Shown here: positions 1-64,000 of the stretch, piece by piece | How the letters are laid out: every line of letters begins with the position of its first letter | How positions within the stretch are numbered: position 1 is the first letter of the stretch | Source of the DNA: an uncultured Phycisphaerales bacterium | GTDB taxonomy: Bacteria > Planctomycetota > Phycisphaerae > Tepidisphaerales > Tepidisphaeraceae | DNA: 64,000 nucleotides | Direction of reading: 5' to 3' | NCBI GenBank assembly: GCA_963755915.1 | Contig: CAVWLP010000003.1 | Coordinates: 448,001 to 512,000 of the forward strand | Made by a program: the position numbers and the translations under genes | Notes under the pieces: generated by a model | Told to the model about the DNA's origin: nothing | Databases searched by the model: none | The model's input: only the letters and a program-made list of their open reading frames with translations

Positions 1-418
1 GTGGCGGAAAGCCGCCGGGGAAATCGTGAGGCGTTCGGGCGGATTGTCCGCCGGTATCAGGGGACGGTTGCCGGGGTGATTTATTCCGTCTGCGGCGATC
101 TCCACCGCAGCGAGGATATCGCTTAGGAGGCATTTCTTTCCGCCTGGAAAAGTCTATCGGGGATGAACGATCCGGGAAAATTGGCCCCTTGCTCTGCCAG
201 ATCGCGCGGCGGAAGGCGGTCGATTTTCAGCGGTCCAATCTACGCGAAAAAAATCGGCTGAGTCATTTATTTCCAGTATTGACCGCCGGCGAATCGTGTC
301 ACGGGGTGCGCCAAAACCAGCCAGGGCGGGGCGCTTCAAAACCGGCCAATGTGCTGACGTATTCTATACCGCATCCGTTCTATCCGACGCAACTGTTCCT
401 TGAGTTATTGGTCCCCGT

Positions 419-1309
419 TCACGCCGTCTGGCCGGCGGATACCCCCACATCAGAAGACAACGGCGGCTCTGTCACGGTGTCTTCCGGGGGGGAGCACCCT
501 TCATCGCCGGCGGTACTCCGCCGTCCTTTTGGATTTGTCTTTTCCGGTGTCCCGGATTGGCCTGCCGTGAGCGAAGTCGAATGGCCCCCATGCCGAAGGC
601 GGTAGCTCTTGCCGGTGATGTTGATGATCGTGGCGTGCTGCAGGAACCGATCCAGAATGGCCGTGGCCGCCGGCACGTCGCCGATCAGCTTGGCCCAGTC
701 CTCCAGTGGACGGTTGCTGGTCATCATCGTCGAGCGGTTCTCGTGCCGGCGCATGACGATCTCCAGCAGGCATTCGCCGCTGCGCCGCGGAAGCTGCTTC
801 ATTCCCATGTCGTCGATGATAAGCAGATCAGGCTTGAGATACCGGGCCAGCGTCTTGTCCTGGGCTCCCAGATCCTCGTCGCCTAAAAAGTCGCGGGCCA
901 GGTCGAAGATGGATCGGTACAGGACCACCAAGCCGCTCTTGATCGCCTGGTGTCCGATGGCCTGGGCCAAAAACGATTTGCCCACGCCGGGCGGACCCAG
1001 CAAGAGCACGTCACGTTTGTCACGAATGAACTGGCCGGCGGCCAGATCGTGAATCTGTTTGCGTTTGATGGAGGTGTTGAAGGAGAAGTCGAACTCGTCG
1101 AGGTTTTTGGTGTCGCGGAACATCGCCGCCTTGACGTGCCGGCCGATCTGCCGGCTGGATCGGACGTTCAGTTCATCCTGAAGGATCAGTTCCAAAAACT
1201 CACTGTGGTCGAGCCGATTGCCGGCCGCCTCGCTCAGGCGAACTTCAAGGCTGCTCGCCAGACCTGAAAGCCGAAGTTGCTTGAGCGTCTGCATCAACGA
1301 AGGTCTCAT
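419..1309 (-). CDS. istB: IS21 helper AAA+ ATPase IstB
   Basis: Walker A GPPGVGKS, Walker B LLIIDD, TSNRP and AILDRF motifs, GKSYR. Confidence 0.95.
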   Translation of the reverse strand: MRPSLMQTLKQLRLSGLASSLEVRLSEAAGNRLDHSEFLELILQDELNVRSSRQIGRHVKAAMFRDTKNLDEFDFSFNTSIKRKQIHDLAAGQFIRDKRDVLLLGPPGVGKSFLAQAIGHQAIKSGLVVLYRSIFDLARDFLGDEDLGAQDKTLARYLKPDLLIIDDMGMKQLPRRSGECLLEIVMRRHENRSTMMTSNRPLEDWAKLIGDVPAATAILDRFLQHATIINITGKSYRLRHGGHSTSLTAGQSGTPEKTNPKGRRSTAGDEGCSPPEDTVTEPPLSSDVGVSAGQTA

Positions 1310-3035
1310 GGGGTGGACTCCCTTCGGCTCTGCTCAGGGCAGGCCTGTAAAGGTTGTGCGGCAGGCAAAGCCTCCGCTTGGGTGATTGCGTCGCGTACGA
1401 ACTGTCCGTAATCGGCCAGTCCGCGGATGATTGGATGTTCCTGAACAAACTCGAAGTGTTGTTGAACCGGTGCGCCGTTTTGGTGTTCGATGAGCTGCCG
1501 CAGGGAGCGCAGGTGATACGCGCCATGCCCCAGAGCAATCTCGCAGGCTCGTTCCACGGCCGGTCGCGGCTGCTGATTGGCCAGCGACAGCAGCCCCATC
1601 AACACGCGCACGCCTTCGATGCCGCGATGCTGAAGCATTGACTGCGCCCACTGCGTGGCGTGCGGCCCGATGCATTCGATCCGCTGGAGAAGCCAGGTCG
1701 TTCCACGCTCGATGCCGCTGATCTTCTCCGGCAGGATATGGGCGTCTTGCGTCGAGAACCTGCCCGGCGGACGCTGCGCGTGCAGAGCGATCGCACGCAT
1801 CTTCTGATCGAACAGCCGGACCGTGCGCCCGTCCCACCGCGCCCAGACCCGCTGGCCCAAAAACTCCGGCGGGACCGAATAGTACGCCCCCTTGATCTCC
1901 ACGTGCCCGTCGCGGTGAACACTGCGCAACGCCTCGGTGAAAAGATCGAATCGCACCGGCGGCAGAGCCAACAGTGCCGGCTTCTCTACCTGCTCGAAGA
2001 CTTCCTTCACCTGCCGCCGCGTCGTGCCGTGGATGCGCGTGTCGGCCACGCTCTTCTCCCACGTCAGCAGATGCGCGTTCTGATCCGAGAGCGAGGCGAA
2101 TTGCCGGCCTTTGAGAGCATTGCTCTTCACATAGCCGATGCCCCGCTCGATCTTCCCCTTGTGCCGCGGCGTGTACGGCTTGGTGGGCAGAATGGCGATT
2201 CCATAATGTTCGGCGAACGACCGGACCTTGGGACACAACTCCGCCTCGAACCAGTCCGCCCGCGTCACCGCCGCGCGAAGATTGTCGATCACCAGCGCTG
2301 ACGGCATCCCGCCGAAGTGCGTAAAGGCATTTTCCAGACAACGCAGAAAATCATCGGTCGTCTGCCGCTCCACCGCCTCGGCGTACCCCTTGCGGCTGTG
2401 GCTCAGCACAATGCGGAAGACCCAGGTTGCTTTGCGTTTGCCGTCAGGACCGACCAGGGCGCACCCCGGCCGAAGTCCACCTGCGCCTCGGCTCCCGGCT
2501 CGCATTCCATCCGGCGAAAGGGCGCCGGCGCGGCAGCCGAGAGCTTCTTGATGAACCGGCGCACGCTGTAATAGCTGCCGGCATAGCCGTGATCGCTGGA
2601 GATGTCTTGATAAATCCGCTGGGCCGTCAGCCCGGCTTCCAACTTCTGAACAATGACCTCACGCCAGGGCGATGCCGTACTGACCGACCCGATGGTGGCG
2701 CCGGATAACCCGGTGGCGCGCTCTCCGAGCCGCCTGCGGCGAGCACCGTCGAGCCGCCTGCGGCGAGCACCGTCGAGCCGCCTGCGGCGAGCACCGTCGA
2801 GCCGCCTGCGGCGAGCACCGTCGAGCCGCCTGCGGCGAGCACCGTCGAGCCGAGGGGCGCGCTGGCCGGTTTTGAATCCGATCCGGGCGCCGCAGGATCG
2901 CCGCCCGACAACCGGATGTGGCGTCCAACGGTCTCCCGGTGAACGCCGAGTTGGCGGGCGATGTTCCGATTGGACCAGCCGCTGCGCAAGTGCCAAAATT
3001 GCTTGTACTTCCGCCATCTTGAGTTGATTGGCCAT
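1306..3035 (-). CDS. istA: IS21 transposase IstA (frameshifted in the sequence)
   Basis: N-terminal HTH (SNRNIARQLGVHRETVGR), PGAEAQVDFG, LVIDN and KGKIER (DDE), spread over several frames. Confidence 0.9.
2727..2852. repeat. 24-bp tandem repeat (5 units) inside istA
   Basis: GAGCCGCCTGCGGCGAGCACCGTC x5, encoding STVLAAGG. Confidence 0.95.
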
Positions 3036-3518
3036 CCCACCATTGGCTTGCGGCAACCGCCGAAAGCCAAGGTCGATAACCCAATCTCCTGTGCCTCAAA
3101 ATGGCCGGTTTTGGCGCGCCCTCAATTGGCCGGTTTTGCGCGCCCCATGACAGCGAATCGACTTCACCCCCGCAGGAGGCGCTCGCGAATGAAGAGCGAG
3201 AGATGCTCTGGCGGATTCTCTCCGAATTGCCACAGCGATATCGCGAAACGATGGTTCTCTATTACCGGCAGGGACAATCGACGGCGGCGGTTGGATGATG
3301 CAAAACCCAAAACAACCTGATCTTACGACTGCCAGTAAATCGTTCCGTTCATTCCGAACATTGCCGTTCCAGCAAAATGGAACGGCGCGTTTCTTGGCGG
3401 CAGTGTCGGAGGTTCGGATCGACGTAATGTTCTTCGGTCCAAGTTGCGCGATGAACCCATCGTTCGCTAACTCGGTGAGTCGAACGAACAGAGGTGGGAA
3501 ATGAGATGCACGGCGAGT

Positions 3519-4227
3519 TTAAGGCAACGGGTCCTCATCGGTGGCGGACTTGAAGACTTGGCTGACTTCAACGACTCCGCCCAATAGCGGAACAAACCGG
3601 TACACCTTGTCGGCAAACTGCTCGAACACGGAGAAGTCATGATGGCTGATCATGATGACCTGAAATCCCAATGCGCGGCCCGCTTCCTGCACGATCTTGA
3701 CCAGCTTCGGAACGAGATCGGGGCGAAGCCAGCAGTCTTGTTCGTCGAGGACCAGAAACCGGCGGTGCCGTGCCGAGTCAAGGGTCGTGAGGGCGAACAA
3801 GCGCAGCCCCACGCTGAGTATATTGGCGACGGAACCACCTTGGCCGCGGTAAACGTCTTCCCGATATCCCTCGTGATCGATCCAAAACTCGACGGTGGCG
3901 GCGCCACGCTTGAAATCCGCATCGGCGCAGGCGGATCGGCTGTTCGAGAATCTCCTGCAACGCAATAGTGATCTTCTCCTCCACAACACCGAGCAGCTCC
4001 TTGAACAAGCGCTGGCTCAGTAGCTCAAGAGCATCGGTGACCTTGTCTGCAACGCCGAGGTAGCCTGTCAGTTGCCTAAGACGGACTCCCACTTCCGCAG
4101 CCTGATGTTCGCGCTCCTGGCGCCTTCCCATCAACCGCTCCAACCGTTGCCGTACTGCGGTCGGCGATTTCAACGGCGGCACGGCGGCGCTGACGCTTGC
4201 TTTTGTTTGTTCGGGTGGAGAAGTCAT
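3519..4227 (-). CDS. SbcC/Rad50-like ABC ATPase, C-terminal half (frameshift near 3930)
   Basis: Coiled coil, then signature-like GQGGSV, Walker B FLVLDEQD and H-loop MISHH. Joins ORFs 3778-4227 and 3519-3989. Confidence 0.75.
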
Positions 4228-4571
4228 TTTCGGGGTTGTCCTCCATCCCGTGTAGCAGAAGCGGTTTCGGCGAATTTTGCCTCTACCTCAGCGAGCCCCT
4301 TTTCGATCGTATCAAGATCCTCCTGGTACTTGGCCTTTTTCCGGGCGTTCTCATTGTTGATCTCGGCCAACTTCTCCTGGAGTTTTGCAACATCATCAGT
4401 GCCATATTTCTCTTGAGCCTGGGCCTTGAGTTCGTCCAGTCGCTTCGTCGCGCTATCTCGCTGCGTTTCGGCCTGAATCTTCTTTCTATTCAGATCCTGG
4501 TATCGCTGCTGAAGCTGTTCGATGGTCTGCCCGCCGGCATTGGCGGGTATTTTTGCGTCCGTTTTAGCCAT
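4224..4571 (-). CDS. Small coiled-coil protein
   Basis: 115 aa, helical and charged, overlapping both neighbours. Confidence 0.8.
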   Translation of the reverse strand: MAKTDAKIPANAGGQTIEQLQQRYQDLNRKKIQAETQRDSATKRLDELKAQAQEKYGTDDVAKLQEKLAEINNENARKKAKYQEDLDTIEKGLAEVEAKFAETASATRDGGQPRK

Positions 4572-5517
4572 TGTCAGTAACCTCCTGGGCTAGAGCCATG
4601 ATTTCGGCAGCAACGGGCTGCTCGAACTGGCTTAAGTTCTTTTGGAGAAAAGTGACCAAACCGGCGCCGCTTTCAGTGCGGCGAGCCTGTAACTCGGCGA
4701 GACCGGCAACGAACGCCGATGCTGGCCCGTCCGCCGAAGCTTCCACGAGAATCGAGTGGAAAACCTCATCGAAAGGCCGGTGCGGCACCTCGACAAACTG
4801 CCGCGTGAATCCCTCGCCCGTGATATCAATACGAAGAACAGATGGGATGTGGTCTTTCGTAGCGTCGCTCCGGGACCGCCGGCTGATATTGCCGGGAGTC
4901 ATCCAGAGGGTGCGGCCTGTCTGAACGTCCTGCAAACGGCGGTGAATGTGCCCGTTAATCACGAGGTCAATCCCTTCGATCTCACGCGGTTGTATCCGGC
5001 CTTGTTCCTCATAGCCTGGGACGATTATGTCGTGATGGGCAAGCCAGAATACGAGCGGGACTGCGCCGTCGGCGTCGCCCGATGTGTCTACTCGATCAGG
5101 AAACTGTTGCCGATAGGAGGAACCGCCGACGATGACGGATCGTCCGTTCATTGATCCGCGCCATGGCCTGCCGCCCAGTAGCCGGATGCGGCCGGCCTTC
5201 ACAAGTAGGGAAAGCGAATCGTGATTGGATAGTTCCGGTTCTGCGCAATCGTGATTGCCATAGAGGCCGATGCACTCGGTGCCTGCCAAAAGGTCGAGCA
5301 GGGTTCCAAGCATCCAAGTGGGATTATCCCGTGGCTTGTCGAAGAGGTCTCCCAGAATTACAGGAAGTAGGCGATGTGCTTTGGCATACCGCAGTGCCCA
5401 TTCGAGTTTGTCGAGAATGACGTGTGGATAGTCATCCCTGCGGAATCCGGGTGTCCGACCCTCAAGGTGCGGATCACCAATGACGAGCAAGCCTGCGTAG
5501 GCAACTGCGTCAGGCAT
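4564..5517 (-). CDS. SbcD/Mre11-like metallophosphoesterase nuclease
   Basis: Motifs GDPH, GDLFD, GNHD, AHH and GHIH. The ATG at 5517 overlaps the end of the upstream gene. Confidence 0.85.
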   Translation of the reverse strand: MPDAVAYAGLLVIGDPHLEGRTPGFRRDDYPHVILDKLEWALRYAKAHRLLPVILGDLFDKPRDNPTWMLGTLLDLLAGTECIGLYGNHDCAEPELSNHDSLSLLVKAGRIRLLGGRPWRGSMNGRSVIVGGSSYRQQFPDRVDTSGDADGAVPLVFWLAHHDIIVPGYEEQGRIQPREIEGIDLVINGHIHRRLQDVQTGRTLWMTPGNISRRSRSDATKDHIPSVLRIDITGEGFTRQFVEVPHRPFDEVFHSILVEASADGPASAFVAGLAELQARRTESGAGLVTFLQKNLSQFEQPVAAEIMALAQEVTDNG

Positions 5518-6967
5518 GGAAACCTCCGACGCATGAACCGGCATGGAGGACGATCTGATTGGGATCGAGCTGGCCACCACACGTGGGGCATAATTGCTGC
5601 TGTTCGGCCCAAGTCCGCAATTGATGTTCAACTTCTCGAAGCGCTTGCTCGGCTTGCACGAAATCTTGCCTACGCGAGGCAATAGCCGCTGTCGCACCGG
5701 CTAGGTCGCGGATTGTCGCCTCGATTTCGCGGGTGTCCGCCATATCCGGCGCGGCCACCAGGGCGGCCAATTGACTGTGAATGACCTCCAAGCGCCGGAG
5801 TGCCGCCGTCGCTTGCGTTAAGGCTTGCACGTCCTGCGTTGGCGAAATCTCATCATCCAATTCGGGTGCAGTTGCCAACGGGCGTAAGATTGTTAGTTGT
5901 TGCTCCGACGCAGTCACGGAATGAGTCAGCGTAGCAATCTGTGCGGCAGTTGTTTGCAAGGTTGCGACCTCGATGATCGTGGGGGGTGGGATGAGTTCGC
6001 AGGTTGCGGCGCACTGACCGTCCAGACGGAGCGCTACGAGCCGAGCAGACTGTAAATCGCGGATGAGTTCTATGAGCGGTCGGTTGTCTTTGGTATCAGG
6101 GCACATTTGCAGTGCCGAGAGGGAAACGGCCCGATTGGTCTGCAATTCCACGTCCAATTCCGTGCCGGATATCGCCCCGATGGCATCTTCTAACGGCTGA
6201 GTATCTGCGAACTTCGGCGGCAACATCAACGCCTGAAACGCCATTGCTTCGGATTGGCGATGGTCCACCAGTGCGCTCCACTGGTCCAACAACTGAATAT
6301 CCTGCGCGAGTTGTCCGATACGTGATGCCAACTGTCCAAGTTCCTCGTGCCGCGACTCTACTTGTCCAACGCTGATTCCAATCTGATCCGTAGCTGCAAG
6401 CACCGCGAGATCTATTGCCAGCTTTTCCGCCCTGGCCTCCAGTTGGATACGTTCTCGGCGAGCGTCCCCCATCTTCTGCTGGTGCCGCTTCTGCATCTCG
6501 ACCAGACTCGCCGCGTCGGACGAAGAAGCAAAAAACTGGGCTGCGTGAGAACCGGGTTTGTCCAACAAGAACACGGGCGATTTCTGTTCGCCGAAGTGGA
6601 TATCAAACTCTCGATTACCTTCGGCTACGACCTTTGGCAATCGGAGCACGTCGTGAAGGCTCGCGGGGATGGCGTTTCGTTCAAGCCTATCGAACAACTG
6701 CCCGTCGATGGTATATCTTGGAGAATTGTTCTTGCGGCACCACTCAACGATGTGACCGTCATCGGTTTCGACAATAACTGAGCATTCCCTTTCATTGTGG
6801 CGAGTGACGTAGGTCGAGTTATCGTTGTGACAGAGAATCTGAAGCGCCGCCACGACGGCGCTCTTGCCACAGTTGTTGGGTCCTACCAGCACGGTCAGGC
6901 CATCCGCTGGTTCGATGACCGTGCGGGCGTGTGACATGAAGTTGACTAACTCGATGCGCCGAATCAC
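5510..6967 (-). CDS. SbcC/Rad50-like ATPase, N-terminal half with coiled coil and zinc hook
   Basis: IELVNFMSH, Walker A GPNNCGKS, Q-loop GEQ and C-terminal CPTCG. No Walker B. Confidence 0.85.
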   Translation of the reverse strand: MIRRIELVNFMSHARTVIEPADGLTVLVGPNNCGKSAVVAALQILCHNDNSTYVTRHNERECSVIVETDDGHIVEWCRKNNSPRYTIDGQLFDRLERNAIPASLHDVLRLPKVVAEGNREFDIHFGEQKSPVFLLDKPGSHAAQFFASSSDAASLVEMQKRHQQKMGDARRERIQLEARAEKLAIDLAVLAATDQIGISVGQVESRHEELGQLASRIGQLAQDIQLLDQWSALVDHRQSEAMAFQALMLPPKFADTQPLEDAIGAISGTELDVELQTNRAVSLSALQMCPDTKDNRPLIELIRDLQSARLVALRLDGQCAATCELIPPPTIIEVATLQTTAAQIATLTHSVTASEQQLTILRPLATAPELDDEISPTQDVQALTQATAALRRLEVIHSQLAALVAAPDMADTREIEATIRDLAGATAAIASRRQDFVQAEQALREVEHQLRTWAEQQQLCPTCGGQLDPNQIVLHAGSCVGGFHA

Positions 6968-7042
6968 AGCTTAGCTCCGTGGCGGCCCTCCCTTTCCTAA
7001 GACGTGCCAGGAAGTGTACGGGAAAGCCCTGAAAATCGCTCC

Positions 7043-7076
7043 CGCCTCCGCCCTCGCTTGCGCGAGGGCGGAGGCG
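7043..7076. terminator. 15-bp perfect hairpin at the array trailer end (possible terminator)
   Basis: CGCCTCCGCCCTCGC-TTGC-GCGAGGGCGGAGGCG; no clear U-tract. Confidence 0.5.
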
Positions 7077-7140
7077 AAGACACAGTCTTATCCGAAAAAC
7101 CACTCGGTGGCTTGAATTAATGCGACGCTGGAAGAACGCG

Positions 7141-10100
7141 GTGTCCATTCAAGTGGGCCGCGTCGGCCTCCGCGGCAAGTCTTCAAGCGGCAACTGGCGG
7201 GAGACGGCGAAGGTGTCCATTCAAGTGGGCCGCGTCGGCCTCCGCGGCGGCGATGCCGGGGGGCGGGTTTTTCATAAACGCCTCGTGTCCATTCAAGTGG
7301 GCCGCGTCGGCCTCCGCGGCGATGGAGCGTGGAACTGCCCTCAGGTCGCTATGCAGTGTCCATTCAAGTGGGCCGCGTCGGCCTCCGCGGCTTCCAATTG
7401 GAGGTGCGAAGTGATTTCCTTGTTCAAGTGTCCATTCAAGTGGGCCGCGTCGGCCTCCGCGGCGTTTCGGTTTATACGGACAATGGCGGCAATGCGATGT
7501 GTCCATTCAAGTGGGCCGCGTCGGCCTCCGCGGCCACCATGTTCGCGTTAGCAAAGGATGATGATGCAAGGTGTCCATTCAAGTGGGCCGCGTCGGCCTC
7601 CGCGGCGGCCAAGCGGGCCGGGATTCGTCCCGAAACGCTTCAGTGTCCATTCAAGTGGGCCGCGTCGGCCTCCGCGGCGTGGCGAAGGTGGAGAAGCAGC
7701 CGGCGTTCAAGGGAGTGTCCATTCAAGTGGGCCGCGTCGGCCTCCGCGGCGACCATTATAGAACGAGTTGGAAGCGGATGCGCCCGTGTCCATTCAAGTG
7801 GGCCGCGTCGGCCTCCGCGGCTTAATTGCATCGGGGTTATTCATGGACGCGAAGATGTGTCCATTCAAGTGGGCCGCGTCGGCCTCCGCGGCTCGCGTAT
7901 CCGGTCCGCGTATCGCTAGATTGGTCGCGTGTCCATTCAAGTGGGCCGCGTCGGCCTCCGCGGCAATCTAGATGGATCGGCTAACAGGGTTCGGACGTTG
8001 TGTCCATTCAAGTGGGCCGCGTCGGCCTCCGCGGCAGGGAATTGCAAAGCCAAGGGGTTAACCCAACCGACCGGTGTCCATTCAAGTGGGCCGCGTCGGC
8101 CTCCGCGGCGCCGGGGCCGTGACGGAAATTGCAAATGGGGATTATGTGTCCATTCAAGTGGGCCGCGTCGGCCTCCGCGGCGTTGTGGAGATGAGGACGC
8201 ATCTGGCCGGTGCAAGAGTGTCCATTCAAGTGGGCCGCGTCGGCCTCCGCGGCATCGCGACAGAGCGCGAGATCGAGGGCGGGGAATATGTGTCCATTCA
8301 AGTGGGCCGCGTCGGCCTCCGCGGCTCACTGATACGGCACAGTATGTTAACGGTGTTGTGTGTCCATTCAAGTGGGCCGCGTCGGCCTCCGCGGCCGATA
8401 ATGAAAACATTCACTTTCAAAACAAGGTGATGTGTCCATTCAAGTGGGCCGCGTCGGCCTCCGCGGCCCTGGGGCTGGCTTAAAAACCACATCAAGATCA
8501 GTTGTGTCCATTCAAGTGGGCCGCGTCGGCCTCCGCGGCAAACTACCGCTCCGGGGATTGAAGCGTTTCGCACCCGTGTCCATTCAAGTGGGCCGCGTCG
8601 GCCTCCGCGGCCGTAACGGCGGCTTATGGCCGCAACAATACCCCACGTGTCCATTCAAGTGGGCCGCGTCGGCCTCCGCGGCGTCGTAACAATGCCTCAG
8701 CATGGTCCTGAACATCGTGTCCATTCAAGTGGGCCGCGTCGGCCTCCGCGGCTCAAATATCTTATTTCGCTCTTTTTTTCTTAAGTCGTGTCCATTCAAG
8801 TGGGCCGCGTCGGCCTCCGCGGCAATCCGTCGAATGCGGCATCACCACGTTCGACAGCGTGTCCATTCAAGTGGGCCGCGTCGGCCTCCGCGGCCTGTAG
8901 GATTAAATTGCGTATCTATTCCGTCGAAGGTGTCCATTCAAGTGGGCCGCGTCGGCCTCCGCGGCTCCGACCGCTGCAGCGCTTCGGTGTGATAACGGAT
9001 AGTGTCCATTCAAGTGGGCCGCGTCGGCCTCCGCGGCGCCAATTAACCGCACTCACCAACGCCAGCCTGGTCAAGTGTCCATTCAAGTGGGCCGCGTCGG
9101 CCTCCGCGGCATAAAGAGTTTGGAAATTGAGTAACCAGCAGTATCTCGTGTCCATTCAAGTGGGCCGCGTCGGCCTCCGCGGCTCAAACGCCAAATCCTT
9201 AAACCAACGAGCTTCAAAACGTGTCCATTCAAGTGGGCCGCGTCGGCCTCCGCGGCGCTGTCGTGCCTGTTGTGTTGGTGGCTGATTGTGGGTGTCCATT
9301 CAAGTGGGCCGCGTCGGCCTCCGCGGCGGATCAGTCTGAGCGTCTTCTCGGTGTTCGTATGTTGTGTCCATTCAAGTGGGCCGCGTCGGCCTCCGCGGCA
9401 GATCGACGAAGCCATCCCGGCAGGAGGAGCAGCAGTGTCCATTCAAGTGGGCCGCGTCGGCCTCCGCGGCACAAACACACAGTATACGGCCACCACAACG
9501 ACCGCAGTGTCCATTCAAGTGGGCCGCGTCGGCCTCCGCGGCAGAAGACGGCTGATTACGATACACAGCCGGGCCCAGTGTCCATTCAAGTGGGCCGCGT
9601 CGGCCTCCGCGGCCAGGATGGCAAGGTTCGTAGTTCTTCTGATAAGTCTTGTGTCCATTCAAGTGGGCCGCGTCGGCCTCCGCGGCGCGTAAGGAATTTG
9701 GGATTATTCGTGTTGCAAGGTTGTGTCCATTCAAGTGGGCCGCGTCGGCCTCCGCGGCAGGTGGCTGGTGAGCCAAGTAAGTCAATGCCTTCAGTGTCCA
9801 TTCAAGTGGGCCGCGTCGGCCTCCGCGGCTTCAATATCTTTTTTATATGTTCTAATATTCATTAAGTGTCCATTCAAGTGGGCCGCGTCGGCCTCCGCGG
9901 CACTATCGTCCGATATCTCCCCCAAAAAGGAGAAGGTGTCCATTCAAGTGGGCCGCGTCGGCCTCCGCGGCTTCGTGCCGAAGGCGGGACATGGAAACAG
10001 CAAGTTGGTGTCCATTCAAGTGGGCCGCGTCGGCCTCCGCGGCGCCCATTAGTAGCCATATCTAAACTCCGATATTAAGTGTCCATTCAAGTGGGCCGCG

Positions 10101-10970
10101 TCGGCCTCCGCGGCGCAAGCTGGAAAGGTGAACCGTTTGCTCCAGTACCAGTGTCCATTCAAGTGGGCCGCGTCGGCCTCCGCGGCTGGGAAGTGTCGGA
10201 GAAGATGCCGTACAAAAAATAGTGTCCATTCAAGTGGGCCGCGTCGGCCTCCGCGGCCTCGGATGGCTCGGTCGTCTGCTGGAAATGGCAGTGGCGTGTC
10301 CATTCAAGTGGGCCGCGTCGGCCTCCGCGGCACCGCGTGAGGAGCAGCGGCTCGGAGACGCTCGTGTGTCCATTCAAGTGGGCCGCGTCGGCCTCCGCGG
10401 CCGGCAGATTGATAGCGAGCACGGATCGGTGGCACAGTGTCCATTCAAGTGGGCCGCGTCGGCCTCCGCGGCAAATGTGAACCGCAGGCGTCGCCACGAT
10501 GAAGCCAACGTGTCCATTCAAGTGGGCCGCGTCGGCCTCCGCGGCTGCTGCAAAGCATCGCCGTTTCAAACAGGGAATGCGTGTCCATTCAAGTGGGCCG
10601 CGTCGGCCTCCGCGGCACCGGGACGATTATCGCTGAGGCAAATGGAGGGGCAGTGTCCATTCAAGTGGGCCGCGTCGGCCTCCGCGGCCGTGGAAGCCGC
10701 ATGGGAACGTGCGAGCAACACAGTGTCCATTCAAGTGGGCCGCGTCGGCCTCCGCGGCTAGTGCGAAGTAATACATTCGTCACTCCTGTAAGTGTGTCCA
10801 TTCAAGTGGGCCGCGTCGGCCTCCGCGGCATACCTGGGTGCGTGCAACATCCAGCCGACGTTCCGTGTCCATTCAAGTGGGCCGCGTCGGCCTCCGCGGC
10901 CTCATCTCAGGCTCATATCTCATTACCTATTAGAGTGTCCATTCAAGTGGGCCGCGTCGGCCTCCGCGGC
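7141..10970 (-). CRISPR. CRISPR array: 54 repeats of 36 bp, 53 spacers of ~34-38 bp
   Basis: Repeat on the - strand is GCCGCGGAGGCCGACGCGGCCCACTTGAATGGACAC, with no variants noticed (manual count). Orientation inferred from the GACAC 3' end and tracrRNA pairing. Confidence 0.98.
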
Positions 10971-11225
10971 TGCCGCCCTCGCAAACCCCCGAAAACAAGC
11001 CACTTGTGAGGGCTCTTGCGAGTATAACAGATTTTGACGCAATCGAACGGCCATTTCGGGGACTCCTGACATCCATAAAACCGCGAGAATCGGCTTGTTT
11101 TGGGGCATTGCGAGCGTGCCCTGGACCCCCATTCACCACTGTCGCACTCGCGGCCGAAAGTACGACAGTACCAACCGAGCTGCGAACTGGGGCAGGCCGC
11201 AGAAGCCAACTTGTCAAAGAACGAT
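10971..11225 (-). promoter_or_regulatory. CRISPR leader
   Basis: Apparently non-coding segment between the tracrRNA and the first repeat. Confidence 0.7.
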
Positions 11226-11319
11226 GGCCCAAAGGGCCAACGCGGACCTGTTGAATGCCGAGTGCCAAGCCCATTAAAGGGGAAGACACGTACTCGGAGG
11301 TGATACCGCCTATAGCGGC
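11226..11319 (-). ncRNA. Cas12b tracrRNA
   Basis: 5' hairpin CCGC-UAUAG-GCGG; CCGAGU/ACUCGG stem enclosing GUGUC (pairs with repeat GACAC) and a CCC/GGG hairpin; anti-repeat CAUUCAACAGGUCCGCGUUGGCC (19/23 identical to the repeat complement). Confidence 0.85.
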
Positions 11320-11328
11320 GCAGTCACT

Positions 11329-14300
11329 TTACCACGGGGTTACTGACGCTTCAACGGGCGCATCTTCGCGAGATAAGTGCGCTCGGCGAAGCAATGAAAC
11401 AACCCGGCACCGGACATCATTCCAATATTCAGCAGTGCCTCGCCAAGGGGAATTTGTGTCAATCGGCGAAGCCGAAATATCCCGCCAGAGGTTCACGATC
11501 TCGCGTTCCTTTTTGCCGGCCTTGGACCGGCCCGACTTCTTGCCGGTTTTTGGATCAGGCGTTTCGAGATCGCTCGCCTTAACTGGTACGAGGAAGAGAT
11601 CCGATGGAACGATGAAGCTTCCCTTGGTCTTCTCGGCAAGTGGCGTGTAGGTCGCTGACTCGCATGGAATGAACCACCACTTGCCGGAAAAATCGGGGTC
11701 GAGCAGCGCCTTCATGCCGACATTCGCGGCGGCGTTGAGGTCGGCTTGCAACCCCTTCGCAGCAGGCGAGCACGGGTCGGCTGAGACGAAGAGTTCGCCG
11801 CCATTCATGGGGATGCGGATCGCGGGCGCAAGTTTACGTTCGGAATCCGATTTTGAGGACCACTGTTTCTCGATCGTCACAAAAAATCGATCGCGGGCAT
11901 CACCCTTGTCAGCTTTTTCTTGAGCGACCTTGGCTTGTCGCCGCCACCAGGGTTTGGTCATGAAATCAATGACCGGCACATCAGCGCAGCGGATACCCGG
12001 CGCACCTGTGCGTGAATCCTGGCGAGACGTGTATCCGGCCTGGACTTCGCGGAGATGGAGTCCATGAAGTTGACAGGCTTCCGAAAGATACTTTTTGACC
12101 TTCGATGAGGACCATGACATCAATTGCCTGTTCTCGCGGCGCGTTTGAAGTTCATCGGGACGATAGTTGGTGAGGTTCTCGATCACGACCGCATGACAAG
12201 GAGCGTATTTTGCGGTGGGTTCCTCCACCCGCACCCATTTCATAAGCGTCGATCCATCCGCATTCTTTCGTCGCGTCTTGACCTGCTTCCAATGCCCGCC
12301 AAGCCCTAGCGCCGAACCCGCAATCCGGCTCGCAAGTTGCTTAACGCGCTGCTCGCGCATCTGCTCCATCGCATCAAGGATGGATTGCGCAACGCCAGCG
12401 TTTGTTTCACCCTTCTCCGGTGCGCCGCGTGGCTTATCGGGCTTGGCGCGCATCGCGAACGCTTTGTGCAACTGATAGAGCGACTTCATTGTGGCAATGC
12501 GCGTGAGCGACAGGCCGCCGACGTTCTGCTTCCAGCCAACATCTTCCTTATCGACGCCGGGCAAACGCCGACCCATGATCCAGTCGGTGAGCCAGCGAAA
12601 CTGTGCATATAGACCGACAGCCTTTTCCTTCGTGTCATGATTCGCAGGACTTCCATCATCTGCCTGCCAGCGATTGAGCCAAGCTGCGTGGACGACGCTG
12701 CGATTGGCTGCGGCAAGTTGCTCTGCGACTGATTTGAGTTTCTCCAGCAGTACATCATCATCCTTGCGACGCTGCTGGCGGGTGGGTCCTTCGGCAGTCT
12801 CATCGCGAGGCTTAGGGTCTTCGACCCGCCATCCGTTTGTCACCGTGGCGACGTGTTGGTTCCACAGATCACGCGCGGGCTTGTCATTCCACTTAAACTC
12901 ACTTGCAAGCGCGTGCCAATCGAACAGCGCGTCGGTCATTAGCTTGATATGAGCGGTATCGCCAGGTGTGAAGGGTTTCTCACTGCCGCCGATGCCCGAA
13001 ATGGTCTTGGTTTCCAGATCGAGCGCGTAGGCAATTTTTGCCCGGCGGGTGTGGCGTTTCAGGCCGAGTGCGGTGATGCGCACTGCACGGCCCATCAGCT
13101 CGTCCACTTCCCTTCCCTTGTCGCGATCTTCATCAGCCACCAAGCCAAGATCCGCCGCAAGTTTGGCGACCATCGCGACTTCATTGACCTGGCCCTTTTG
13201 GGAAGCCGCCCGCGCCGCTTTGTCCTCGCCAGGCAGCTTGATAAGGAATTGCCGATCGAGCCGGGCCCACGGAGCGGGATGTGGTGTGCCGTCGGATAGT
13301 TCGTCCGCTCCAATCCGGCGATAAATCGTGGTGCGAACCTTTCCGTTTTCGTCTGTATAGCGCGTATGGAGATAAAGATTCTCCGAACCTGCACCACCAG
13401 CGGATACTATCCTTCCGGAGATTTCTTCTGATAAATCGGCTAATGAAAGCGTCTCCCACACAGCACACGCCGCGGCGAAGCGATGGCCGAGGTCCACTGA
13501 AAGAACTCGAAGGTTGGGCAGACGGGATAGGATAAGTTTAGCGTGGCCGGAACGGGCGTCATTCGTTTGATGCTTGAGCGCGTATTCACCGCCGCGAGAT
13601 GCAAACGGTTTGGCCGGAGCGTCTTCAGAAAATTTTGCGATGTAATCTATCCATGGCCCAGCCGGTTGTAGCTTGGCGGAGAAGGAGACGAGCCAACGGA
13701 TGTGGTCGCGCATCTTTTTCGCTTTTGCATCCCACCCATGGTCTTTGATGTGTTTGGCGATCTTATCAAGCTGTGAACGTGGTGCTTGCAGCCGGCCGTT
13801 CCAGTCGGCCTGATTGAAAACGCCCAGAATGCTCACCGGTGACTTTTCATTCGCGCCCACGGCTGCGCGACCCAGGCGGTCGGCGCGGGTCACGTTGATT
13901 GCGGCATCGCCCGTCGATCGGTTTTGTAGCCCCAGATCTTTCGTCAGGCGTTTGCACGACCAGCGCATTGGAATGCTGTTGTCCAACTTCCCCCCATCCC
14001 ACAGCCCCATCGAAAGGGCGTGACGAGAATCCAGCCATGTGACCTGTTCGCGGGCTTCCCGTAAATCAGCCTCCGCTCGCTTAAGCTTTAATTCGGCGTC
14101 GGCCTGTTTCTCAGGTGTTTTGGTTTTGGCGAGCCGTTCCTTCGTTTTCTCCAACTCTGTCGCCCGCCGCGCAATAGTGGCCTTTGCATCAGTCAGTTTC
14201 GACGCGGCATCATGCACGGCGAAATGGATTTCCCACCGCGAATTGCCGAAGTCGCAGAAGACCGGGTGCGACAACGGATCGGGATGACGATACGCCGGCA

Positions 14301-16027
14301 CCTTGAATCGCTTCTGTTTGGCGAGCGCGTCGGTGGCGGTCGCGTAGTCGATCAGCGGCTGGGGCATCGCTTCGCCGTTCATCCGCCAGACAGCAATGGC
14401 ATCATCGGCGGCCAGCGCCTCAAAAAGCTGGATGTCACCAAACTTGTCGATGTCCGGATCGGCCTGCACGTTGCGGGCGACGGCAATGCGATCCTCGACC
14501 GTTTTACAGCTCGAACCACTCCATTTGGCGACCACTTCTTTCCAACCACCCACGGCGCGTCGGCGAATTCGATAGGCATCAATTGCTCCGGTTGCAGTGG
14601 AGCGATCATCGCAAAACCTCGCCAGCCACACGTTGATCTCGGCGGGCACCTTTTCGATCTTCGCCGCATCGATTTTGAACTTCTGCCGTTCGGATTCAGC
14701 GCGTTTGATCCACGAATGTCCGATCGACACTCGCCGGGCGGCGTGGTCGAGCATGACGGCAAACTCGGAATGCCGCGCTGGTCCGCCTTGTTGGAGATAG
14801 GTAAACCCACACGCTGATTCGACTTTTTCGAGAATCTTGTCGGACCACGGCGCCGGCCCTTGCCGCCGGTATTGGACTTGCACTTCTCACAGTCTTCGGT
14901 GGCGACGGTCTTCAGTTTCGTGAGGTCGTCCCCGGAAATCAGATCGACTCTGGATTCCCAAGCCTTGATAATGTTCCGCGTCGCACTCTTGTAGCCTGGT
15001 CCGCTGATCAGGCTGAGAATGCCGACGGCATCACTTGACTCAGGAGAAAATGCGACGAGCGACTCTGCCAGCGAATGGAGTGCTTCCGACCCTAATGCAA
15101 ACGCGGTTGCGTTGGCCGCCCATGAAGCCATCGCGTCGTAGGCTTTTGCCATTTCTGAAAAATCTGCCCCCTTGCCTGTGCCGAATCGGCTGCTAAGCCA
15201 TTGGCCGGCCTTCTGCACGAGGTCTTTGGCTTTGTCATCTTCCGCCGGTGGGTCGTCTTCGGAGTTATCAGGTGGATTGATCGGCGCAAGATAAGATTCC
15301 CGGGCGCCAAAGAACGGTTCGAGCAAGTCCCACACCTCTTCGCGCGTCAGCGATGGCCCCACTTGTTCCTGGGCGGCAGCAAACATGGCACTTCGGTTGA
15401 TCCACACGGCATCGTCACGAATCGCTGCCGAAAGGGATGGTTCACAATCGGCGATCCAGCTTCCAAAATCGGCTCCGGTTACGCCGCGATCGGCAAGAAT
15501 CTTCCGAAGCGCCCCGATCACTTTTTCATCCCTCTCGGATTGCGTTTTTTCGCCGCTAGCCACGACGAACTTCTCGTGCGAATCGTGTTGCTTTGGCGAC
15601 GATTCCACGCTTAGCCACGACAGGGACAGCAAAATGCGGCGATCGCGGATGCGAGCGCTCCGCCGGCGTTCAATCTCCGCGATGGCATCCCGCTCGGTGG
15701 GATCGGTGTCCTCCCTTTTTTTTCCCTTGATTAAATCTTTCAACGTGTTCGCGGTGAGTTTTTTCCCTTCGACCGACTGGGAATCAAAGCACGGTTCATC
15801 GGCCAACGAATGATCCATCCCGCCGCGCAGAGTTAGCAGCCAATCGCCGAAAACTTTGGCTCCATTGTTAACGGCCTCATGCGTTGCCCAGACGGCTGCG
15901 CGCAACCGTGATCCGTTTTGTCAACGCCGCGAAGTCGAAGCGTGTACGCCCGCTGCGTTTGAAATAACGCTGGAATAGGGCGATCCACGGTGTTTGAGTT
16001 TAGCTGTTTGGCTGCGGACTGCGGCAT
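11329..16027 (-). CDS. cas12b: Type V-B effector Cas12b, ~1,560 aa (frameshifts near 15905 and 14850)
   Basis: N-terminus QRAYTLRL...AVWATHEAVN; RuvC-I LRVLSVDLG, RuvC-II VVIENL...ENRQLMSWS, YTSRQDSRTGAPGIRC and RuvC-III QADLNAAAN. Adjacent to array, tracrRNA and cas4-cas1. Confidence 0.9.
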
Positions 16028-16130
16028 TTGTAGTCATCTCCCGTATTACTTGACCAACGCAATTATCAGGGCCAGAATTGCGAGATTCGGGTACTGTCTC
16101 CATTCGAGTTTTTCCGTACCTTGTATCAGC

Positions 16131-16273
16131 CCAGAAGAGCGGGGGGACCGCAGAACGGCGCGAGAGCTTCTAGAATCTCGCTTCCCTGGCGGCCGCCAGG
16201 CTCATCCTCCGCTCTTCTGGCCCGATAGTTTGGCCCTCATGCCAAAATCAGAAATAGTCGCCCAACTTATCGG
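16131..16273. ncRNA. Candidate structured RNA upstream of cas12b
   Basis: 12-bp stem 16131-16142/16209-16220 closing three hairpins, plus a CCGATA/TATCGG stem containing a TTTGGC/GCCAAA hairpin. Confidence 0.45.
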
Positions 16274-16291
16274 TCGCGCGGGCTACGGCGA

Positions 16292-16342
16292 ATTTGAATC
16301 GCTTGGGCTATGTTTGTCAAATAGGGCAACCCGACATAAACT
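16292..16342. promoter_or_regulatory. Overlapping divergent sigma70-type promoters
   Basis: + strand: TTGTCA (16314-19), N17, TAAACT (16337-42), ending 6 nt before the sgRNA-like element. - strand: TTGACA (16320-15), N17, TCAAAT (weaker -10). Confidence 0.6.
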
Positions 16343-16348
16343 TGATTG

Positions 16349-16467
16349 GCCGCTATAGGCGGTCACAATATCGCTGAACGTGTCGTCCCCTTCAATGGGA
16401 TATGCACAGCGGCGCGAGAGATTAAATCGCGTGACACATGTCGGGTTCGGCTGCCCAACTGCCGAAC
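16349..16467 (+). ncRNA. Natural single-guide-like RNA (tracr paralog + repeat 3' end + guide)
   Basis: Shares GCCGCTATAGGCGG, ACGTGTC and CCCCTT(C/T)AATGGG with the tracrRNA; continues with a GCGCGA/TCGCGT hairpin, GACAC, guide ATGTCGGGTT and a 3' hairpin GTTCGGC/GCCGAAC. Confidence 0.75.
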
Positions 16468-16641
16468 TATTAGATGACAACCATCCCGCTTTCCGCGTCA
16501 GGCAGACTCTCGCCCAACATGTCACGGGGTGCGCCAAAACCAGCCAGGGCGGGGCGCTTCAAAACCGGCCAATGTGCTGACGTATTCTATACCGCATCCG
16601 TTCTATCCGACGCAACTGTTCCTTGAGTTATTGGTCCCCGT

Positions 16642-17532
16642 TCACGCCGTCTGGCCGGCGGATACCCCCACATCAGAAGACAACGGCGGCTCTGTCACGG
16701 TGTCTTCCGGGGGGGAGCACCCTTCATCGCCGGCGGTACTCCGCCGTCCTTTTGGATTTGTCTTTTCCGGTGTCCCGGATTGGCCTGCCGTGAGCGAAGT
16801 CGAATGGCCCCCATGCCGAAGGCGGTAGCTCTTGCCGGTGATGTTGATGATCGTGGCGTGCTGCAGGAACCGATCCAGAATGGCCGTGGCCGCCGGCACG
16901 TCGCCGATCAGCTTGGCCCAGTCCTCCAGTGGACGGTTGCTGGTCATCATCGTCGAGCGGTTCTCGTGCCGGCGCATGACGATCTCCAGCAGGCATTCGC
17001 CGCTGCGCCGCGGAAGCTGCTTCATTCCCATGTCGTCGATGATAAGCAGATCAGGCTTGAGATACCGGGCCAGCGTCTTGTCCTGGGCTCCCAGATCCTC
17101 GTCGCCTAAAAAGTCGCGGGCCAGGTCGAAGATGGATCGGTACAGGACCACCAAGCCGCTCTTGATCGCCTGGTGTCCGATGGCCTGGGCCAAAAACGAT
17201 TTGCCCACGCCGGGCGGACCCAGCAAGAGCACGTCACGTTTGTCACGAATGAACTGGCCGGCGGCCAGATCGTGAATCTGTTTGCGTTTGATGGAGGTGT
17301 TGAAGGAGAAGTCGAACTCGTCGAGGTTTTTGGTGTCGCGGAACATCGCCGCCTTGACGCGCCGGCCGATCTGCCGGCTGGATCGGACGTTCAGTTCATC
17401 CTGAAGGATCAGTTCCAAAAACTCACTGTGGTCGAGCCGATTGCCGGCCGCCTCGCTCAGGCGAACTTCAAGGCTGCTCGCCAGACCTGAAAGCCGAAGT
17501 TGCTTGAGCGTCTGCATCAACGAAGGTCTCAT
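16642..17532 (-). CDS. istB: IS21 helper ATPase IstB
   Basis: Same protein as copy 1 except one H/R difference. Confidence 0.95.
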   Translation of the reverse strand: MRPSLMQTLKQLRLSGLASSLEVRLSEAAGNRLDHSEFLELILQDELNVRSSRQIGRRVKAAMFRDTKNLDEFDFSFNTSIKRKQIHDLAAGQFIRDKRDVLLLGPPGVGKSFLAQAIGHQAIKSGLVVLYRSIFDLARDFLGDEDLGAQDKTLARYLKPDLLIIDDMGMKQLPRRSGECLLEIVMRRHENRSTMMTSNRPLEDWAKLIGDVPAATAILDRFLQHATIINITGKSYRLRHGGHSTSLTAGQSGTPEKTNPKGRRSTAGDEGCSPPEDTVTEPPLSSDVGVSAGQTA

Positions 17533-19330
17533 GGGGTGGACTCCCTTCGGCTCTGCTCAGGGCAGGCCTGTAAAGGTTGTGCGGCAGGCAAAGCCTCCGC
17601 TTGGGTGATTGCGTCGCGTACGAACTGTCCGTAATCGGCCAGTCCGCGGATGATTGGATGTTCCTGAACAAACTCGAAGTGTTGTTGAACCGGCGCGCCG
17701 TTTTGGTGTTCGATGAGCTGCCGCAGGGAGCGCAGGTGATACGCGCCATGCCCCAGAGCAATCTCGCAGGCTCGTTCCACGGCCGGTCGCGGCTGCTGAT
17801 TGGCCAGCGACAGCAGCCCCATCAACACGCGCACGCCTTCGATGCCGCGATGCTGAAGCATTGACTGCGCCACTGCGTGGCGTGCGGCCCGATGCATTCG
17901 ATCCGCTGGAGAAGCCAGGTCGTTCCACGCTCGATGCCGCTGATCTTCTCCGGCAGGATATGGGCGTCTTGCGTCGAGAACCTGCCCGGCGGACGCTGCG
18001 CGTGCAGAGCGATCGCACGCATCTTCTGATCGAACAGCCGGACCGTGTGCCCGTCCCACCGCGCCCAGACCCGCTGGCCCAAAAACTCCGGCGGGACCGA
18101 ATAGTACGCCCCCTTGATCTCCACGTGCCCGTCGCGGTGAACACTGCGCAACGCCTCGGTGAAAAGATCGAATCGCACCGGCGGCAGAGCCAACAGTGCC
18201 GGCTTCTCTACCTGCTCGAAGACTTCCTTCACCTGCCGCCGCGTCGTGCCGTGGATGCGCGTGTCGGCCACGCTCTTCTCCCACGTCAGCAGATGCGCGT
18301 TCTGATCCGAGAGCGAGGCGAATTGCCGGCCTTTGAGAGCATTGCTCTTCACATAGCCGATGCCCCGCTCGATCTTCCCCTTGTGCCGCGGCGTGTACGG
18401 CTTGGTGGGCAGAATGGCGATTCCATAATGTTCGGCGAACGACCGGACCTTGGGACACAACTCCGCCTCGAACCAGTCCGCCCGCGTCACCGCCGCGCGA
18501 AGATTGTCGATCACCAGCGCTGACGGCATCCCGCCGAAGTGCGTAAAGGCATTTTCCAGACAACGCAGAAAATCATCGGTCGTCTGCCGCTCCACCGCCT
18601 CGGCGTACCCCTTGCGGCTGTGGCTCAGCACAATGCGGAAGACCCAGGTTGCTTTGCGTTTGCCGTCAGGACCGACCAGGGCGCACCCCGGCCGAAGTCC
18701 ACCTGCGCCTCGGCTCCCGGCTCGCATTCCATCCGGCGAAAGGGCGCCGGCGCGGCAGCCGAGAGCTTCTTGATGAACCGGCGCACGCTGTAATAGCTGC
18801 CGGCATAGCCGTGATCGCTGGAGATGTCTTGATAAATCCGCTGGGCCGTCAGCCCGGCTTCCAACTTCTGAACAATGACCTCACGCCAGGGCGATGCCGT
18901 ACTGACCGACCCGATCGGCGCGCCGGATAACCCGGTGGGCGCGCTCTCCGAGCCGCCTGCGGCGAGCACCGTCGAGCCGCCTGCGGCGAGCACCGTCGAG
19001 CCGCCTGCGGCGAGCACCGTCGAGCCGCCTGCGGCGAGCACCGTCGAGCCGCCTGCGGCGAGCACCGTCGAGCCGCCTGCGGCGAGCACCGTCGAGCCGC
19101 CTGCGGCGAGCACCGTCGAGCCGCCTGCGGCGAGCACCGTCGAGCCGAGGGGCGCGCTGGCCGGTTTTGAATCCGATCCGGGCGCCGCAGGATCGCCGCC
19201 CGACAACCGGATGTGGCGTCCAACGGTCTCCCGGTGAACGCCGAGTTGGCGGGCGATGTTCCGATTGGACCAGCCGCTGCGCAAGTGCCAAAATTGCTTG
19301 TACTTCCGCCATCTTGAGTTGATTGGCCAT
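17529..19330 (-). CDS. istA: IS21 transposase IstA (frameshifted in the sequence)
   Basis: Same motifs as copy 1. Confidence 0.9.
18950..19147. repeat. 24-bp tandem repeat (8 units) inside istA
   Basis: Same unit as 2727-2852, with three more copies. Confidence 0.95.
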
Positions 19331-19698
19331 CCCACCATTGGCTTGCGGCAACCGCCGAAAGCCAAGGTCGATAACCCAATCTCCTGTGCCTCAAAATGGC
19401 CGGTTTTGGCGCACCCTCAATTGGCCGGTTTTGCGCCCCCATGACACCCAACACGGTTGCCGCCTCTCTTGCGGCCTCCTCGTTGCTGCCAAGGTCCACG
19501 ATAAGGAGCTGGTCTTCCTTGAGATTGAGCACTTCGCGCGCCGCGTTTTCCAGCCGCACACGGTCGATGGCCTTGAGTGTGCAGTAGAACACGGAATACT
19601 GCCACGGTTCGCCGTATGCCTTCATGACTTTGTGGATTCGACGAAGGCGCTTGTCATTGCGAACGTCATAACAGACCAGATAGCACCGGCGCATGGTT

Positions 19699-21504
19699 TT
19701 ACCTCGTGGTCAGAAAAGCCAGCGTCGGCACCTCGCCAAGAAGCCACGCGGCCACAAGACGGGCATGCAGCATGAGCATGCGGCGATAACTTAGCCGGTA
19801 CTCGAATGCCGGGTGCTTCACTTCCGTGTCCATTCGTCGGCCATAGGCAGCGAAGAATCCTTTTCGTCCTGCGTCGGTTAGAGCGCAGCCGGAGGCGGTA
19901 TTAAGAAAATGCCCCTCGGTCAGTTCCCCGCGGTTGAATGCCGAGACGGCGATCGAATCGGCGATGAGCGGTCGGAATGGTTCCATTAGGTCCAGGGCGA
20001 GTGCGGGACGGCCCGGTCGCGTGGCGTGCAGTGCTCCGAGTGTCGGCTCCAGGCTTGCCAACCGACACGCGACCACGCATTCATTGGCCAGCATCGAATA
20101 GGCAAAGGAAAGAACCGCGTTGACTGGATCGGGTGGTGGACGGCGTTGTCGGCCATTGCTGTCGAATCGAGCAGCGATCTCGGCGACGCCTTTCTTAAAC
20201 ATGCCAGCAAAATGGGCAAAGTAGATCGCGGCGGCATTGCCTTCATGCCCACGCAGTTCGTCCAATGTGGTTGATCGCTCGGCACCAGCAACGCAGGTTT
20301 GAAGATCAGGCCCGACCCGCGATGGCAGCGCCGAATGATTTCGCATCAGCAGCGTGCGTTGATTAGCGATCTTGGCGACCGTCACTGCACGAGCCAATTC
20401 AAGCGTTTTTTCGGGTCGATCCAGAATGCGGATTTGGGCACCGCGTACGGCGGCGCTGACTGGCCCCAACGGGTCCATCATTGCCACCAGCCGACCTGCG
20501 GCGGTCAGAAAAGCAACCGGCACTTCGTGATCGGCGAAAACGGTTAGTGCTTGGGTCGATATCTGAACAGCGCCCAAAACTGCCAGCGATTCCATGTTGG
20601 CAAGCGGTAGGTCTCGGACCAGTTCACCATCTTTGTCGATGACCCTCACGGACTGGCCACGAACGCCAACGCGGATGCCCTCGCGCATAAGCACAACATG
20701 GATACCGTCGTCGCGCGGCGGCCAGAGTTTTCGCGGTGTAAGTTGCTCATCAACGGACTGACCGTTGACGGTGAGCGCCGTGAGCCGCTGGTGATTGATC
20801 TCGTCCGGCAAACAGATCGGCTGGAGCGAACATCGCGGGCAACGCGGATCATTGACCAGTGGCGGCGGACGCGGTCCTTGTGCGTCCCGCTTAGCCGCTT
20901 CTAATTCAGCCAGTGCGTTGCGTTTCAATGCCTCATCAACCACCACGCGAAGTTTGAGTTTCTCTGCGGCATAATAGAGATACGCTTCGGTGACCGTGTA
21001 TCCGGCCTCTTCAAGCAGAATCGCTTGCAAGCCGATTTGTACCCGGTCAGTCGGCCAAGGTTCTGGCCCTGGTAGCAACCGAGGTTCCTCCATCATCTCA
21101 TCAGTCGGTTCAGCGATCTCACCGTAGCGCTTCGGTTTTCCCTTGCGATACTCAACTGGAATCGCCGTCGTGCCCTGGATTTCGGCCAAGTCGAGCGTCG
21201 CCGTCAGGCCGAGCCGATCACTCGTGAGCACGAGGCTGCGTACCGATTTAGGTCGCTCTGGATCAGCCTCGGCAGTGGCTTCTTCTAATTTCTCAATGGA
21301 CTTTTGCCCCTTTTTGCCATTCTTGCCGTTTGATTCCAATGCCGGCGGAGCCTCGCTCGGACGATCTACACGGCGGTGGGTGCCCGCGCCCTGTTCCGTG
21401 TCGGCGCTGGGCAGAAAGACTCCCTCGACTGTCATGTAATAGAACAGGCGCGGACAATAAGCGTGTTCCGCGACGCCGCGGGATGGCCAGTGAACGGATT
21501 CCAT
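19699..21504 (-). CDS. cas4/cas1: Cas4-Cas1 fusion
   Basis: Cas4: YCPR, DLAE, PVEYRKG, CPRCSLQPIC. Cas1: LRGHEGNAA, RRPPPDPVNAVLSFAY, GALH, LALDLMEPFRP. Confidence 0.95.
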   Translation of the reverse strand: MESVHWPSRGVAEHAYCPRLFYYMTVEGVFLPSADTEQGAGTHRRVDRPSEAPPALESNGKNGKKGQKSIEKLEEATAEADPERPKSVRSLVLTSDRLGLTATLDLAEIQGTTAIPVEYRKGKPKRYGEIAEPTDEMMEEPRLLPGPEPWPTDRVQIGLQAILLEEAGYTVTEAYLYYAAEKLKLRVVVDEALKRNALAELEAAKRDAQGPRPPPLVNDPRCPRCSLQPICLPDEINHQRLTALTVNGQSVDEQLTPRKLWPPRDDGIHVVLMREGIRVGVRGQSVRVIDKDGELVRDLPLANMESLAVLGAVQISTQALTVFADHEVPVAFLTAAGRLVAMMDPLGPVSAAVRGAQIRILDRPEKTLELARAVTVAKIANQRTLLMRNHSALPSRVGPDLQTCVAGAERSTTLDELRGHEGNAAAIYFAHFAGMFKKGVAEIAARFDSNGRQRRPPPDPVNAVLSFAYSMLANECVVACRLASLEPTLGALHATRPGRPALALDLMEPFRPLIADSIAVSAFNRGELTEGHFLNTASGCALTDAGRKGFFAAYGRRMDTEVKHPAFEYRLSYRRMLMLHARLVAAWLLGEVPTLAFLTTR

Positions 21505-21673
21505 TATTCATCTAATCGGCGGTATTGAGAGCCTGCTTATTGACGCGCGAGCAGCAAAGACAGCGGAATTTCGCCATTCCAAGATTTTCTCGGACGTTGG
21601 GGTAGGTTGGTAATGTAATCGGCGGCTCCTTGAGCAACGACCCCATGTGTGGTGATACTGGCGAACGAAAGGC

Positions 21674-24600
21674 ATGGACACGACGGCATGGCGCAGGGGA
21701 AATCCCCACAGCTTCTCCTGGAGTTCAACGCGGTTCGCAACAGCGATCTTTTCTCCAACCATTGGCTGGAGAATCGCTTGCCCCTCGAACCGGAATGGAC
21801 CGAGGCGCGCAGAGGCATACGCCGCCATAGAGACGCTGACGGAACTTTGGAAAGTCCAAAAGAAACGTGTCGAGAAATACGACGGTGAGCAAATGCTCGA
21901 AGAGCAGTTCATTCAGCCGGTGCTACGCGCACTCGGCTGGAAGGACCGCATGCTCTATCAGACGTTTCTGCGCGGGCGCAAGCCAGACTACGCGCTCTTC
22001 CTTGATGACGGCCAGGTCGAGACGGCGCTCGCGAAGGGAAAGAATCATCCTGATTTTTGGAAGAGTCCGGTGATGGTCGCGGATGCAAAGGCTTGGGCCA
22101 TATCACTGGACCGCAAGGCGACCGTGGAAGCCAAGCGCGAATACCCGCCGGAGCAAATTGAGTGGTATTTGAACAACAGTCAGCTCGACTACGCCATTTT
22201 GACCAATGGCCGGTTGTGGCGGCTCGTCCCCAGGCAACATGATCCTGGCCAAGCCCGTTTTCAGACTTACCTAGAAGTTGATTTGCCACAACTCCTTGAC
22301 GAACGAATGGAGGTGCTCGATTCCAAGGTCTGGCCGGGATTCGACGACTTCCTGCGTTTTTTTCTGTTCTTTTCGCCGGTGGCACACCGCGAAACCGCCG
22401 AACGTCCCTCGCTTATTCGGCGCGCACGCGCGGGCAGTAGCGAGTACAGATTGGGGGTCGGGGAAGGTCTCAAGCAGCGAGTATTTGACGCATTGTCGCT
22501 TTGTGTCGAAGGGTTCGTACGGCATGAGGCGAACAAGTTGACTTCGTCGCCCGCCGACATCGAACTTTGTCGGCAACAAAGTTTCACACTCCTTTACCGG
22601 CTTCTCTTCGTGCTATTTGCCGAGGATCGAAAGCTGCTCCCATACAAGATCGACCGGGCCTACACAGACAACCGATCGCTTGGACGATTTCGTGACGAAA
22701 TCGCCAAGACGTTGGACCGCCTCGACCAAGGAAAGGACGTGGAGTTTCCTGAAAAACAGGTTCAATATTGGCCCGATCTGTTATCGCTCTTCGACCTGAT
22801 TGACGCCGGTGCCGCTCGCTATCGCGTACCCGCATACAACGGCGGCCTCTTCGATTCCGAACAGCATCCATTTCTTCGCGACAAAGTCCTTCCAGACGGA
22901 TATTTGGCCCGTGTCATTGATCGTCTGAGCCGTGCACCTGACCCGAAGCATCCCCACCTCGGGCTGTTTCGGGTCGATTACCGCGATCTCGCGATCCAGC
23001 ATTTAGGCAATGTGTACGAAGGGCTTTTGGAACTTCGTCCAAAAATCGCCGAGTCTGATCTGGTTGTCATTCGCACCACGAGCGCGAGACGACGCGGAGA
23101 AATATTTGCCTGCCGACGAACCGCTACCCAAGGGTTACGAGGCTACCGGTCAGCGATACGAAAAAGGTTCGGTGTACCTCGTGACCGACAAGGGCGAACG
23201 GCGCGCTTCCGGCAGTTATTACACACCGGATCATATTGTTAGCTACATCGTCGAGCGGACCCTTGGGCCGATTCGCGAGGGAATCGACCATCAACTGACA
23301 AGCGATATTGAGCGCACGAACAGGAATTGAAGCGTGCCCGTGGAGAAAATCGCGCACAGTTGGTTACTCGGATAGACACGCTCAAAGGCGATTTCGATGA
23401 TCGGCTGCTTCGGTTGCGGGTGCTCGATCCAGCCATGGGTTCTGGTCATTTCTTGATTCGGGCCTGCCAGTATTTGGCGGAGCAGGTCGCCACAAATCCA
23501 CGCGCAAAGGATGCTTCCCATACTGGCGGTGCTGAAGAATCGACGCTGGTTTACTGGAAGCGACGCGTCGCGGAGTCGTGTCTCTACGGAGTCGATCTCA
23601 ATCCGATGGCGGTGGAGTTGGCCAAACTCGCACTTTGGCTGGAAACCGTCTCGGTGAACCAGCCACTCACATTCCTCGATCACCATCTTCGTCACGGCAA
23701 TAGCCTCGTCGGCACGAGCGTCGAGTCCTTGGGCGTACTGCCCGGAACGGAACTCGTCAGCAACCGTTTTGAGCAGCAAGTTAAGCAACGTCTGCCGCGA
23801 CTCCTTGATGCGTTGGTCATGATTCGGCGCACGCCGTCTGACACGGTTGAACACGTGAAGGAGAAAGACAAGCTGTTCCGACGAACCTTTGAGCCGGTGC
23901 GCCAACCGTTTCTATTGTCGGCTCATGCCTGGTGTTCGTTCTTTTTTGCAAAGGCGGAAGAGCGGCTGAACAACACCCAATATGACGGGTTGATTGATGC
24001 GCTGGGGCAACCGAAAAAATTTGAAGCGATAGCATCATCTCCGCCGTGTTCAATAGCGATTCAGACGTGCGGGCCGAACGGCATCGCCGCGTTTCATTGG
24101 GAACTTGAATTTCCGGAAGTGTTCTTCGGTGAAGCCGGGTATCGGAGCGACCGGGGATTTGACGCGATCATTGGCAATCCACCGTATGACGTACTTTCTG
24201 AAAAGGAGACCGGCCGCGATCTGTCGCAACTCAAGGAGTTTATCGACAGGATGCCGGTGTATGCACCGTCCAAAGTTGGCAAAAACAACCTTTACAAGTT
24301 GTTTATTTGCCGGGCGATTTCACTTCTTGCGCCAGCGGCGCGATTGGGCTTCATTACACCGATGGCCGTTCTGGGCGATGAAGCCACTTCAAAGATTCGC
24401 CGCGAGATATTTCGTATCGGCCGCTTTCAGGCAATAGAAGCCTTTCCGCAGAAGGATGATCCCAATCGCCGCGTGTTTCGCGACGCAAAGCTATCGACAG
24501 CCGTTTTCATTCTACAACGCGTAGATGACGCTGATGGTCGGAAACAACCCTTTCAATCGCAGGTACACCCGGCGGACAGAATCGACGAGGTATCGGCCAT

Positions 24601-25524
24601 CCTTACACTCTCGGCGGAAGAAATTCCAAGTTACGATCCTGAAAACCTCACGATTGTCAGTACATCGGATGCCGACTGGCGGCTTGCCACGCGAATCACG
24701 CGCAGTGGAAGACTCGAACGGCTCGGGCATTTCGCACAATGCACTCAGGGTGAAGTCAACGAGACGGTGGCACGCGGCAAAGGTTATCTCGCGGATGCGA
24801 TCACGGACGGGGAACTCGTGGTACGCGGCTCAAATATCTGTCTGTACGTTCCACGCCTTGCATCGCAGGGTGATGACCTATTCGTCTCTGTACATCGATT
24901 CCTGGCCGGTAAGGGCGAAGATACGAAAGCATTTGATCATCGCTGGGCACGGGTCGGACTCCAGGAAAGTTCGCCGCAAAATAACTTCCGGCGGATCATT
25001 GCATCGTACATCGGTGCGGGCAAATTCTGCAATCACAAGGTCAACTATTTTCCGAGCGAAAATCATCCGTACCACTTGAATTTGTCCTTGCAGTTTTGAA
25101 TTCAAAGCTCGCGGATTGGTATTTTCGCCTGGGAAGCACTAATGCGGCCGTCAGCCACTACCAGCTTCATAATCTTCCCTGCCCGTCCTTTGCTAAGCAA
25201 TCTACTCCAGCGGACGCCCGGATGCTCAGCCAGGCGGTGGCAGCAATTAATTCCGCAAAGCTTTCTGATGTTCCCACAATTTTGGCGGCGGGATTAAGTG
25301 ATTCACCGTTCAGTCCTGCCGTTCGCGACACAATCTTCGAGGCGGTCGGGCGCATCATGGCAATTGAGTCTGCGCGTGGCGATATTGCCCGAACCGAACG
25401 ATCTGCCCTGGAGAACAAAGCCCAGCCCTATCAAGACCTGATCGACCAGTTGTTTTATCGCATGGCGGGTTTGAGCAACGAGGAAGTCACTGGGCTGGAA
25501 GGACGTCTAGCTCGCATGTTGTAA
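21674..25524 (+). CDS. Type IIG/Eco57I-like fused restriction endonuclease and amino-methyltransferase (frameshifts near 23085, 23320, 25055)
   Basis: PD-(D/E)xK-like KPDYALF...ADAK and LTNG, YNGGLF, GSYYTP, VLDPAMGSGHFL, IIGNPPY, and a C-terminal LNSKL..WYF specificity region. Confidence 0.85.
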
Positions 25525-25547
25525 CCGCCTGTGGCGGCGTGAGCAAC

Positions 25548-25960
25548 TTACAGCGAGTTTTCGGGACCATCGGTCTGTCCTCGTTCCATCGCGATGCATT
25601 CCTGGAACGTCATCGGCATTTTGCCGAATGAATCCTGCTCAAGTTTTGGCGGCGCTGCGGTATCAGCCTCTGTTGCTGGCCCAGATGCGGGCATTAACAC
25701 CGTCCGGCGGCGGATGCGGGCGGTGACTGGTTCCTCGGCGGTGGCGTGCGGCTGGCGAATACGCCGCGGCGCGGCTTCGACACTATGTGCGGCCTTGACA
25801 GTCATCTCTGCGCCACCGATCTCCATCGGTGCGACGCCCAACCAATCGGGATCGACATGGTGTGCGGGTTCGCCCCGGTCACGCTTCCGAAAAAACACGA
25901 TGTCGGTCACCACGGCGGTTCCTTCCCGCTTGAACGCATCCGATGGCAGGCGGATACGGA
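25548..25960 (-). pseudogene. Fragment of an ICE-type DNA methylase/helicase gene
   Basis: Isolated IRLPSDAFKREGTAVVTDIVFFRKR motif without the rest of the methylase. Confidence 0.6.
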
Positions 25961-26014
25961 ATTTCGCAAGCATCCTCCTCCGTGCCTCCCATTAAAAAAA
26001 TTCAAAAAAATTTC

Positions 26015-26063
26015 TTGCATGCGGGAAGATCGGAGCTATTATAAGAGTTAATAAAGTTAATAA
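26015..26063 (+). promoter_or_regulatory. Putative trb operon promoter/operator
   Basis: TTGCAT-N16-TATTAT after A-tracts, followed by AGTTAATAA direct repeats. Confidence 0.5.
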
Positions 26064-26114
26064 CGGTGCAAACGGCATCGAATGCCGAGCAGCGTTTTGA
26101 AAGGAGCGTGATTT

Positions 26115-26450
26115 ATGTTCCGTAGTCGAGCGGCTATTTCGTTGCCAGGGTTAGCCGGCTGGTTTGCTGTGATGGCCTGGGGTGGCGTGGCGCGTGCGGC
26201 CGCAAATGGAGCTAATGGCCAACCTCTGCCTTGGGAAGGCCCTTTGAACCAAGTGTTGGCCAGCTTCACTGGGCCGGTTGCTAAGGCGCTGTGCATCCTG
26301 GCCATTGTGATTCTCGGGTTCGGCTTCGCATTCAGCGACGGCGGCGGGTTGCGGCGCGTGCTGGGTCTCTTGCTGGGAGTTTCCATTGCGGTGACGGCCA
26401 CAAGTTTCGGCGTGACGTTCTTCGGTTTCGACGGCGGCGCAGGGTGGTGA
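26115..26450 (+). CDS. trbC: TrbC/VirB2 pilin
   Basis: LPWEGPL...SFTGPVA and hydrophobic helices. Confidence 0.9.
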   Translation: MFRSRAAISLPGLAGWFAVMAWGGVARAAANGANGQPLPWEGPLNQVLASFTGPVAKALCILAIVILGFGFAFSDGGGLRRVLGLLLGVSIAVTATSFGVTFFGFDGGAGW

Positions 26451-26486
26451 GGCGGTTCGACGAAGCTGACCGCAGGAGTAGCAGCC

Positions 26487-26756
26487 ATGACGCGACCCGA
26501 AGAAATCGAGGGATACGAAGTGCCGCTGCATGTGGCATTGACCCAACCCATCCTTATGGGTGGCGCGCCGCGGACCTTTGCAATCCTCAACGGAACGCTT
26601 GCTCTGGTCATTGGCATGGGGATGCACCTGTGGTGGCTGGGATTTCCGGCTGGCGCCGCCCTACATGCCGTTGCCGTGGTGATGAGCAAACGCGACCCGC
26701 ATTGGTTTGATCTGTTTCGTCGTCATCTGCGGCAGCCGACATACATGGAATCGTGA
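26487..26756 (+). CDS. trbD: TrbD/VirB3
   Basis: VPLHVALTQPILMGGAPR...KRDP. Confidence 0.9.
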   Translation: MTRPEEIEGYEVPLHVALTQPILMGGAPRTFAILNGTLALVIGMGMHLWWLGFPAGAALHAVAVVMSKRDPHWFDLFRRHLRQPTYMES

Positions 26757-26773
26757 TGTGAAGGATTTCCGCC

Positions 26774-29342
26774 ATGTGGAACATTGGCGAATACCGAAAC
26801 CGTTCCCAGCGCCTGGCTGACCACCTGCCATGGGCCGTTTTGATCGGTCCGGGCGTGGTGCTTAATAAGGACGGTAGCCTGGAAAAGACGGTACGATTCC
26901 GCGGACCCGATCTGGATAGTTCCACCCCGTATGAGCTGGTCGCGGCCCGCGCGAATGAACAATGTGCTGCGCCGCCTGGGATCGCACTGGTGCGTGCATG
27001 TTGAGGCTGCGCGACGTTCTGCCCATGCCTATCCAGAAAGTAAGTTTCCTAATCCAGTAGCGGAATTGATCGACCGGGAGCGTCGGCAGGATTTCACCGC
27101 CGAGGCACTGCACTTTGAGAGCCAATGCTTCGTCACATTCACCTACCTGCCACCAGCGGAAAGCATGGCGCGCCTGAGCGATCTGTTCATCGAACGACCG
27201 AGCAATGGGAGCAACGGACAGGTTTCTTATCGCGCCCATTACGATCATTTCCTCGGCCAGGTCGATCAGGTGATGAACTTGATGGCATCTTTCATGCCAG
27301 AGGTTCGACCGCTGGATGATTCTGAAACTTTGACCTACCTCCACTCGTGTATCTCGGACCGGCGATTGACCATCGCGGTCCCCGACGTGCCATTCTACCT
27401 CGATGAAATGATTACCGACCGGCCGCTATTGGGCGGGCTCTCCCCGCGGTTGGGCCAACAATTTCTGAAAGCCGTGTCGATCCGGGCTTACGTCAATCGC
27501 ACGCTGCCCTGCCTATTGGATCGGCTGAACGAATTGCCAATCGAATACCGCTGGGTCGGCCGCTATCTTCCGATGGACAAGGCCGATGCAACGCGACATT
27601 TGAACAAGCTGCGCCGCCAGTGGTTCGCCAAGCGCAAGGGGATGACGACGCTGCTGAAAGAGGCGATCACCAAACAGGAAAGCAAGCTGGAGGATTCCGA
27701 TAGTTTGAACAAGGCCGAAGATGTGGACGACGCGCTGCAGGAGCTCGGCGGCGAGCACTGCTCCTTCGGAGATTTCACACTCACGATCACTGTTTGGGAT
27801 GAAGATGAACAAACTGCGACGGAAAAGGCCCGCGCCGTCCAACAAGTTGTGGACGGAATCGGTCTTGTGTCCGAAATCGAAGATTTCAACGCGGTTCAGG
27901 CGTGGATGGGCAGTCTTCCCGGTCACGCTTATGCCGATGTGCGCCGGCCGCTGGTTTCCTCGTTGAATGTCTGCGACCTGGTGCCGCTGAGTGCGGTCTG
28001 GTCCGGTCCAGCGCGTTGTGCTCATCTCGACGGGCCACCGCTGCTGGTTACTCGCACGAAGGGATCGACCCCATTTCGTTTGTCACTGCATCAGGGCGAT
28101 GTGGGCCATACGATCATTGCGGGCCCAACTGGCGCGGGCAAATCGACGCTATTAAATCTTCTAGCCTGCCAATGGCTCCGATATCCCGGCGCCCGTGTGT
28201 ACATCTTCGACAAGGGCGCAAGCTGCCGCGCGATGACCTTGGCAATGGGCGGGGACTTTTACGATCTGGGCGGCGAAGGCGAAGATATTTGCTTCCAGCC
28301 GTTGGCGGACATCGACGATGAATCGGAACTGGCCTGGGCACAAGATTGGATCGCCGACCTTCTGTACCGCGAAAAATTGGCAGTGACGCCGGCGACAAAG
28401 CAAGAATTGTGGGCGGCGCTGACCAATTTGGCGTCGATGCCGAAGGCACAGCGCACGCTCAGCACACTTGTGGGCATCGTCCAAGATGCGGACATTCGAC
28501 AGGCGCTCCGAAGTTACACCCTCGATGGCGCGTATGGTCGGCTGCTGGATGCCAATGAGGACACGCTCAACAGTAATAACGATGCCCGCTGGCAGGCGTT
28601 TGAGATGGAACACCTGATGCAGAGCCGCTCGGCCCTGCTGCCGGTCCTGACATACTTGTTCCGCCGGCTTGAAAAACGCTTCGACGGCGCGCCGACACTG
28701 ATGATTCTCGATGAGGCGTGGCTGTATCTGACCGAATCACTTTTCGCCGCCAAGATCCGTGAGTGGCTCAAGGTGTTGCGAAAGAAAAATGTCGCCGTCA
28801 TCTTTGCCACGCAGAGCTTATCTGACATCGCCGACAGCGCCATCGCGCCGGCGATCATCGAAAACTGCCCGACACGCATCTTCCTGCCCAACGGCAATGC
28901 GATGGAAGATCGCACCCGGAAAGTCTACGAGTCATTCGGCCTGAACGAGCGGCAACTGCAAATTCTCCAGCAGTCGATCCCAAAGAAGGACTACTACTAC
29001 CAGAGCCGTGAAGGAAATCGGCTTTTTGAACTGGGTCTCGGCGAATTGACGCTGGCCTTTTGCGCCGCGGGCTCACCGCAGGATCAAGCGCGAATTACCA
29101 AAGTTCTGAGCGAGCATGATCGCGAGCGTTTCGCCGCCGCTTACCTGAAGGAACGGGGTCTCGGCCATTGGGCGGAGCGTTTGGAAACTTTCAACGTCGA
29201 AAGGAAAGACCATGAACAACGTGAATCCGGTCACGACAACATTGAATTCAGCAAAGGGGAAGCCGAAACACTTTCGGCCAAAGAGAGCTCTGGTCCTGGC
29301 TCTCGTCGCCGGCGGCGCGCTCGTACTCGGGCCGGCGCGTAG
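26774..29342 (+). CDS. trbE: TrbE/VirB4 ATPase (frameshift near 26950)
   Basis: LADHLPWA, RGPDLDS, GPTGAGKS, ILDEAW, FATQS. Confidence 0.9.
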
Positions 29343-29997
29343 GGCCGATGCCTTTTTGTTCGATATCGTCTTAGACCCGGTTGCGCTGGTCGAAAATGTC
29401 CTGAAGGTGGTGGACATTGGCGAGCAGATCGATGCGGTAGTCCAGCAAGTGGAGAACCAAGTCAAAGAATTAGAGCATCTCAACCTCAACGTTGCGCCGA
29501 ATATTGCGGGGATCGTTTCAGGGGTGGAAGGCCAATTGGAGTCCAGCCTTTACAGCACACCGAATCCAGCGAGCCAACTCAACACGCGATATCCGGCGGA
29601 CATGACCAGTGCCACCTGGGCGCAGTATCAGTCGAACGAATCGACGTGGACGGACAACCAGCGCCAAGCGCTGGTCGAGAATCGTCAATTACAGAATCAG
29701 GTCTATCAGGACATGGATACGACGATCCAACAAGTACAGGGAATCGTCGATGCGTCCAACTCTGCGTCCGGCGAAACGTCGGCGGTCCAGGCCCACAATG
29801 ACCTGCTGGCGGTGGCGTCGGGCGAACTAGCCAAGTTGCAATCTCTGAAAATCGCCCGCGCACGGCTCAAAACCGAAGCTCTGGCCCAACAGCAGTCGGA
29901 ATCATCATATGCGGAGGCTGAGCGCGAGCGAGTTCGCACCGGATGGGATAACCCCGCGCCGCCGACAGAGACGGTCGTCAATCCGTTTCAGAACTGA
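29212..29997 (+). CDS. trbJ: TrbJ/VirB5-like protein, copy 1
   Basis: Signal peptide, IVLDP, Q-rich helices; lies between trbE and trbL. Confidence 0.7.
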   Translation: MNNVNPVTTTLNSAKGKPKHFRPKRALVLALVAGGALVLGPARRADAFLFDIVLDPVALVENVLKVVDIGEQIDAVVQQVENQVKELEHLNLNVAPNIAGIVSGVEGQLESSLYSTPNPASQLNTRYPADMTSATWAQYQSNESTWTDNQRQALVENRQLQNQVYQDMDTTIQQVQGIVDASNSASGETSAVQAHNDLLAVASGELAKLQSLKIARARLKTEALAQQQSESSYAEAERERVRTGWDNPAPPTETVVNPFQN

Positions 29998-30047
29998 ACT
30001 GTGGAACCAATTCATTCCGAAGGAACATGCGAAAGAGGAGATTTGCC

Positions 30048-30782
30048 ATGACACGCTCAAAGAAACGTTTTCTCATTGTCGCAGCAACGGCGGCGCTGCT
30101 TCTGCCCACGGCCGCGTTTGCCGACATCGTCTTTGACCCGACGAACTTCGCCGAAGCGGTAATCCAAGTAGCGGACGATGCGCAAATGGTTGACCAGCTC
30201 TACCAAGAGATTGACAACGAAGTGAACATGCTGAAAAGCTGGAACTTCACTCAGTTACCCGGAGTTCTGCAAAGCATGAATATCTGGCAGCAGGTGTTCG
30301 GCCAGGCCGGCACGATCTATTCATCTACTGATCCCGGCAGCACGCTCAACAGCCAATATCCGTCCGATCCGAGCAATTATGCAAACATGACGGATGCCAA
30401 CTTCCAATCCATGAAAAACGCTTGGGATCAGGAAGAAAGAAGCGTCCTGGTCGAAAACCGCACCGTCCAAAACGAGACGTATTTGAACCTGCAACCGACC
30501 GCGCAGCGCATTCAAGCTTATGTGGAGCATTCCAATTCCGCGTCTGGCGCCACCTCCGCCATGCAGGCCGGGAACGAGGAAGTGGCGAGTTTGGTAGCGC
30601 AGCTTCAATCGCTCCAAGCGCAGGAAATTACCGATGCCCGCGCCGAAGTGGAGCGGAAGGCGCAAGAACAAGCGGAAGAAGCTTATGGCGATCAGCAGTG
30701 TCAGGCGGTGCGCGTGGGCTGGGACAATCCACAGCAGCCCACTACATCTTTAGTGAATGCCTTTCCCGCGGCCAATCAATAG
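30048..30782 (+). CDS. trbJ: TrbJ/VirB5-like protein, copy 2
   Basis: Signal peptide, IVFDPTN, SASGATSAMQAGN. Confidence 0.8.
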   Translation: MTRSKKRFLIVAATAALLLPTAAFADIVFDPTNFAEAVIQVADDAQMVDQLYQEIDNEVNMLKSWNFTQLPGVLQSMNIWQQVFGQAGTIYSSTDPGSTLNSQYPSDPSNYANMTDANFQSMKNAWDQEERSVLVENRTVQNETYLNLQPTAQRIQAYVEHSNSASGATSAMQAGNEEVASLVAQLQSLQAQEITDARAEVERKAQEQAEEAYGDQQCQAVRVGWDNPQQPTTSLVNAFPAANQ

Positions 30783-30815
30783 TGGAGCAACCAGAAGCGA
30801 AGGGAGGTGATTGCA

Positions 30816-31979
30816 ATGACGGCGATCCTGGCAGTGGACTTCGGCAATGGCGGGCCCGACCTCATCAATGATGTGGCCAACCAGTACCTCAACGCGATCA
30901 ACAATGCGTTCGGTCTCATCCAAGGCGACGTCGCCTGGGTGCTGAATGTTCTTATTATTCTGAGCATCATGTGGTCGGCCACGCTCTGGGCGCTCAGCGA
31001 GGACCATGTCATCGCGCAGTTCGCCCGCAAAATCGTCTACATCGGCATGTTCGCCTGGATCATTCAGAACTGGCAATCGCTCACGGACAAGCTGGCAACC
31101 TCATTCATGAATCTTGGATTGAAAGCCGGTGGGTTCGACGGGGTCGGCTTCTACACTCAACAGCCGGGCAATATCGCGTTCCTGGGTTACACGACGGCGC
31201 AGCCGCTGATGGATCAAATTAAGCGACTGACCGGGCCCGTCGCGTTCTTCAAAAACTTTGTCGAAATTGCATTTCTGGCCATAGCAGTCGCCGCCATCGT
31301 CGCCGCATTCTGCGTCATCACGATCCAAGTCGTGCTTGCGCTGGTCACGTTTAAGTTCGGGAGTTTGGCCGCATTCGTGCTCGTGCCATTCGGCGTGCTC
31401 TCCAAGACCGCGTTCATCGCCGAGCGGCCATTGGGCTGGGTGGTGGGGTCCGGCGTGCGCTTGATGGTCCTCACATTGGTCCTGGGGATTGGAAACGGCA
31501 TCTTCCAAGCGCTGCAGGTGCCGGCGGGGAACACGGTGACGACTTATCAAGCCTTCTGCATCGCATTAGCCGCGTTGCTGCTCATGGTGCTGTCGCTCGT
31601 CGCGTCGCGTCTGGCAACGGACATGATTATTGGTGGGCCAAGCCTGGGCGTTGGCACGGCGCTCAATACAACGGCGGTGGCCTACAACACCACCGTTGGC
31701 GCCGCTAGCTCCCGGCCGGCACTCGCGGCGGTAAGAGCGGCCGCCGCTATTCCGATGAAAGGCGCGACGCTGATTGCGCAGGTCGGCAGCGCCGCGGCGC
31801 GCACGATTCGCGGCGTTGGTAGTGCCGGTACGGTGGCGATGGCCTCGGCCGTTCCTTCTTCAACCGCAACTCGATCCGTTGGAACCGTCGCCGCGAATTC
31901 GGCCAGTCGAGTGCCTGGTCCATCCAATTCCCCGAGTGGTAAAGGCGGGTCTTCTGGCGCTGGAGGGCCTGTAACATGA
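30816..31979 (+). CDS. trbL: TrbL/VirB6
   Basis: Polytopic membrane protein, VLVPFGV..KTAFIAER, low-complexity tail. Confidence 0.9.
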   Translation: MTAILAVDFGNGGPDLINDVANQYLNAINNAFGLIQGDVAWVLNVLIILSIMWSATLWALSEDHVIAQFARKIVYIGMFAWIIQNWQSLTDKLATSFMNLGLKAGGFDGVGFYTQQPGNIAFLGYTTAQPLMDQIKRLTGPVAFFKNFVEIAFLAIAVAAIVAAFCVITIQVVLALVTFKFGSLAAFVLVPFGVLSKTAFIAERPLGWVVGSGVRLMVLTLVLGIGNGIFQALQVPAGNTVTTYQAFCIALAALLLMVLSLVASRLATDMIIGGPSLGVGTALNTTAVAYNTTVGAASSRPALAAVRAAAAIPMKGATLIAQVGSAAARTIRGVGSAGTVAMASAVPSSTATRSVGTVAANSASRVPGPSNSPSGKGGSSGAGGPVT

Positions 31980-32776
31980 GTTTTCCGCAGACAACGACAA
32001 GCTATGGGAAAAATGGCGGCTCATCCGACGGCCACAATCCGTATGCCCGCGCGGCGACCGCATGGGACGAACGAATTGGATCGGCGCGGGTACAGGCGCA
32101 CAACTGGCGTGTCATAGCCTTTGCGGCGATGGCGTTGGCGCTCATCTCGACAACTGGCGCGGTCGTGTTGGGAATCAAGAAACAGGTGGCCACCTACGTC
32201 GTCGAGGTGGATAAGGCGGGAATGCCGGGGCGGATCACACTGGCCAGTGAAACCTATCGACCCGAGGCAGCGCAAGTCGGTTACTTCATCGGTGAGGTCG
32301 TGCGCCTCGTGCGCGAACGGCCGCTCGATCCGGTCGTCATGCGCCAGCAGTGGACCAAGGCGTATCAGTTCCTCGCAGGCTCGGCTGTGAATGGAATGAA
32401 CGAATACGCCACCGGCGACAACGGACTCAAGAATGTGCCGGGCAATGGCGCTACCGCGCGCACCGTGGAAATCAGCAGCATCCTGCAGAAGTCGAGTGAC
32501 ACCTATCAGGTTCGTTGGGTCGAATCGACCTATTCCAGCGGAATGCTCCGCTCGCGCGAGCAATACACGGGACTCTTTCAGGTAAAGGTGATGCCGCCGA
32601 GGGACGAAGCGGATTCGTTCAAAAATCCAATAGGCGTCTACATCACCAACTTCACCTGGAGCCGGGAATTTTCGGGGCCGGTACTGAGAGACGACAGTGT
32701 GCGCCCCGCGGCTACACCGAATCCCACAAACTCGAATCCGACAGAGTCGTCCTCTGACCAAGGAGAACGGCAATGA
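31976..32776 (+). CDS. trbF: TrbF/VirB8
   Basis: PYARA..WDERIGSARVQA.NWR, KNPIGVYITNFTW. Confidence 0.9.
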   Translation: MSFPQTTTSYGKNGGSSDGHNPYARAATAWDERIGSARVQAHNWRVIAFAAMALALISTTGAVVLGIKKQVATYVVEVDKAGMPGRITLASETYRPEAAQVGYFIGEVVRLVRERPLDPVVMRQQWTKAYQFLAGSAVNGMNEYATGDNGLKNVPGNGATARTVEISSILQKSSDTYQVRWVESTYSSGMLRSREQYTGLFQVKVMPPRDEADSFKNPIGVYITNFTWSREFSGPVLRDDSVRPAATPNPTNSNPTESSSDQGERQ

Positions 32777-33776
32777 GCCTTCAAAAGCCAATACTGGTGT
32801 GCGCTTTAGTTTTGATCTCGCTGGTTGCTGGTTGTGAGACAACTGATCCGCCGTCGGTCGTCGTCATGCCGGATTCGCGCCTGCGCCCGCGATGCGGCTT
32901 ATGGATGATTCGGATTGCGCGATGCCAAAAATCGTTGAAGTGCGAGTGCCGGTTCCCAGCCCTCAGCTTCGTCCAATCGGAACGGACAGTGCTACTAGGA
33001 TGCCTCTGACAGGCGCCGCGGCCATTGCATCAGCAAAAGCGGGGGCAACAACGCAGCCAAGTATGGATGATTTCCTGAACGCAATTCAGTATTACGACTA
33101 TGCGCCCGGCGTCGTCTACACGGCCGTTACCAGTCCCGGCTACGTCACCACGATCGCGTTGCGCCCCGGTGAAAGGCTCATCACGGCGGCCGCGGGCGAT
33201 ACGACTCGGTGGCTCGTGCAGAGCGTCGAGTCCGGCTCGGGTCAATCAGAGCAAACGCTGCTTCTGGTCAAGCCGCGTAAGGGCGGACTACAAACGAACC
33301 TGCTTATCACAACCGACCAGCGAGTTTACACCCTGGACCTGACCAGTACGGACTCCAACACATATCACACGATGATCGCCTGGAACTATCCATACGGTGA
33401 CCTCGTGATGATCCGCGACCAAGTTGCCGAGCGACAGATGGTGGCGCAGGCCACGATCGCCTCGGGGCTGGATCTGTCCAAGGCCAACTTCAACTATCTC
33501 ATCCTGCGTCAGAAGCATTCTTCGACGCCGGCTTGGTGCCCGCTTCGGGCATTTGATGATGGCCAGAAAACTTACATTCAGTTCCCACCCAAAGTGACCG
33601 TCACAGAAGCACCGCCTCTGTTTGTGCTTGGACACAACGGCGATGCGCAGCTCGTGAATTACCGGGTCAAGGGTGATTGGTACATCGTTGATCGACTGTT
33701 CGACAAAGCGGAGCTGCGCATCGGCCAGGCTCCGCAGACAGTCGTGGGAATCGTTCGCGCCGATGCGCAGGATTGA
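32773..33776 (+). CDS. trbG: TrbG/VirB9 (frameshift near 32885)
   Basis: Lipobox VAGC, AGDTTRW, FDDGQKTYIQFP, APPLFV, LVNYRV. Confidence 0.85.
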
Positions 33777-33789
33777 TTGAGGAACCGCG

Positions 33790-35103
33790 ATGAATCCGAC
33801 CCTCAATAGCGGACCCGGACAAACCGGGGTACAGAATGCCAATGGCGGCGAACCGGTTTTGTCGATCCGGGGCATCCGGCCTGGCGTAACGCGGGTCAGC
33901 CGCCGAGCGGTGATGATCGCGGGCATCTTCGGAGCGGCGTTGGGCTTGGTCATTCTGATGCTCGGATTTGGTGGGCGCAGCGGCACGCCGCGGGATGCGG
34001 TGGCGGATGAAAATGCGATCCGTCCGTCCGGGCCAATTGAATCGGTAAAAGATTTGCCGAAGGATTACACGTTCGACGTAAACCAAGCGGGCCAAGGGAT
34101 CGACTATGAAGGATTGACGGGGCAGACCGGCTCGGGGGCCACGACGGGCCCGACAGGACTTTCGCCTCAAGAGCGAGCCATTGCCGAACAAATCCGGCAA
34201 TTCGCTGAAATGCGACGGAAGATGTTGGAACTTCAGCAGAAGGAACAGCAACAGGCTTTGGATTCGCCGCTTGTCTTTGCCGCCGCAAAATCAATCGGCA
34301 CGTCGAGTGCGCTTAATCCGACCACGATGCCGTCGCTGATGGCGCTTGGCGGTGTGGATTCTCATGTGCGCGGCGATGCACCTCTTCCAGGAATGGATGC
34401 GGGCATTGGCGGGTTTGGAATCCCACAAGCTGGCGTCGTCGTCGAGAACCAACAGCGAGACAAGGAAGCGTTTTTGAGCCAAGCCGCGGCCGTCGAGCCG
34501 TATCTGGCCAAGCCGCTGTTGGACCCGATCTTAAAATATGAACTCAAAGCGGGGAGTGTCATCCCCGGCGCACTCGTGACGGCGATCAACACAGACTTGC
34601 CGGGCGAAGTGATCGGCCAGGTCACGGAAAACGTCTTTGACTCCGTCTCCGGCAAGTACCTGTTGATTCCCCAAGGATCGAAGCTGCTTGGCAAATACCA
34701 AAGCCTCATCAGCAACGGACAAAACAGGGCACTGGTCGTCTGGCAGCGGCTGATTTACCCCAACGGACAATCGATCGTCCTCGATGGGATGCCAGGGACG
34801 GATGAAGCCGGACAATCGGGTTTGCAGGATCAAGTGGATTATCACCTGGACAAACTCGCGGCGGGTGCGGCATTCTCTACAGCCCTTGCCTACGCCGGGA
34901 ACTTGGCTCGCAATCCCAATAGCAGCAGCGGCAACAACGGCCAAGACGTGGTTGGCGATACGGTGGCTCAAGAGGCGAACCGGATCGGCGAAAAGATCAT
35001 CGACCGCGAACTCGACGTGCAACCAACGATCACAATCCGCCAAGGTTGGCCGCTGCGCGTGTTGGTGAACAAGGATATGGTGTTGGCGCCGTATCAGCCT
35101 TAG
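33790..35103 (+). CDS. trbI: TrbI/VirB10
   Basis: AGSVIPGALVTAINTDLPG, PTITIRQG..VNKD. Confidence 0.92.
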   Translation: MNPTLNSGPGQTGVQNANGGEPVLSIRGIRPGVTRVSRRAVMIAGIFGAALGLVILMLGFGGRSGTPRDAVADENAIRPSGPIESVKDLPKDYTFDVNQAGQGIDYEGLTGQTGSGATTGPTGLSPQERAIAEQIRQFAEMRRKMLELQQKEQQQALDSPLVFAAAKSIGTSSALNPTTMPSLMALGGVDSHVRGDAPLPGMDAGIGGFGIPQAGVVVENQQRDKEAFLSQAAAVEPYLAKPLLDPILKYELKAGSVIPGALVTAINTDLPGEVIGQVTENVFDSVSGKYLLIPQGSKLLGKYQSLISNGQNRALVVWQRLIYPNGQSIVLDGMPGTDEAGQSGLQDQVDYHLDKLAAGAAFSTALAYAGNLARNPNSSSGNNGQDVVGDTVAQEANRIGEKIIDRELDVQPTITIRQGWPLRVLVNKDMVLAPYQP

Positions 35104-35117
35104 TGGGAGAGACTGTT

Positions 35118-35402
35118 ATGCCGGAGATTTCACTGCCGCCGTTCCATGTGACAACTCGCACAAAGCTGGTCCTGGAAATCAGCCACGATTTGGCGGCGGA
35201 CATCGCGCGATACCGCGAGTTCTACAAGCAGGCGTACAGCGCCGATGTTTCCGAATCCGATCTCGTTCGGGAAATGGCGCGGCGTTTTATGGACGCCGAC
35301 CGTGAATTCCAGGCGGTGAAACACGGCTTCAAGGCACGATCCAACGGCTCGCGGCGATCCAAACCGTCCGCGCCGACACCGATCGAGGCGAGTGCAACAT
35401 GA
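35118..35402 (+). CDS. DUF2274-like protein
   Basis: DIARYREFY...FMDADREF; usual position after trbI. Confidence 0.7.
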   Translation: MPEISLPPFHVTTRTKLVLEISHDLAADIARYREFYKQAYSADVSESDLVREMARRFMDADREFQAVKHGFKARSNGSRRSKPSAPTPIEASAT

Positions 35403-35692
35403 TCGCGGTGACGGCAACATTCGCGGTGCTCAAGCGGCAGATATCGCCCGCCTCGATCCAGGTGTTGACGATTTTGACCAACTTGGCAGATATCGAGCCG
35501 CATGACGCCATCGCGCCGGCATTGCCAACCTATTCCGAAGCCGTGCGAATTGCCACCGAGCGTGGATTGACCCGCCAGCCGCGCATCGGATTCCTTAAGC
35601 AACTTGGCGTTGCGGAGTATGTGCCGGTGTGCGAGCGCATCGTCTTCGGCTCTCCTGAAGAACTTGACACATTAGCGGCCGCGATGGCCTGA
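35399..35692 (+). CDS. Hypothetical protein
   Basis: 97-aa ORF coupled to the upstream gene by an ATGA overlap. Confidence 0.55.
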   Translation: MIAVTATFAVLKRQISPASIQVLTILTNLADIEPHDAIAPALPTYSEAVRIATERGLTRQPRIGFLKQLGVAEYVPVCERIVFGSPEELDTLAAAMA

Positions 35693-35722
35693 AATTGAAC
35701 CCAACCCAATTGGAGGTGTACC

Positions 35723-36019
35723 GTGGCCCAAGCGATAGCAGTTCAAAATAAGTCGGAAAAAGCAGCGAACCGCCCGATTCATACAATCCGGTATGGCGCG
35801 GTCCGAGCGGCGATCTGGCGCAATGTCGTGGACAACGGGAACGCCAGCAAACCCATGCATAACGTGACATTCAGCCGATCATACAAAGACGGCGAGAATA
35901 ATTGGAAAGACAGTACGAGCTTCGGCGTGGATGACCTGCTGCTCCTGGCGAAAGCCGCCGATGAGGCGCATACGTGGATCACCCGGCAGAAGCCTACGGC
36001 TACCGCTGCCTCCAATTGA
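35723..36019 (+). CDS. Small conserved protein, paralog of 56827-57093
   Basis: GGAGG Shine-Dalgarno; AAIWRN...NVTFSRSYKD..W.DSTSF..DDLL. Confidence 0.8.
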   Translation: MAQAIAVQNKSEKAANRPIHTIRYGAVRAAIWRNVVDNGNASKPMHNVTFSRSYKDGENNWKDSTSFGVDDLLLLAKAADEAHTWITRQKPTATAASN

Positions 36020-36032
36020 CGGCCAAAGGAAC

Positions 36033-37235
36033 TCAAAGCCGCTGCAACAGGCGCAGCTCGCGCCGAAGCTCCGCCCTTAATTGCGTTTCGGTGGGAACAT
36101 GGAGTTGGTAGCGACTGGCAAAGATATTTTTCCGATACCCTTTGCCCAATGTGTAGCGCACCGCCGCCTCGTTCTTGTCCGTACAGAGGATCAACCCTAG
36201 TGTCGGCTGGTCGCCCTTTGTTCGGCGTTCCTCGTCGTAATAATTCACATACAGTTGAAGCTGTCCTAAATCCTGATGTGTGAGCTTGCCCACCTTTAGA
36301 TCAAGCAGCACGAAGCATTTTAAGATGGTGTGATAGAACACGAGATCGATGTAAAAGTGATCCCCATCAATTGTGATTCGTTCCTGCCGGGCGACAAAAG
36401 CAAAACCTTTGCCCATTTCCAGCAGGAAGGTGCGCAGATTGTCGATCAACGCCTGTTCGAGATCGGTTTCGACAAGTTTCGGAAACTCCGGTAGTCCCAA
36501 GAATTCCATCACTGCCGGGTCTTTGAATATATCTTCCGGCTTCCGCACCTCATGTCCCTTTGCGGCCAGGCGCAAGAGGCCCTTTTTGTCCTTGCTCAGC
36601 GCCAACCGTTCGTAAAGGAGACTGTTAATCTGCCGCTCCAATTCGCGCGCTGACCAGCCGTTCTTAATCGTCTCGACCTCATAAAATGATCGAGCCTCCG
36701 CTTTGTCGACGCGAAGCAGTGTGCGGTAATGCGTCCACGACAGATGGAGATGCAAAATACCGGGTTTCCAGAGTCCACCCTGCAAAGGATAGTGAATCAG
36801 CACCGAAGCCGGGGCCGGTATTTTGGCACGCGCCGCGCCGGCCGGCGCATATTTTCGCGGCGAATCCAATTGCCCACGCGCTGCGTGGGCAATTTCAAGC
36901 AACTTCACCGCACCTGATTCCCCACGCGCCGCGTGGGCAATGCTGAGCGATACCAACCTTGGATATGTGAGATAGAAAGCCCGGAAATGCTCCAGGTTGT
37001 TCTTAGTAAAGCCCCGTCCAAAATCTTTGGTTAGACGTTCGGCAAGATCGGCAATCAACCGTGTTCCATAATCCGCTCGTCTCTGCCCGCCCTGTTCCTC
37101 CTCCACGATCTCCCGACCGATCAACCAATTGGCCACCACCTGCGTCGAGTTCACCGACCGCGCAATGTTTGACCGGGCCGATTCGAGAATGCCTCTGATA
37201 CGGTCGTAAATGGCAGTCGGTTTAGGTGCCTTCAT
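36033..37235 (-). CDS. YhcG/DUF1016 PD-(D/E)xK nuclease family protein
   Basis: NWLIGREIVEEEQ, LSWTHY, FLLEMGKGFAF, YIDLVFY, DLGQL. Confidence 0.9.
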   Translation of the reverse strand: MKAPKPTAIYDRIRGILESARSNIARSVNSTQVVANWLIGREIVEEEQGGQRRADYGTRLIADLAERLTKDFGRGFTKNNLEHFRAFYLTYPRLVSLSIAHAARGESGAVKLLEIAHAARGQLDSPRKYAPAGAARAKIPAPASVLIHYPLQGGLWKPGILHLHLSWTHYRTLLRVDKAEARSFYEVETIKNGWSARELERQINSLLYERLALSKDKKGLLRLAAKGHEVRKPEDIFKDPAVMEFLGLPEFPKLVETDLEQALIDNLRTFLLEMGKGFAFVARQERITIDGDHFYIDLVFYHTILKCFVLLDLKVGKLTHQDLGQLQLYVNYYDEERRTKGDQPTLGLILCTDKNEAAVRYTLGKGYRKNIFASRYQLHVPTETQLRAELRRELRLLQRL

Positions 37236-37459
37236 CGTCTGCCTTTCCCGGCCAGCGCACCTAACAGGCTCGGATCGCAATCCCTGCTTCGGTTGTCTTG
37301 CCCAGTCCAACTTCATCAGCCGGGATGCTCAATACGGGGGAGCCAAATGCCCGACCGGATGCCTTTGGCATGATATCAGATCGCATCGTTTTGAAGCCAG
37401 CAAATGGCGCGGAATAAGGCGGCGAGCACACATCACGACGAGAAATCTGAAAACAGTTG

Positions 37460-38428
37460 TCATGTGTCGTTCTTCATTTCGTGGAGCACATAATCGTTCT
37501 TGCCGAATCCTTTGACCTCCACGATGCTGCGGACGGCTCGGCCCGGCCGCGCATTCGTTCGCTCAATGAAGACGAGCAGATTCACGGCCGATGCGATGGA
37601 CCGTTTTGGAACGATCTGCGACGCCTCGCCCACTAAGTCTTCAATGCGCCGCAGCGCATCGGCGGCCGAGTTTGCGTGGATTGTTGCTACACCGCCAGGG
37701 TGGCCGGTGTTCCATGCCTTCAACATCGCCAGCGCCTCAGGTCCCCGCACCTCACCGATGATGATCCGATCCGGTCGAAGGCGCAATGTCATGCGGAGCA
37801 AATCGGTCATCGTCACTCGCGGCTCGGTATTCTTCGTCAGCAGCTCAACCTTGTCGTCCGCCGGGCATTGAAGCTCCTTGGTGTCCTCAATCAGGACGAT
37901 GCGATCACTCCTGAACGGCGGCTCCGACAGGATCGCATTGACCAGCGTGGTTTTTCCTGATCCGGTTCCGCCGGCAACCAGAATGTTCTTCCGGTCAACT
38001 ACGGCACGGCGGATCACATCGGCGCCATCCGCCGGAAGAATTCCCTTGGTCACATAATCGTCGATGGTAAAAACAATTGACGCCCGCTTACGAATGGTGA
38101 ACACGGGTCGCTCGGCCAATGGCGGCAACAGCCCTTGGAAACGTTCGCCGCTCCGAGGCAAAACGCCGGCCACGGCGGGCCGTTCTGGCGTGACGGTTTC
38201 TCCCATGTGGCTGGCCAGTAGCCGAATGGTGGTCTCTGCTGCCGGCGGTTCAATTCGGCCAATCTTTTCCCGTCCTACGCCAGCCCGATCGACCCACAAC
38301 GTCCCATCGGGGTTCGCCATAATTTCTACCACGTCAGGTTGGGCGAGGGCATTCGCCACCAACGGACCCAGCGCGTGATATAAACTTTCCTGATGACGAT
38401 GATGAACGGTGTTCGTGTTGGATGCCAT
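37460..38428 (-). CDS. trbB: TrbB/VirB11 ATPase
   Basis: GGTGSGKT, IEDTKEL, LRLRPDRIIIGEVRG, WNTGHPGG. Confidence 0.92.
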   Translation of the reverse strand: MASNTNTVHHRHQESLYHALGPLVANALAQPDVVEIMANPDGTLWVDRAGVGREKIGRIEPPAAETTIRLLASHMGETVTPERPAVAGVLPRSGERFQGLLPPLAERPVFTIRKRASIVFTIDDYVTKGILPADGADVIRRAVVDRKNILVAGGTGSGKTTLVNAILSEPPFRSDRIVLIEDTKELQCPADDKVELLTKNTEPRVTMTDLLRMTLRLRPDRIIIGEVRGPEALAMLKAWNTGHPGGVATIHANSAADALRRIEDLVGEASQIVPKRSIASAVNLLVFIERTNARPGRAVRSIVEVKGFGKNDYVLHEMKNDT

Positions 38429-38456
38429 GATCGACCGCTTCTTTCTGTTTCTTCAA

Positions 38457-39086
38457 TTACTTCTCATCTGATCGCCCGAATAATCCCCAGCTCTCACGCC
38501 CATGTGAAAGCTGCCGGGACGACGAGTGGGCTGCTGTGTGCGCCGGCGATGGCCGCCGATCACTGGCACCGACACCTTCGCCCGCGATCGACTTCGCCGT
38601 CTCCTGCGGTTGGACAGATTTCGTGGTGGCCTCTTCCTGTGAGGATGATTTCCCCATCTCAGACTCCGGGTCAAGGGAGGGAATGTCACTCAAGATCGAC
38701 TCGCCGGTGCGAAGATTTCTGGCGAGCAGATCCAGAAAGCGATGGAACCGTTGCTTGCCGCTGAGCAGCGCCGCTGTTTTCAAGGCATCGGGAATCGCCG
38801 TTGCGTGATTGAAGAATGATCGCATCCCCAGCCCGACCATTTCCTTGAGCACCTGAATGTCGAGCCGAAGCTGCTGTTCCAATCGGCGCAGGGCATGGAA
38901 GTTTCGGTCGGCGGCCTTGAGGATTTCCTGTTCGCGCTCACTGCGGTAGCTGGACAGCAGCGATTCCTTCGCCGCCTCGGCAAGCGCAGCGGAGAGAGAC
39001 ACTTTCATCTCGCTCGCCCGCTGCCTGGCCGCCTGCAACACCCGCGGCTCCAACCGGACCGTGACCTGAACACGATTTCCTTTCAC
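38457..39086 (-). CDS. CopG/ribbon-helix-helix-like protein
   Basis: N-terminal strand-helix-helix pattern; lies between the coupling protein and trbB. Confidence 0.65.
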   Translation of the reverse strand: MKGNRVQVTVRLEPRVLQAARQRASEMKVSLSAALAEAAKESLLSSYRSEREQEILKAADRNFHALRRLEQQLRLDIQVLKEMVGLGMRSFFNHATAIPDALKTAALLSGKQRFHRFLDLLARNLRTGESILSDIPSLDPESEMGKSSSQEEATTKSVQPQETAKSIAGEGVGASDRRPSPAHTAAHSSSRQLSHGRESWGLFGRSDEK

Positions 39087-40937
39087 AAATCCCCCTTCGA
39101 GTCATCCCGATCCCCATCGTCGATGTCCTGCTCCAACTCGGCTTCGTCCGGTTCAGGCGAACTTTGGACCAGCGCCGCGTCATAAAGAGGATTTTTCGGT
39201 GGAGTAGGCAACGGCGGTCCTTTCGCCCGCTCGCGCAGCCAGTCAATCGGCGGTTTGTCCGGACCATTCAGGTGCAGCGATTGGTCCGGCGCCGCCAACA
39301 AGCGCGCCATGAATGTCCGATCCGCGAAATACCGCAGCTTCCGGGTTCGCATCGGTTTGTACCCTGTCACAAAAACGAGTTGATCGTCCACCGGCAATTC
39401 CCGGATGTCCCCTGGCGACAATAGCGGCCGGACATGCTCGCTATGGCTGATGGTTCGAGCACCCCAATGCCGTCCCGGCTGCGAATAGCTTTCCCGGTAT
39501 TCGGTCACGGTTCCCGTCATCTGGCTGATGCGCTGGCAGGTAACGGTATCGGCCGCGGCGAAGGTGGTCAGGATGTGGCAATTGTCCAGGATCGTGTTGT
39601 TGGTCCCGTACTGCTCGATGATGTCGTTGAAGGATTGAACGATCAGGTGCGCCTTGATCCCGTAACCCGCCATCTGGCGCAGGTTCATCGTGAAGAAGTC
39701 CAGCCGCCCCAGCGTCGGGAACTCATCGAGTGACAAGAGGAGTCGATGCCGCTTGGGCCGTCCCACGGCGTCGCGATCGAGGTATTCCATCAGCGCTCGA
39801 CAGGCCTGGTTAATCATCAGGCGCACCAATCGGCGCAGCGCGGCGCATCTGAGGGCGGTGGCTGGAGGTAGAGCGTCATGGGCCGATCTAAGCAGACCAA
39901 ATCGCTGAGCCGAAAGTCGCTGGTTGCCGTGTTGCGGGCAACGATGTCGTCCGCCCACAACGTGAGGTATGCTGCGGCCGTGCCGCACACGCTGGCTTGG
40001 AACTTCTCCGGTTGTCGGCGCAGCTCGTTGGCCACCAGCGCCACTTCCGGATGAACTTCCGGCACGCCCGTCTGTGGATTGAAGCGGTGCGGTGTGCGGA
40101 TCATCGCCTTGCTGGTGTTCTTGAAATCCAGCAAGCGCGCCCGGACCGTCGCCAGGTTCTTGTGCGATTCCGGCTCGGTGTACAACACGTGCAGGATCAG
40201 CGCCACGAGAAACTGGCTGGCCTGCTGGTCCCAAATGTCCATCGTGTGTTTCGCGCCGGTGGGATTGACCAGCATCTCGACGATGTTCTGCGCGTCCCGG
40301 ATTTCGTTCGCTCCGCGGCGGATTTCAAAGAGGGGATTGAATCGGGCGCTGTCAGGCCGGGTCGGATTGAAGAACAGGCAAGGGCCGAGCGTCGCCCGAA
40401 AGCCCGCGGTGACGTCCCACAGTTCATTCTTCACGTCATAGGCCAGGACGCTTCCGTTCCAATTCAAGAGCGTGGGAATCACATGGCCAACCCCCTTGCC
40501 TGACCGGCTGGCGCCGGAGATCAATTGATGCTCAGGTCCGTCATAGGTCAGATCGCGCCCGTGCGCCAGCCCAGGACGGTTCCCTTTCCGTTCAGCAATC
40601 CGGCCGTTTTCATGTCGCGCTTCGTGGCCCATCGATCCCGGCCGAGTTCGCGCACGGGGATGGTGCGAAGCCGGCGCGCCACCACCAACATGAGCGTGGC
40701 CAGAACGAACGAACCCCCGATGACGGCATAGCCAACGTTCAAAGTGTCTGGAATGTCGTCGCCGAATCGCCGGGCCCAGATGATCAGCGCCCAGGGCGGA
40801 TAGATGGTGTGCGCGCCGAAGTGCAAACCGCCCAGCGCCGGATGGTAATTCAGCCGGTAGCCCACCCATTGCGTGGCGGCGATCAGGCCCGCCAGGAGCA
40901 CCAGGACGTAAGCGATGATGAGCCGCCGAGCGGTCAT
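39083..40937 (-). CDS. traG: Type IV coupling protein TraG/VirD4 (frameshifts near 40565 and 39835)
   Basis: TM segments, GASRSGKGVG..IPTLL, RFNPL, LDEFPTLG, IVQS. Confidence 0.88.
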
Positions 40938-42919
40938 ATCTCAGCCCCCGATCCGCCGAGGGACAGTCCCGCATCGAGGTTGATGGACTGTCCAGCCGCC
41001 AGTTCCACAGTGGCATCCTGCGCGGCGGTGCGCTCCAGGCGGACTTCACTGCCGGCCGCAACATCCGGGGTTTTGGTGGTGGGCGAGACGAAAACGCTCT
41101 CCTCCGTCACAACAACGGCCAGCTTGCCGGCATGAAGATGCTCCGTGCCGTGATACTCCCCCTCGACGGTGCCCCCTTTGGGCAGTTCAACCACCGGCCG
41201 GTCGTACCTCTTCTCCAGTCGTTCCCCCAGTGCCCTGCGCTCCTCGAAGGCAAGCTGCTGAAGCACTCCGGGCAGCGGGCGAATCGACCCGCCATCGCCA
41301 TCCGATCGCTCGGCGTATCCGTTTTGAAGCAGCCAATCGCGCCGATGCTGAACGGCATCCAGCGTCGCCGGATGGCTCACCATGCGCACATCCGGCATGT
41401 CGCCGAACGCTTGGCGGTCGAGCCAAGTGACTGCGTGCGCCTCAATTTGCTCCGTCTGAGAACGTTCCGCGATCACGCGCACGTCCGTTCGATGGCTTCC
41501 CCGCTGACTGAAGTGAGCAAAGGCAACTGTATCAACGGTGTACTCACCAAGCCGCGATGCGCGCACTCCCGAACCCTCGAATCCGGCAACGAAGTCCAGT
41601 CGGAATGCCGCGGAGCGGACGGCGGATTCAATCTCTCGGTCGGTCGAGGCCGCCTGGGACACGCGCAGATACGCCTCGTGCAACTGTGCGGAGTAGACCC
41701 CACCGTTTACCTTGGCAACGGCCGCGATCTGCACCGTGACCTGCTGGCGGCGGTGGGTTGCCGCGCCCAGTTCCGCCACCGAGCCGATCTCCAGATCACG
41801 GTAGGTCTCGTTGTCCCGGACCCGTCCATAGCGCGCTTGGCCTGCCGCATCCCGCAGTACGACGAACCGATCCTCCCCGATCTCATCGGGACTTCCCTTG
41901 GCAATGACCACGCCGGCCACGGGAACCGATGGCTCGGCTCCCCCGGCCATGCGCTGCACCCGTCCGGCCTCGTTCCCCAAACTGCCGTAGAGCTGTGCAA
42001 TGATGTCGTTACGGTTACCCAGTTCGCGCAAGGCCTGTTTGAAGTCGTCTTCGACGTGCCAGTTTGTTCCCCGCCCCTTGTGCGCCAAGTCCATCTTCTC
42101 CAGAAACGACAACCGTCCCACCACCAGCAGCCGGTCCTCGGCGCAAAAACCGATGCACCGGGAGGGCGAGATATCGATCTTTCCGTTCTCCAAATGCCGC
42201 TCGATCATCCGGTCCAGGGAGGTGAACCGCTCGGCTTCGACCTCCTTGGTCTTGGCCAACTGAACTTCCTGGGCACTCCGTTCCCCCAGCAGTTCGGTCG
42301 CGACCTCGCAGGCGCGGTCCCGGATTCCATACGATATATATTGTCGGGGGATGACCAGGTCGGTCCCATCCGCTTGCTTCCCCCGCAACATGATGTGCGC
42401 ATGGGGGTTGTCGGTATTGTGGTGATTGACGGCGATCCACTGGAGCTTGGTGTCCAAATCCCGCTGCACGCGCTTCATCACTTCGCGCACATACGCGGTC
42501 ATGTCGGGGATGTCGGCGCCATGCTCCGGCGACACGATCAGGCGGAAGTGATGCCGGTCCGGCGCCCACTGGACGGCCTCCTGTTTGACGTCCACGCCGT
42601 CCCGCGCTGCGTCGTAAAACACCCCGCGCTTGCCATCCGCGCTGGCGCTCTCTCGCCCCAGGTAGGTGACATGGCGCACCAAACTCCCCCGCGCTTTGCC
42701 GGGCTTGTGACGGCTCACCAGCGCCTTGACGACCACGCGCTGGCGCGCACTGGATGCTCCCGCGGGTCCGCCGAACCGCTTGGCCTTGCGTCCCCGAAAG
42801 CCGCGCAGCCGCCGGGCGATCTGGCTGTTCACGCTCGGCTCGCCCTGCCGGCGGCTGCCCATGCGGCCGATTCGATCCGCATCCACACGATCCGACGACT
42901 GCTTGAATCTCCCTGGCAT
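40934..42919 (-). CDS. VirD2-like (MOB-P) relaxase with DUF3363-like C-terminus
   Basis: QRVVVK, HVTYLGRE, HHFRLIVSPE, HHNTDNPHAH, ERFTSLDR, TWLDR. Confidence 0.88.
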   Translation of the reverse strand: MPGRFKQSSDRVDADRIGRMGSRRQGEPSVNSQIARRLRGFRGRKAKRFGGPAGASSARQRVVVKALVSRHKPGKARGSLVRHVTYLGRESASADGKRGVFYDAARDGVDVKQEAVQWAPDRHHFRLIVSPEHGADIPDMTAYVREVMKRVQRDLDTKLQWIAVNHHNTDNPHAHIMLRGKQADGTDLVIPRQYISYGIRDRACEVATELLGERSAQEVQLAKTKEVEAERFTSLDRMIERHLENGKIDISPSRCIGFCAEDRLLVVGRLSFLEKMDLAHKGRGTNWHVEDDFKQALRELGNRNDIIAQLYGSLGNEAGRVQRMAGGAEPSVPVAGVVIAKGSPDEIGEDRFVVLRDAAGQARYGRVRDNETYRDLEIGSVAELGAATHRRQQVTVQIAAVAKVNGGVYSAQLHEAYLRVSQAASTDREIESAVRSAAFRLDFVAGFEGSGVRASRLGEYTVDTVAFAHFSQRGSHRTDVRVIAERSQTEQIEAHAVTWLDRQAFGDMPDVRMVSHPATLDAVQHRRDWLLQNGYAERSDGDGGSIRPLPGVLQQLAFEERRALGERLEKRYDRPVVELPKGGTVEGEYHGTEHLHAGKLAVVVTEESVFVSPTTKTPDVAAGSEVRLERTAAQDATVELAAGQSINLDAGLSLGGSGAEI

Positions 42920-43107
42920 ACGTCCTCCAAGGCGCTTTGGGGTTGCACTACGCGAGGCAACAGTGACCGACTCGGAACCGACTCGGTGAAACAGCAGACA
43001 AGTCGCTGCAATTCTTCGTGCGACCGAGACTTGCAAAAACACCGACTCGTTTCCTTTTACCTTGCCCTCCTCAATTTCTTCTCCTCTTCGTATTCAGCCA
43101 GACAGAA

Positions 43108-43209
43108 AATCTATCCAGCCAGATGAAAAACCGATCTATTATCAGGGTTGATAGAGTTAATAATACCAACTATCCAGCCCAAGTCAAATTGAATCTGGCT
43201 GGATAGATT
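43108..43209. promoter_or_regulatory. Candidate oriT/regulatory region with a 17-bp perfect inverted repeat
   Basis: AATCTATCCAGCCAGAT (43108-24) and its complement (43193-209), with a third half-site at 43170-79; AT-rich and upstream of the relaxase. Confidence 0.5.
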
Positions 43210-43297
43210 CGGGCGGATTTGCGGGGGAAAAATGAGAGAAAGATCGACTGAAAAATGCAGAGGCGAGTTATAATACTGCATGGAAAACCAACGCTGA

Positions 43298-43693
43298 GTG
43301 AACGATAAGAACCGTCCTAACGTTCACGGGCGTTGCGAGTCTGGATGCGAAGGCAGGTGTATCGTGCGTGTGTTGAAAGAAACCTTGACCGTCATATCGC
43401 TCAGCGTGCTGTTGCCGCTGGTGAAGCTGGTGATCGTGTTGGCGGGACTTGCCGAGGTCGCGGGATGGGTTTGGCTTGGATGCTGGGCGGTCAGCAGCTA
43501 CCGCCAGCAAGGCCAAGCCCTCGTGTTTCTCTGGCCGGTTCTGGCGACGGTCGCAATCTACTTTCAGCTCACGCTCTGGCATTACTACTGGTTGAAGTTT
43601 GCGCAAGGGAGCAACCGAGGCCGGGCCTTGGGAGAGTATTTCTGCTCGGCGCTGCGCTACCCAATGGCCCGTCGGCCGCATTCCTGGGAGTAG
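43298..43693 (+). CDS. Hypothetical membrane protein (start uncertain)
   Basis: Two to three hydrophobic segments. Confidence 0.5.
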   Translation: MNDKNRPNVHGRCESGCEGRCIVRVLKETLTVISLSVLLPLVKLVIVLAGLAEVAGWVWLGCWAVSSYRQQGQALVFLWPVLATVAIYFQLTLWHYYWLKFAQGSNRGRALGEYFCSALRYPMARRPHSWE

Positions 43694-43808
43694 GCTCGCT
43701 CGTCGCAAGTCGCGCACCGATCGCACCGCCCATTGTTGTTTTGACGAAAAAAGAAGCCGGATCAGGAACACCAGACCCGGCTTCGGCCTCAAGATCGAGC
43801 GATCTCGG

Positions 43809-45739
43809 CTATGCAGCGGCGGCGCTCGCCTTGTCCGCCGATGCTCGCTTGCGACCGCCCGACTGCGGGGGTTCCCGCAGATTCGACGGCAGCCAAGCGT
43901 TCAACTTGGCGGCAAGCTTGGCATCGTCCAACTTGCCTTCGGCAGCATCGGTGAAGAGCTTGGCAAGCTCCGTCACAAGCTCGCTTTTCTTTTTCGACTC
44001 AGCGGGTGCGACGTGGACCGGACCCTGCAACTCACCGATCAGGTGCGCCAGTTGAATCTTCTGGTAGCCCGACAACCAGCGTTCGTCGGGACGCCAGTAG
44101 CGACGTACCTCCACGCCCAATTCCTCAGCCAGACGCCAGACCAAATCGGTCCGGCGCTGCAGGTGAGCCGTCACACATTCGACGGTCAGAAGGTCGATCA
44201 AGGCATCCACCTTCTTGTCAGAAAGCGCCTGCATGGCGGCATAGGCGGCATGATCTTCGACGTAATGCTTGCCATGCAGCGGGTCCAGTTCGGCCCGGCG
44301 CTTGCGCAGGGTGTCGAGCGCCGCCGACGTGAACCCTTCGGCGTTGTCGGCGTGAACCGTCGAGCCATTGGCATCATGCCGGATCGCCAGCGCTTCGCTG
44401 CGCACCTTGTCATGCAGGATCAGAGCCAGAACGCGCCTGCGAGTCGCGGCCTCTTTCAGCAACGATTCGCGCACGCCAAGCGCCTGATGCGTGAAGGTGG
44501 TCGCAAGCTGACCCTCGCGCAGGTCGTCCGATGTGGGTGGCTTGGGTGTGTCACCGGATGCGCCGCCCGCGTGGCCATTCCCATTGCTAGACGCACCGCC
44601 CCGTCCTCGCGGGACACGGAATTCCCGCCGGACCCGGCCATCCGGATCGAGCAACAGGAACGTCGTCCCCACCGCCTTGGTCGCTTCGGCGTAGTGGACT
44701 TCGGCCGCTTTGGTCAAGGTCTGCTCCTCATCGTCCAGCGCCTCCAGCTTGGTCTGGACGGCCTCGAACGCGCCTTGGTCCGACTCGTCGAATTCCGCCA
44801 GCTTGGATTCGAGCTTGCCGCGTTTGTCGGCCAGCTTCTTGAGCTTGGCCGTCGTCTGCTCGTCATACTCCTGCGGAGCTTGGGTCATCGCGTATAGCCG
44901 ATCCTGCACGTCGGCCTGCGGTCCGACAACGACTTCGGCCCAACCTCCCTCGATCAGGGCTTGGCGCTGCGCCAACAACGCCTCGGCCTGCGCCTCCATG
45001 AACACCTTGCGCTCGACCAGCACGCGCTCGGCGAACAAGTCCCGGCTGACGGCGGTATCCGGGAGTTTGGACACATCGAACGTCGCCGATGCGGCGTCGA
45101 TCCACGCATTGGCAATCACGTTGCGGATGTGCTGCGCGTGTTGCGGGTTGCCGCCCACTTCCTGCCAGACTTCCAATTGGCGGTCTGCCGGAACGGAAGC
45201 GAACGCCTCGGCGGTCGCGGTGTCGATTGCGCCCTGGCGATACGCCGCTTTCACCGGCTCGGCCAGCGTGGCCAGCTTCATGCGCTGGCGCACATAGGGC
45301 TGGCTCACGCCGAACTCGGCAGCGATGGCCTCAACGCCCTTGGCCTCCTCGCGGGCCAGTTGCGCGAAGGCTTCGGCTTCGTCCAGCGGGTGCATCGGCT
45401 CACGGACGAAGTTTTCCGCTAGCGCCAAAGCATCGGCGGTGTCGTCGTCCACGGAACGCAGGACGCAGGGAACCTTCGGCGGTCGGCCTGCCTCCTTGTA
45501 CACCTCGCGCAGCGCCGCCAAGCGGCGGTTACCCGCGATCACCTTGAATCCGCCGGACGTGCTTTCATCCGCTCGGACTACCAGCGGGGCCAGAAGTCCA
45601 TGCGCCGGATGGAAGCCACCATGCGGCGGTGGGCATCGCGCTCGGGCTTGACGCGCCGCGGATTGCGGCGGCTCGGCACTAGCTTGGACATTGGGACAGA
45701 GATTTGAACGTCACGGGATGGGGATACTATTCGATTCAC
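43809..45739 (-). CDS. Long ParB/RepB/Spo0J-family protein (frameshift near 45605)
   Basis: SI..HGLL.PLVVR, VIAGNRRLAAL, AENFVREPMHPLDEAEAF and HTH; GTG start after GAGG. Confidence 0.85.
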
Positions 45740-45798
45740 AATACACCTCGATTGGGTAATAGGGTTTAAGAAAATCAGTCAATCCATTTGGCGGAACA

Positions 45799-46257
45799 TC
45801 AGATCGGGATTTCCTCGCGGGCGCTGGCCATTGCCGGGACCTGCTCGGGGGTCCGTCCATTGCGCCCGCCGCTGCGGCCTCGGCCCGGCTTTGGACCACG
45901 GCTGTTCGCGGCCTGACCGCTGCCGGGCTTCCGATCCACAAAGCGGAACTGCTCGACCACGACACGAATCTTGCTGCGCCGCTGGCCGTCCTCCTGTTCC
46001 CACTGTTCCAGCCGTAAATGGCCTTCGACGTGGATCGGACGTCCCTTGGTCAGGCTTTCGGCAATGGTCTGCCCGGTCTTGCCGAACGCGGCGCAGTCGA
46101 TGAACAAGACTTCCTCGCGGGCCTCGCCGCTTGAGTCTTTCCACCGGCGGTTGACCGCCAGCGCGAAATCGCAAACCACCGTCTGACTCGGAAGCGTCTT
46201 AAGCTCCGGGTCGCGGGTGAGGTTGCCCATAAGGATCACTCGGTTGTAGCTGGCCAT
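45799..46257 (-). CDS. ssb: Single-stranded DNA-binding protein
   Basis: NRVILMGNLTRDPELK; acidic tail EEIPI. Confidence 0.93.
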   Translation of the reverse strand: MASYNRVILMGNLTRDPELKTLPSQTVVCDFALAVNRRWKDSSGEAREEVLFIDCAAFGKTGQTIAESLTKGRPIHVEGHLRLEQWEQEDGQRRSKIRVVVEQFRFVDRKPGSGQAANSRGPKPGRGRSGGRNGRTPEQVPAMASAREEIPI

Positions 46258-46377
46258 GATGAATCTCCTTGTGTAAATGGCCACTCATGAATGCGGCGTC
46301 CCATTGACGACCGCTCCCCAGCCCGCCCCGACGCGCCTCCATGCGCACCGGGACGGGTTCGGGGAGGGGTCGCCGGT

Positions 46378-47385
46378 TTAGGCAACGCCCGCCAGTTCCA
46401 ACGCGCCCCGATACGCGGCCTGCTTGAGTTGATGCGATTGGCCGAACCAGACTGAATCCAATTGCCGGTCCAGCTTGTCGGCGGGTGAAGCGCCGCGGTA
46501 CTTCCGCTGGTGGTCCGCCCATTCGCTGACCGCGTTGTACGCGCCCCATGCGGTGTGCTTCACGCCGGGAAGCGTGTTGCGGTCGTTATCGAAGTTGCCG
46601 AGCATCTGCCCGAATATCTGCTCGCGGCTTTTCTTCTGCCGGGCCGATTGCCCCGGCAATTCCGCGCCGGACAGTCCACGGAAGTATCCGCCCGCCTCGG
46701 TGACGGTCAGTTCCTTGGCAAGCATCGCGTGCAATTCATCATCAAATTTGTCGAACCGCGCCGCGATGATGCCGAGCTTCGCCCGCGCCTCGGCAATCCG
46801 GCTCTCCAACCGGGGATGATGTGAAATCGTCAACCCCTCGACGCCGGATTCCCGCAGGGCCAGATTCAAAGTGTTCTGACACACCACGCGCACAGTCGTC
46901 GGAATCATCCGAAGCGCCTGGCTACCGTCGTGCGTGTTGGTCAAGAGAACGTAAGGCTTAATCAGGTCGTCCGGTCCGGCCCGATACTCTTTGGGAATGC
47001 TGGCCATCATCCACACACGCTTGCCGCCGTGCAGACTGCCCGCCGTCTCGTACATGGCGAGCTTGTCGCCCACCAGTCCATCCATGAAGTCGAAAGCTTC
47101 ATGGTTCTGGAACACCCGATAGCGCCGCCCAACCACGCCCAACACCGCCTTGGTATCGGTGCGGACATTCGCCACCGTGTCCGGTATGCCTGCCTCAACA
47201 CTCTGGTTGTCCGGGTCGAAAGCCCGGACCGGCCATTGCTCGACGCGCCAATCCAAACCCGCGAGGCCGATAGCCTCGGCACTGGTAGTCGCCTGTTCAA
47301 TCACCGTGCCCAAGCGATGCCATGCTGGTTCGCCGGTCACGAATACTGCCGCTCGTCCCGTTGTCTGGTCGATCTCGTGTGCCAC
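46378..47385 (-). CDS. DUF932/DUF945 phage/plasmid-like protein
   Basis: PAWHRLG, ETAGSL.GG, NTHDGS, TVRVVCQNTL, TAWGAYNAV. Confidence 0.85.
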   Translation of the reverse strand: MAHEIDQTTGRAAVFVTGEPAWHRLGTVIEQATTSAEAIGLAGLDWRVEQWPVRAFDPDNQSVEAGIPDTVANVRTDTKAVLGVVGRRYRVFQNHEAFDFMDGLVGDKLAMYETAGSLHGGKRVWMMASIPKEYRAGPDDLIKPYVLLTNTHDGSQALRMIPTTVRVVCQNTLNLALRESGVEGLTISHHPRLESRIAEARAKLGIIAARFDKFDDELHAMLAKELTVTEAGGYFRGLSGAELPGQSARQKKSREQIFGQMLGNFDNDRNTLPGVKHTAWGAYNAVSEWADHQRKYRGASPADKLDRQLDSVWFGQSHQLKQAAYRGALELAGVA

Positions 47386-47551
47386 AAAGCACCTCCCGAA
47401 AAGGAAGAAAACTCCAAACCGGGATGGCTTAGGCCCACAAAGGCCCAAGCAATTTTTTGACCTCCCGGCTTCGGAAGAAGCACGCCGGGAGGTCTAAAAA
47501 GAAAGTTCCTTCCTGCTGGCGACGGAAACGCGAGCGCAGCGGACGAAGGGC

Positions 47552-48040
47552 ATGCCACGCGCAGGCCCGGAGCCATGTACTCATGGTGAGGAGGCGAGCA
47601 TGGCAAGCGCAGCGGTGACCTTTCGAGAGCGCAGTCGAGCCAGATGTGCCGTAGGCCCGCTGCTCTGGCCGCGTGCGACCTTCAGGAATCCAGCGGGCCT
47701 ACCTTCCCTCGTGTTCCCGGCGCCATCCTTATCGTCTGTGCCAACTGCACATCGACTCAACAAACCTTCGGGATGGATCACGATCACTCATCCATTCCAT
47801 CCCTGGCATGGACGACGTTTTGAAATTTGCAAATGCAGAGATATTGCCGGGGTGAGGATGGTCGGATTGATCGATTCCACCGGCAATACGCAGTTTGTTC
47901 CGCTGGAGTGGACCGATCGCAATCCGCCGATTCCCTGCGAAGCGCTGCACGATCCCAAGCCGATACTCAATGTGCGCTGCCTGCTGAGGCTGGCCCAATT
48001 GATCGAAACTACATCCCCAAATCGACAAAAGGCGGATTGA
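47552..48040 (+). CDS. DUF5372 (Y4bD-like) small protein; true start probably near 47770
   Basis: ITHPFHPWHG...VPLEWTD motif upstream of a serine recombinase. Confidence 0.55.
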   Translation: MPRAGPEPCTHGEEASMASAAVTFRERSRARCAVGPLLWPRATFRNPAGLPSLVFPAPSLSSVPTAHRLNKPSGWITITHPFHPWHGRRFEICKCRDIAGVRMVGLIDSTGNTQFVPLEWTDRNPPIPCEALHDPKPILNVRCLLRLAQLIETTSPNRQKAD

Positions 48041-48144
48041 CGTGATAGCGACTATGCAACCAGAATTGCCGGAGCGCGCCCACGCGCATCGTCGTTTTGC
48101 ACATCAGTGGATGGAGATTCGCTCTCCACATGGAGCGCTTTGGC

Positions 48145-48294
48145 ATGGAGGCCAACCCCACAGTTCGTTGTTCCCCCGCGGCCGACGATATCGAGCAAAT
48201 CGCCCGCATCGTGGCCCACATGCTTCAAACACTCGCGCAAGACAACAAGGCCCGCCGCCATTCGCATTTGCGCAACAAAGAAGGTGTCCGATGA
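48145..48294 (+). CDS. Small helical protein coupled to the recombinase
   Basis: Its stop overlaps the recombinase start (ATGA). Confidence 0.4.
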   Translation: MEANPTVRCSPAADDIEQIARIVAHMLQTLAQDNKARRHSHLRNKEGVR

Positions 48295-50357
48295 ACAACA
48301 AGATTCAGAGTCAGCATTTGAACCTTCCCGCTTACATCTACTTGCGGCAGTCCACGCCGCGGCAACTGCTCCATCACCAGGAAAGCACCCAGCGCCAGTA
48401 CGCTTTGCAGGAAAAAGCGAAAGAACTGGGGTGGCTTCCCCATCTCATCCGCGTCCTGGACGGCGATCTCGGTCAGTCAGGTTCCTCGCCGGATGCGCCC
48501 CGTGAGGACTTCAAGATATTGGTCGATGACGTTTCCATGGGCAAGGTCGGGGCGATCTTCGCGCTGGAAGCCTCGCGCTTGTCGCGGTGCTGCGCGGATT
48601 GGCATCGCCTGCTGGAACTGGCCACCCTGGGCGGCGCACTGATTATCGATGAGGACGGCTGCTATGACCCATCCGACTTCAACGATCAGCTTCTGCTGGG
48701 ACTCAAGGGAGCGATGTCGCAGGCGGAATTGCACTTCATGCGTGCCCGTTTGCAGGGAGGCCGGCTGAATAAGGCCCGCAAAGGAGAATTGCGCATTCCG
48801 CTGGCAGTAGGACTCTTTCATGATGAATTGGGCCGGATCGTCCTGGACCCTGACCAACAGGTACAGCAGATCGTGCGCCAGTTGTTCGACAGCTTTCGCC
48901 AGACCGGCAGCGCCTACGGCGCGGCGCACGACTTCGCCGACAAAAACCTGTTGTTCCCCAAGCGCATTCACGGCGGCGCGTGGGATGGCGAGCTCCAATG
49001 GGAGCGGCTTTCCACCAGCCGGGCGTTGTCAGCCCTCAAGAATCCTGCTTACGCCGGGGTTTATGCGTATGGGCAACGGCGATACATTCGCCGGCCGGAT
49101 ACCGATGGCAAAATTCATCGGCATACCAGTAAACTGCCCATGGAGTCCTGGGCCGTGAAGATCGACAATCACCATCCCGCGTACATCGATTGGCCGACAT
49201 TCCTGGAGAATCAGGCGATGCTGCGGAAGAACCAGACTGTCAGCGGATCGACGCCGTTGCCCGGACCGGTGCGCGAGGGACGCGGTTTATTGCAGGGCTT
49301 ATTGCTCTGCGCACGTTGCGGTCGGCGTCTGGGCGTCCGCTACCACGGCGACGGCGGAGCGCGGTGCAGATATTTATGCGGCCGTCTTCTCAGCGAGGGG
49401 CTGTTGTCCCGCACGTGCATGAGTCTGTCCGCCGATCCGCTCGATCAGGCCGTGAGTCACCGCGCGCTTGAAGCGATGCAGCCGATGCACATTGAAATCG
49501 CCCTCAAGGCGATGGAGCGGTTCCATCATCAGCAGGAGATTACGAATCGCCAGTGGCAATTGCGGTTGGATCGCGCCGGCTACGAAGCAGCACTGGCCCA
49601 GCGTCGTTATGAGAAGGTAGATCCCGACAACCGGCTGGTGGCCGCCACGCTGGAAACCCAATGGAATGAGGCGTTGGCGGAACTGGACCGACTGCGCATG
49701 CAGTATGAGGAGCAACAGCAAAATCAGGCGGTCAGTGCACAGGAACAGGAATCTATCCGCCGCCTGGCTCACGATCTGCCGGTACTCTGGAACGCGCCCA
49801 CCACGCAAGCGCGCGATCGCAAGCGAATCCTGCGTTTGCTCATTAAAGATATCACCGTCGAGAAACTGGAAGATCCGAGGCGGACGTTGCTGCATCTGCG
49901 CTGGCAAGGCGGCGCCTGCGAAGACATCGTTGTCCAGACGAAGCAGCCGTCCGGCAACGGTTTACGCTATCCGGCGAATGTAGTTGAGCAGGTGAGGCAA
50001 ATGGCAAGCTCGATGCACGATGGGCAGATTGCCGCCGAATTGAACCATCGGGGAATGCACAGCGCCACCGAGAAGCCGTTCACTTCGGAAATGATCCGTT
50101 GGATTCGTCATCGCCATGATGTGCCAGGGCCGACATTCAAACGTTCCGATGAGCTGACGGTGAGGGAAATGTGCGAGAAGTTCGGCGTCAGCCACCATGT
50201 CGTCTATTATTGGATCGAGCGCGGAATTGTCTCAGCCCGTCGTGCAACGGCGGGTTCGGCGTGGCTGGTCACCTTGAACGCCGAGAAAGAGCTTGAACTT
50301 AATCGCCGGTTGGAGCAATCACCCCAAATCCATCGCCGAAACTTGCAACCGTCCTAA
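48291..50357 (+). CDS. Large serine recombinase with zinc ribbon and C-terminal HTH
   Basis: AYIYLRQST, DLGQSG, EASRLSR, NPAYAG, CARCG, RYEKVDPDNRLVA. Confidence 0.92.
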   Translation: MNNKIQSQHLNLPAYIYLRQSTPRQLLHHQESTQRQYALQEKAKELGWLPHLIRVLDGDLGQSGSSPDAPREDFKILVDDVSMGKVGAIFALEASRLSRCCADWHRLLELATLGGALIIDEDGCYDPSDFNDQLLLGLKGAMSQAELHFMRARLQGGRLNKARKGELRIPLAVGLFHDELGRIVLDPDQQVQQIVRQLFDSFRQTGSAYGAAHDFADKNLLFPKRIHGGAWDGELQWERLSTSRALSALKNPAYAGVYAYGQRRYIRRPDTDGKIHRHTSKLPMESWAVKIDNHHPAYIDWPTFLENQAMLRKNQTVSGSTPLPGPVREGRGLLQGLLLCARCGRRLGVRYHGDGGARCRYLCGRLLSEGLLSRTCMSLSADPLDQAVSHRALEAMQPMHIEIALKAMERFHHQQEITNRQWQLRLDRAGYEAALAQRRYEKVDPDNRLVAATLETQWNEALAELDRLRMQYEEQQQNQAVSAQEQESIRRLAHDLPVLWNAPTTQARDRKRILRLLIKDITVEKLEDPRRTLLHLRWQGGACEDIVVQTKQPSGNGLRYPANVVEQVRQMASSMHDGQIAAELNHRGMHSATEKPFTSEMIRWIRHRHDVPGPTFKRSDELTVREMCEKFGVSHHVVYYWIERGIVSARRATAGSAWLVTLNAEKELELNRRLEQSPQIHRRNLQPS

Positions 50358-50649
50358 ACCCGTAGCCATGAGGTGCAATATGCGGAAACCGTCCTGACCT
50401 CGTGCTCGGAATGCACTTACCCTCAACGGAATTCCCATTGCACAGGTCCATGAAGGTGAATGAGCGTTACTGCACCGTTTGCTGGCTCGATCTGAACGTC
50501 GATACTTCCATTGGGTTCTTCAGTCTGGCGAATGTGGAGCGGTAGGTCCATTACATGACTAACGTGGTTCTCAGACTGATGACCGGCGCTGACCTGTACG
50601 CTGCTGGGGCGAGTGCCCTTGGTATCGAAACTGATCCCCTCACCCCGTG

Positions 50650-50922
50650 TCATACATGCGAAGATGACATATCCCTCTCGCGCAGCAATTTGTCATCCTC
50701 TTGATTGCTGCTCATCGGACTGGATAGTGCTTCGCCAAACAAAACGTCCGCGACGAGTGGAAACGTGGTGAGCACGCCTACAGCCAAAAGAGTCCAACCG
50801 ACGGCTCGCTTTTGTTGGGGTTTGAACCGATCGGCGAGCAAAAGGCCAATTCCCGCGCCCGCCATCACACGAGTCCCAGCGATCAAAACTAATTCGGGTA
50901 CGCTTACGTTTCGGCGGATCAT
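50650..50922 (-). CDS. Small membrane protein
   Basis: Two hydrophobic segments; AGGAG Shine-Dalgarno. Confidence 0.7.
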   Translation of the reverse strand: MIRRNVSVPELVLIAGTRVMAGAGIGLLLADRFKPQQKRAVGWTLLAVGVLTTFPLVADVLFGEALSSPMSSNQEDDKLLRERDMSSSHV

Positions 50923-50973
50923 TTGCGGCTCCTTTCTAAAGCCAGATCGAGTTATCCGATCCAACAATCGCGG

Positions 50974-51480
50974 TTACGACGAGCGTGCTGCCCGGGTCCG
51001 CGCCGCCTTTCTGGCAGCGATGGAACGCTCAACTGGTCCTTTCGTCCGGCTCGCTTTCTTAGCGGCGGCGGAGCGCTCGCTGCTAGTGTGATGGGCGGCA
51101 GCGGAATGTGCGTGGCGAGAAAGGGCGGTGTGAGACGCGGCGCGGCGCCCTTCGCGCTCGAGCGCCCGGACTATGGCTCGTGATCGCTTTGCCGACGCCT
51201 TACGAAGCGGCGGCGCCCCGTGGCCGAGTGTATATGCGCGCTGTGCGCTCTTTCGCGTCTTCTCGGACACCGTTCCTTTCGGCGGCGGTGGGAGGTCCAC
51301 ACCCGCTCGCCGTGCCTCAGACAGCCCGATCGCGATTGCCTGCTTCGCCGATCGCGCCCCATGTTTGCCTTCGCGAATTTGGTGTATCTCCTCACGAACG
51401 AATTCTCCCGCCTGAGTGGACGGGGCTTTGCCTTGCCGCTGATCACGTCGCGCACGATCAATAGTTGCTTTTTCAGGCAT
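50974..51480 (-). CDS. Basic DUF6496-like (putative DNA-binding) protein
   Basis: STQAGEFVREEI...KQAIAIGLSEARRAG, with an R/K/A-rich tail. Confidence 0.75.
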   Translation of the reverse strand: MPEKATIDRARRDQRQGKAPSTQAGEFVREEIHQIREGKHGARSAKQAIAIGLSEARRAGVDLPPPPKGTVSEKTRKSAQRAYTLGHGAPPLRKASAKRSRAIVRALEREGRRAASHTALSRHAHSAAAHHTSSERSAAAKKASRTKGPVERSIAARKAARTRAARSS

Positions 51481-51804
51481 AGGTCGCTCCTTTTGGTTCA
51501 GTCACATTTGATTGTATTCCCGCGATTATCGTCAAAACATGGGGAAATCCGACGCTGACATAAAATCAGCGTAAAATCGCTCTTAAGGCACGGATAAAAC
51601 ACCTGCGCACTGGTCGGCGAAATTATCAGCAACTCTACTTCGGCTGTCCGTTCGCTGGATAATTGCGCATCGAGCAACCACCAGCTAACGCCCACAAGTA
51701 AAAACAAAGACCGGCCTCAGCTACATCCAAAACTACGTCCGAGACCCGTGCGGCATGCTTCTTCGGTTATAGCGCTTCAAGCTCTGGAAACCCAGAGTGG
51801 TGGC

Positions 51805-52320
51805 TCATGAGGATGGGGGGCTTTCGTTTTGAGGATGCCGGCGAATCGCGCGTCCCTTGAAGAGCGGAATGTAAAACGCAAGGAAGAGTGCAAAAGCCAG
51901 GCCGATTGCCATTGCCGTCCATAGAACCGAAGGTGTTATCGCTTCCGCCGCCGGACGATACCGAACAATGAAATAGGTGTCGATCCAAATCAGGATGCTG
52001 CTGACCAAGCCTGGGGAGTATTCACGATAGCGCACCGTCCACCAAACATGCCAAAAGCCGTTGAATGTCCGCTCGATTGCCCAGGCGAGCGGAAACGCGA
52101 GTGCGAATCCACCGATCAAATCATATGCGATGACGCTGGTGATCATGACGACAAAATAGCCGGTGTTGAACCAGAAGAATTTGCGCCAGGAGTATTGCGG
52201 CCACCAATGCTGCCGAACTTTTTCGACAAAGCTTCCACCTAAAAGTGATTCGTCAATGACGTGGACGACGTAAGCGACCACCATGAACCAGAAGCTGAAA
52301 ATTAACGGTACGGTAATCAT
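51805..52320 (-). CDS. HXXEE-domain membrane protein
   Basis: HVIDE, YSPGL, several TM helices. Confidence 0.75.
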   Translation of the reverse strand: MITVPLIFSFWFMVVAYVVHVIDESLLGGSFVEKVRQHWWPQYSWRKFFWFNTGYFVVMITSVIAYDLIGGFALAFPLAWAIERTFNGFWHVWWTVRYREYSPGLVSSILIWIDTYFIVRYRPAAEAITPSVLWTAMAIGLAFALFLAFYIPLFKGRAIRRHPQNESPPSS

Positions 52321-52994
52321 GGTCTTGAAAGATCATTGGAGCATTCGGACCAGTTCGTGTTCGCCTGGGTTGAGAAGGTGAGAAGCAACGAACGTTGGGG
52401 AGCGTCCATGGCGTCGAAATTCAGAATTGTGGTGTTTGTCAGCTCAAAAATAGCTTCCCCTTTCCGAACTACGCGCAGCGGCTGGCCCTCACTCAAATTC
52501 TCTTTGCCCGTAATGACATTCACGACAAACCTCCTGCAAGTTCGGCTAATGATGCCTGCACACGGTAACGGTGCGACGTGCATGTCGTCGTAACCACCGG
52601 GAGTCTCCTATGCACAATCCTCCGGAACGATCGCGTATTCCGCACTTCGATCGCGGCCGCCTTGTTTAGCAGCATCGCTTTCATATCCAAAATCATAGGT
52701 CACATTTCGGGAAATTACGTCGTGACATTTTGGAAACAAATTGCAAAAAATGGCCTGCGGAGTCTTTATTGCCGCTGAGATTGCATAGCAATTCAGCTTT
52801 TTTCCTTTTCTGGAACGACAATCGCCTGCATGACAGGTGTAAAGTACGACAATCGGTTTTGCTCAATCATAAAGATTGAGAACCGGAAAATTTCGCACTG
52901 GAGGGACTACATGGACTCTCTGGCGGCTTGGACCGCATTAACGCCGGACGCTCGCTAAAAGGCGAATACCCCCAGAAGATAGAGAGAGTGTGTT

Positions 52995-53114
52995 ATGAAG
53001 CAAATCCTCATGATTGAAGTTAGCCCAAGAGGGAAGGAGTCGGCGAGTCGATCGGTCGCCGATACGTTGGCGTATCCCTCACATGTTGCAATTGAAAAGA
53101 AGGGTCACGTCTGA
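52995..53114 (+). pseudogene. N-terminal remnant of a flavodoxin-like NAD(P)H oxidoreductase (azoreductase type)
   Basis: MKQILMIEVSPRGKESASRSVAD, then stops after ~39 codons at the kinase 3' end. Confidence 0.6.
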
Positions 53115-55963
53115 GGCTTAACCGATCCCATGCGCCCCAATTGGCTGGCGACAACGGCAGTCAGTTCGTGCGGATCGACGGGTTTGGCGACGTGCATCTG
53201 GTAGCCCGCTGCCCAGACCTTTCGTCGGTCTTCTGGCCTTGCGTAGGCGGTAAGCGCGATCGCGGGCAGTTCGCGGGCGGTATAGCCTTCGCCTTTGGCG
53301 CGGATGTGGGCAATCAGATCGTACCCATCCTGGCCGGGCATGGAGAGGTCGCTGACGATGAGGTGCGGCCGCACCTCAGTCAGAAGTTCTAGTGCGCGGC
53401 TGACCGAGTCGGCGACAGCGACCGTGGCGCCGGCTTTCTCCAGCGCGAACTTAATGACCGCGCGGGCGTCGGCTTCGTCATCGACCGTGAGGATTCGAAT
53501 GCCATCAAGACGCACCGGAGCGGGTGAACTAGCAAACGCGCCGGTGGCGCGAGCAGCGGTTGCATTGACGTTCCCGGCGTTCTCCTTTTCGTCGGCCTCT
53601 TGCGTCATCACCGCGCGGATGGGCAGGTTGACGATGAACGTCGCGCCTTTGCCCAGCCCCTCGCTTTCCGCTGATACGCTTCCGCCGTGAAGCTCGACGA
53701 TTTGGCGGACAATGGACAGGCCCAGGCCCAGCCCTCCATGCTTTCGCGTGCTGCTGCCATCCTTCTGGCGGAAGCGTTCGAACACGTGTGGCAAAAAATC
53801 GGCGGCAATGCCTTCGCCGTGATCGGTGACGGTAATGCGGGTGCTGGAATCGACGCGCTCGACGAGGACTTCAATATCGCCGACGCGCAAGCTGAACTTG
53901 ATGGCGTTGGTGAGCAGGTTCCAGATCACCTGCTGAATGCGCGTCGGATCGCAGATGATCGGACTGGCGCCGGAAATCACTTCAACCTCGATCTTGATCT
54001 CCTTGGCATCCGCGGCCTGCTGTACGGAGGCGACGGCGTCTTCGACGATCTTCGACAATTCCGCGCTCTTCATGTCGAGCCGCAATTTACCGCTGACGAT
54101 GCGCGACACGTCCAGCACGTCTTCGATGAGCTGTTGTTGCATGCGCGCGTTCCTTTCAATAACGGCGGCTGCGTCGGTGACAGATTTTTCGTCATGGGGC
54201 GCGGAGCGGAGAAGGACCGACCAGCCGAGAATTGCAGTGAGTGGCGTGCGCAGTTCATGCGACAGCGTAGCGAGAAACGTGTCCTTGGCGCGATTGGCGG
54301 CCTCGGCCTCAATGCGCAGCGACTGCTCGTTGACGAGCATCGCCTGCCGGTCGCGCTCGGCCTGCACGCGCTCGCTGACGTCGCGGATGTTCAGTTGAAT
54401 CACACGGTGGTCGGCTTCGTGATAGAGGTTGGCGACGATCTCGACAGGATGCGGGCGGCCGTTGCGGTCTTTCAGGTCGATGTCGTGGAACTTGCTGGAG
54501 CCTTGCGCAAGAAGCTCCTGCATCGCGCGGTCGTTGTCGGCGGCGCTCTTGAATATGCCGATTAGCCAGAGCGCGTTGCCGATGAAGTATTCGCGCGGCT
54601 GGTCGAGCAAGTCGAGCATGAATGGATTGACGTCATTGATGAGATGCGTCTCGGCGTGAAGAATGAAGATGCCGTCATGCGCGGCCTCGAATAGTCTGCG
54701 GTATCGAATTTCGGAATTCTTCAATGACTGCTCTGCGCGGCGGCGCTCGCTGATATCCGCAAATAGCAGCCCGACGCGCCGGCTTTCCGCGTTGCCGAGG
54801 CGGAAGGCGTAAATGTCGAACGCCTTCTCGCCGAAGGCTTTGCCTTCGTTGACGAACCGGATGGCCTTGCCCGTGAGCGCGACCTTGCCATAAAGTTCAA
54901 ACCAGTAGGGTTCGTGGTCGGGCACGAGTTCGCGGATTCGTTTGCCGACGGAACTGGGCAATCCTGTCTGCTTTTCAAACGCTGGGTTGGTGGCGAGAAA
55001 ACGATAATCCTGAGCATTGCCGCGGTCGTCAAAGATCAGGTCGATGACGCAGAAACCTTCTTCGCTGGAGTTGAAGAGTGTGCGGCATTGGTCCTCACTC
55101 TGCGCGAGAAGGCGCTCGGCGGCGCGGCGGTCGGTAATGTCGTGGAAGACCATCACCACGCCGGTGATCTGACCGTTCTCGTCGCGGATGGGGGCGGCGC
55201 TGTCGTCGATCGGGCGCTCGCTGCCGTCTTTGGCAATGAGCACCGTGTGATTCGCGAGGCCGACGATCCCGCCGAGCCGGATCGCTTTAGTGACCGGGCT
55301 TTCGACGAGCTTGCGGGATTCCTCATTGACGATGTTGAAGACTTCATGGACGGGTTTGCCTTGGGCACCCTGCACTCGCCAGCCGGTCATGGTTTCCGCG
55401 ATCGGGTTCATGTAAATGACGCGGGCATTGGCATCGGTGGCGATGACGGCATCGCCGATGCTGGCGAGCGTGGTCTGGAACCACATCTTCTGCCGCGCAA
55501 TCTCAAGTTCGGCGTGACGGCGATCCGTGACGTCTTCGATCGCGAGAAGGATGAGCGGCGGCGTTTCCGGGCCATCGTGCAATCGACGGGCGTTGAGGAA
55601 CATGATGCGCCGGCCGATGTCGGGAAAATCGTGCTCGACCTGGTAATCGTCAAAGTGGCCGTTGCCGGGCAACAATTTATCGAGCAACTCACGCAACGCC
55701 GGGATATCCCACTGGCCGTTGCCGAGATCGTAGATCAGCCGATTGAGCGTTTGTTCCGGCGTAGTATTAAATGTCTGGTAGAACGATGGGCTTGCTACAA
55801 TGACCCGCAGGTCCGAATCCAATACCAGCAACGGCTCGCGCACGGTCTGTACGATTTCGTTACTGTAGTTGTGGGGAATCACATTGATAAGAGATGATAT
55901 CAGCGTCGGAATGCGGTAGTCAACGGCAATTCCTAGGAGTGCCGACGACCTAAATGAGCCCAA
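53105..55963 (-). CDS. Multi-PAS hybrid histidine kinase/response regulator (start uncertain)
   Basis: PAS/PAC repeats, H-box LSHELRTPL, NLLTNAIKF, GGLGLGL, receiver SDLSMP. Confidence 0.93.
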   Translation of the reverse strand: MGSFRSSALLGIAVDYRIPTLISSLINVIPHNYSNEIVQTVREPLLVLDSDLRVIVASPSFYQTFNTTPEQTLNRLIYDLGNGQWDIPALRELLDKLLPGNGHFDDYQVEHDFPDIGRRIMFLNARRLHDGPETPPLILLAIEDVTDRRHAELEIARQKMWFQTTLASIGDAVIATDANARVIYMNPIAETMTGWRVQGAQGKPVHEVFNIVNEESRKLVESPVTKAIRLGGIVGLANHTVLIAKDGSERPIDDSAAPIRDENGQITGVVMVFHDITDRRAAERLLAQSEDQCRTLFNSSEEGFCVIDLIFDDRGNAQDYRFLATNPAFEKQTGLPSSVGKRIRELVPDHEPYWFELYGKVALTGKAIRFVNEGKAFGEKAFDIYAFRLGNAESRRVGLLFADISERRRAEQSLKNSEIRYRRLFEAAHDGIFILHAETHLINDVNPFMLDLLDQPREYFIGNALWLIGIFKSAADNDRAMQELLAQGSSKFHDIDLKDRNGRPHPVEIVANLYHEADHRVIQLNIRDVSERVQAERDRQAMLVNEQSLRIEAEAANRAKDTFLATLSHELRTPLTAILGWSVLLRSAPHDEKSVTDAAAVIERNARMQQQLIEDVLDVSRIVSGKLRLDMKSAELSKIVEDAVASVQQAADAKEIKIEVEVISGASPIICDPTRIQQVIWNLLTNAIKFSLRVGDIEVLVERVDSSTRITVTDHGEGIAADFLPHVFERFRQKDGSSTRKHGGLGLGLSIVRQIVELHGGSVSAESEGLGKGATFIVNLPIRAVMTQEADEKENAGNVNATAARATGAFASSPAPVRLDGIRILTVDDEADARAVIKFALEKAGATVAVADSVSRALELLTEVRPHLIVSDLSMPGQDGYDLIAHIRAKGEGYTARELPAIALTAYARPEDRRKVWAAGYQMHVAKPVDPHELTAVVASQLGRMGSVKPQT

Positions 55964-56125
55964 CCTCGCCTTCAGAAAGACCGGATCGAATCACCGATCG
56001 CCCTCTCCCTCCACCACCTGTACGCCGAGTGATGCTGCGAAAGGTCGTCTTTGTGCTATCGCATCCGCAATCGCTGCCGATGTGGGACTTTATGAGCCGA
56101 TGACGGCCGTGCTGCCAATTCTTTT

Positions 56126-56731
56126 CTATCGCGATGTTGCCCAGCTATCAGGTGTCAGCTTTGGAATCGCCTCTGATTGCATCCCGTCCCAATTTCTCGT
56201 GGCAATCAAAGACTGCAATTTCGTCGTAGGAGTCTGTGGATCAAGCCATGCGGCGCAGTCCTCGTCGAGCAAGATCGCCGGCATTCGGTGGTGGATTGGC
56301 TGCATGAAGTCGTTGGGGGCGCAGGTAATCATCGTCATCGTGTCGCCCGACCAAAGCCCCGCGAAACAAAACAGTCGATCATCGGAGAAGTGAATCAGCG
56401 TCGGTTGCTTGTTCGGCCACTCATAGAAACCATCGGTGGGGATCAAACACCGACGATGCTTGAACGATTCTCGAAACGTCGGCTTGACCGCCACGGTTTC
56501 ACCCGCGGCGTTGAAGATTCGTTTTGATTTGTCCCACGGCGCGAGAAATCCCCATTCGGCCACGGCCAATTTTCGCTGGCTACCATCGAACGTCACAATA
56601 GGCACTCGTTGTGAGATCGAGATGTTCAGGCGTGGCCGCTCCGAAAATTCCTCGAATAGCTCGGTCACCCTCAGACCGAGCAATTCCGCGATGTGACGGA
56701 GCGAAAGTTTCAAACGGTAGCGAGCGCACAT
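56126..56731 (-). CDS. SOS response-associated peptidase (SRAP/YedK-like)
   Basis: MCARY with Cys2, RCLIP.DGFYEW, IHHRMP. Confidence 0.88.
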   Translation of the reverse strand: MCARYRLKLSLRHIAELLGLRVTELFEEFSERPRLNISISQRVPIVTFDGSQRKLAVAEWGFLAPWDKSKRIFNAAGETVAVKPTFRESFKHRRCLIPTDGFYEWPNKQPTLIHFSDDRLFCFAGLWSGDTMTMITCAPNDFMQPIHHRMPAILLDEDCAAWLDPQTPTTKLQSLIATRNWDGMQSEAIPKLTPDSWATSR

Positions 56732-56778
56732 TGCGCATTGATGATAGCATTGCGACGGCAAAGTTCAGCGCATAAACG

Positions 56779-56813
56779 AGGTCCGGTCGGGGAACGGATG
56801 CCCGACCGGACCT
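56779..56813. terminator. 13-bp hairpin after the small gene 56827-57093
   Basis: AGGTCCGGTCGGG-N9-CCCGACCGGACCT. Confidence 0.5.
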
Positions 56814-56826
56814 GCGATGTTGACCG

Positions 56827-57093
56827 CTATTTCGATACTTCCTGCGGCCGCTGCTGCTGACTGAGTGCGACGATCCGGCCGTGGGCCTGGTCGGCGACTT
56901 TCGCCAGCACCAGCAAGTCGTCGCGGCCGAAGCTCTCGGTGCTCCGCCAGCCTTTCTCCTCATCGCGGTAGATCCGCTGGAACGTGACGTTGAAACGCGG
57001 GCCGCCTTCGGTTTCGTTCTTCCAGATGGCGGCTTTCACGCTGCCGATCCGAACTTCCTCGACGGGCTTGTTGGTGGATTTCTGCTTCGCCAT
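56827..57093 (-). CDS. Small conserved protein, paralog of 35723-36019
   Basis: GAGGAG Shine-Dalgarno; AAIWKN...NVTFQRIYRD..W.STESF..DDLL. Confidence 0.85.
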   Translation of the reverse strand: MAKQKSTNKPVEEVRIGSVKAAIWKNETEGGPRFNVTFQRIYRDEEKGWRSTESFGRDDLLVLAKVADQAHGRIVALSQQQRPQEVSK

Positions 57094-57700
57094 AAAAAGC
57101 TCCTCTTTTAAAAAGGGTTTGGTTGTTCCGTTCGCAAGGCGATTGACGGACAAACGAACCCTTGAAGGGGCTGGCCGCCGGGGCGCAGTGGAGCGCCGGA
57201 AGCGACGGGCCAAAGGCCAAAGCGACAGTGAATGACACGCGGATCGCGGTCCGCGCAGCGGCGATGCAATCGAGCGATCCGCGTGGCGTGAGCGTCGCAC
57301 AGGAGCGACCAGAGCGCAGCGGAGAACCGGCGGAGTTTTGGCGAAAGGCGGGAATCCACATATACCCGGCGCGGGGGCGAATCGGCTGCTTGCCGCCTGG
57401 GTGAACGAATCGAGGGTGGTCGTTCTACGTCATGTGCTGGAATCTGCGCAATACCAGGCAAAGGCTGGCATGGAAGCTCGCGGTCGGCAGATTGCTGAGG
57501 ATTGGCGGTTCGCCGACGGGTTGGCCAACGGATCGACGCTTGGGGCAGCGGGCGGCGGGAAGTAGCGGTCAATATTGCGGTCGGTCGAATGGGCCTTTGC
57601 CGCGACTTCGCACCGTGCAATTAGCCTAATTCGGAATTAGGGAATATTGATCAAAAGTACATTCCTGCCATTCAGAATGGAGCGACCCTAAAGCAGCGAG

Positions 57701-59861
57701 TCATGGCAACTCGGTCGCATTGAGATCAATCCAAGTTTTGCCGCCATCAGTGGTTTGCAGTAGTGTTCGGACGCGAGAATCTTCGTTGCGGAGGAAGGCC
57801 CAGCCGCAGTCGCGATCGGCGAAATCGAGTCGCTCGATGTCCTGCCCATGCGCGAGGCAATCCTGCAACGCCGCATCGGCATTGATTTTTGACCACGTTT
57901 TCCCTCCGTCTTCGGTGTTCCAGAAATTTCCAGTGACTGACTTAGGCGACCATGAATAGGAAAAGTTAGAGGCCCACACCCAGCCGACTTTTGTGTTGGC
58001 AAAGGCGATGACGCCGTTGACCACGTTAAATGGCGTCGTCGGCCGCCATGTCTGACCTCCGTCCTGCGTGCCGTAGATGATAGTCCACGGACCGGAATCG
58101 TATAAACTATCCCCATTGCGATAGAGTCGTGCGGTTAAGATTGCATTCTTCTTGGCAGCGTCGAAGAAAATCGGGAGCGCCGTGGGCTCAATCTGCTCAT
58201 CCTGAGGAAGACCAGCGGGCAGCGTGAGCGGTTGAAGCTTCCACGTGCGGCCCCCGTCGTGCGTCATCGCCAGGGAGACAGGTCCCGTAGTCGTATCAGA
58301 CCCGACGAGCCAGCCCGTGAACGCATCGCGAAAGATAATCGCGCCACTGTGTGGAAGGTAATCGTTAGTGCTAGCCACCTCGCGCCATGTGGCGCCAGCG
58401 TCCTTGGTTCGGAAGAGTGTTCCCGGGGAAGAACTCATACCATGATCAGGCCCAAGCATAAGCCAACCGTGGTTCTTGTCCGAAAACGTGAGGTTGGATT
58501 CTTCCAAGTCTGAGACTCTCGGAGCGGTGAAATCGTCCCCGCTCCAATGCTCGCCGCCGTCGGTTGTGCGGCGAAAATGCACGGTGGCGCTTTCATTTTT
58601 GACATATGCGATCCAGGCAGTGCTGGAATCCCGGAACACTGAATTGCACGTCGCGAATGCAATGCCGCAATCCATGATTGGCCCGGACGGCGCGATTTTC
58701 TTCCACGTCCTTCCGCCATCCGCTGTTCTTAATATCTCAAAATCAGTTTCGGCCCAGCCATTTTCGCGATCCACGAAATGAATGGTATAAAAGTCGGGAA
58801 TATGCGGAGGTGAATAAGAATCATCTTCTCCGGCGTGGAACCATTCGGGAAGAACAATCTTGCGCCGGCAGGCACCGCCGCGGTAAGAAAAGGATTCAAT
58901 GCGATTAGCGCTTTGCTGGCAGCCTGAGATGTTTTTGTATTCCGGCCATTGCCATCGGGGACGATCGGAACATCCGAGCAACGGTGAGCCAATCGACGGA
59001 GAAAATCCTTCAACGGCTCAGTTTTGGAGGCGATCACGTAGCACGGACCTTGGCGTCGGAACGCCCCCGGCATATATCTTCAGGCGAAATGCCATCCGCC
59101 AGACCGCCGGAATCGGCGATTGCGGGGACCATTGTTCGGCAGATCGTCAATGACGGATGATCGGGTGTATCCAGCTCTCCGCCCTCCAGCCCCCAATCAT
59201 CCTTGGTGAGCAGCGTAAAGGTGAGCTTCACGGGCGAAGATGGATCATTCTTCCATGTGACGTCGGCCTCCACCGAATCAGCAATGTATTCCGACGCCCC
59301 CGAACAGCCGCTGGAACCAACAGGGCCTTCGCCCAGGAGATGCCAACGATGTTTGCCATCGCAGAGGAGGAAAATGTTGCGCGTCTGCGTGATGCTCCCG
59401 CTTCCTTCCGCGGGCGAAGAATTCCAATGAACTTGATAGACGACGCCACGCACAGGGTCACGCGCGATAATCATCGGCTGCGGATCGACAAATCGCGTGT
59501 AGAGAAAAGCAGGACCTTCCGTTTTGTCCCAGTAATTGTGCGCATCCAACAGAAAGCAGGCGGGAGTTGCGCGAGCAATTTGCAGATCGTAGGCGCGGTT
59601 CATCGTGAACTCGACTTTGCCGGATTCATCGTGCGTGATCCAGAGCATATCTCTGTCGCGCCACACGAACTTCGGGTTGGTAAGGCGAGCCAGAGCGTCG
59701 AACGATTCCGCCTGTTGACGGATTTTCAGTCCATTGTCCAATTTATCAACTGCGGTGACAGAAGGCTGAGTTATTGCCGGTCTCGGCACATCATCGGCCA
59801 ACGCGGCCATTGTCGGGAGAAGCAAAAGAATTGAAAGCGGGAAAATCCAGTGTCTCGACAT
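57701..59861 (-). CDS. Secreted protein: unknown domain + LysM-like segment + BNR/Ycf48-like propeller (probably one gene with two frameshifts)
   Basis: Signal peptide; ORFs 59034-59900, 58729-59073 and 57701-58981 join via two 1-base shifts; repeated TxDGGxTW motifs. Confidence 0.6.
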
Positions 59862-59984
59862 TTCGCACCATCCTTGGTGAATTCGAGCTTCCTTGCTCAC
59901 CGTTCCATTGTCATCGGTTTAGGATATCTCGACGGTCTATAAATTGCACTTTGCTGGCCGATCTCTGTGATATAATAAAAACCG

Positions 59985-60305
59985 ATGACCGCGCAACTGA
60001 CAGAGCGAGACTCATACTCGTGGCAAGGCAATCTTGCGGCAGCAGCGTTATTTATAATGGTCATCGCTGCGGTTAATTCATGCCTCGTGTGGAAGGCCGA
60101 CAAAGGATTTGGTGTTTGGCTGTGGATTTTTATTTTTGCCCCTCTGACGAATCTGCTTTTGATGTTTCTCGGTGTGGCCTTCCGCCACCTGATGCGCCGA
60201 ATGTTTATGGCAAGAATTTCGTCTTTTGTCTTGGTAGCAACCTGCGGTTGCGGCATAGCCGTCCTGGTAGACGCGCTGGCGATTCTTGTTCGTGCAATGA
60301 AATAG
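59985..60305 (+). CDS. Hypothetical three-TM membrane protein
   Basis: Three hydrophobic segments. Confidence 0.6.
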   Translation: MTAQLTERDSYSWQGNLAAAALFIMVIAAVNSCLVWKADKGFGVWLWIFIFAPLTNLLLMFLGVAFRHLMRRMFMARISSFVLVATCGCGIAVLVDALAILVRAMK

Positions 60306-60308
60306 ACC

Positions 60309-61352
60309 TTACTTTCCATTGGCTTGAATTTCCTGCTGCGTCGGAAGGTAGACGATTGCGCCCTGAGGTAGCGTGCCGTCGACCAATGCTGGATTTTTGT
60401 TTTGGACCATTTTTTTGAATGCAGCCGCCTCTGGGCGATCAGCATCCGCGATGCTCTGATCCGTGTGTTCGATCTGCCAGTAAATGTACCGATTGCTTAT
60501 TTCGTCAAGTGTCTCGTGTGGGCCAGCAATAAGGAATGAATCCGTAAGCCATCGGAGCCTGGCGGCCGGTAGACCGTCGAGAAGCGCTTCGCGATGTATT
60601 TCGAGATCGGGATAAAGCGGCTGCGCCGACTCCTGTGCCATCCCATTCCGTTCCGTCGTGCTGAATTCGATGATTGCCGGAGCCTTGAGATCACCGGTCA
60701 ATGTAGCTTTTGCATCCGACGTAAATGCTTCACATTCTATTCCGCTTTTGCCGCAACATTCGCTGGGGCCTTCGCCGATGACCTGCCAGCGATTGTTCGG
60801 GCCGTGAAGAGCATAGAGCCGGCACTGCGTGACGTCATGTCCAGAGCCGAAAGAATCACATTGGATGCCGATCTCATAAAGATCCCATTCACCGCGGCGT
60901 TGGAGAATCCTGGCGTAATCCCCAGAGCCGCTATCACTGATCGGTTTTACGCTGACGAGCTGGAGATCACGCACTACACGATCGAGTATTTCGGCGGTGA
61001 CAAGGCCGTCACGATCCCGTTCGATCTCGTCGGCTCTGCCGTGACGCAGGAGAGCCCAAAACGGCAAACCTTGGGCAAATCGTACCCATTGAGGCGAACC
61101 GACGGTGAAAGCGGGTGTGCCATTCGCGCCGGTTTTCACCCACAACCAGTCCGAATTCCAGATTATCGTGGGTTTGGTCGCCGCAATCAGGCTTTGCAGG
61201 GAATTCGCACGCGCCACTATCTTCGGCGGCGGAGTGAATTTATCGAAAACAAACGCCTTGTTCGGATCAGGATGGTCCTGTCGGGGCGCCTCTCCTGAAA
61301 AGCACCCTGTCGCGGAGAACCCGATACAAAGGACCGCTGAGATAAATCGCAT
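60309..61352 (-). CDS. Putative lipoprotein, paralog of the 59861 N-terminal domain
   Basis: Lipobox ATGC; shared RWxxxGEGPxxxxGxSG; LysM-like C-terminus. Confidence 0.7.
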   Translation of the reverse strand: MRFISAVLCIGFSATGCFSGEAPRQDHPDPNKAFVFDKFTPPPKIVARANSLQSLIAATKPTIIWNSDWLWVKTGANGTPAFTVGSPQWVRFAQGLPFWALLRHGRADEIERDRDGLVTAEILDRVVRDLQLVSVKPISDSGSGDYARILQRRGEWDLYEIGIQCDSFGSGHDVTQCRLYALHGPNNRWQVIGEGPSECCGKSGIECEAFTSDAKATLTGDLKAPAIIEFSTTERNGMAQESAQPLYPDLEIHREALLDGLPAARLRWLTDSFLIAGPHETLDEISNRYIYWQIEHTDQSIADADRPEAAAFKKMVQNKNPALVDGTLPQGAIVYLPTQQEIQANGK

Positions 61353-61599
61353 ATAGCCATCCTTGGCCTATTCGGCATCAACGCTTCATCTTATTTTTTC
61401 GGGTAAACTTACCTGCCGTCATTGATTGCCTTCACCAACTATTTTGTTTTCATGTGTCAAATCAGACGCGCGCCTGTTTCCACTTTTATGAAGCGCATTG
61501 CGCCCACATTCTCAAATCCATTCGAGTTGCGGGCATATTTGCATTAGACCCTGTCCGGTTGCATGTGGTGTCGGTCTTGCGAGGAACCGCGCTCAGAAA

Positions 61600-62298
61600 T
61601 TACGGTTTCATTTCCCTGGTCCTGTTGACCGCGTCGGCTGCTTGATGCGGGTCGTACATGCCGAAGAATCGCAACACCGCCTGCTTCACATTTTCGCATT
61701 CGGAGGCCACGTCTGGTTCGTACACATAGGAGAACCCGTCTTCAGCGCCCTCAAGTTTAATGCTGTAGTCGGTACAGTAAAGGTCGGGAAGCGGGTAAAA
61801 GCGGAATTTAGCATCCGCTTCCCGAAAGGCAGCAAGCCGACGCGTCTCATCCGGCGTTGTTGCAATGTAATCATCAAACTTATGTGGGATGTCGGCAATA
61901 TTGAGCGCTAATGTATCGCGCACCTTTTGGGTCGCGACATTCGCCGCAGCCAAATGCTCGTATTCGTCCATCGACAGTTTCGGGGCGAGCCGCAACGTGA
62001 GGCGATAGGTTCGTTCCGTTGTGGGTTGCGGAATTGTCGAGGGAGCCGTTGATGTCAACGCTTGCCCGTTGATCTCAGCGCTTGCCCATTGAACGATCTT
62101 GTTGCGCTGAATGACGATGTCATTTCCGTTGCTGACGACGGTCCATCCGTTTGGGACAAGAAGGCGAATCCGCGCCGACCAACGGTCAACATCCGCCTTG
62201 GGTATGGTTCGCTCGACTGGTTCGACCTTGTCGGCTGAGATCGCTATCGCAACGGTTGAGAGCAGTATAAAACCACCGAGAATGAAACGATAAAGCAT
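61600..62298 (-). CDS. Hypothetical secreted protein
   Basis: GGAG Shine-Dalgarno, signal peptide MLYRFILGGFILLSTVAIA. Confidence 0.65.
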   Translation of the reverse strand: MLYRFILGGFILLSTVAIAISADKVEPVERTIPKADVDRWSARIRLLVPNGWTVVSNGNDIVIQRNKIVQWASAEINGQALTSTAPSTIPQPTTERTYRLTLRLAPKLSMDEYEHLAAANVATQKVRDTLALNIADIPHKFDDYIATTPDETRRLAAFREADAKFRFYPLPDLYCTDYSIKLEGAEDGFSYVYEPDVASECENVKQAVLRFFGMYDPHQAADAVNRTREMKP

Positions 62299-62470
62299 TT
62301 TGCTCCAATCGCATAATGGTCTGTGCTTGGCGCCGTGATACCTAGTGCGGCCATGTATTAATAAACAAGCTAAGCTAATAATTCGATACGAGCCAGTCCA
62401 CATTAAAGAGTGGCATTTCCAACCATCTTGTTTAAGGCTGGCATGACAGCCAGCCTCAATGGACAAGCGC

Positions 62471-64000
62471 TCAATGAAAATCCCTGGAGCGCAAGGAACA
62501 GTTGGAGACCAACTCGGTAAGGTCATGCAAGCGCACCGCCATGACGTGCTGCACCTGGCCCTGGCGTTCGACATAACCATCGGCTTGAAGCACGGAAGCA
62601 TTTCTCGCGGCGTTCCGGCAGCGGTCGTAAACGTCAGGCCGGATAATTAAATTCACGATGCCCGTCTCATCCTCCAGCGTTTCAAACACGATTCCCTTGG
62701 CGGTGCCAGGGCGCTGGCGAATGATGACCACACCGGCCACGCTCACCCATCTTCCGTGTGGGCGGTTCCATACCTCGGCGGCGGGAATCACCTTGCGGCG
62801 TGTCAATTCCGTTCGGATGAGCTGAACCGGATGGCCTTTGAGCGATAGGCCGGTCGTTCCGTAGTCGGCATGAATCTCCTGGCCCAAGTTCATCAGTGGA
62901 AGAGCTGGCGCGGCATTCTCGGCTGGCGGCATCGCCAGTGGCCCGCGCTCCTCTGGCAGCGCGAGCGTTTCCCACAATGCGACCCTGCGCAACCTGGGCA
63001 GCGCCGCGAAGGCGTCGGCCTCGGATAGTTTTGCAACGGCAGAAACCGGAAGCTCAGTCGCCGCATGGAATTCGTCGATTGAGCGAAACGGGCCGTGCTG
63101 ACCTCGGCGTTCGACAATTTGCTGCGCGTGGACTGCTTGCAGTCCCTTTATCATGCGGAAGCCAAGCCGTACGGCGGGACCACCGATCCCCCAAGTCCGT
63201 TTGTCCGCCGTGCGTACAGACGCCGGCGAATCGACTGCACTCTCCAAAGCGCAATCCCAATCGCTCCGATTCACCTCGATCGCTCGCACTTCGACCCCAT
63301 GCTCTCGTGCGTCTCGCACGATCTGCGCCGGCGCATAAAATCCCATCGGCTGACTGTTGAGCAGCGCGCAGCAGAAGGCCGCCGGGTGATACCGTTTAAT
63401 CCACGCGCTGGCGTAGACAAGCAGTGCGAAAGAAGCTGCGTGGCTTTCGGGGAAGCCGTATTCGCCAAAACCCTTGATCTGATTGAAGCAGCGCTCGGCG
63501 AAATCGCGCTCGTAGCCGTTGGCCAGCATTCCATCAATCATCTTCTGCTGAAACTTTTCAATGCTGCCCGCGTGCCGCCATGCGGCCATCGCGCGGCGTA
63601 ACTGGTCGGCTTCTCCGGCGGTAAATCCCGCCGCGACCATCGCCATCTTCATCGCTTGTTCCTGAAATAATGGAACACCGAGCGTCTTGCCAAGCACCGC
63701 CTCCAATTCGGGCTTGGGAAAACTCACTGGCTCGATCCCGTCGCGGCGGCGCAGATAAGGGTGAACCATATCACCCTGTATCGGCCCTGGTCTGACAATT
63801 GCGACCTCAATCACCAAATCATAAAACTTGTTGGGGCGCAGTCGCGGCAGCATGGACATTTGCGCCCGGCTCTCGATCTGAAAGACGCCGACGGTGTCGG
63901 CGTCACTGACCATCGCGTACACGCCGGGGTCTTCGGGCGGAATCGTATGAAGCTCAATCGGCGGCTGCGTCGGATGCGTGTCGTTGATGAGCTTCATTCC
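62471..64000 (-). CDS. dnaE2: Error-prone DNA polymerase DnaE2 (5'-partial)
   Basis: GVFQIESRAQM, RPGPIQG, YGFPESHA, QPMGFY, QRPGTAKG, C-terminal SRDFH. Confidence 0.95.
   Translation of the reverse strand, partial: GMKLINDTHPTQPPIELHTIPPEDPGVYAMVSDADTVGVFQIESRAQMSMLPRLRPNKFYDLVIEVAIVRPGPIQGDMVHPYLRRRDGIEPVSFPKPELEAVLGKTLGVPLFQEQAMKMAMVAAGFTAGEADQLRRAMAAWRHAGSIEKFQQKMIDGMLANGYERDFAERCFNQIKGFGEYGFPESHAASFALLVYASAWIKRYHPAAFCCALLNSQPMGFYAPAQIVRDAREHGVEVRAIEVNRSDWDCALESAVDSPASVRTADKRTWGIGGPAVRLGFRMIKGLQAVHAQQIVERRGQHGPFRSIDEFHAATELPVSAVAKLSEADAFAALPRLRRVALWETLALPEERGPLAMPPAENAAPALPLMNLGQEIHADYGTTGLSLKGHPVQLIRTELTRRKVIPAAEVWNRPHGRWVSVAGVVIIRQRPGTAKGIVFETLEDETGIVNLIIRPDVYDRCRNAARNASVLQADGYVERQGQVQHVMAVRLHDLTELVSNCSLRSRDFH

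Follow-up and report, generated by a model that had tools for sequence, protein, structure and literature searches.

According to our analysis, positions 16131-16291 of the window, by which we mean the whole 64,000 nt of Phycisphaerales DNA analysed here, probably (at roughly 0.65) represent the upstream part of the leader of a minus-strand cas12b gene and consist of the relic of a small gene together with a palindromic element. The folded stretch belongs to the minus strand, with a conserved promoter (16320..16292) on one side of it and the cas12b ATG (16027) on the other. The homology of the relic to an intact gene in three sister loci, its decay, the insertion and the unstructured leaders of the sister loci are established at the level of sequence comparison and predicted folding. 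An initial annotation of the stretch had seen in it either a CreT-like toxin guarding cas12b or a structured cas12b 5' leader.

The cas12b locus and its guide-matched promoter

The features of the locus, in window positions, are as follows.

11222..11321, minus strand: canonical tracrRNA, with inferred ends
11329..16027, minus strand: cas12b (match to PF22126), in three reading frames
16046..16291, minus strand: decayed homologue of the 59-aa gene of the sister loci (pairwise DNA alignments, frame translation, tblastn)
16050..16078, plus strand: promoter-like TTGACC-N17-CAGAAT (promoter scan), made of conserved codons for ...ILALIIALVK
16131..16220, no strand assigned: palindromic element of about 90 nt, three hairpins enclosed by a perfect 12-bp stem
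16170..16205, minus strand: mini-ORF2 (MSLAAAREARF*), wholly inside the palindromic element and out of the ancestral frame
16202..16240, minus strand: mini-ORF1 (MRAKLSGQKSGG*; MRAKLSG...), placed by frame translation and by tblastn of sister residues 22-33
16292..16320, minus strand: promoter-like site facing cas12b, TTGACA (16320..16315)-N17-TCAAAT (16297..16292)
16328..16340, minus strand: guide-matching site, TTT (16340..16338) followed by the 10-nt match ATGTCGGGTT (16337..16328)
16349..~16470, plus strand: sgRNA-like RNA gene (alignment to the canonical tracrRNA; 3' end approximate)
16470..16519, minus strand: 3' end of cas2, truncated by IS21 copy B (16520-19446)

Two 1-nt gaps, apparently of the assembly, split the cas12b gene into three frames; an open homologue in another genome (G119) encodes 1452 aa. 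A short-read contig with one extra C following 15902 repairs the first frame in the window, and the second break, near 14850, lies outside the short-read contig cover. The canonical tracrRNA comprises a 5' hairpin (11319..11306), a core (11289..11262) within the stem CCGAG/CUCGG, the anti-repeat CAUUCAA (11257..11251) and a terminator-like hairpin at about 11239..11225. A composite transposon formed by two IS21 copies was considered and rejected, because each copy has its own target duplication. A single-protein search for the loci of close Cas12b relatives returned one weak and unrelated match only. Rfam gave no relevant match at E ≤ 1 over 9000-22000 and, at E ≤ 10 over 16000-16520, a snoRNA model as its sole match (E = 4.1), while ARAGORN reported no tRNA or tmRNA.

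The sequence of the stretch is not an assembly artefact. Contigs of runs X2 (16096-16313) and X3 (16131-16281), from two other samples, agree with the window throughout, and that of X1 (15874-16428) does so apart from the extra C noted above; all three runs come from one study, with X1 possibly derived from the source sample.

The sgRNA-like RNA consists of a tracrRNA paralogue, a repeat-like hairpin and GACAC, followed by a pseudo-spacer from 16438, and the flanking stem is preserved in it (CGCUG/CAGCG). Its gene has a promoter of its own, listed by the promoter scan as TTGTCA (16314-19)/TAAACT (16337-42), lies about 60 nt from the minus-strand promoter and encodes a fused tracrRNA-like form, not a mini-array. 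Homologues are present in the sister loci L014, L024 and L052, and the placement of the promoter is the same in L014 and L024. A metagenome scan for further loci with the sgRNA-like form found one.

The initial annotation had placed the folded stretch behind a targeted promoter, and this position, where one would expect a CRISPR-repressed toxin, is borne out: the promoter facing cas12b overlaps the guide-matching site, where the minus strand matches the first 10 nt of the guide of the sgRNA-like RNA, and its -35 box starts 17 nt after the start of the site. Counted from the TTT-proximal end, the contiguous match extends over 10, 8, 8 and 10 nt in the window, L014, L024 and L052, respectively, and the layout of TTT, match and promoter is conserved in 4/4 loci. 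The PAM of this Cas12b is presumably that of other V-B systems. The -35 box, the 17-nt spacer and TC(C/A)AAT are likewise common to all four loci compared, and minus-strand transcription probably starts near 16285. The promoter scan does not list this TTGACA-N17-TCAAAT site because its second hexamer, TCAAAT, carries a C at position 2; the distance from the presumed start down to the cas12b ATG is 257 nt, and the scan lists no other minus-strand promoter. When the pattern of site plus promoter was sought in genome contigs, 10 stretches were recovered, two of which are known sister loci and eight of which belong to unrelated taxa.

We posit that the promoter fires near 16285 on the minus strand and that Cas12b loaded with the sgRNA-like RNA would bind the 10-nt match and dampen it, an autoregulation like that by CreR or tracr-L. 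The local hairpin would have at most a side effect on the stability of the cas12b mRNA or on read-through.

A small gene, intact in sister loci and decayed in the window

In L014, L024 and L052, the slot ahead of cas12b carries an intact gene of 59 aa. The cas2 stop is followed in these loci by the antisense sgRNA-like gene, the GTTT-ATGTCGGG site, TTGACA-N17-TC(C/A)AAT, the 59-aa ORF, 17 nt and the cas12b ATG. The encoded protein is basic and rich in proline at its N-terminus and carries a membrane helix at its C-terminus (hydropathy of 3.3-3.5 in a 19-residue window). Between L024 and L014, 35 of the 59 codons differ, and because 19 of these differences are synonymous and the helix is this hydrophobic, the ORF looks coding. 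Conservation statistics are thin, since the small-gene comparison comprises just three sister loci and five distinct proteins.

Pfam at E ≤ 0.1 assigned the sister proteins to no family, with one sub-threshold match to a plant domain, and detected no homology to CreP or the KilAC domain. A word-indexed search for relatives of the 59-aa protein returned three proteins, an HMM search of 1.84 billion representatives returned a single cluster, its own, and the nearest clusters in the ESM Atlas had scores ≤ 0.86 and carried no names. A search with the family profile through 401 genomes of the phylum produced only weak matches inside large frames, with per-genome E values from 1e-4 to 1e-2; we take these as chance. 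We infer that the intact sister gene may act as a toxin-like sentinel.

In this genome, the small gene is by all appearances dead. About 36 nt including the start codon are missing, an in-frame CAG has turned into TAG (16285..16283), an in-frame TGA (16204..16202) is supplied by the palindromic element, and a larger diverged block has taken the place of the helix's first half. The last 12 codons (LAILALIIALVK*) are intact and end at the stop 16048..16046, and translation of the window in the ancestral frame reads ..P*PARPISWATISDFGMRAKLSGQKSGG*AWRPP...NLAILALIIALVK*. By tblastn, sister residues 22-33 fall on 16255..16220 (67-75% identity) and residues 48-59 on 16084..16049 (100% for L014), the two segments being 171 nt apart and in one frame; they are short and below genome-wide significance, and the homology rests on synteny. 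The maximal 19-residue hydropathy in the window is 1.23, compared with 3.3-3.5 in the sister proteins, which would be below the need of a membrane helix, and the family profile at E ≤ 0.01 leaves this genome's copy undetected. In a manual count of the last ten sense codons plus stop, six differ from L024, five of them synonymously and one from stop to stop, which points to a recent decay. As judged from the four loci, an open protein gene stands behind the guide-matched promoter in L014, L024 and L052 and not in this window.

The palindromic element and alternative readings of the stretch

The stem, palindrome and hairpins described in the initial annotation can all be read from the sequence. 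Positions 16131-16142 (CCAGAAGAGCGG) form a perfect 12-bp closing stem with 16209-16220 (CCGCTCTTCTGG), the 16-bp palindrome CCTGGCGGCCGCCAGG lies at 16185-16200, and the internal hairpins are formed by GCGAGA (16160-65) with TCTCGC (16176-81) and by a small CCG/CGG pair. The outer stem extends to 22-nt arms (16124-16145 and 16206-16227) that are 86% complementary. A long stem alone is not rare, since the window contains 14 inverted repeats of at least 12 nt within 120 nt, among which the arms of this one are the second longest. The 104-nt element folds with z = -4.1 on the plus and z = -5.1 on the minus strand, and none of 200 shuffles was as good on either. Longer stretches are moderately unusual in their fold: 2/200 shuffles fold as well as the 257-nt minus-strand leader (z = -2.6) and 3/200 as well as a 176-nt plus-strand stretch (z = -2.2). 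In the sister leaders, folding is no stronger than in shuffled sequence (z = +0.3 and +0.9), so the fold does not count as a conserved feature of cas12b leaders. The proposal of a cas12b 5' leader thus stands in the literal sense that the stretch is part of the leader, whereas the structure as a conserved property of that leader does not.

Alignment with the sister loci shows the element as an apparent insert within the larger diverged block described above. A related element occurs in 1/140 other genomes of the order, that of G138 from the same family, as one full-length copy (G138:C8:708288-708369 matches 16134-16217 at 77% over 84 nt, E = 1.5e-6 for that genome). This copy lies about 25 nt after a TIR-domain gene, in sense orientation, and not in a CRISPR locus. 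We regard the 20-30-nt matches to the GC-rich palindrome that turned up in another 42 genomes of the order as chance, and among 11 stretches recovered by a pattern scan of genome contigs only the one in G138 is related. The initial annotation had also weighed whether the fold might belong to a dispersed repeat, and none was found in this genome: an exact search of the 6.6 Mb revealed no second copy of the 12-mer stem pair or the 16-mer palindrome, and blastn of 15906-16519 against the same genome (word 9, E ≤ 10) returned only the tracrRNA paralogue and short chance matches. The sole relative thus sits at the unrelated locus in G138.

MITE and REP elements are small palindromic elements with terminal inverted repeats, many copies and target-site duplication. 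The element resembles them in its length of about 90 nt, its long terminal inverted repeat, its internal hairpins and its occurrence at non-homologous sites in two genomes. It differs in having one copy per genome and no target-site duplication visible in either copy, the flanks being inverted complements and not direct repeats, and in an outer stem that differs between the copies but stays paired.

The strong fold, the compensatory changes in the stem and the better fold on the cas12b-sense strand mean that the element could have an RNA function of its own. Between the window and G138, three outer-stem pairs are altered on both sides yet still paired, and in both copies the cas12b-sense strand folds better (-59.7 vs -54.4 and -48.6 vs -42.6 kcal/mol). 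It is conceivable, and in our view unlikely, that the element works as a cis-acting RNA in the cas12b leader, as a stabilizing or attenuating hairpin that sets the output of cas12b and would be retained for this effect. Consistent with such a role are the two-sided changes that preserve the stem, the slight preference for the cas12b-sense strand and the orientation of the G138 copy, sense and about 25 nt past a stop, as for a 3' hairpin. In addition, 16058-16208 and 16265-16415 are matched at about 97% identity by RNA-library contigs (X5) from a related strain, but these are strandless, may stem from DNA carried over into the library and are uninformative for the positions that they leave uncovered. 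The element is, however, absent from the three sister loci with their unstructured leaders, no U run follows the stem on either strand and the terminator scan is empty there, and the covariation rests on one comparison because only two copies are known.

A functional RNA on the plus strand is very unlikely. It would be driven from the promoter-like site at 16050-78 and run antisense through the element, either to target the cas12b leader or to reach into the sgRNA-like gene. The site, pointed out in the initial annotation and also listed by the promoter scan, scores 9/12, but read in reverse complement its two hexamers are conserved codons (GTC AAG; ATT CTG), and by eye the sister loci show a poorer version of it (GAGGAT, CAGGAT). 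For the sgRNA-like gene, a separate promoter is present in the position seen in L014 and L024. G-U pairs had been taken as a hint of the plus strand; the stem indeed gains two G-U and two G-C pairs there, yet the element as a whole is less stable on the plus strand in both copies.

The reading as a CreT-like RNA toxin, in which rare-codon mini-ORFs would stall ribosomes or sequester rare tRNA-Arg on derepression and so create dependence on cas12b, we regard as highly improbable. Much of what had suggested it is present: the slot lies behind a promoter that overlaps a guide-matching site, the RNA has stable stems, and the mini-ORFs 16240..16202 and 16205..16170 overlap at ATGA. All three of their Arg codons are of the AGG/AGA type, namely AGG at codon 2 of mini-ORF1 and AGG and AGA at codons 7 and 10 of mini-ORF2, and both are rare in this genome (AGA 3.3% and AGG 5.1% of Arg codons, from 2,332 stop-to-stop frames of at least 400 codons, some possibly spurious). 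The Haloarcula CreT reportedly combines a strong ribosome-binding site and a start codon with rare codons that follow directly and in tandem. Here, the rare codons stand neither in tandem nor directly after a start codon, no Shine-Dalgarno sequence precedes the mini-ORF1 ATG at 16240, and the GGAGG of mini-ORF2 touches its ATG at 16205 with zero spacing. Mini-ORF1 is an in-frame internal piece of the decayed gene, closed by the TGA (16204..16202) that the palindromic element supplies, and a single base separates its AGG from the AAG (Lys) found at that codon in L024. The ATG of mini-ORF2 is missing from the G138 copy, the only relative of the element found. In the sister loci, moreover, the slot holds a protein gene and not an RNA element. 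The mini-ORFs therefore appear to be by-products, the first a fragment of the old frame and the second an accident inside the insert. A repressed toxin at this very site is likewise not upheld; the candidate toxin is the sister-locus protein, of which the copy here seems to be dead.

A shortened but still functional protein, starting at ATG 16240 and continuing by read-through of the TGA to 64 residues ending ILALIIALVK, can be all but dismissed, for although a single frame with one stop runs from 16240 to 16049 (the ancestral frame being interrupted between this ATG and the conserved C-terminus by one TGA only, with a chance of 1-in-3) and the C-terminal codons differ from L024 only synonymously, no ribosome-binding site lies ahead of 16240, the middle is basic and hydrophilic with a maximal hydropathy of 1.23, and the family profile misses this copy at E ≤ 0.01.

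Relation to known systems and significance for type V-B loci

The preferred reading, a relic gene and an inserted hairpin in the cas12b leader, can be compared with several described systems. CrePA is a CRISPR-repressed protein toxin module of the type I-F system of Acinetobacter baylyi ADP1, for which the source describes CreP as a phage-derived blocker of cell division, 103 aa long and with a KilAC domain, and CreA as a two-repeat RNA (10.1101/2024.01.05.574328). The sister loci share with it an in-locus protein gene and a -35 box just downstream of a PAM-flanked partial guide match, with the guide-like RNA adjoining, and this geometry is the same in the window. Unlike CreP, the sister gene encodes a 59-aa membrane-helix peptide of no Pfam family. 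The effector is Cas12b, the guide is a fused tracrRNA-crRNA-like RNA, and the effector gene lies within 17 nt of the small gene, the window's copy of which is apparently dead.

CreT RNA toxins of CreTA modules are described from the I-B system of Haloarcula hispanica and relatives (PMC8501985, PMC9458426), and sequestering of tRNA-UCU by CreT is mentioned alongside CrePA (10.1101/2024.01.05.574328). The stretch is similar in having a small element behind a promoter with partial complementarity to a degenerate guide, rare Arg codons and short frames. It differs by lacking a strong ribosome-binding site and tandem rare codons, and by frames that are relics of a protein gene and an insertion.

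Autorepression by CreR is reported in types I-B, I-E and V-A (10.1101/2023.03.10.532045), and for type II-A the tracrRNA form tracr-L is described with an 11-bp match to the promoter of the effector gene (10.1101/2023.03.03.530964). As in these systems, a guide-like RNA has a short match (11 bp for tracr-L, 10 nt here), which in this locus lies at the promoter that probably drives the effector gene, and as in tracr-L the regulator is a form of tracrRNA with its own repeat-like and spacer-like part. Here, in contrast, it is a separate tracrRNA paralogue on the opposite side of cas12b. Within the literature searched, no V-B or Cas12b case of RNA-guided autorepression or of a toxin guard was found; the described cases of either belong to types I, II-A and V-A.

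With fewer than 60 residues, one membrane helix and a charged end, the sister protein is similar to Hok, TisB and Fst, the small hydrophobic toxins of type I toxin-antitoxin systems. Toxins of this kind are described in general terms elsewhere (PMC12737573). No sequence relation to them was found among the 1.84 billion HMM representatives, in Pfam or in the Atlas (scores ≤ 0.86), and the control proposed here would be transcriptional, via Cas12b, and not by an antisense RNA.

Tentatively, and with some doubt, we suggest that the tail-anchored 59-aa peptide of the sister loci may be a toxin silenced by Cas12b with a natural single-guide RNA that has a seed of 8-10 nt. Loss or inhibition of Cas12b would then release the peptide together with a burst of cas12b expression. 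If this holds true, the module would be the first guard of the CreTA/CrePA type and the first autoregulator of the tracr-L type in type V-B, and the window would represent a guard that lost its toxin through deletion, a nonsense codon and an imported hairpin, with regulator and promoter surviving.

Taken alone, the stretch is an ordinary pseudogene with a stray hairpin. Its value is that of a pointer to a conserved V-B module, in which a second, sgRNA-like tracrRNA paralogue and a short seed match at the promoter ahead of cas12b are combined with a tiny membrane-protein gene between them. Should the sister peptide be toxic and repressed by Cas12b, CRISPR-guarding toxins would extend to a class 2, tracrRNA-dependent effector, the locus would offer a natural single-guide scaffold of compact size along with a cas12b cassette that limits itself, and the dead copy in this genome would be a natural example of guard loss.

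The type V-B locus and its tracrRNA family

The minus-strand stretch ahead of cas12b, 16131..16291, is a decayed gene with an inserted hairpin. It belongs to a type V-B CRISPR-Cas locus that runs in minus-strand sense and whose array repeat ends (3') in ...UUGAAUGGACAC.

Features in the window and, in the last line, in the genome G138
297-3152 and 16520-19446: two IS21 copies (A and B)
7138-10970, minus-strand sense: CRISPR array, 54 repeats
11222-11321, minus: canonical tracrRNA; 5' hairpin, stem CCGAG/CUCGG around core ACGUGUCUUCCCCUUUAAUGGGCUUGGC, anti-repeat CAUUCAA
16320..16292, minus: promoter-like site facing cas12b, TTGACA-N17-TCAAAT
16328-16340, minus: guide-matching site, TTT plus 10-nt match
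16314-16342, plus: promoter of the sgRNA-like gene, TTGTCA-N17-TAAACT, listed by the promoter scan
16349-~16470, plus: sgRNA-like gene (second tracrRNA paralogue); hairpin, core and flanking stem retained
21504..19699: Cas4/Cas1 fusion gene
L066 397-1476 and 1501-1582: TIR-domain gene and element relative of G138

The cas12b gene encodes a C2c1 RuvC-like domain (PF22126, E = 2.3e-24) and is broken into three frames in the present assembly (3 contigs, 81% complete, 8% contamination); its homologue in G119, a genome of the same genus, is a single open frame of 1452 aa. A contig from short-read run X1 has one more C following 15902, and with it the first frame is restored. This break is therefore an assembly error, a 1-nt gap of which the assembly has at least one; a second apparent frameshift, near 14850, lies outside the coverage of the short-read contigs. 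The start of cas12b is best placed at ATG 16027..16025, with GGGAG ahead.

IS21 copy B is inserted within cas2, flanked by a 7-bp duplication, CCCAACA (16513-16519 / 19447-19453), and another contig of run X1 goes from 16519 straight into 19454 onward, so that the sample also contains a cas2 allele free of the IS. Copy A has a separate 8-bp duplication, GCGAATCG (289-296 / 3153-3160). Copy B is 71 nt longer, and internal 24-nt repeat units (2667-2924; 18890-19219) are listed in 6 and 9 overlapping copies, respectively. The far end of the array is adjoined by genes for an AAA_15/AAA_23 ATPase (485 aa) and a metallophosphoesterase (377 aa) at 4564-6967 (minus), possibly an SbcCD-like or defence pair. 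In the V-B locus of genome G011 (L008, regions 10700-11250 and 2684-4090), cas12b is fragmented with a duplicated N-terminal fragment upstream, a 7-nt-based tandem repeat block occupies 11019-11185, and the array is broken by an insert of ~1.4 kb.

Directly past the stop of cas12b lies the canonical tracrRNA, whose anti-repeat pairs with UUGAAUG of the repeat. The core is retained in G119 and G011, where the anti-repeat covaries with the repeat (AGUCGAUC with GAUCGGCU; AGUUGAUC with GAUCAACU). Scanning the genome contig collection for the core motif returned 43 stretches. When these were pooled with the metagenome locus L052 and the two core copies within the window, 39 of 40 distinct core instances proved to be flanked by a stem of 5 bp or more without mismatches, in eight covarying sequence variants; the sole exception, L016, looks like a chance match. 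GTGTCNTCCCCTTNNATGGGNNNNGCAC, the core, is the signature of a widespread family of V-B tracrRNAs (loci L009-L051) found in Planctomycetota, Desulfobacterota, Synergistota, Bacillota and others.

An sgRNA-like paralogue and its match at the promoter-like site ahead of cas12b

On the plus strand, 16349-16407 aligns at 76% identity with the reverse complement of 11262-11319. This paralogue has a flanking stem of altered sequence (CGCUG/CAGCG), and its anti-repeat slot is taken by a repeat-like hairpin (GCGCGA-loop-UCGCGU), followed by GACAC, the 3' end of a repeat, and a spacer-like stretch, so that its layout, as read from the sequence, is that of a natural single-guide RNA. The spacer-like part opens with 10 nt, ATGTCGGGTT, that equal minus strand 16337..16328, immediately past TTT. 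The start of this site lies 17 nt from the TTGACA of the cas12b-facing promoter, which is missing from the promoter scan list because of the C at position 2 of its second hexamer.

The sgRNA-like form was found in three other places, L014 and L024 in the genome contig collection and L052 in metagenome contigs. All three share one order: cas2 stop, antisense sgRNA-like gene, a GTTT-ATGTCGGG site (8, 8 and 10 matching nt, respectively), TTGACA-N17-TC(C/A)AAT, a 59-codon ORF and cas12b. A TTT-flanked match of 8-10 nt overlapping the -35 region ahead of cas12b is present in four of four loci with the paralogue. In G119, cas2 lies ~45 nt ahead of cas12b and both the sgRNA-like element and the small gene are absent; neither was seen in G011 within the stretch read.

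A small gene, intact in sister loci and decayed in the window

In the sister loci the 59-codon frame ends 17 nt before the cas12b ATG and begins 9-10 nt past the -10 hexamer (L014 2117-2128; L024 2117-2128), and therefore its mRNA would, judging by this spacing only, be leaderless or nearly so. In the product (MSKGRRSLPAPQPRPNDDLVEISAFGAKARLSGGGLSVVVLALVIALLAILALIIALVK in L014), a basic head rich in proline precedes a hydrophobic C-terminal helix (19-residue hydropathy 3.3-3.5). Between L024 and L014, 35 of the 59 codons differ, 19 of them synonymously. The family is tiny: a word-indexed search gave three proteins, and a search of 1.84 billion representatives gave one cluster; no Pfam family matched, and nothing convincing emerged across 401 genomes of the phylum.

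With the sister proteins as tblastn queries, residues 22-33 map to 16255..16220 and residues 48-59 to 16084..16049, in one frame and 171 nt apart. The ancestral frame reads ..SP*PARPISWATISDFGMRAKLSGQKSGG*AWRPPGKRDSRSSRAVLRSPRSSGLIQGTEKLEWRQYPNLAILALIIALVK* in the window. About 36 nt past the -10 box, including the start codon, are missing, a Gln codon of L014 is TAG, and the first half of the helix is replaced by ~120 other bases that include the palindromic element (16131-16220; 104 nt with its extended stem) with its TGA; hydropathy falls to 1.23. By its sequence this copy is dead. Over the last ten sense codons and the stop, six codons differ from L024 by manual count, five synonymously and one stop to stop, and this near-restriction to synonymous change suggests that the gene died recently.

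The stems, palindrome and two mini-ORFs described in the initial annotation are all present at the positions it gives, and host codon usage bears out its rare Arg codons (AGA 3.3%, AGG 5.1%). Mini-ORF1 (16240..16202) is thus a fragment of the small gene's own frame: it starts at an internal Met, a residue shared with L024, and stops at the TGA of the insert; its AGG aligns with AAG in L024. Mini-ORF2 (16205..16170) is in a different frame, entirely within the insert.

The fold of the 104-nt element is far more stable than those of its shuffles, 0 of 200 matching it on either strand (plus, z = -4.1; minus, z = -5.1). Longer stretches around it stand out only moderately (z = -2.6 and -2.2), and its arms rank second in length among the 14 inverted repeats in the window (12 nt or more, within 120 nt). 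The sequence at 16096-16313 and 16131-16281 recurs unchanged in contigs of two other samples, both from one study. Among 141 genomes of the order (the source genome and 140 others), one full-length relative was found (G138:C8:708288-708369, 77% identity over 84 nt, E = 1.5e-6); the remaining matches are 20-30 nt of GC-rich palindrome. Its 15-bp stem has three outer pairs changed on both sides with pairing kept. It lies ~25 nt past the stop of a CAP12/Pycsar-type TIR-domain gene (PF10137, E = 1e-15), ahead of an unrelated gene and with no CRISPR context around it; both known copies therefore adjoin defence genes. Each folds somewhat more stably in the orientation sense to its neighbouring gene. 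A pattern scan of all genome contigs in the collection gave no third copy, and target duplications are absent at both; the element is therefore classed as a rare hairpin, probably mobile or recombined, and not as a MITE.

The initial annotation had rightly seen a slot behind a targeted promoter; the molecule it placed there gives way to the decayed gene and hairpin. A structured cas12b 5' leader as a conserved feature was rejected, as the corresponding leaders in L024 and L014 are no more stable than shuffles (z = +0.3 and +0.9). Rfam and ARAGORN returned nothing. A CreT-like RNA toxin fails on its sequence-readable features: no ribosome-binding site at working distance, rare codons not directly past the start, and no RNA conservation.

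A possible self-regulating module

Related systems that have been described are CreTA (PMC8501985, PMC9458426), CreR for types I-B, I-E and V-A (10.1101/2023.03.10.532045), CrePA for I-F (10.1101/2024.01.05.574328) and tracr-L for II-A (10.1101/2023.03.03.530964). A V-B or Cas12b case of such self-targeting was not encountered in the full-text literature searched, which covers few subscription journals. An 11-bp duplex is formed by tracr-L with its target (10.1101/2023.03.03.530964), comparable to the 10-nt match of the sgRNA-like RNA; the CreP target lies just upstream of the -35 box (10.1101/2024.01.05.574328), and the site in the window likewise starts 17 nt ahead of it.

Building on the established anatomy, homology and decay, and by analogy with tracr-L and CreP, we posit that Cas12b loaded with the sgRNA-like RNA would bind the 10-nt match without cutting, which would dampen the promoter of the leader and cas12b. 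This promoter would, in the sister loci, drive the small membrane peptide as well, which may be a toxin-like sentinel upon Cas12b failure. In another study, RNA-library contigs match 16058-16208 and 16265-16415 at ~97% identity; they are strandless and may be DNA. With the peptide gene gone, the stretch in the window would be an untranslated leader and its strong hairpin probably incidental; the interest of the feature lies in the module revealed by it.

Follow-up and report, generated by a model that had tools for sequence, protein, structure and literature searches.

A tracrRNA-like scaffold with a promoter-matching seed beside cas12b: a candidate natural single-guide RNA gene in type V-B CRISPR loci

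The window analysed here, a stretch of 64,000 nucleotides of DNA from an uncultured Phycisphaerales bacterium, contains a type V-B context, with Cas12b, a Cas4/Cas1 fusion, Cas2 (interrupted by an insertion sequence), a tracrRNA and a CRISPR array (Table 1). The product of cas12b matches the NCBIfam Cas12b equivalog (E 9e-242), the Pfam entry C2c1_RuvC-like and, in the PDB, the ChCas12b chain 9kln_A (E 2.9e-261). The reading frame of the gene seems to break twice in the window, near 14848 and near 15902. At each of these sites, the contigs of other sequencing runs have a single additional base, and with both bases included cas12b is a single open frame of 1568 codons. Thus, we conclude that the two frameshifts are single-base assembly errors, and that the effector is intact in the population.

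The 3' end of cas12b contains the promoter-like site of the canonical tracrRNA (copy 1), TTGAAG-N17-TAAAGT, and the tracrRNA has a hairpin at 11225-11239 that resembles a terminator. Of 22 anti-repeat positions, 19 pair with the CRISPR repeat, 11 bp of them in one run, and they do so in the expected place. When the spacers of the whole array were compared with the window's own genome and with a phage collection, no protospacer was found, save for one 25-nt match (E 0.006) in the genome; the PAM of the window's Cas12b is therefore not derivable from them. No part of the window matches an Rfam family. The cas2 gene is split by an IS21-family insertion (16520-19446), of which there are about 30 near-identical copies in the genome; together with a degenerate small ORF, this insertion suggests that the locus may be decaying.

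Other candidate features were rejected. The strongly structured stretch at 16130-16220 is present as a single copy in the genome, which rules out a repeated mobile element. The resemblance of 16095-16108 to a degenerate repeat end (12 of 14 positions) is at chance level given the number of offsets, and a match of the same kind is also found inside a gene, at 5388-5407. Finally, the similarity between 16150-16169 and 16404-16423 (20 nt, 85% alike) is at the same level as that of other chance pairs.

Table 1. Features of the type V-B locus, with positions and strands as in the window.
Feature	Position	Strand	Remarks
CRISPR array	7141..10970	-	54 repeats, 36 nt each; repeat end ...GGACAC
Canonical tracrRNA (copy 1)	11215..11319	-	Scaffold core, anti-repeat and terminator-like hairpin; 88.1 bits (covariance model)
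cas12b, long ChCas12b-like form (about 1560 aa)	11329..16027	-	NCBIfam, Pfam and PDB matches
Small membrane ORF remnant (last ~13 codons and stop)	16046..16084	-	59 aa when intact (L056, L070)
Strongly structured stretch, long outer stem	16130..16220	.	Unique in genome; at small-ORF interruption point
cas12b-facing promoter-like site TTGACA-N17-TCAAAT	16292..16320	-	-35 at 16315-16320, -10 at 16292-16297
Promoter-like site of sgRNA-like gene, TTGTCA-N17-TAAACT	16314..16342	+	6 nt before scaffold first base
Pseudo-protospacer	16337 down to 16328	-	5' TTT PAM at 16340-16338
sgRNA-like element (copy 2)	16349..16467	+	Second tracrRNA scaffold copy, opposite strand to cas12b
Scaffold core: stem 1 hairpin, stem 2, GUGUC, stem 3	16349..16412	+	Covariance model and family covariation
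cis hairpin GCGCGA-N9-TCGCGT	16412..16432	+	Mimics repeat:anti-repeat duplex 1
Repeat tag GACAC	16433..16437	+	Can pair with GUGUC 16380-16384
Guide region	16438..16467	+	10-nt seed at 16438-16447
cas2, last 16 codons and stop	16469..16519	-	Separated by insertion sequence from rest of gene
IS21-family element (IstB and IstA pieces)	16520..19446	-	7-bp target duplication
cas2, 5' part	19447..19694	-
cas4/cas1 fusion gene	19699..21504	-

Between cas12b and cas2, the first-pass annotation had proposed a second tracrRNA-like scaffold, on the + strand and divergent from cas12b. This proposal is borne out by a covariance model for which only three genuine tracrRNA cores were used, with the new sequence (copy 2) excluded, and which detects the scaffold core at 16349-16412 with 61.1 bits (E 8e-11); a first model that included copy 2 had been dropped because MAFFT misaligned the copy 2 stem. 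At its 3' end, the element (16349-16467) adjoins the cas2 stop codon. Copies 1 and 2 align across about 64 nt. The 5' hairpin sequence, GCCGCTATAGGCGG, has exactly two occurrences in the window, at 11306-11319 (-) and 16349-16362 (+), and ACGTGTC and the CCC..GGG hairpin are common to both copies, so that the claimed retention of all three parts holds. The flanking stem is swapped, from CCGAGT/ACTCGG in copy 1 to CGCTG/CAGCG in copy 2, and both alignment and fold agree with the annotation that pairing is kept.

In copy 2 the place of the anti-repeat after the core is taken by a cis hairpin; next come the final 5 nt of the CRISPR repeat and the guide. The predicted fold (MFE -45.8 kcal/mol, z -2.46) agrees with this structure. 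Stem 1 (16349-16363) has 5 bp and a 5-nt loop, and its pairing covaries across 69 family members. Stem 2, formed by CGCUG (16372-76) and CAGCG (16407-11), encloses GUGUC and stem 3, in which CCC (16388-90) pairs with GGG (16397-99). The alignment of the scaffold family, itself fitted to the model, shows pairing in 95.4% of cells and compensatory changes in 14 of 14 pairs. The cis hairpin (16412-16432) comprises five Watson-Crick pairs and one G-U pair; its coordinates and the fold confirm that it is followed by a GACAC tag (16433-37) able to pair with GUGUC. By contrast with copy 1, no anti-repeat is recognizable, as pairing with the repeat reaches at best 16 of 22 positions, with a 7-nt run, in unrelated places. 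A repeat search of the intergenic region likewise found no copy of the CRISPR repeat, the last 5 nt alone being present.

The structures of the ChCas12b sgRNA (9KLN-9KLQ) provide a reference for this architecture, in which stem 2 has about 6 bp and surrounds the GUGUC segment and a 3-bp stem 3. According to the available text of the structural report (PMC12204704), that RNA consists of stem 1, stem 2, stem 3 and two repeat:anti-repeat (R:AR) duplexes; 5 bp are seen in R:AR duplex 1, and the 5 bp of R:AR duplex 2 involve the 3'-terminal 5 nt of the repeat. The parts of copy 2 occur in the same order, each 2 nt off the published position when C16437 is numbered -1. That is, 89 nt run from the RNA start to the tag in copy 2 versus 91 nt in the ChCas12b sgRNA, and stem 1 starts at -89, versus a published range of -91 to -77. 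R:AR duplex 2 has its counterpart in GACAC (16433-37) and GUGUC (16380-84), with a compensatory change to GGCAC/GUGCC in the related locus L102, and R:AR duplex 1 has its counterpart in a cis hairpin of at least 5 bp between stem 2 and the tag. As in the engineered ChCas12b sgRNA described there, the repeat:anti-repeat duplex is shortened and closed by a loop, and the guide lies directly 3' of the tag. The engineered RNA, however, has a 24-nt guide and cuts DNA, whereas the natural element has a seed of 6-10 nt followed by a hairpin, its own promoter-like site, and a target in its own locus. The same text gives a TTN PAM for ChCas12b and a requirement of at least 20 nt of complementarity for cutting, and describes one cryo-EM state in which only base pairs 1-9 are ordered. 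Given this requirement, an RNA such as copy 2 would be expected to direct binding without cleavage.

The promoter-like site upstream of copy 2, TTGTCA-N17-TAAACT, is also selected by a consensus scan, and its geometry relative to the start is the same as in the true tracrRNA (TTGAAG-N17-TAAAGT-N6-G). On the opposite strand, the TTGACA and TCAAAT hexamers facing cas12b are conserved in two related loci, L056 and L070, while the spacer between them is not. Such consensus promoter matches are the basis for assigning the RNA its start and end, and for its very existence, and the consensus may not fit Planctomycetota; among 14 runs listed there is no RNA run that contains the stretch. The 10-nt seed that follows the tag, ATGTCGGGTT (16438-16447), has its complement, AACCCGACAT, at 16328-16337, after which comes AAA (TTT when the - strand is read); the annotation had described just this post-GACAC match to a TTT-flanked site at 16337-16328 (-). 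The pseudo-protospacer and its PAM overlap the spacer and the -10 of the putative sgRNA promoter and lie 7 bp from the cas12b-facing -35, TTGACA, a placement that had likewise been claimed and with which the consensus scan agrees. The match is unlikely to be fortuitous, as had been estimated. In the window, none of 2000 shuffled guides found a TTN-flanked seed of 10 nt in the 120 nt upstream, and when the PAM condition was lifted and both strands were searched over 300 nt, the 10-nt match was the only seed of at least 5 nt.

Elsewhere, the element recurs at the same place. We fetched 159 related cas12b loci, and in 150 of these the N-terminus of Cas12b could be placed; the element was found in 8 of the 150, always between cas2 and cas12b and on the strand opposite to cas12b. 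Where cas2 lies directly upstream (61 loci), the cas2-cas12b gap measures 305-799 nt in the 8 loci with the element and 35-207 nt in the 53 loci without it. The distribution is patchy, since those 8 of the 61 loci of the same gene order are scattered on the Cas12b tree; the element is therefore dispensable. The Cas12b proteins of the window, L056 and L070 are only 44-46% identical. Loops and spacers vary among these three loci, yet no difference is seen in the -35, in the target and the PAM and -10 that go with it, in core, stem arms and tag, or in the seed. A cis hairpin is present in all nine elements, with a different sequence in each. In L102 the compensatory change pairs a core GUGCC with a GGCAC tag; in the same locus, the end of the CRISPR repeat reads GACAC and the tracrRNA contains GUGUC. 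Weak nhmmer matches upstream of cas12b in L184, L185 and L186 (E 0.16) were rejected, being without hairpins and tag. One pattern scan of viral contigs gave two matches, neither of them a scaffold: one lies in a terminase-like gene and the other is without the 5' hairpin.

In eight of the nine elements, the sequence directly after the tag matches a TTN-flanked upstream site on the opposite strand, with seed lengths of 10, 8, 8, 9, 8, 7, 6 and 8 nt. The flank at the PAM position of these eight targets is TTT, TTA or TTG. In seven of the eight, 6 to 13 nt separate the target from the scaffold start downstream of it; the exception is L093, where the target lies about 71 nt upstream, in AT-rich DNA. 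Six distinct seed sequences occur among the eight matching elements, each matching its own target; guide and target thus covary. When guides and targets were combined in non-cognate pairs (n = 66), the seed was at most 3 nt in 62, 4 nt in 3 and 6 nt in 1. With shuffled guides (2000 trials per locus), no more than 0.1% of trials yielded a seed as long as the one observed, and shifting the guide start abolished the match. In L131 the element is complete, with no seed of at least 5 nt within 300 nt and none of at least 7 nt across the 6.2-kb locus. A check recommended in the first-pass annotation, for second scaffold copies elsewhere whose post-tag sequence covaries with a PAM-adjacent promoter site, was thereby run and proved positive, with 8 further loci.

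Two properties of the seeds are to be noted. The guide of tracr-L, a guide RNA for Cas9, has 11 nt; seeds of 6-8 nt do not reach this length and may bind too weakly. Moreover, a 3' hairpin in copy 2 (16445-16467) occupies seed positions 8-10, and this overlap with part of the seed counts against the guide reading.

Taken together, these data make it probable that 16349-16467 (+) is a stand-alone natural sgRNA gene of the neighbouring Cas12b, which would autorepress both itself and cas12b. The annotation had arrived at a self-limiting sgRNA, and this reading is supported by the recurrence of the element, by the seed matches and by the ChCas12b structures; from the sequence comparisons we infer that the RNA is transcribed and loaded into Cas12b, and that the complex binds without cutting and represses. 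As part of the explanation that we consider best, the element would be derived from a tracrRNA copy, in which a short cis hairpin and the last 5 nt of the repeat have come to replace the anti-repeat and the 3' part of the repeat. With the cis hairpin and the tag in one molecule, an RNA of ~120 nt would supply all that tracrRNA and crRNA supply. A seed of 6-10 nt would stand in place of the spacer, with most of the remaining 3' tail locked in a hairpin. Cas12b loaded with this RNA would recognise the TTN PAM inside the -10 of the RNA's own promoter, and a short R-loop would form, too short to license cleavage, so that Cas12b would remain on the back-to-back promoter region. The sgRNA gene would be shut off by occlusion of its -10. 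Transcription of cas12b may be lowered by occlusion of the adjacent -35 or, alternatively, by a roadblock to read-through from cas4/1-cas2, which is possible because the PAM faces that direction; this effect on cas12b, beyond the RNA's own promoter, rests on promoter-like consensus matches. The net result would be a negative feedback that sets the level of Cas12b, and that would be relaxed by competition from crRNA:tracrRNA for Cas12b or by an inhibitor that blocks Cas12b.

Among the alternatives, one concerns a small ORF next to the element. A 59-aa ORF is conserved in L056 and L070; it has a hydrophobic helix at its C-terminus and starts about 12 nt past the cas12b-facing -10. Three further homologues, in which the hydrophobic part is invariant, are found in public assemblies, an analogous ORF of 56 aa occupies the corresponding position in L141, and the window has a remnant. 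CRISPR-repressed toxins are known for other types, according to the accessible parts of two preprints (10.1101/2023.03.10.532045; 10.1101/2024.01.05.574328). The element could therefore be chiefly the antitoxin half of a CreTA-like safeguard, in which Cas12b and the RNA repress the gene of a small membrane protein; if Cas12b were lost or inhibited, a toxic peptide would be set free. In this reading autoregulation of cas12b would come second, and the window would keep the RNA half only. We hold this to be unlikely. The ORF is intact in only three of the nine loci with the element, and those that lack an intact one (L107, L099, L102, L093 and L131, as well as the window with its remnant) nevertheless keep the element and, in all cases but L131, the seed match. 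In addition, the toxicity of the ORF is putative, the ORF has no Pfam family match, and it may be a mere co-transcribed small protein. For the complete form (L056, L070 and perhaps L141), a narrower proposal may be given slightly more credit, though still little: it could be half of a type V-B safeguard, with Cas12b parked on a bidirectional promoter that serves both the peptide and cas12b. An anti-CRISPR or the loss of the effector would then free this promoter, Cas12b would be overproduced and a membrane-damaging peptide would be made. Such a CreTA-like addiction and abortive-infection circuit would have arisen from a tracrRNA and not from a mini-CRISPR, and the window would represent a version whose peptide gene decayed after exchange of the Cas12b gene.

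The complementarity itself might instead reflect an RNA-RNA helix that closes the scaffold within a longer transcript, starting upstream of 16328, and that serves stability or processing. Any conserved helix yields covariation of two complementary segments, and the transcript ends are putative. However, a TTN on the strand and side of a Cas12b PAM, found in 8 of 8 cases, would be superfluous for an RNA helix, and the downstream segment begins exactly at the position of the spacer start, as the offset control demonstrates. The upstream segment, in turn, overlaps a promoter-like -10 in 7 of 8 cases, at a distance from the scaffold start like that in the true tracrRNA, and hence should not be transcribed. 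We regard such a helix as very unlikely. A further proposal, to which we assign a marginally lower and likewise very small probability, is that the RNA acts mainly as a sponge that withholds Cas12b from crRNA:tracrRNA, the promoter match merely limiting its own dose. The complete scaffold is indeed retained, the target on the RNA's own -10 implies that the most direct effect is on the RNA itself, and sequestration is reported, in the part of the source available, for viral Cas9 sgRNAs (10.64898/2026.06.01.729453). Yet the element belongs to a host CRISPR locus rather than to a mobile element, the pattern scan of viral contigs found no copy, and its constant place beside cas12b, together with a cas12b-facing -35 under the footprint in several loci, suggests control of cas12b. 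Lastly, a decaying tracrRNA duplicate with a chance inverted repeat and no function, as the insertion in cas2, the degenerate small ORF and the absence of the element from most related loci might suggest, appears extremely improbable and is already contradicted by the comparative data, namely the conserved architecture in 8 other loci, the compensatory changes in stems, tag-core pairing and seed-target pairs, and controls that never reach the observed matches.

The proposed sgRNA gene can be set against three kinds of known regulators, as these are described in the available portions of their sources. The tracr-L of the S. pyogenes type II-A system (Workman et al.; 10.1101/2020.05.21.102756) has an 11-nt truncated guide, and its repression has been demonstrated. 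Like tracr-L, the element unites structural parts of tracrRNA and crRNA in a single RNA and has a truncated guide to a PAM-flanked site at a cas promoter; both show covariation of guide and target and a patchy spread over the effector tree, and the effector binds without cutting, as proposed here for the element. Unlike tracr-L, which is a long isoform of the tracrRNA gene with a 5' guide for Cas9, the element is a separate gene about 5 kb from the tracrRNA, with a 3' guide for Cas12b, a 5' TTN PAM and a target that also lies on the RNA's own -10, and its repression is predicted. CreR/CreA regulatory RNAs stem from degenerate mini-CRISPRs of types I-B, I-E and V-A; Cas12a is autorepressed in this way, and the circuit has been proposed to sense crRNA load and anti-CRISPRs (10.1101/2023.03.10.532045). 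They share with the element a non-canonical guide of partial complementarity to a PAM-flanked site beside a cas promoter, but are crRNA-like, with a degenerate repeat-spacer-repeat and no need for a tracrRNA, whereas the element is a tracrRNA scaffold with 5 nt of the repeat and has no repeat-like flanks around a spacer-like sequence. Compact phage sgRNAs for Cas9, which serve viral counter-defence (10.64898/2026.06.01.729453), resemble the element as compact stand-alone RNAs of about 90-120 nt that have the effector silence their own promoter, as we propose here for the element; they are viral, whereas the element is host-encoded within a type V-B locus.

In the available part of the survey of repeat-like elements by Shmakov et al. 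(PMC10120712), 18 V-B loci are listed, with no mini-array. The element keeps no more of the repeat than its last 5 nt and would escape a search for repeat similarity that has its threshold at 16 nt. Our literature searches, mostly outside subscription journals, found no natural sgRNA regulator described for type V-B, which agrees with the first-pass annotation that nothing comparable was on record for these systems.

RNA-guided self-repression is known for Cas9 (tracr-L), Cascade and Cas12a (CreR). The element would fill a gap, as no such regulator has been described for tracrRNA-dependent type V systems. Regulators of this kind are invisible to surveys based on repeat similarity. With six natural guide-target pairs at hand, and a close relative of the effector structurally solved and active in cells, the proposal is easy to test. 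The element is also a natural minimal scaffold, with 89 nt before the guide, and its short seed and hairpin may be a template for binding without cutting that is useful for Cas12b-based repression tools. If our interpretation is true, evolution would have reached the single-guide RNA a second time, for Cas12b, and in the form of a dedicated gene.

The minus strand of the window carries a type V-B CRISPR-Cas locus, whose main features are listed in the table below. Its cas2 gene is interrupted, 16 codons upstream of the stop codon, by an IS21-family element present in about 30 near-identical copies in the genome. Another IS21-family copy lies near window positions 300-3200, and a 24-bp tandem repeat inside the transposase region (18901-19188) varies in unit number among the IS copies. 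The flanks of the CRISPR locus (21674-25099 and 4564-6967) hold, on one side, a gene for an Eco57I/MmeI-like methylase along with a partner ORF and, on the other, genes for an AAA-ATPase and a metallophosphoesterase; all of them may likewise serve in defence.

Features of the type V-B locus, its second scaffold and the associated small ORF
Feature	Position	Strand	Remarks
CRISPR array	7141-10970	-	54 repeats, 36 nt each, repeat end GGACAC
tracrRNA (copy 1)	11319 down to about 11215	-	
cas12b	11329-16027	-	
Intergenic stretch	between cas12b and cas2		about 440 bp
Cis hairpin of copy 2	16412-16432	+	
Tag of copy 2	16433-37	+	GACAC
Seed of copy 2	16438-47	+	ATGTCGGGTT
IS21-family element	16520-19446		7-bp target duplication
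cas4/cas1 fusion gene	19699-21504	-	beyond the intergenic stretch, together with cas2
59-aa small ORF	L056 4089-4268; L070 8718-8897		

In the window, cas12b is spread over three reading frames. Contigs from other public sequencing runs have an extra G after 14848 (in X2 and X5) and an extra C after 15902 (in X1 and X2), and restoring both bases yields a single open frame of 1568 codons. Because of these extra bases and the state of the genome assembly (3 contigs, 81% completeness), we regard both frameshifts as single-base deletion errors of the assembly. The Cas12b effector is therefore probably intact. Other genes of this genome may look broken from the same type of error.

The 5' hairpin motif of the tracrRNA has two exact occurrences in the window, namely at the tracrRNA start and at 16349 (+), where the first-pass annotation had described a second scaffold; its observation is borne out. 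This second copy, an sgRNA-like element, shares the 5' hairpin, ACGTGTC and the CCC..GGG hairpin with copy 1, while its stem 2 differs in sequence with pairing preserved. An anti-repeat to the CRISPR repeat was looked for in copy 2 and none was found, nor was any further scaffold copy in the genome; an Rfam search of the window returned no family for copy 2. A promoter-like site, TTGTCA-N17-TAAACT, ends 6 nt ahead of the scaffold start, a geometry identical to that of the true tracrRNA. The promoter-like site of the latter (TTGAAG-N17-TAAAGT, 11327-11355) lies within the last cas12b codons, its -10 overlapping the stop codon.

To assess copy 2 as a Cas12b guide scaffold, a covariance model was trained on three genuine tracrRNA cores only, i.e., copy 1 plus one tracrRNA from each of two relatives (Cas12b about 50% identical), with copy 2 left out. 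In most of the related loci this model locates a tracrRNA on the downstream side of cas12b, and copy 2 receives 61.1 bits (E 8e-11). Across 69 matches, in an alignment fitted to the model, 95.4% of the cells in the three helices are paired, and 14/14 pairs show compensatory changes. In one related locus, L127 (9231-9335), the tracrRNA core is followed by a tandem partial second copy (model positions 23-62).

The window Cas12b matches the 1496-residue chain 9kln_A with E 2.9e-261 and is a member of the long form with a solved structure. According to the structural report, the sgRNA joins 75 nt derived from the tracrRNA to 16 nt from the repeat and a guide of 24 nt, with stems 1, 2 and 3 of 5, 6 and 3 bp; R:AR duplex 1 shows five visible pairs, and R:AR duplex 2 is built from the five last repeat nucleotides (PMC12204704). 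The same report gives a 5'-TTN PAM, states that cleavage requires complementarity over at least 20 nt, and describes one structural state in which heteroduplex base pairs 1-9 alone are ordered (PMC12204704). When copy 2 is numbered backwards from C16437 as -1, all its parts are offset by 2 nt from these published sgRNA positions, and its length up to the guide is 89 nt versus 91 nt. The cis hairpin occupies the exact position of the shortened repeat:anti-repeat duplex of the engineered sgRNA described there.

Related loci were fetched from species-representative genomes (79) and metagenomes (80, some of whose contigs are near-identical to one another). The covariance model search was supplemented by a sensitive nhmmer pass over the 900 nt upstream of cas12b in the 150 loci with a placeable Cas12b N-terminus, 8 of them with <300 nt of upstream sequence. 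A second scaffold is present in eight loci (L056, L070, L107, L102, L131, L141, L099 and L093), in each case between cas2 and cas12b, on the strand opposite to cas12b and with its 3' end adjoining the cas2 stop codon. Where cas2 is the immediate upstream neighbour (61 loci), the cas2-cas12b gap measures 305-799 nt for the eight carriers versus 35-207 nt for the other 53. In L107, the element and cas12b are separated by a tRNA-Glu(CTC) gene (328-405).

Every element consists of the core, a short hairpin of individual sequence and the tag, i.e., the last five repeat nucleotides, GACAC. The exception is L102 (8548-8611 plus about 20 nt downstream), with tag GGCAC and core GUGCC; its own repeat retains GACAC and its own tracrRNA GUGUC. 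The difference is a compensatory change that preserves tag-to-core pairing. Downstream of the tag there is a short single-stranded stretch and then, in most elements, a hairpin, which in L141 is a classical terminator.

With the 20 nt that follow the tag taken as guide, we counted matches from position 1.

Guide matches and adjacent PAMs in the window and the eight related loci
Locus	Seed	PAM
Window	10 nt	TTT
L056	8 nt	TTT
L070	8 nt	TTT
L141	9 nt	TTA
L107	8 nt	TTA
L099	7 nt	TTG
L102	6 nt	TTG
L093	8 nt	TTG
L131	none	none

In the window, the complement of the seed 10-mer lies at 16328-16337, followed by AAA, and covers the spacer and first -10 base of the TTGTCA-N17-TAAACT site. All eight matches are on the opposite strand, seven of them 6-13 nt ahead of the scaffold start and that of L093 about 71 nt upstream; the whole locus of L131 yielded none. 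Identical sites were the best matches when both strands of 300 nt were searched with no PAM requirement. TT occupies PAM positions -3/-2 in 8/8, against a background frequency of 0.03-0.15. One seed is common to the window, L056 and L070, and the five others are distinct, giving six guide-target pairs. The match is lost when the guide start is moved 1 to 6 nt either way, except at +1 in the three TTT-PAM loci. Non-cognate guide-promoter pairs (n=66) gave one match of 6 nt, three of 4 nt and otherwise <=3 nt. Shuffled guides attained the observed seed length in <=0.1% of 2000 trials per locus, with 0/2000 equalling the 10-nt match of the window. The comparison proposed in the first-pass annotation thus turned up second scaffolds with covarying PAM-adjacent targets in other loci, and supports its interpretation of the element as an sgRNA, with transcription, binding and repression predicted.

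The PAM lies inside the -10 of the RNA's own promoter-like site, so bound Cas12b should switch off the RNA's own gene. In the window, L056, L070, L099 and L107, a promoter-like -35 in the cas12b direction starts 18-24 nt past the PAM, and in L102 at the PAM itself; in these six loci the PAM-distal part of the Cas12b footprint would cover it. The cas12b-facing site, TTGACA-N17-TCAAAT or TCCAAT, is conserved among the window, L056 and L070, and its spacer is not. The PAM always stands on the sense strand of cas12b and is oriented towards polymerase coming from cas4/1-cas2. A PAM facing the oncoming polymerase is the blocking orientation in Cas12a-based repression. We infer these regulatory steps, at the own and cas12b-facing promoters, from consensus matches.

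In L056 and L070, a 59-aa ORF with a C-terminal hydrophobic helix directly follows the cas12b-facing promoter. Three further homologues occur in public assemblies, and in L141 an analogous ORF of 56 aa lies between 1840 and 2092. The small ORF beside the element raises a CreTA-like reading, a less likely rival to the one given above. Of this ORF the window retains only the last ~13 codons (16046-16084), the remainder being replaced by a strongly structured stretch unique in the genome. Within 16130-16220, towards cas12b, the structured stretch has a 12-bp outer stem, and the surrounding 251-nt fold has a z of -3.3.

Cas12b identity between the window and L056 or L070 reaches only 44-46%. Nevertheless, all three loci have the same -35, target (PAM and -10 included), core, stem arms, tag and seed, and differ in loops and spacers. 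L056 has the nearest relatives of the window Cas4/Cas1 and Cas2 (87.5% and 97.5%), whereas the window Cas12b is closest to another related locus, L110 (64%), and 46% identical to L056. Element carriers are scattered over a quick Cas12b tree (FastTree). We read these patterns as exchange of modules plus loss, with a probable breakpoint close to the degenerate small ORF. Module exchange plus loss is likewise described for tracr-L, the natural sgRNA of S. pyogenes type II-A (10.1101/2020.05.21.102756).

As described there, tracr-L resembles the sgRNA-like element in being a single RNA whose truncated guide matches a PAM-flanked site at a promoter, in its covariation and in its patchy distribution (10.1101/2020.05.21.102756); unlike tracr-L, the element is no tracrRNA isoform, and it would serve Cas12b. 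The element would also act in a similar way to CreR of Cas12a, but it is no mini-CRISPR (10.1101/2023.03.10.532045). The repeat-similarity survey by Shmakov and colleagues reports 18 V-B loci and no mini-array (PMC10120712). A search of openly available main texts found no such Cas12b or V-B regulator. The element is probably a variant of an already known type of RNA-guided regulator.
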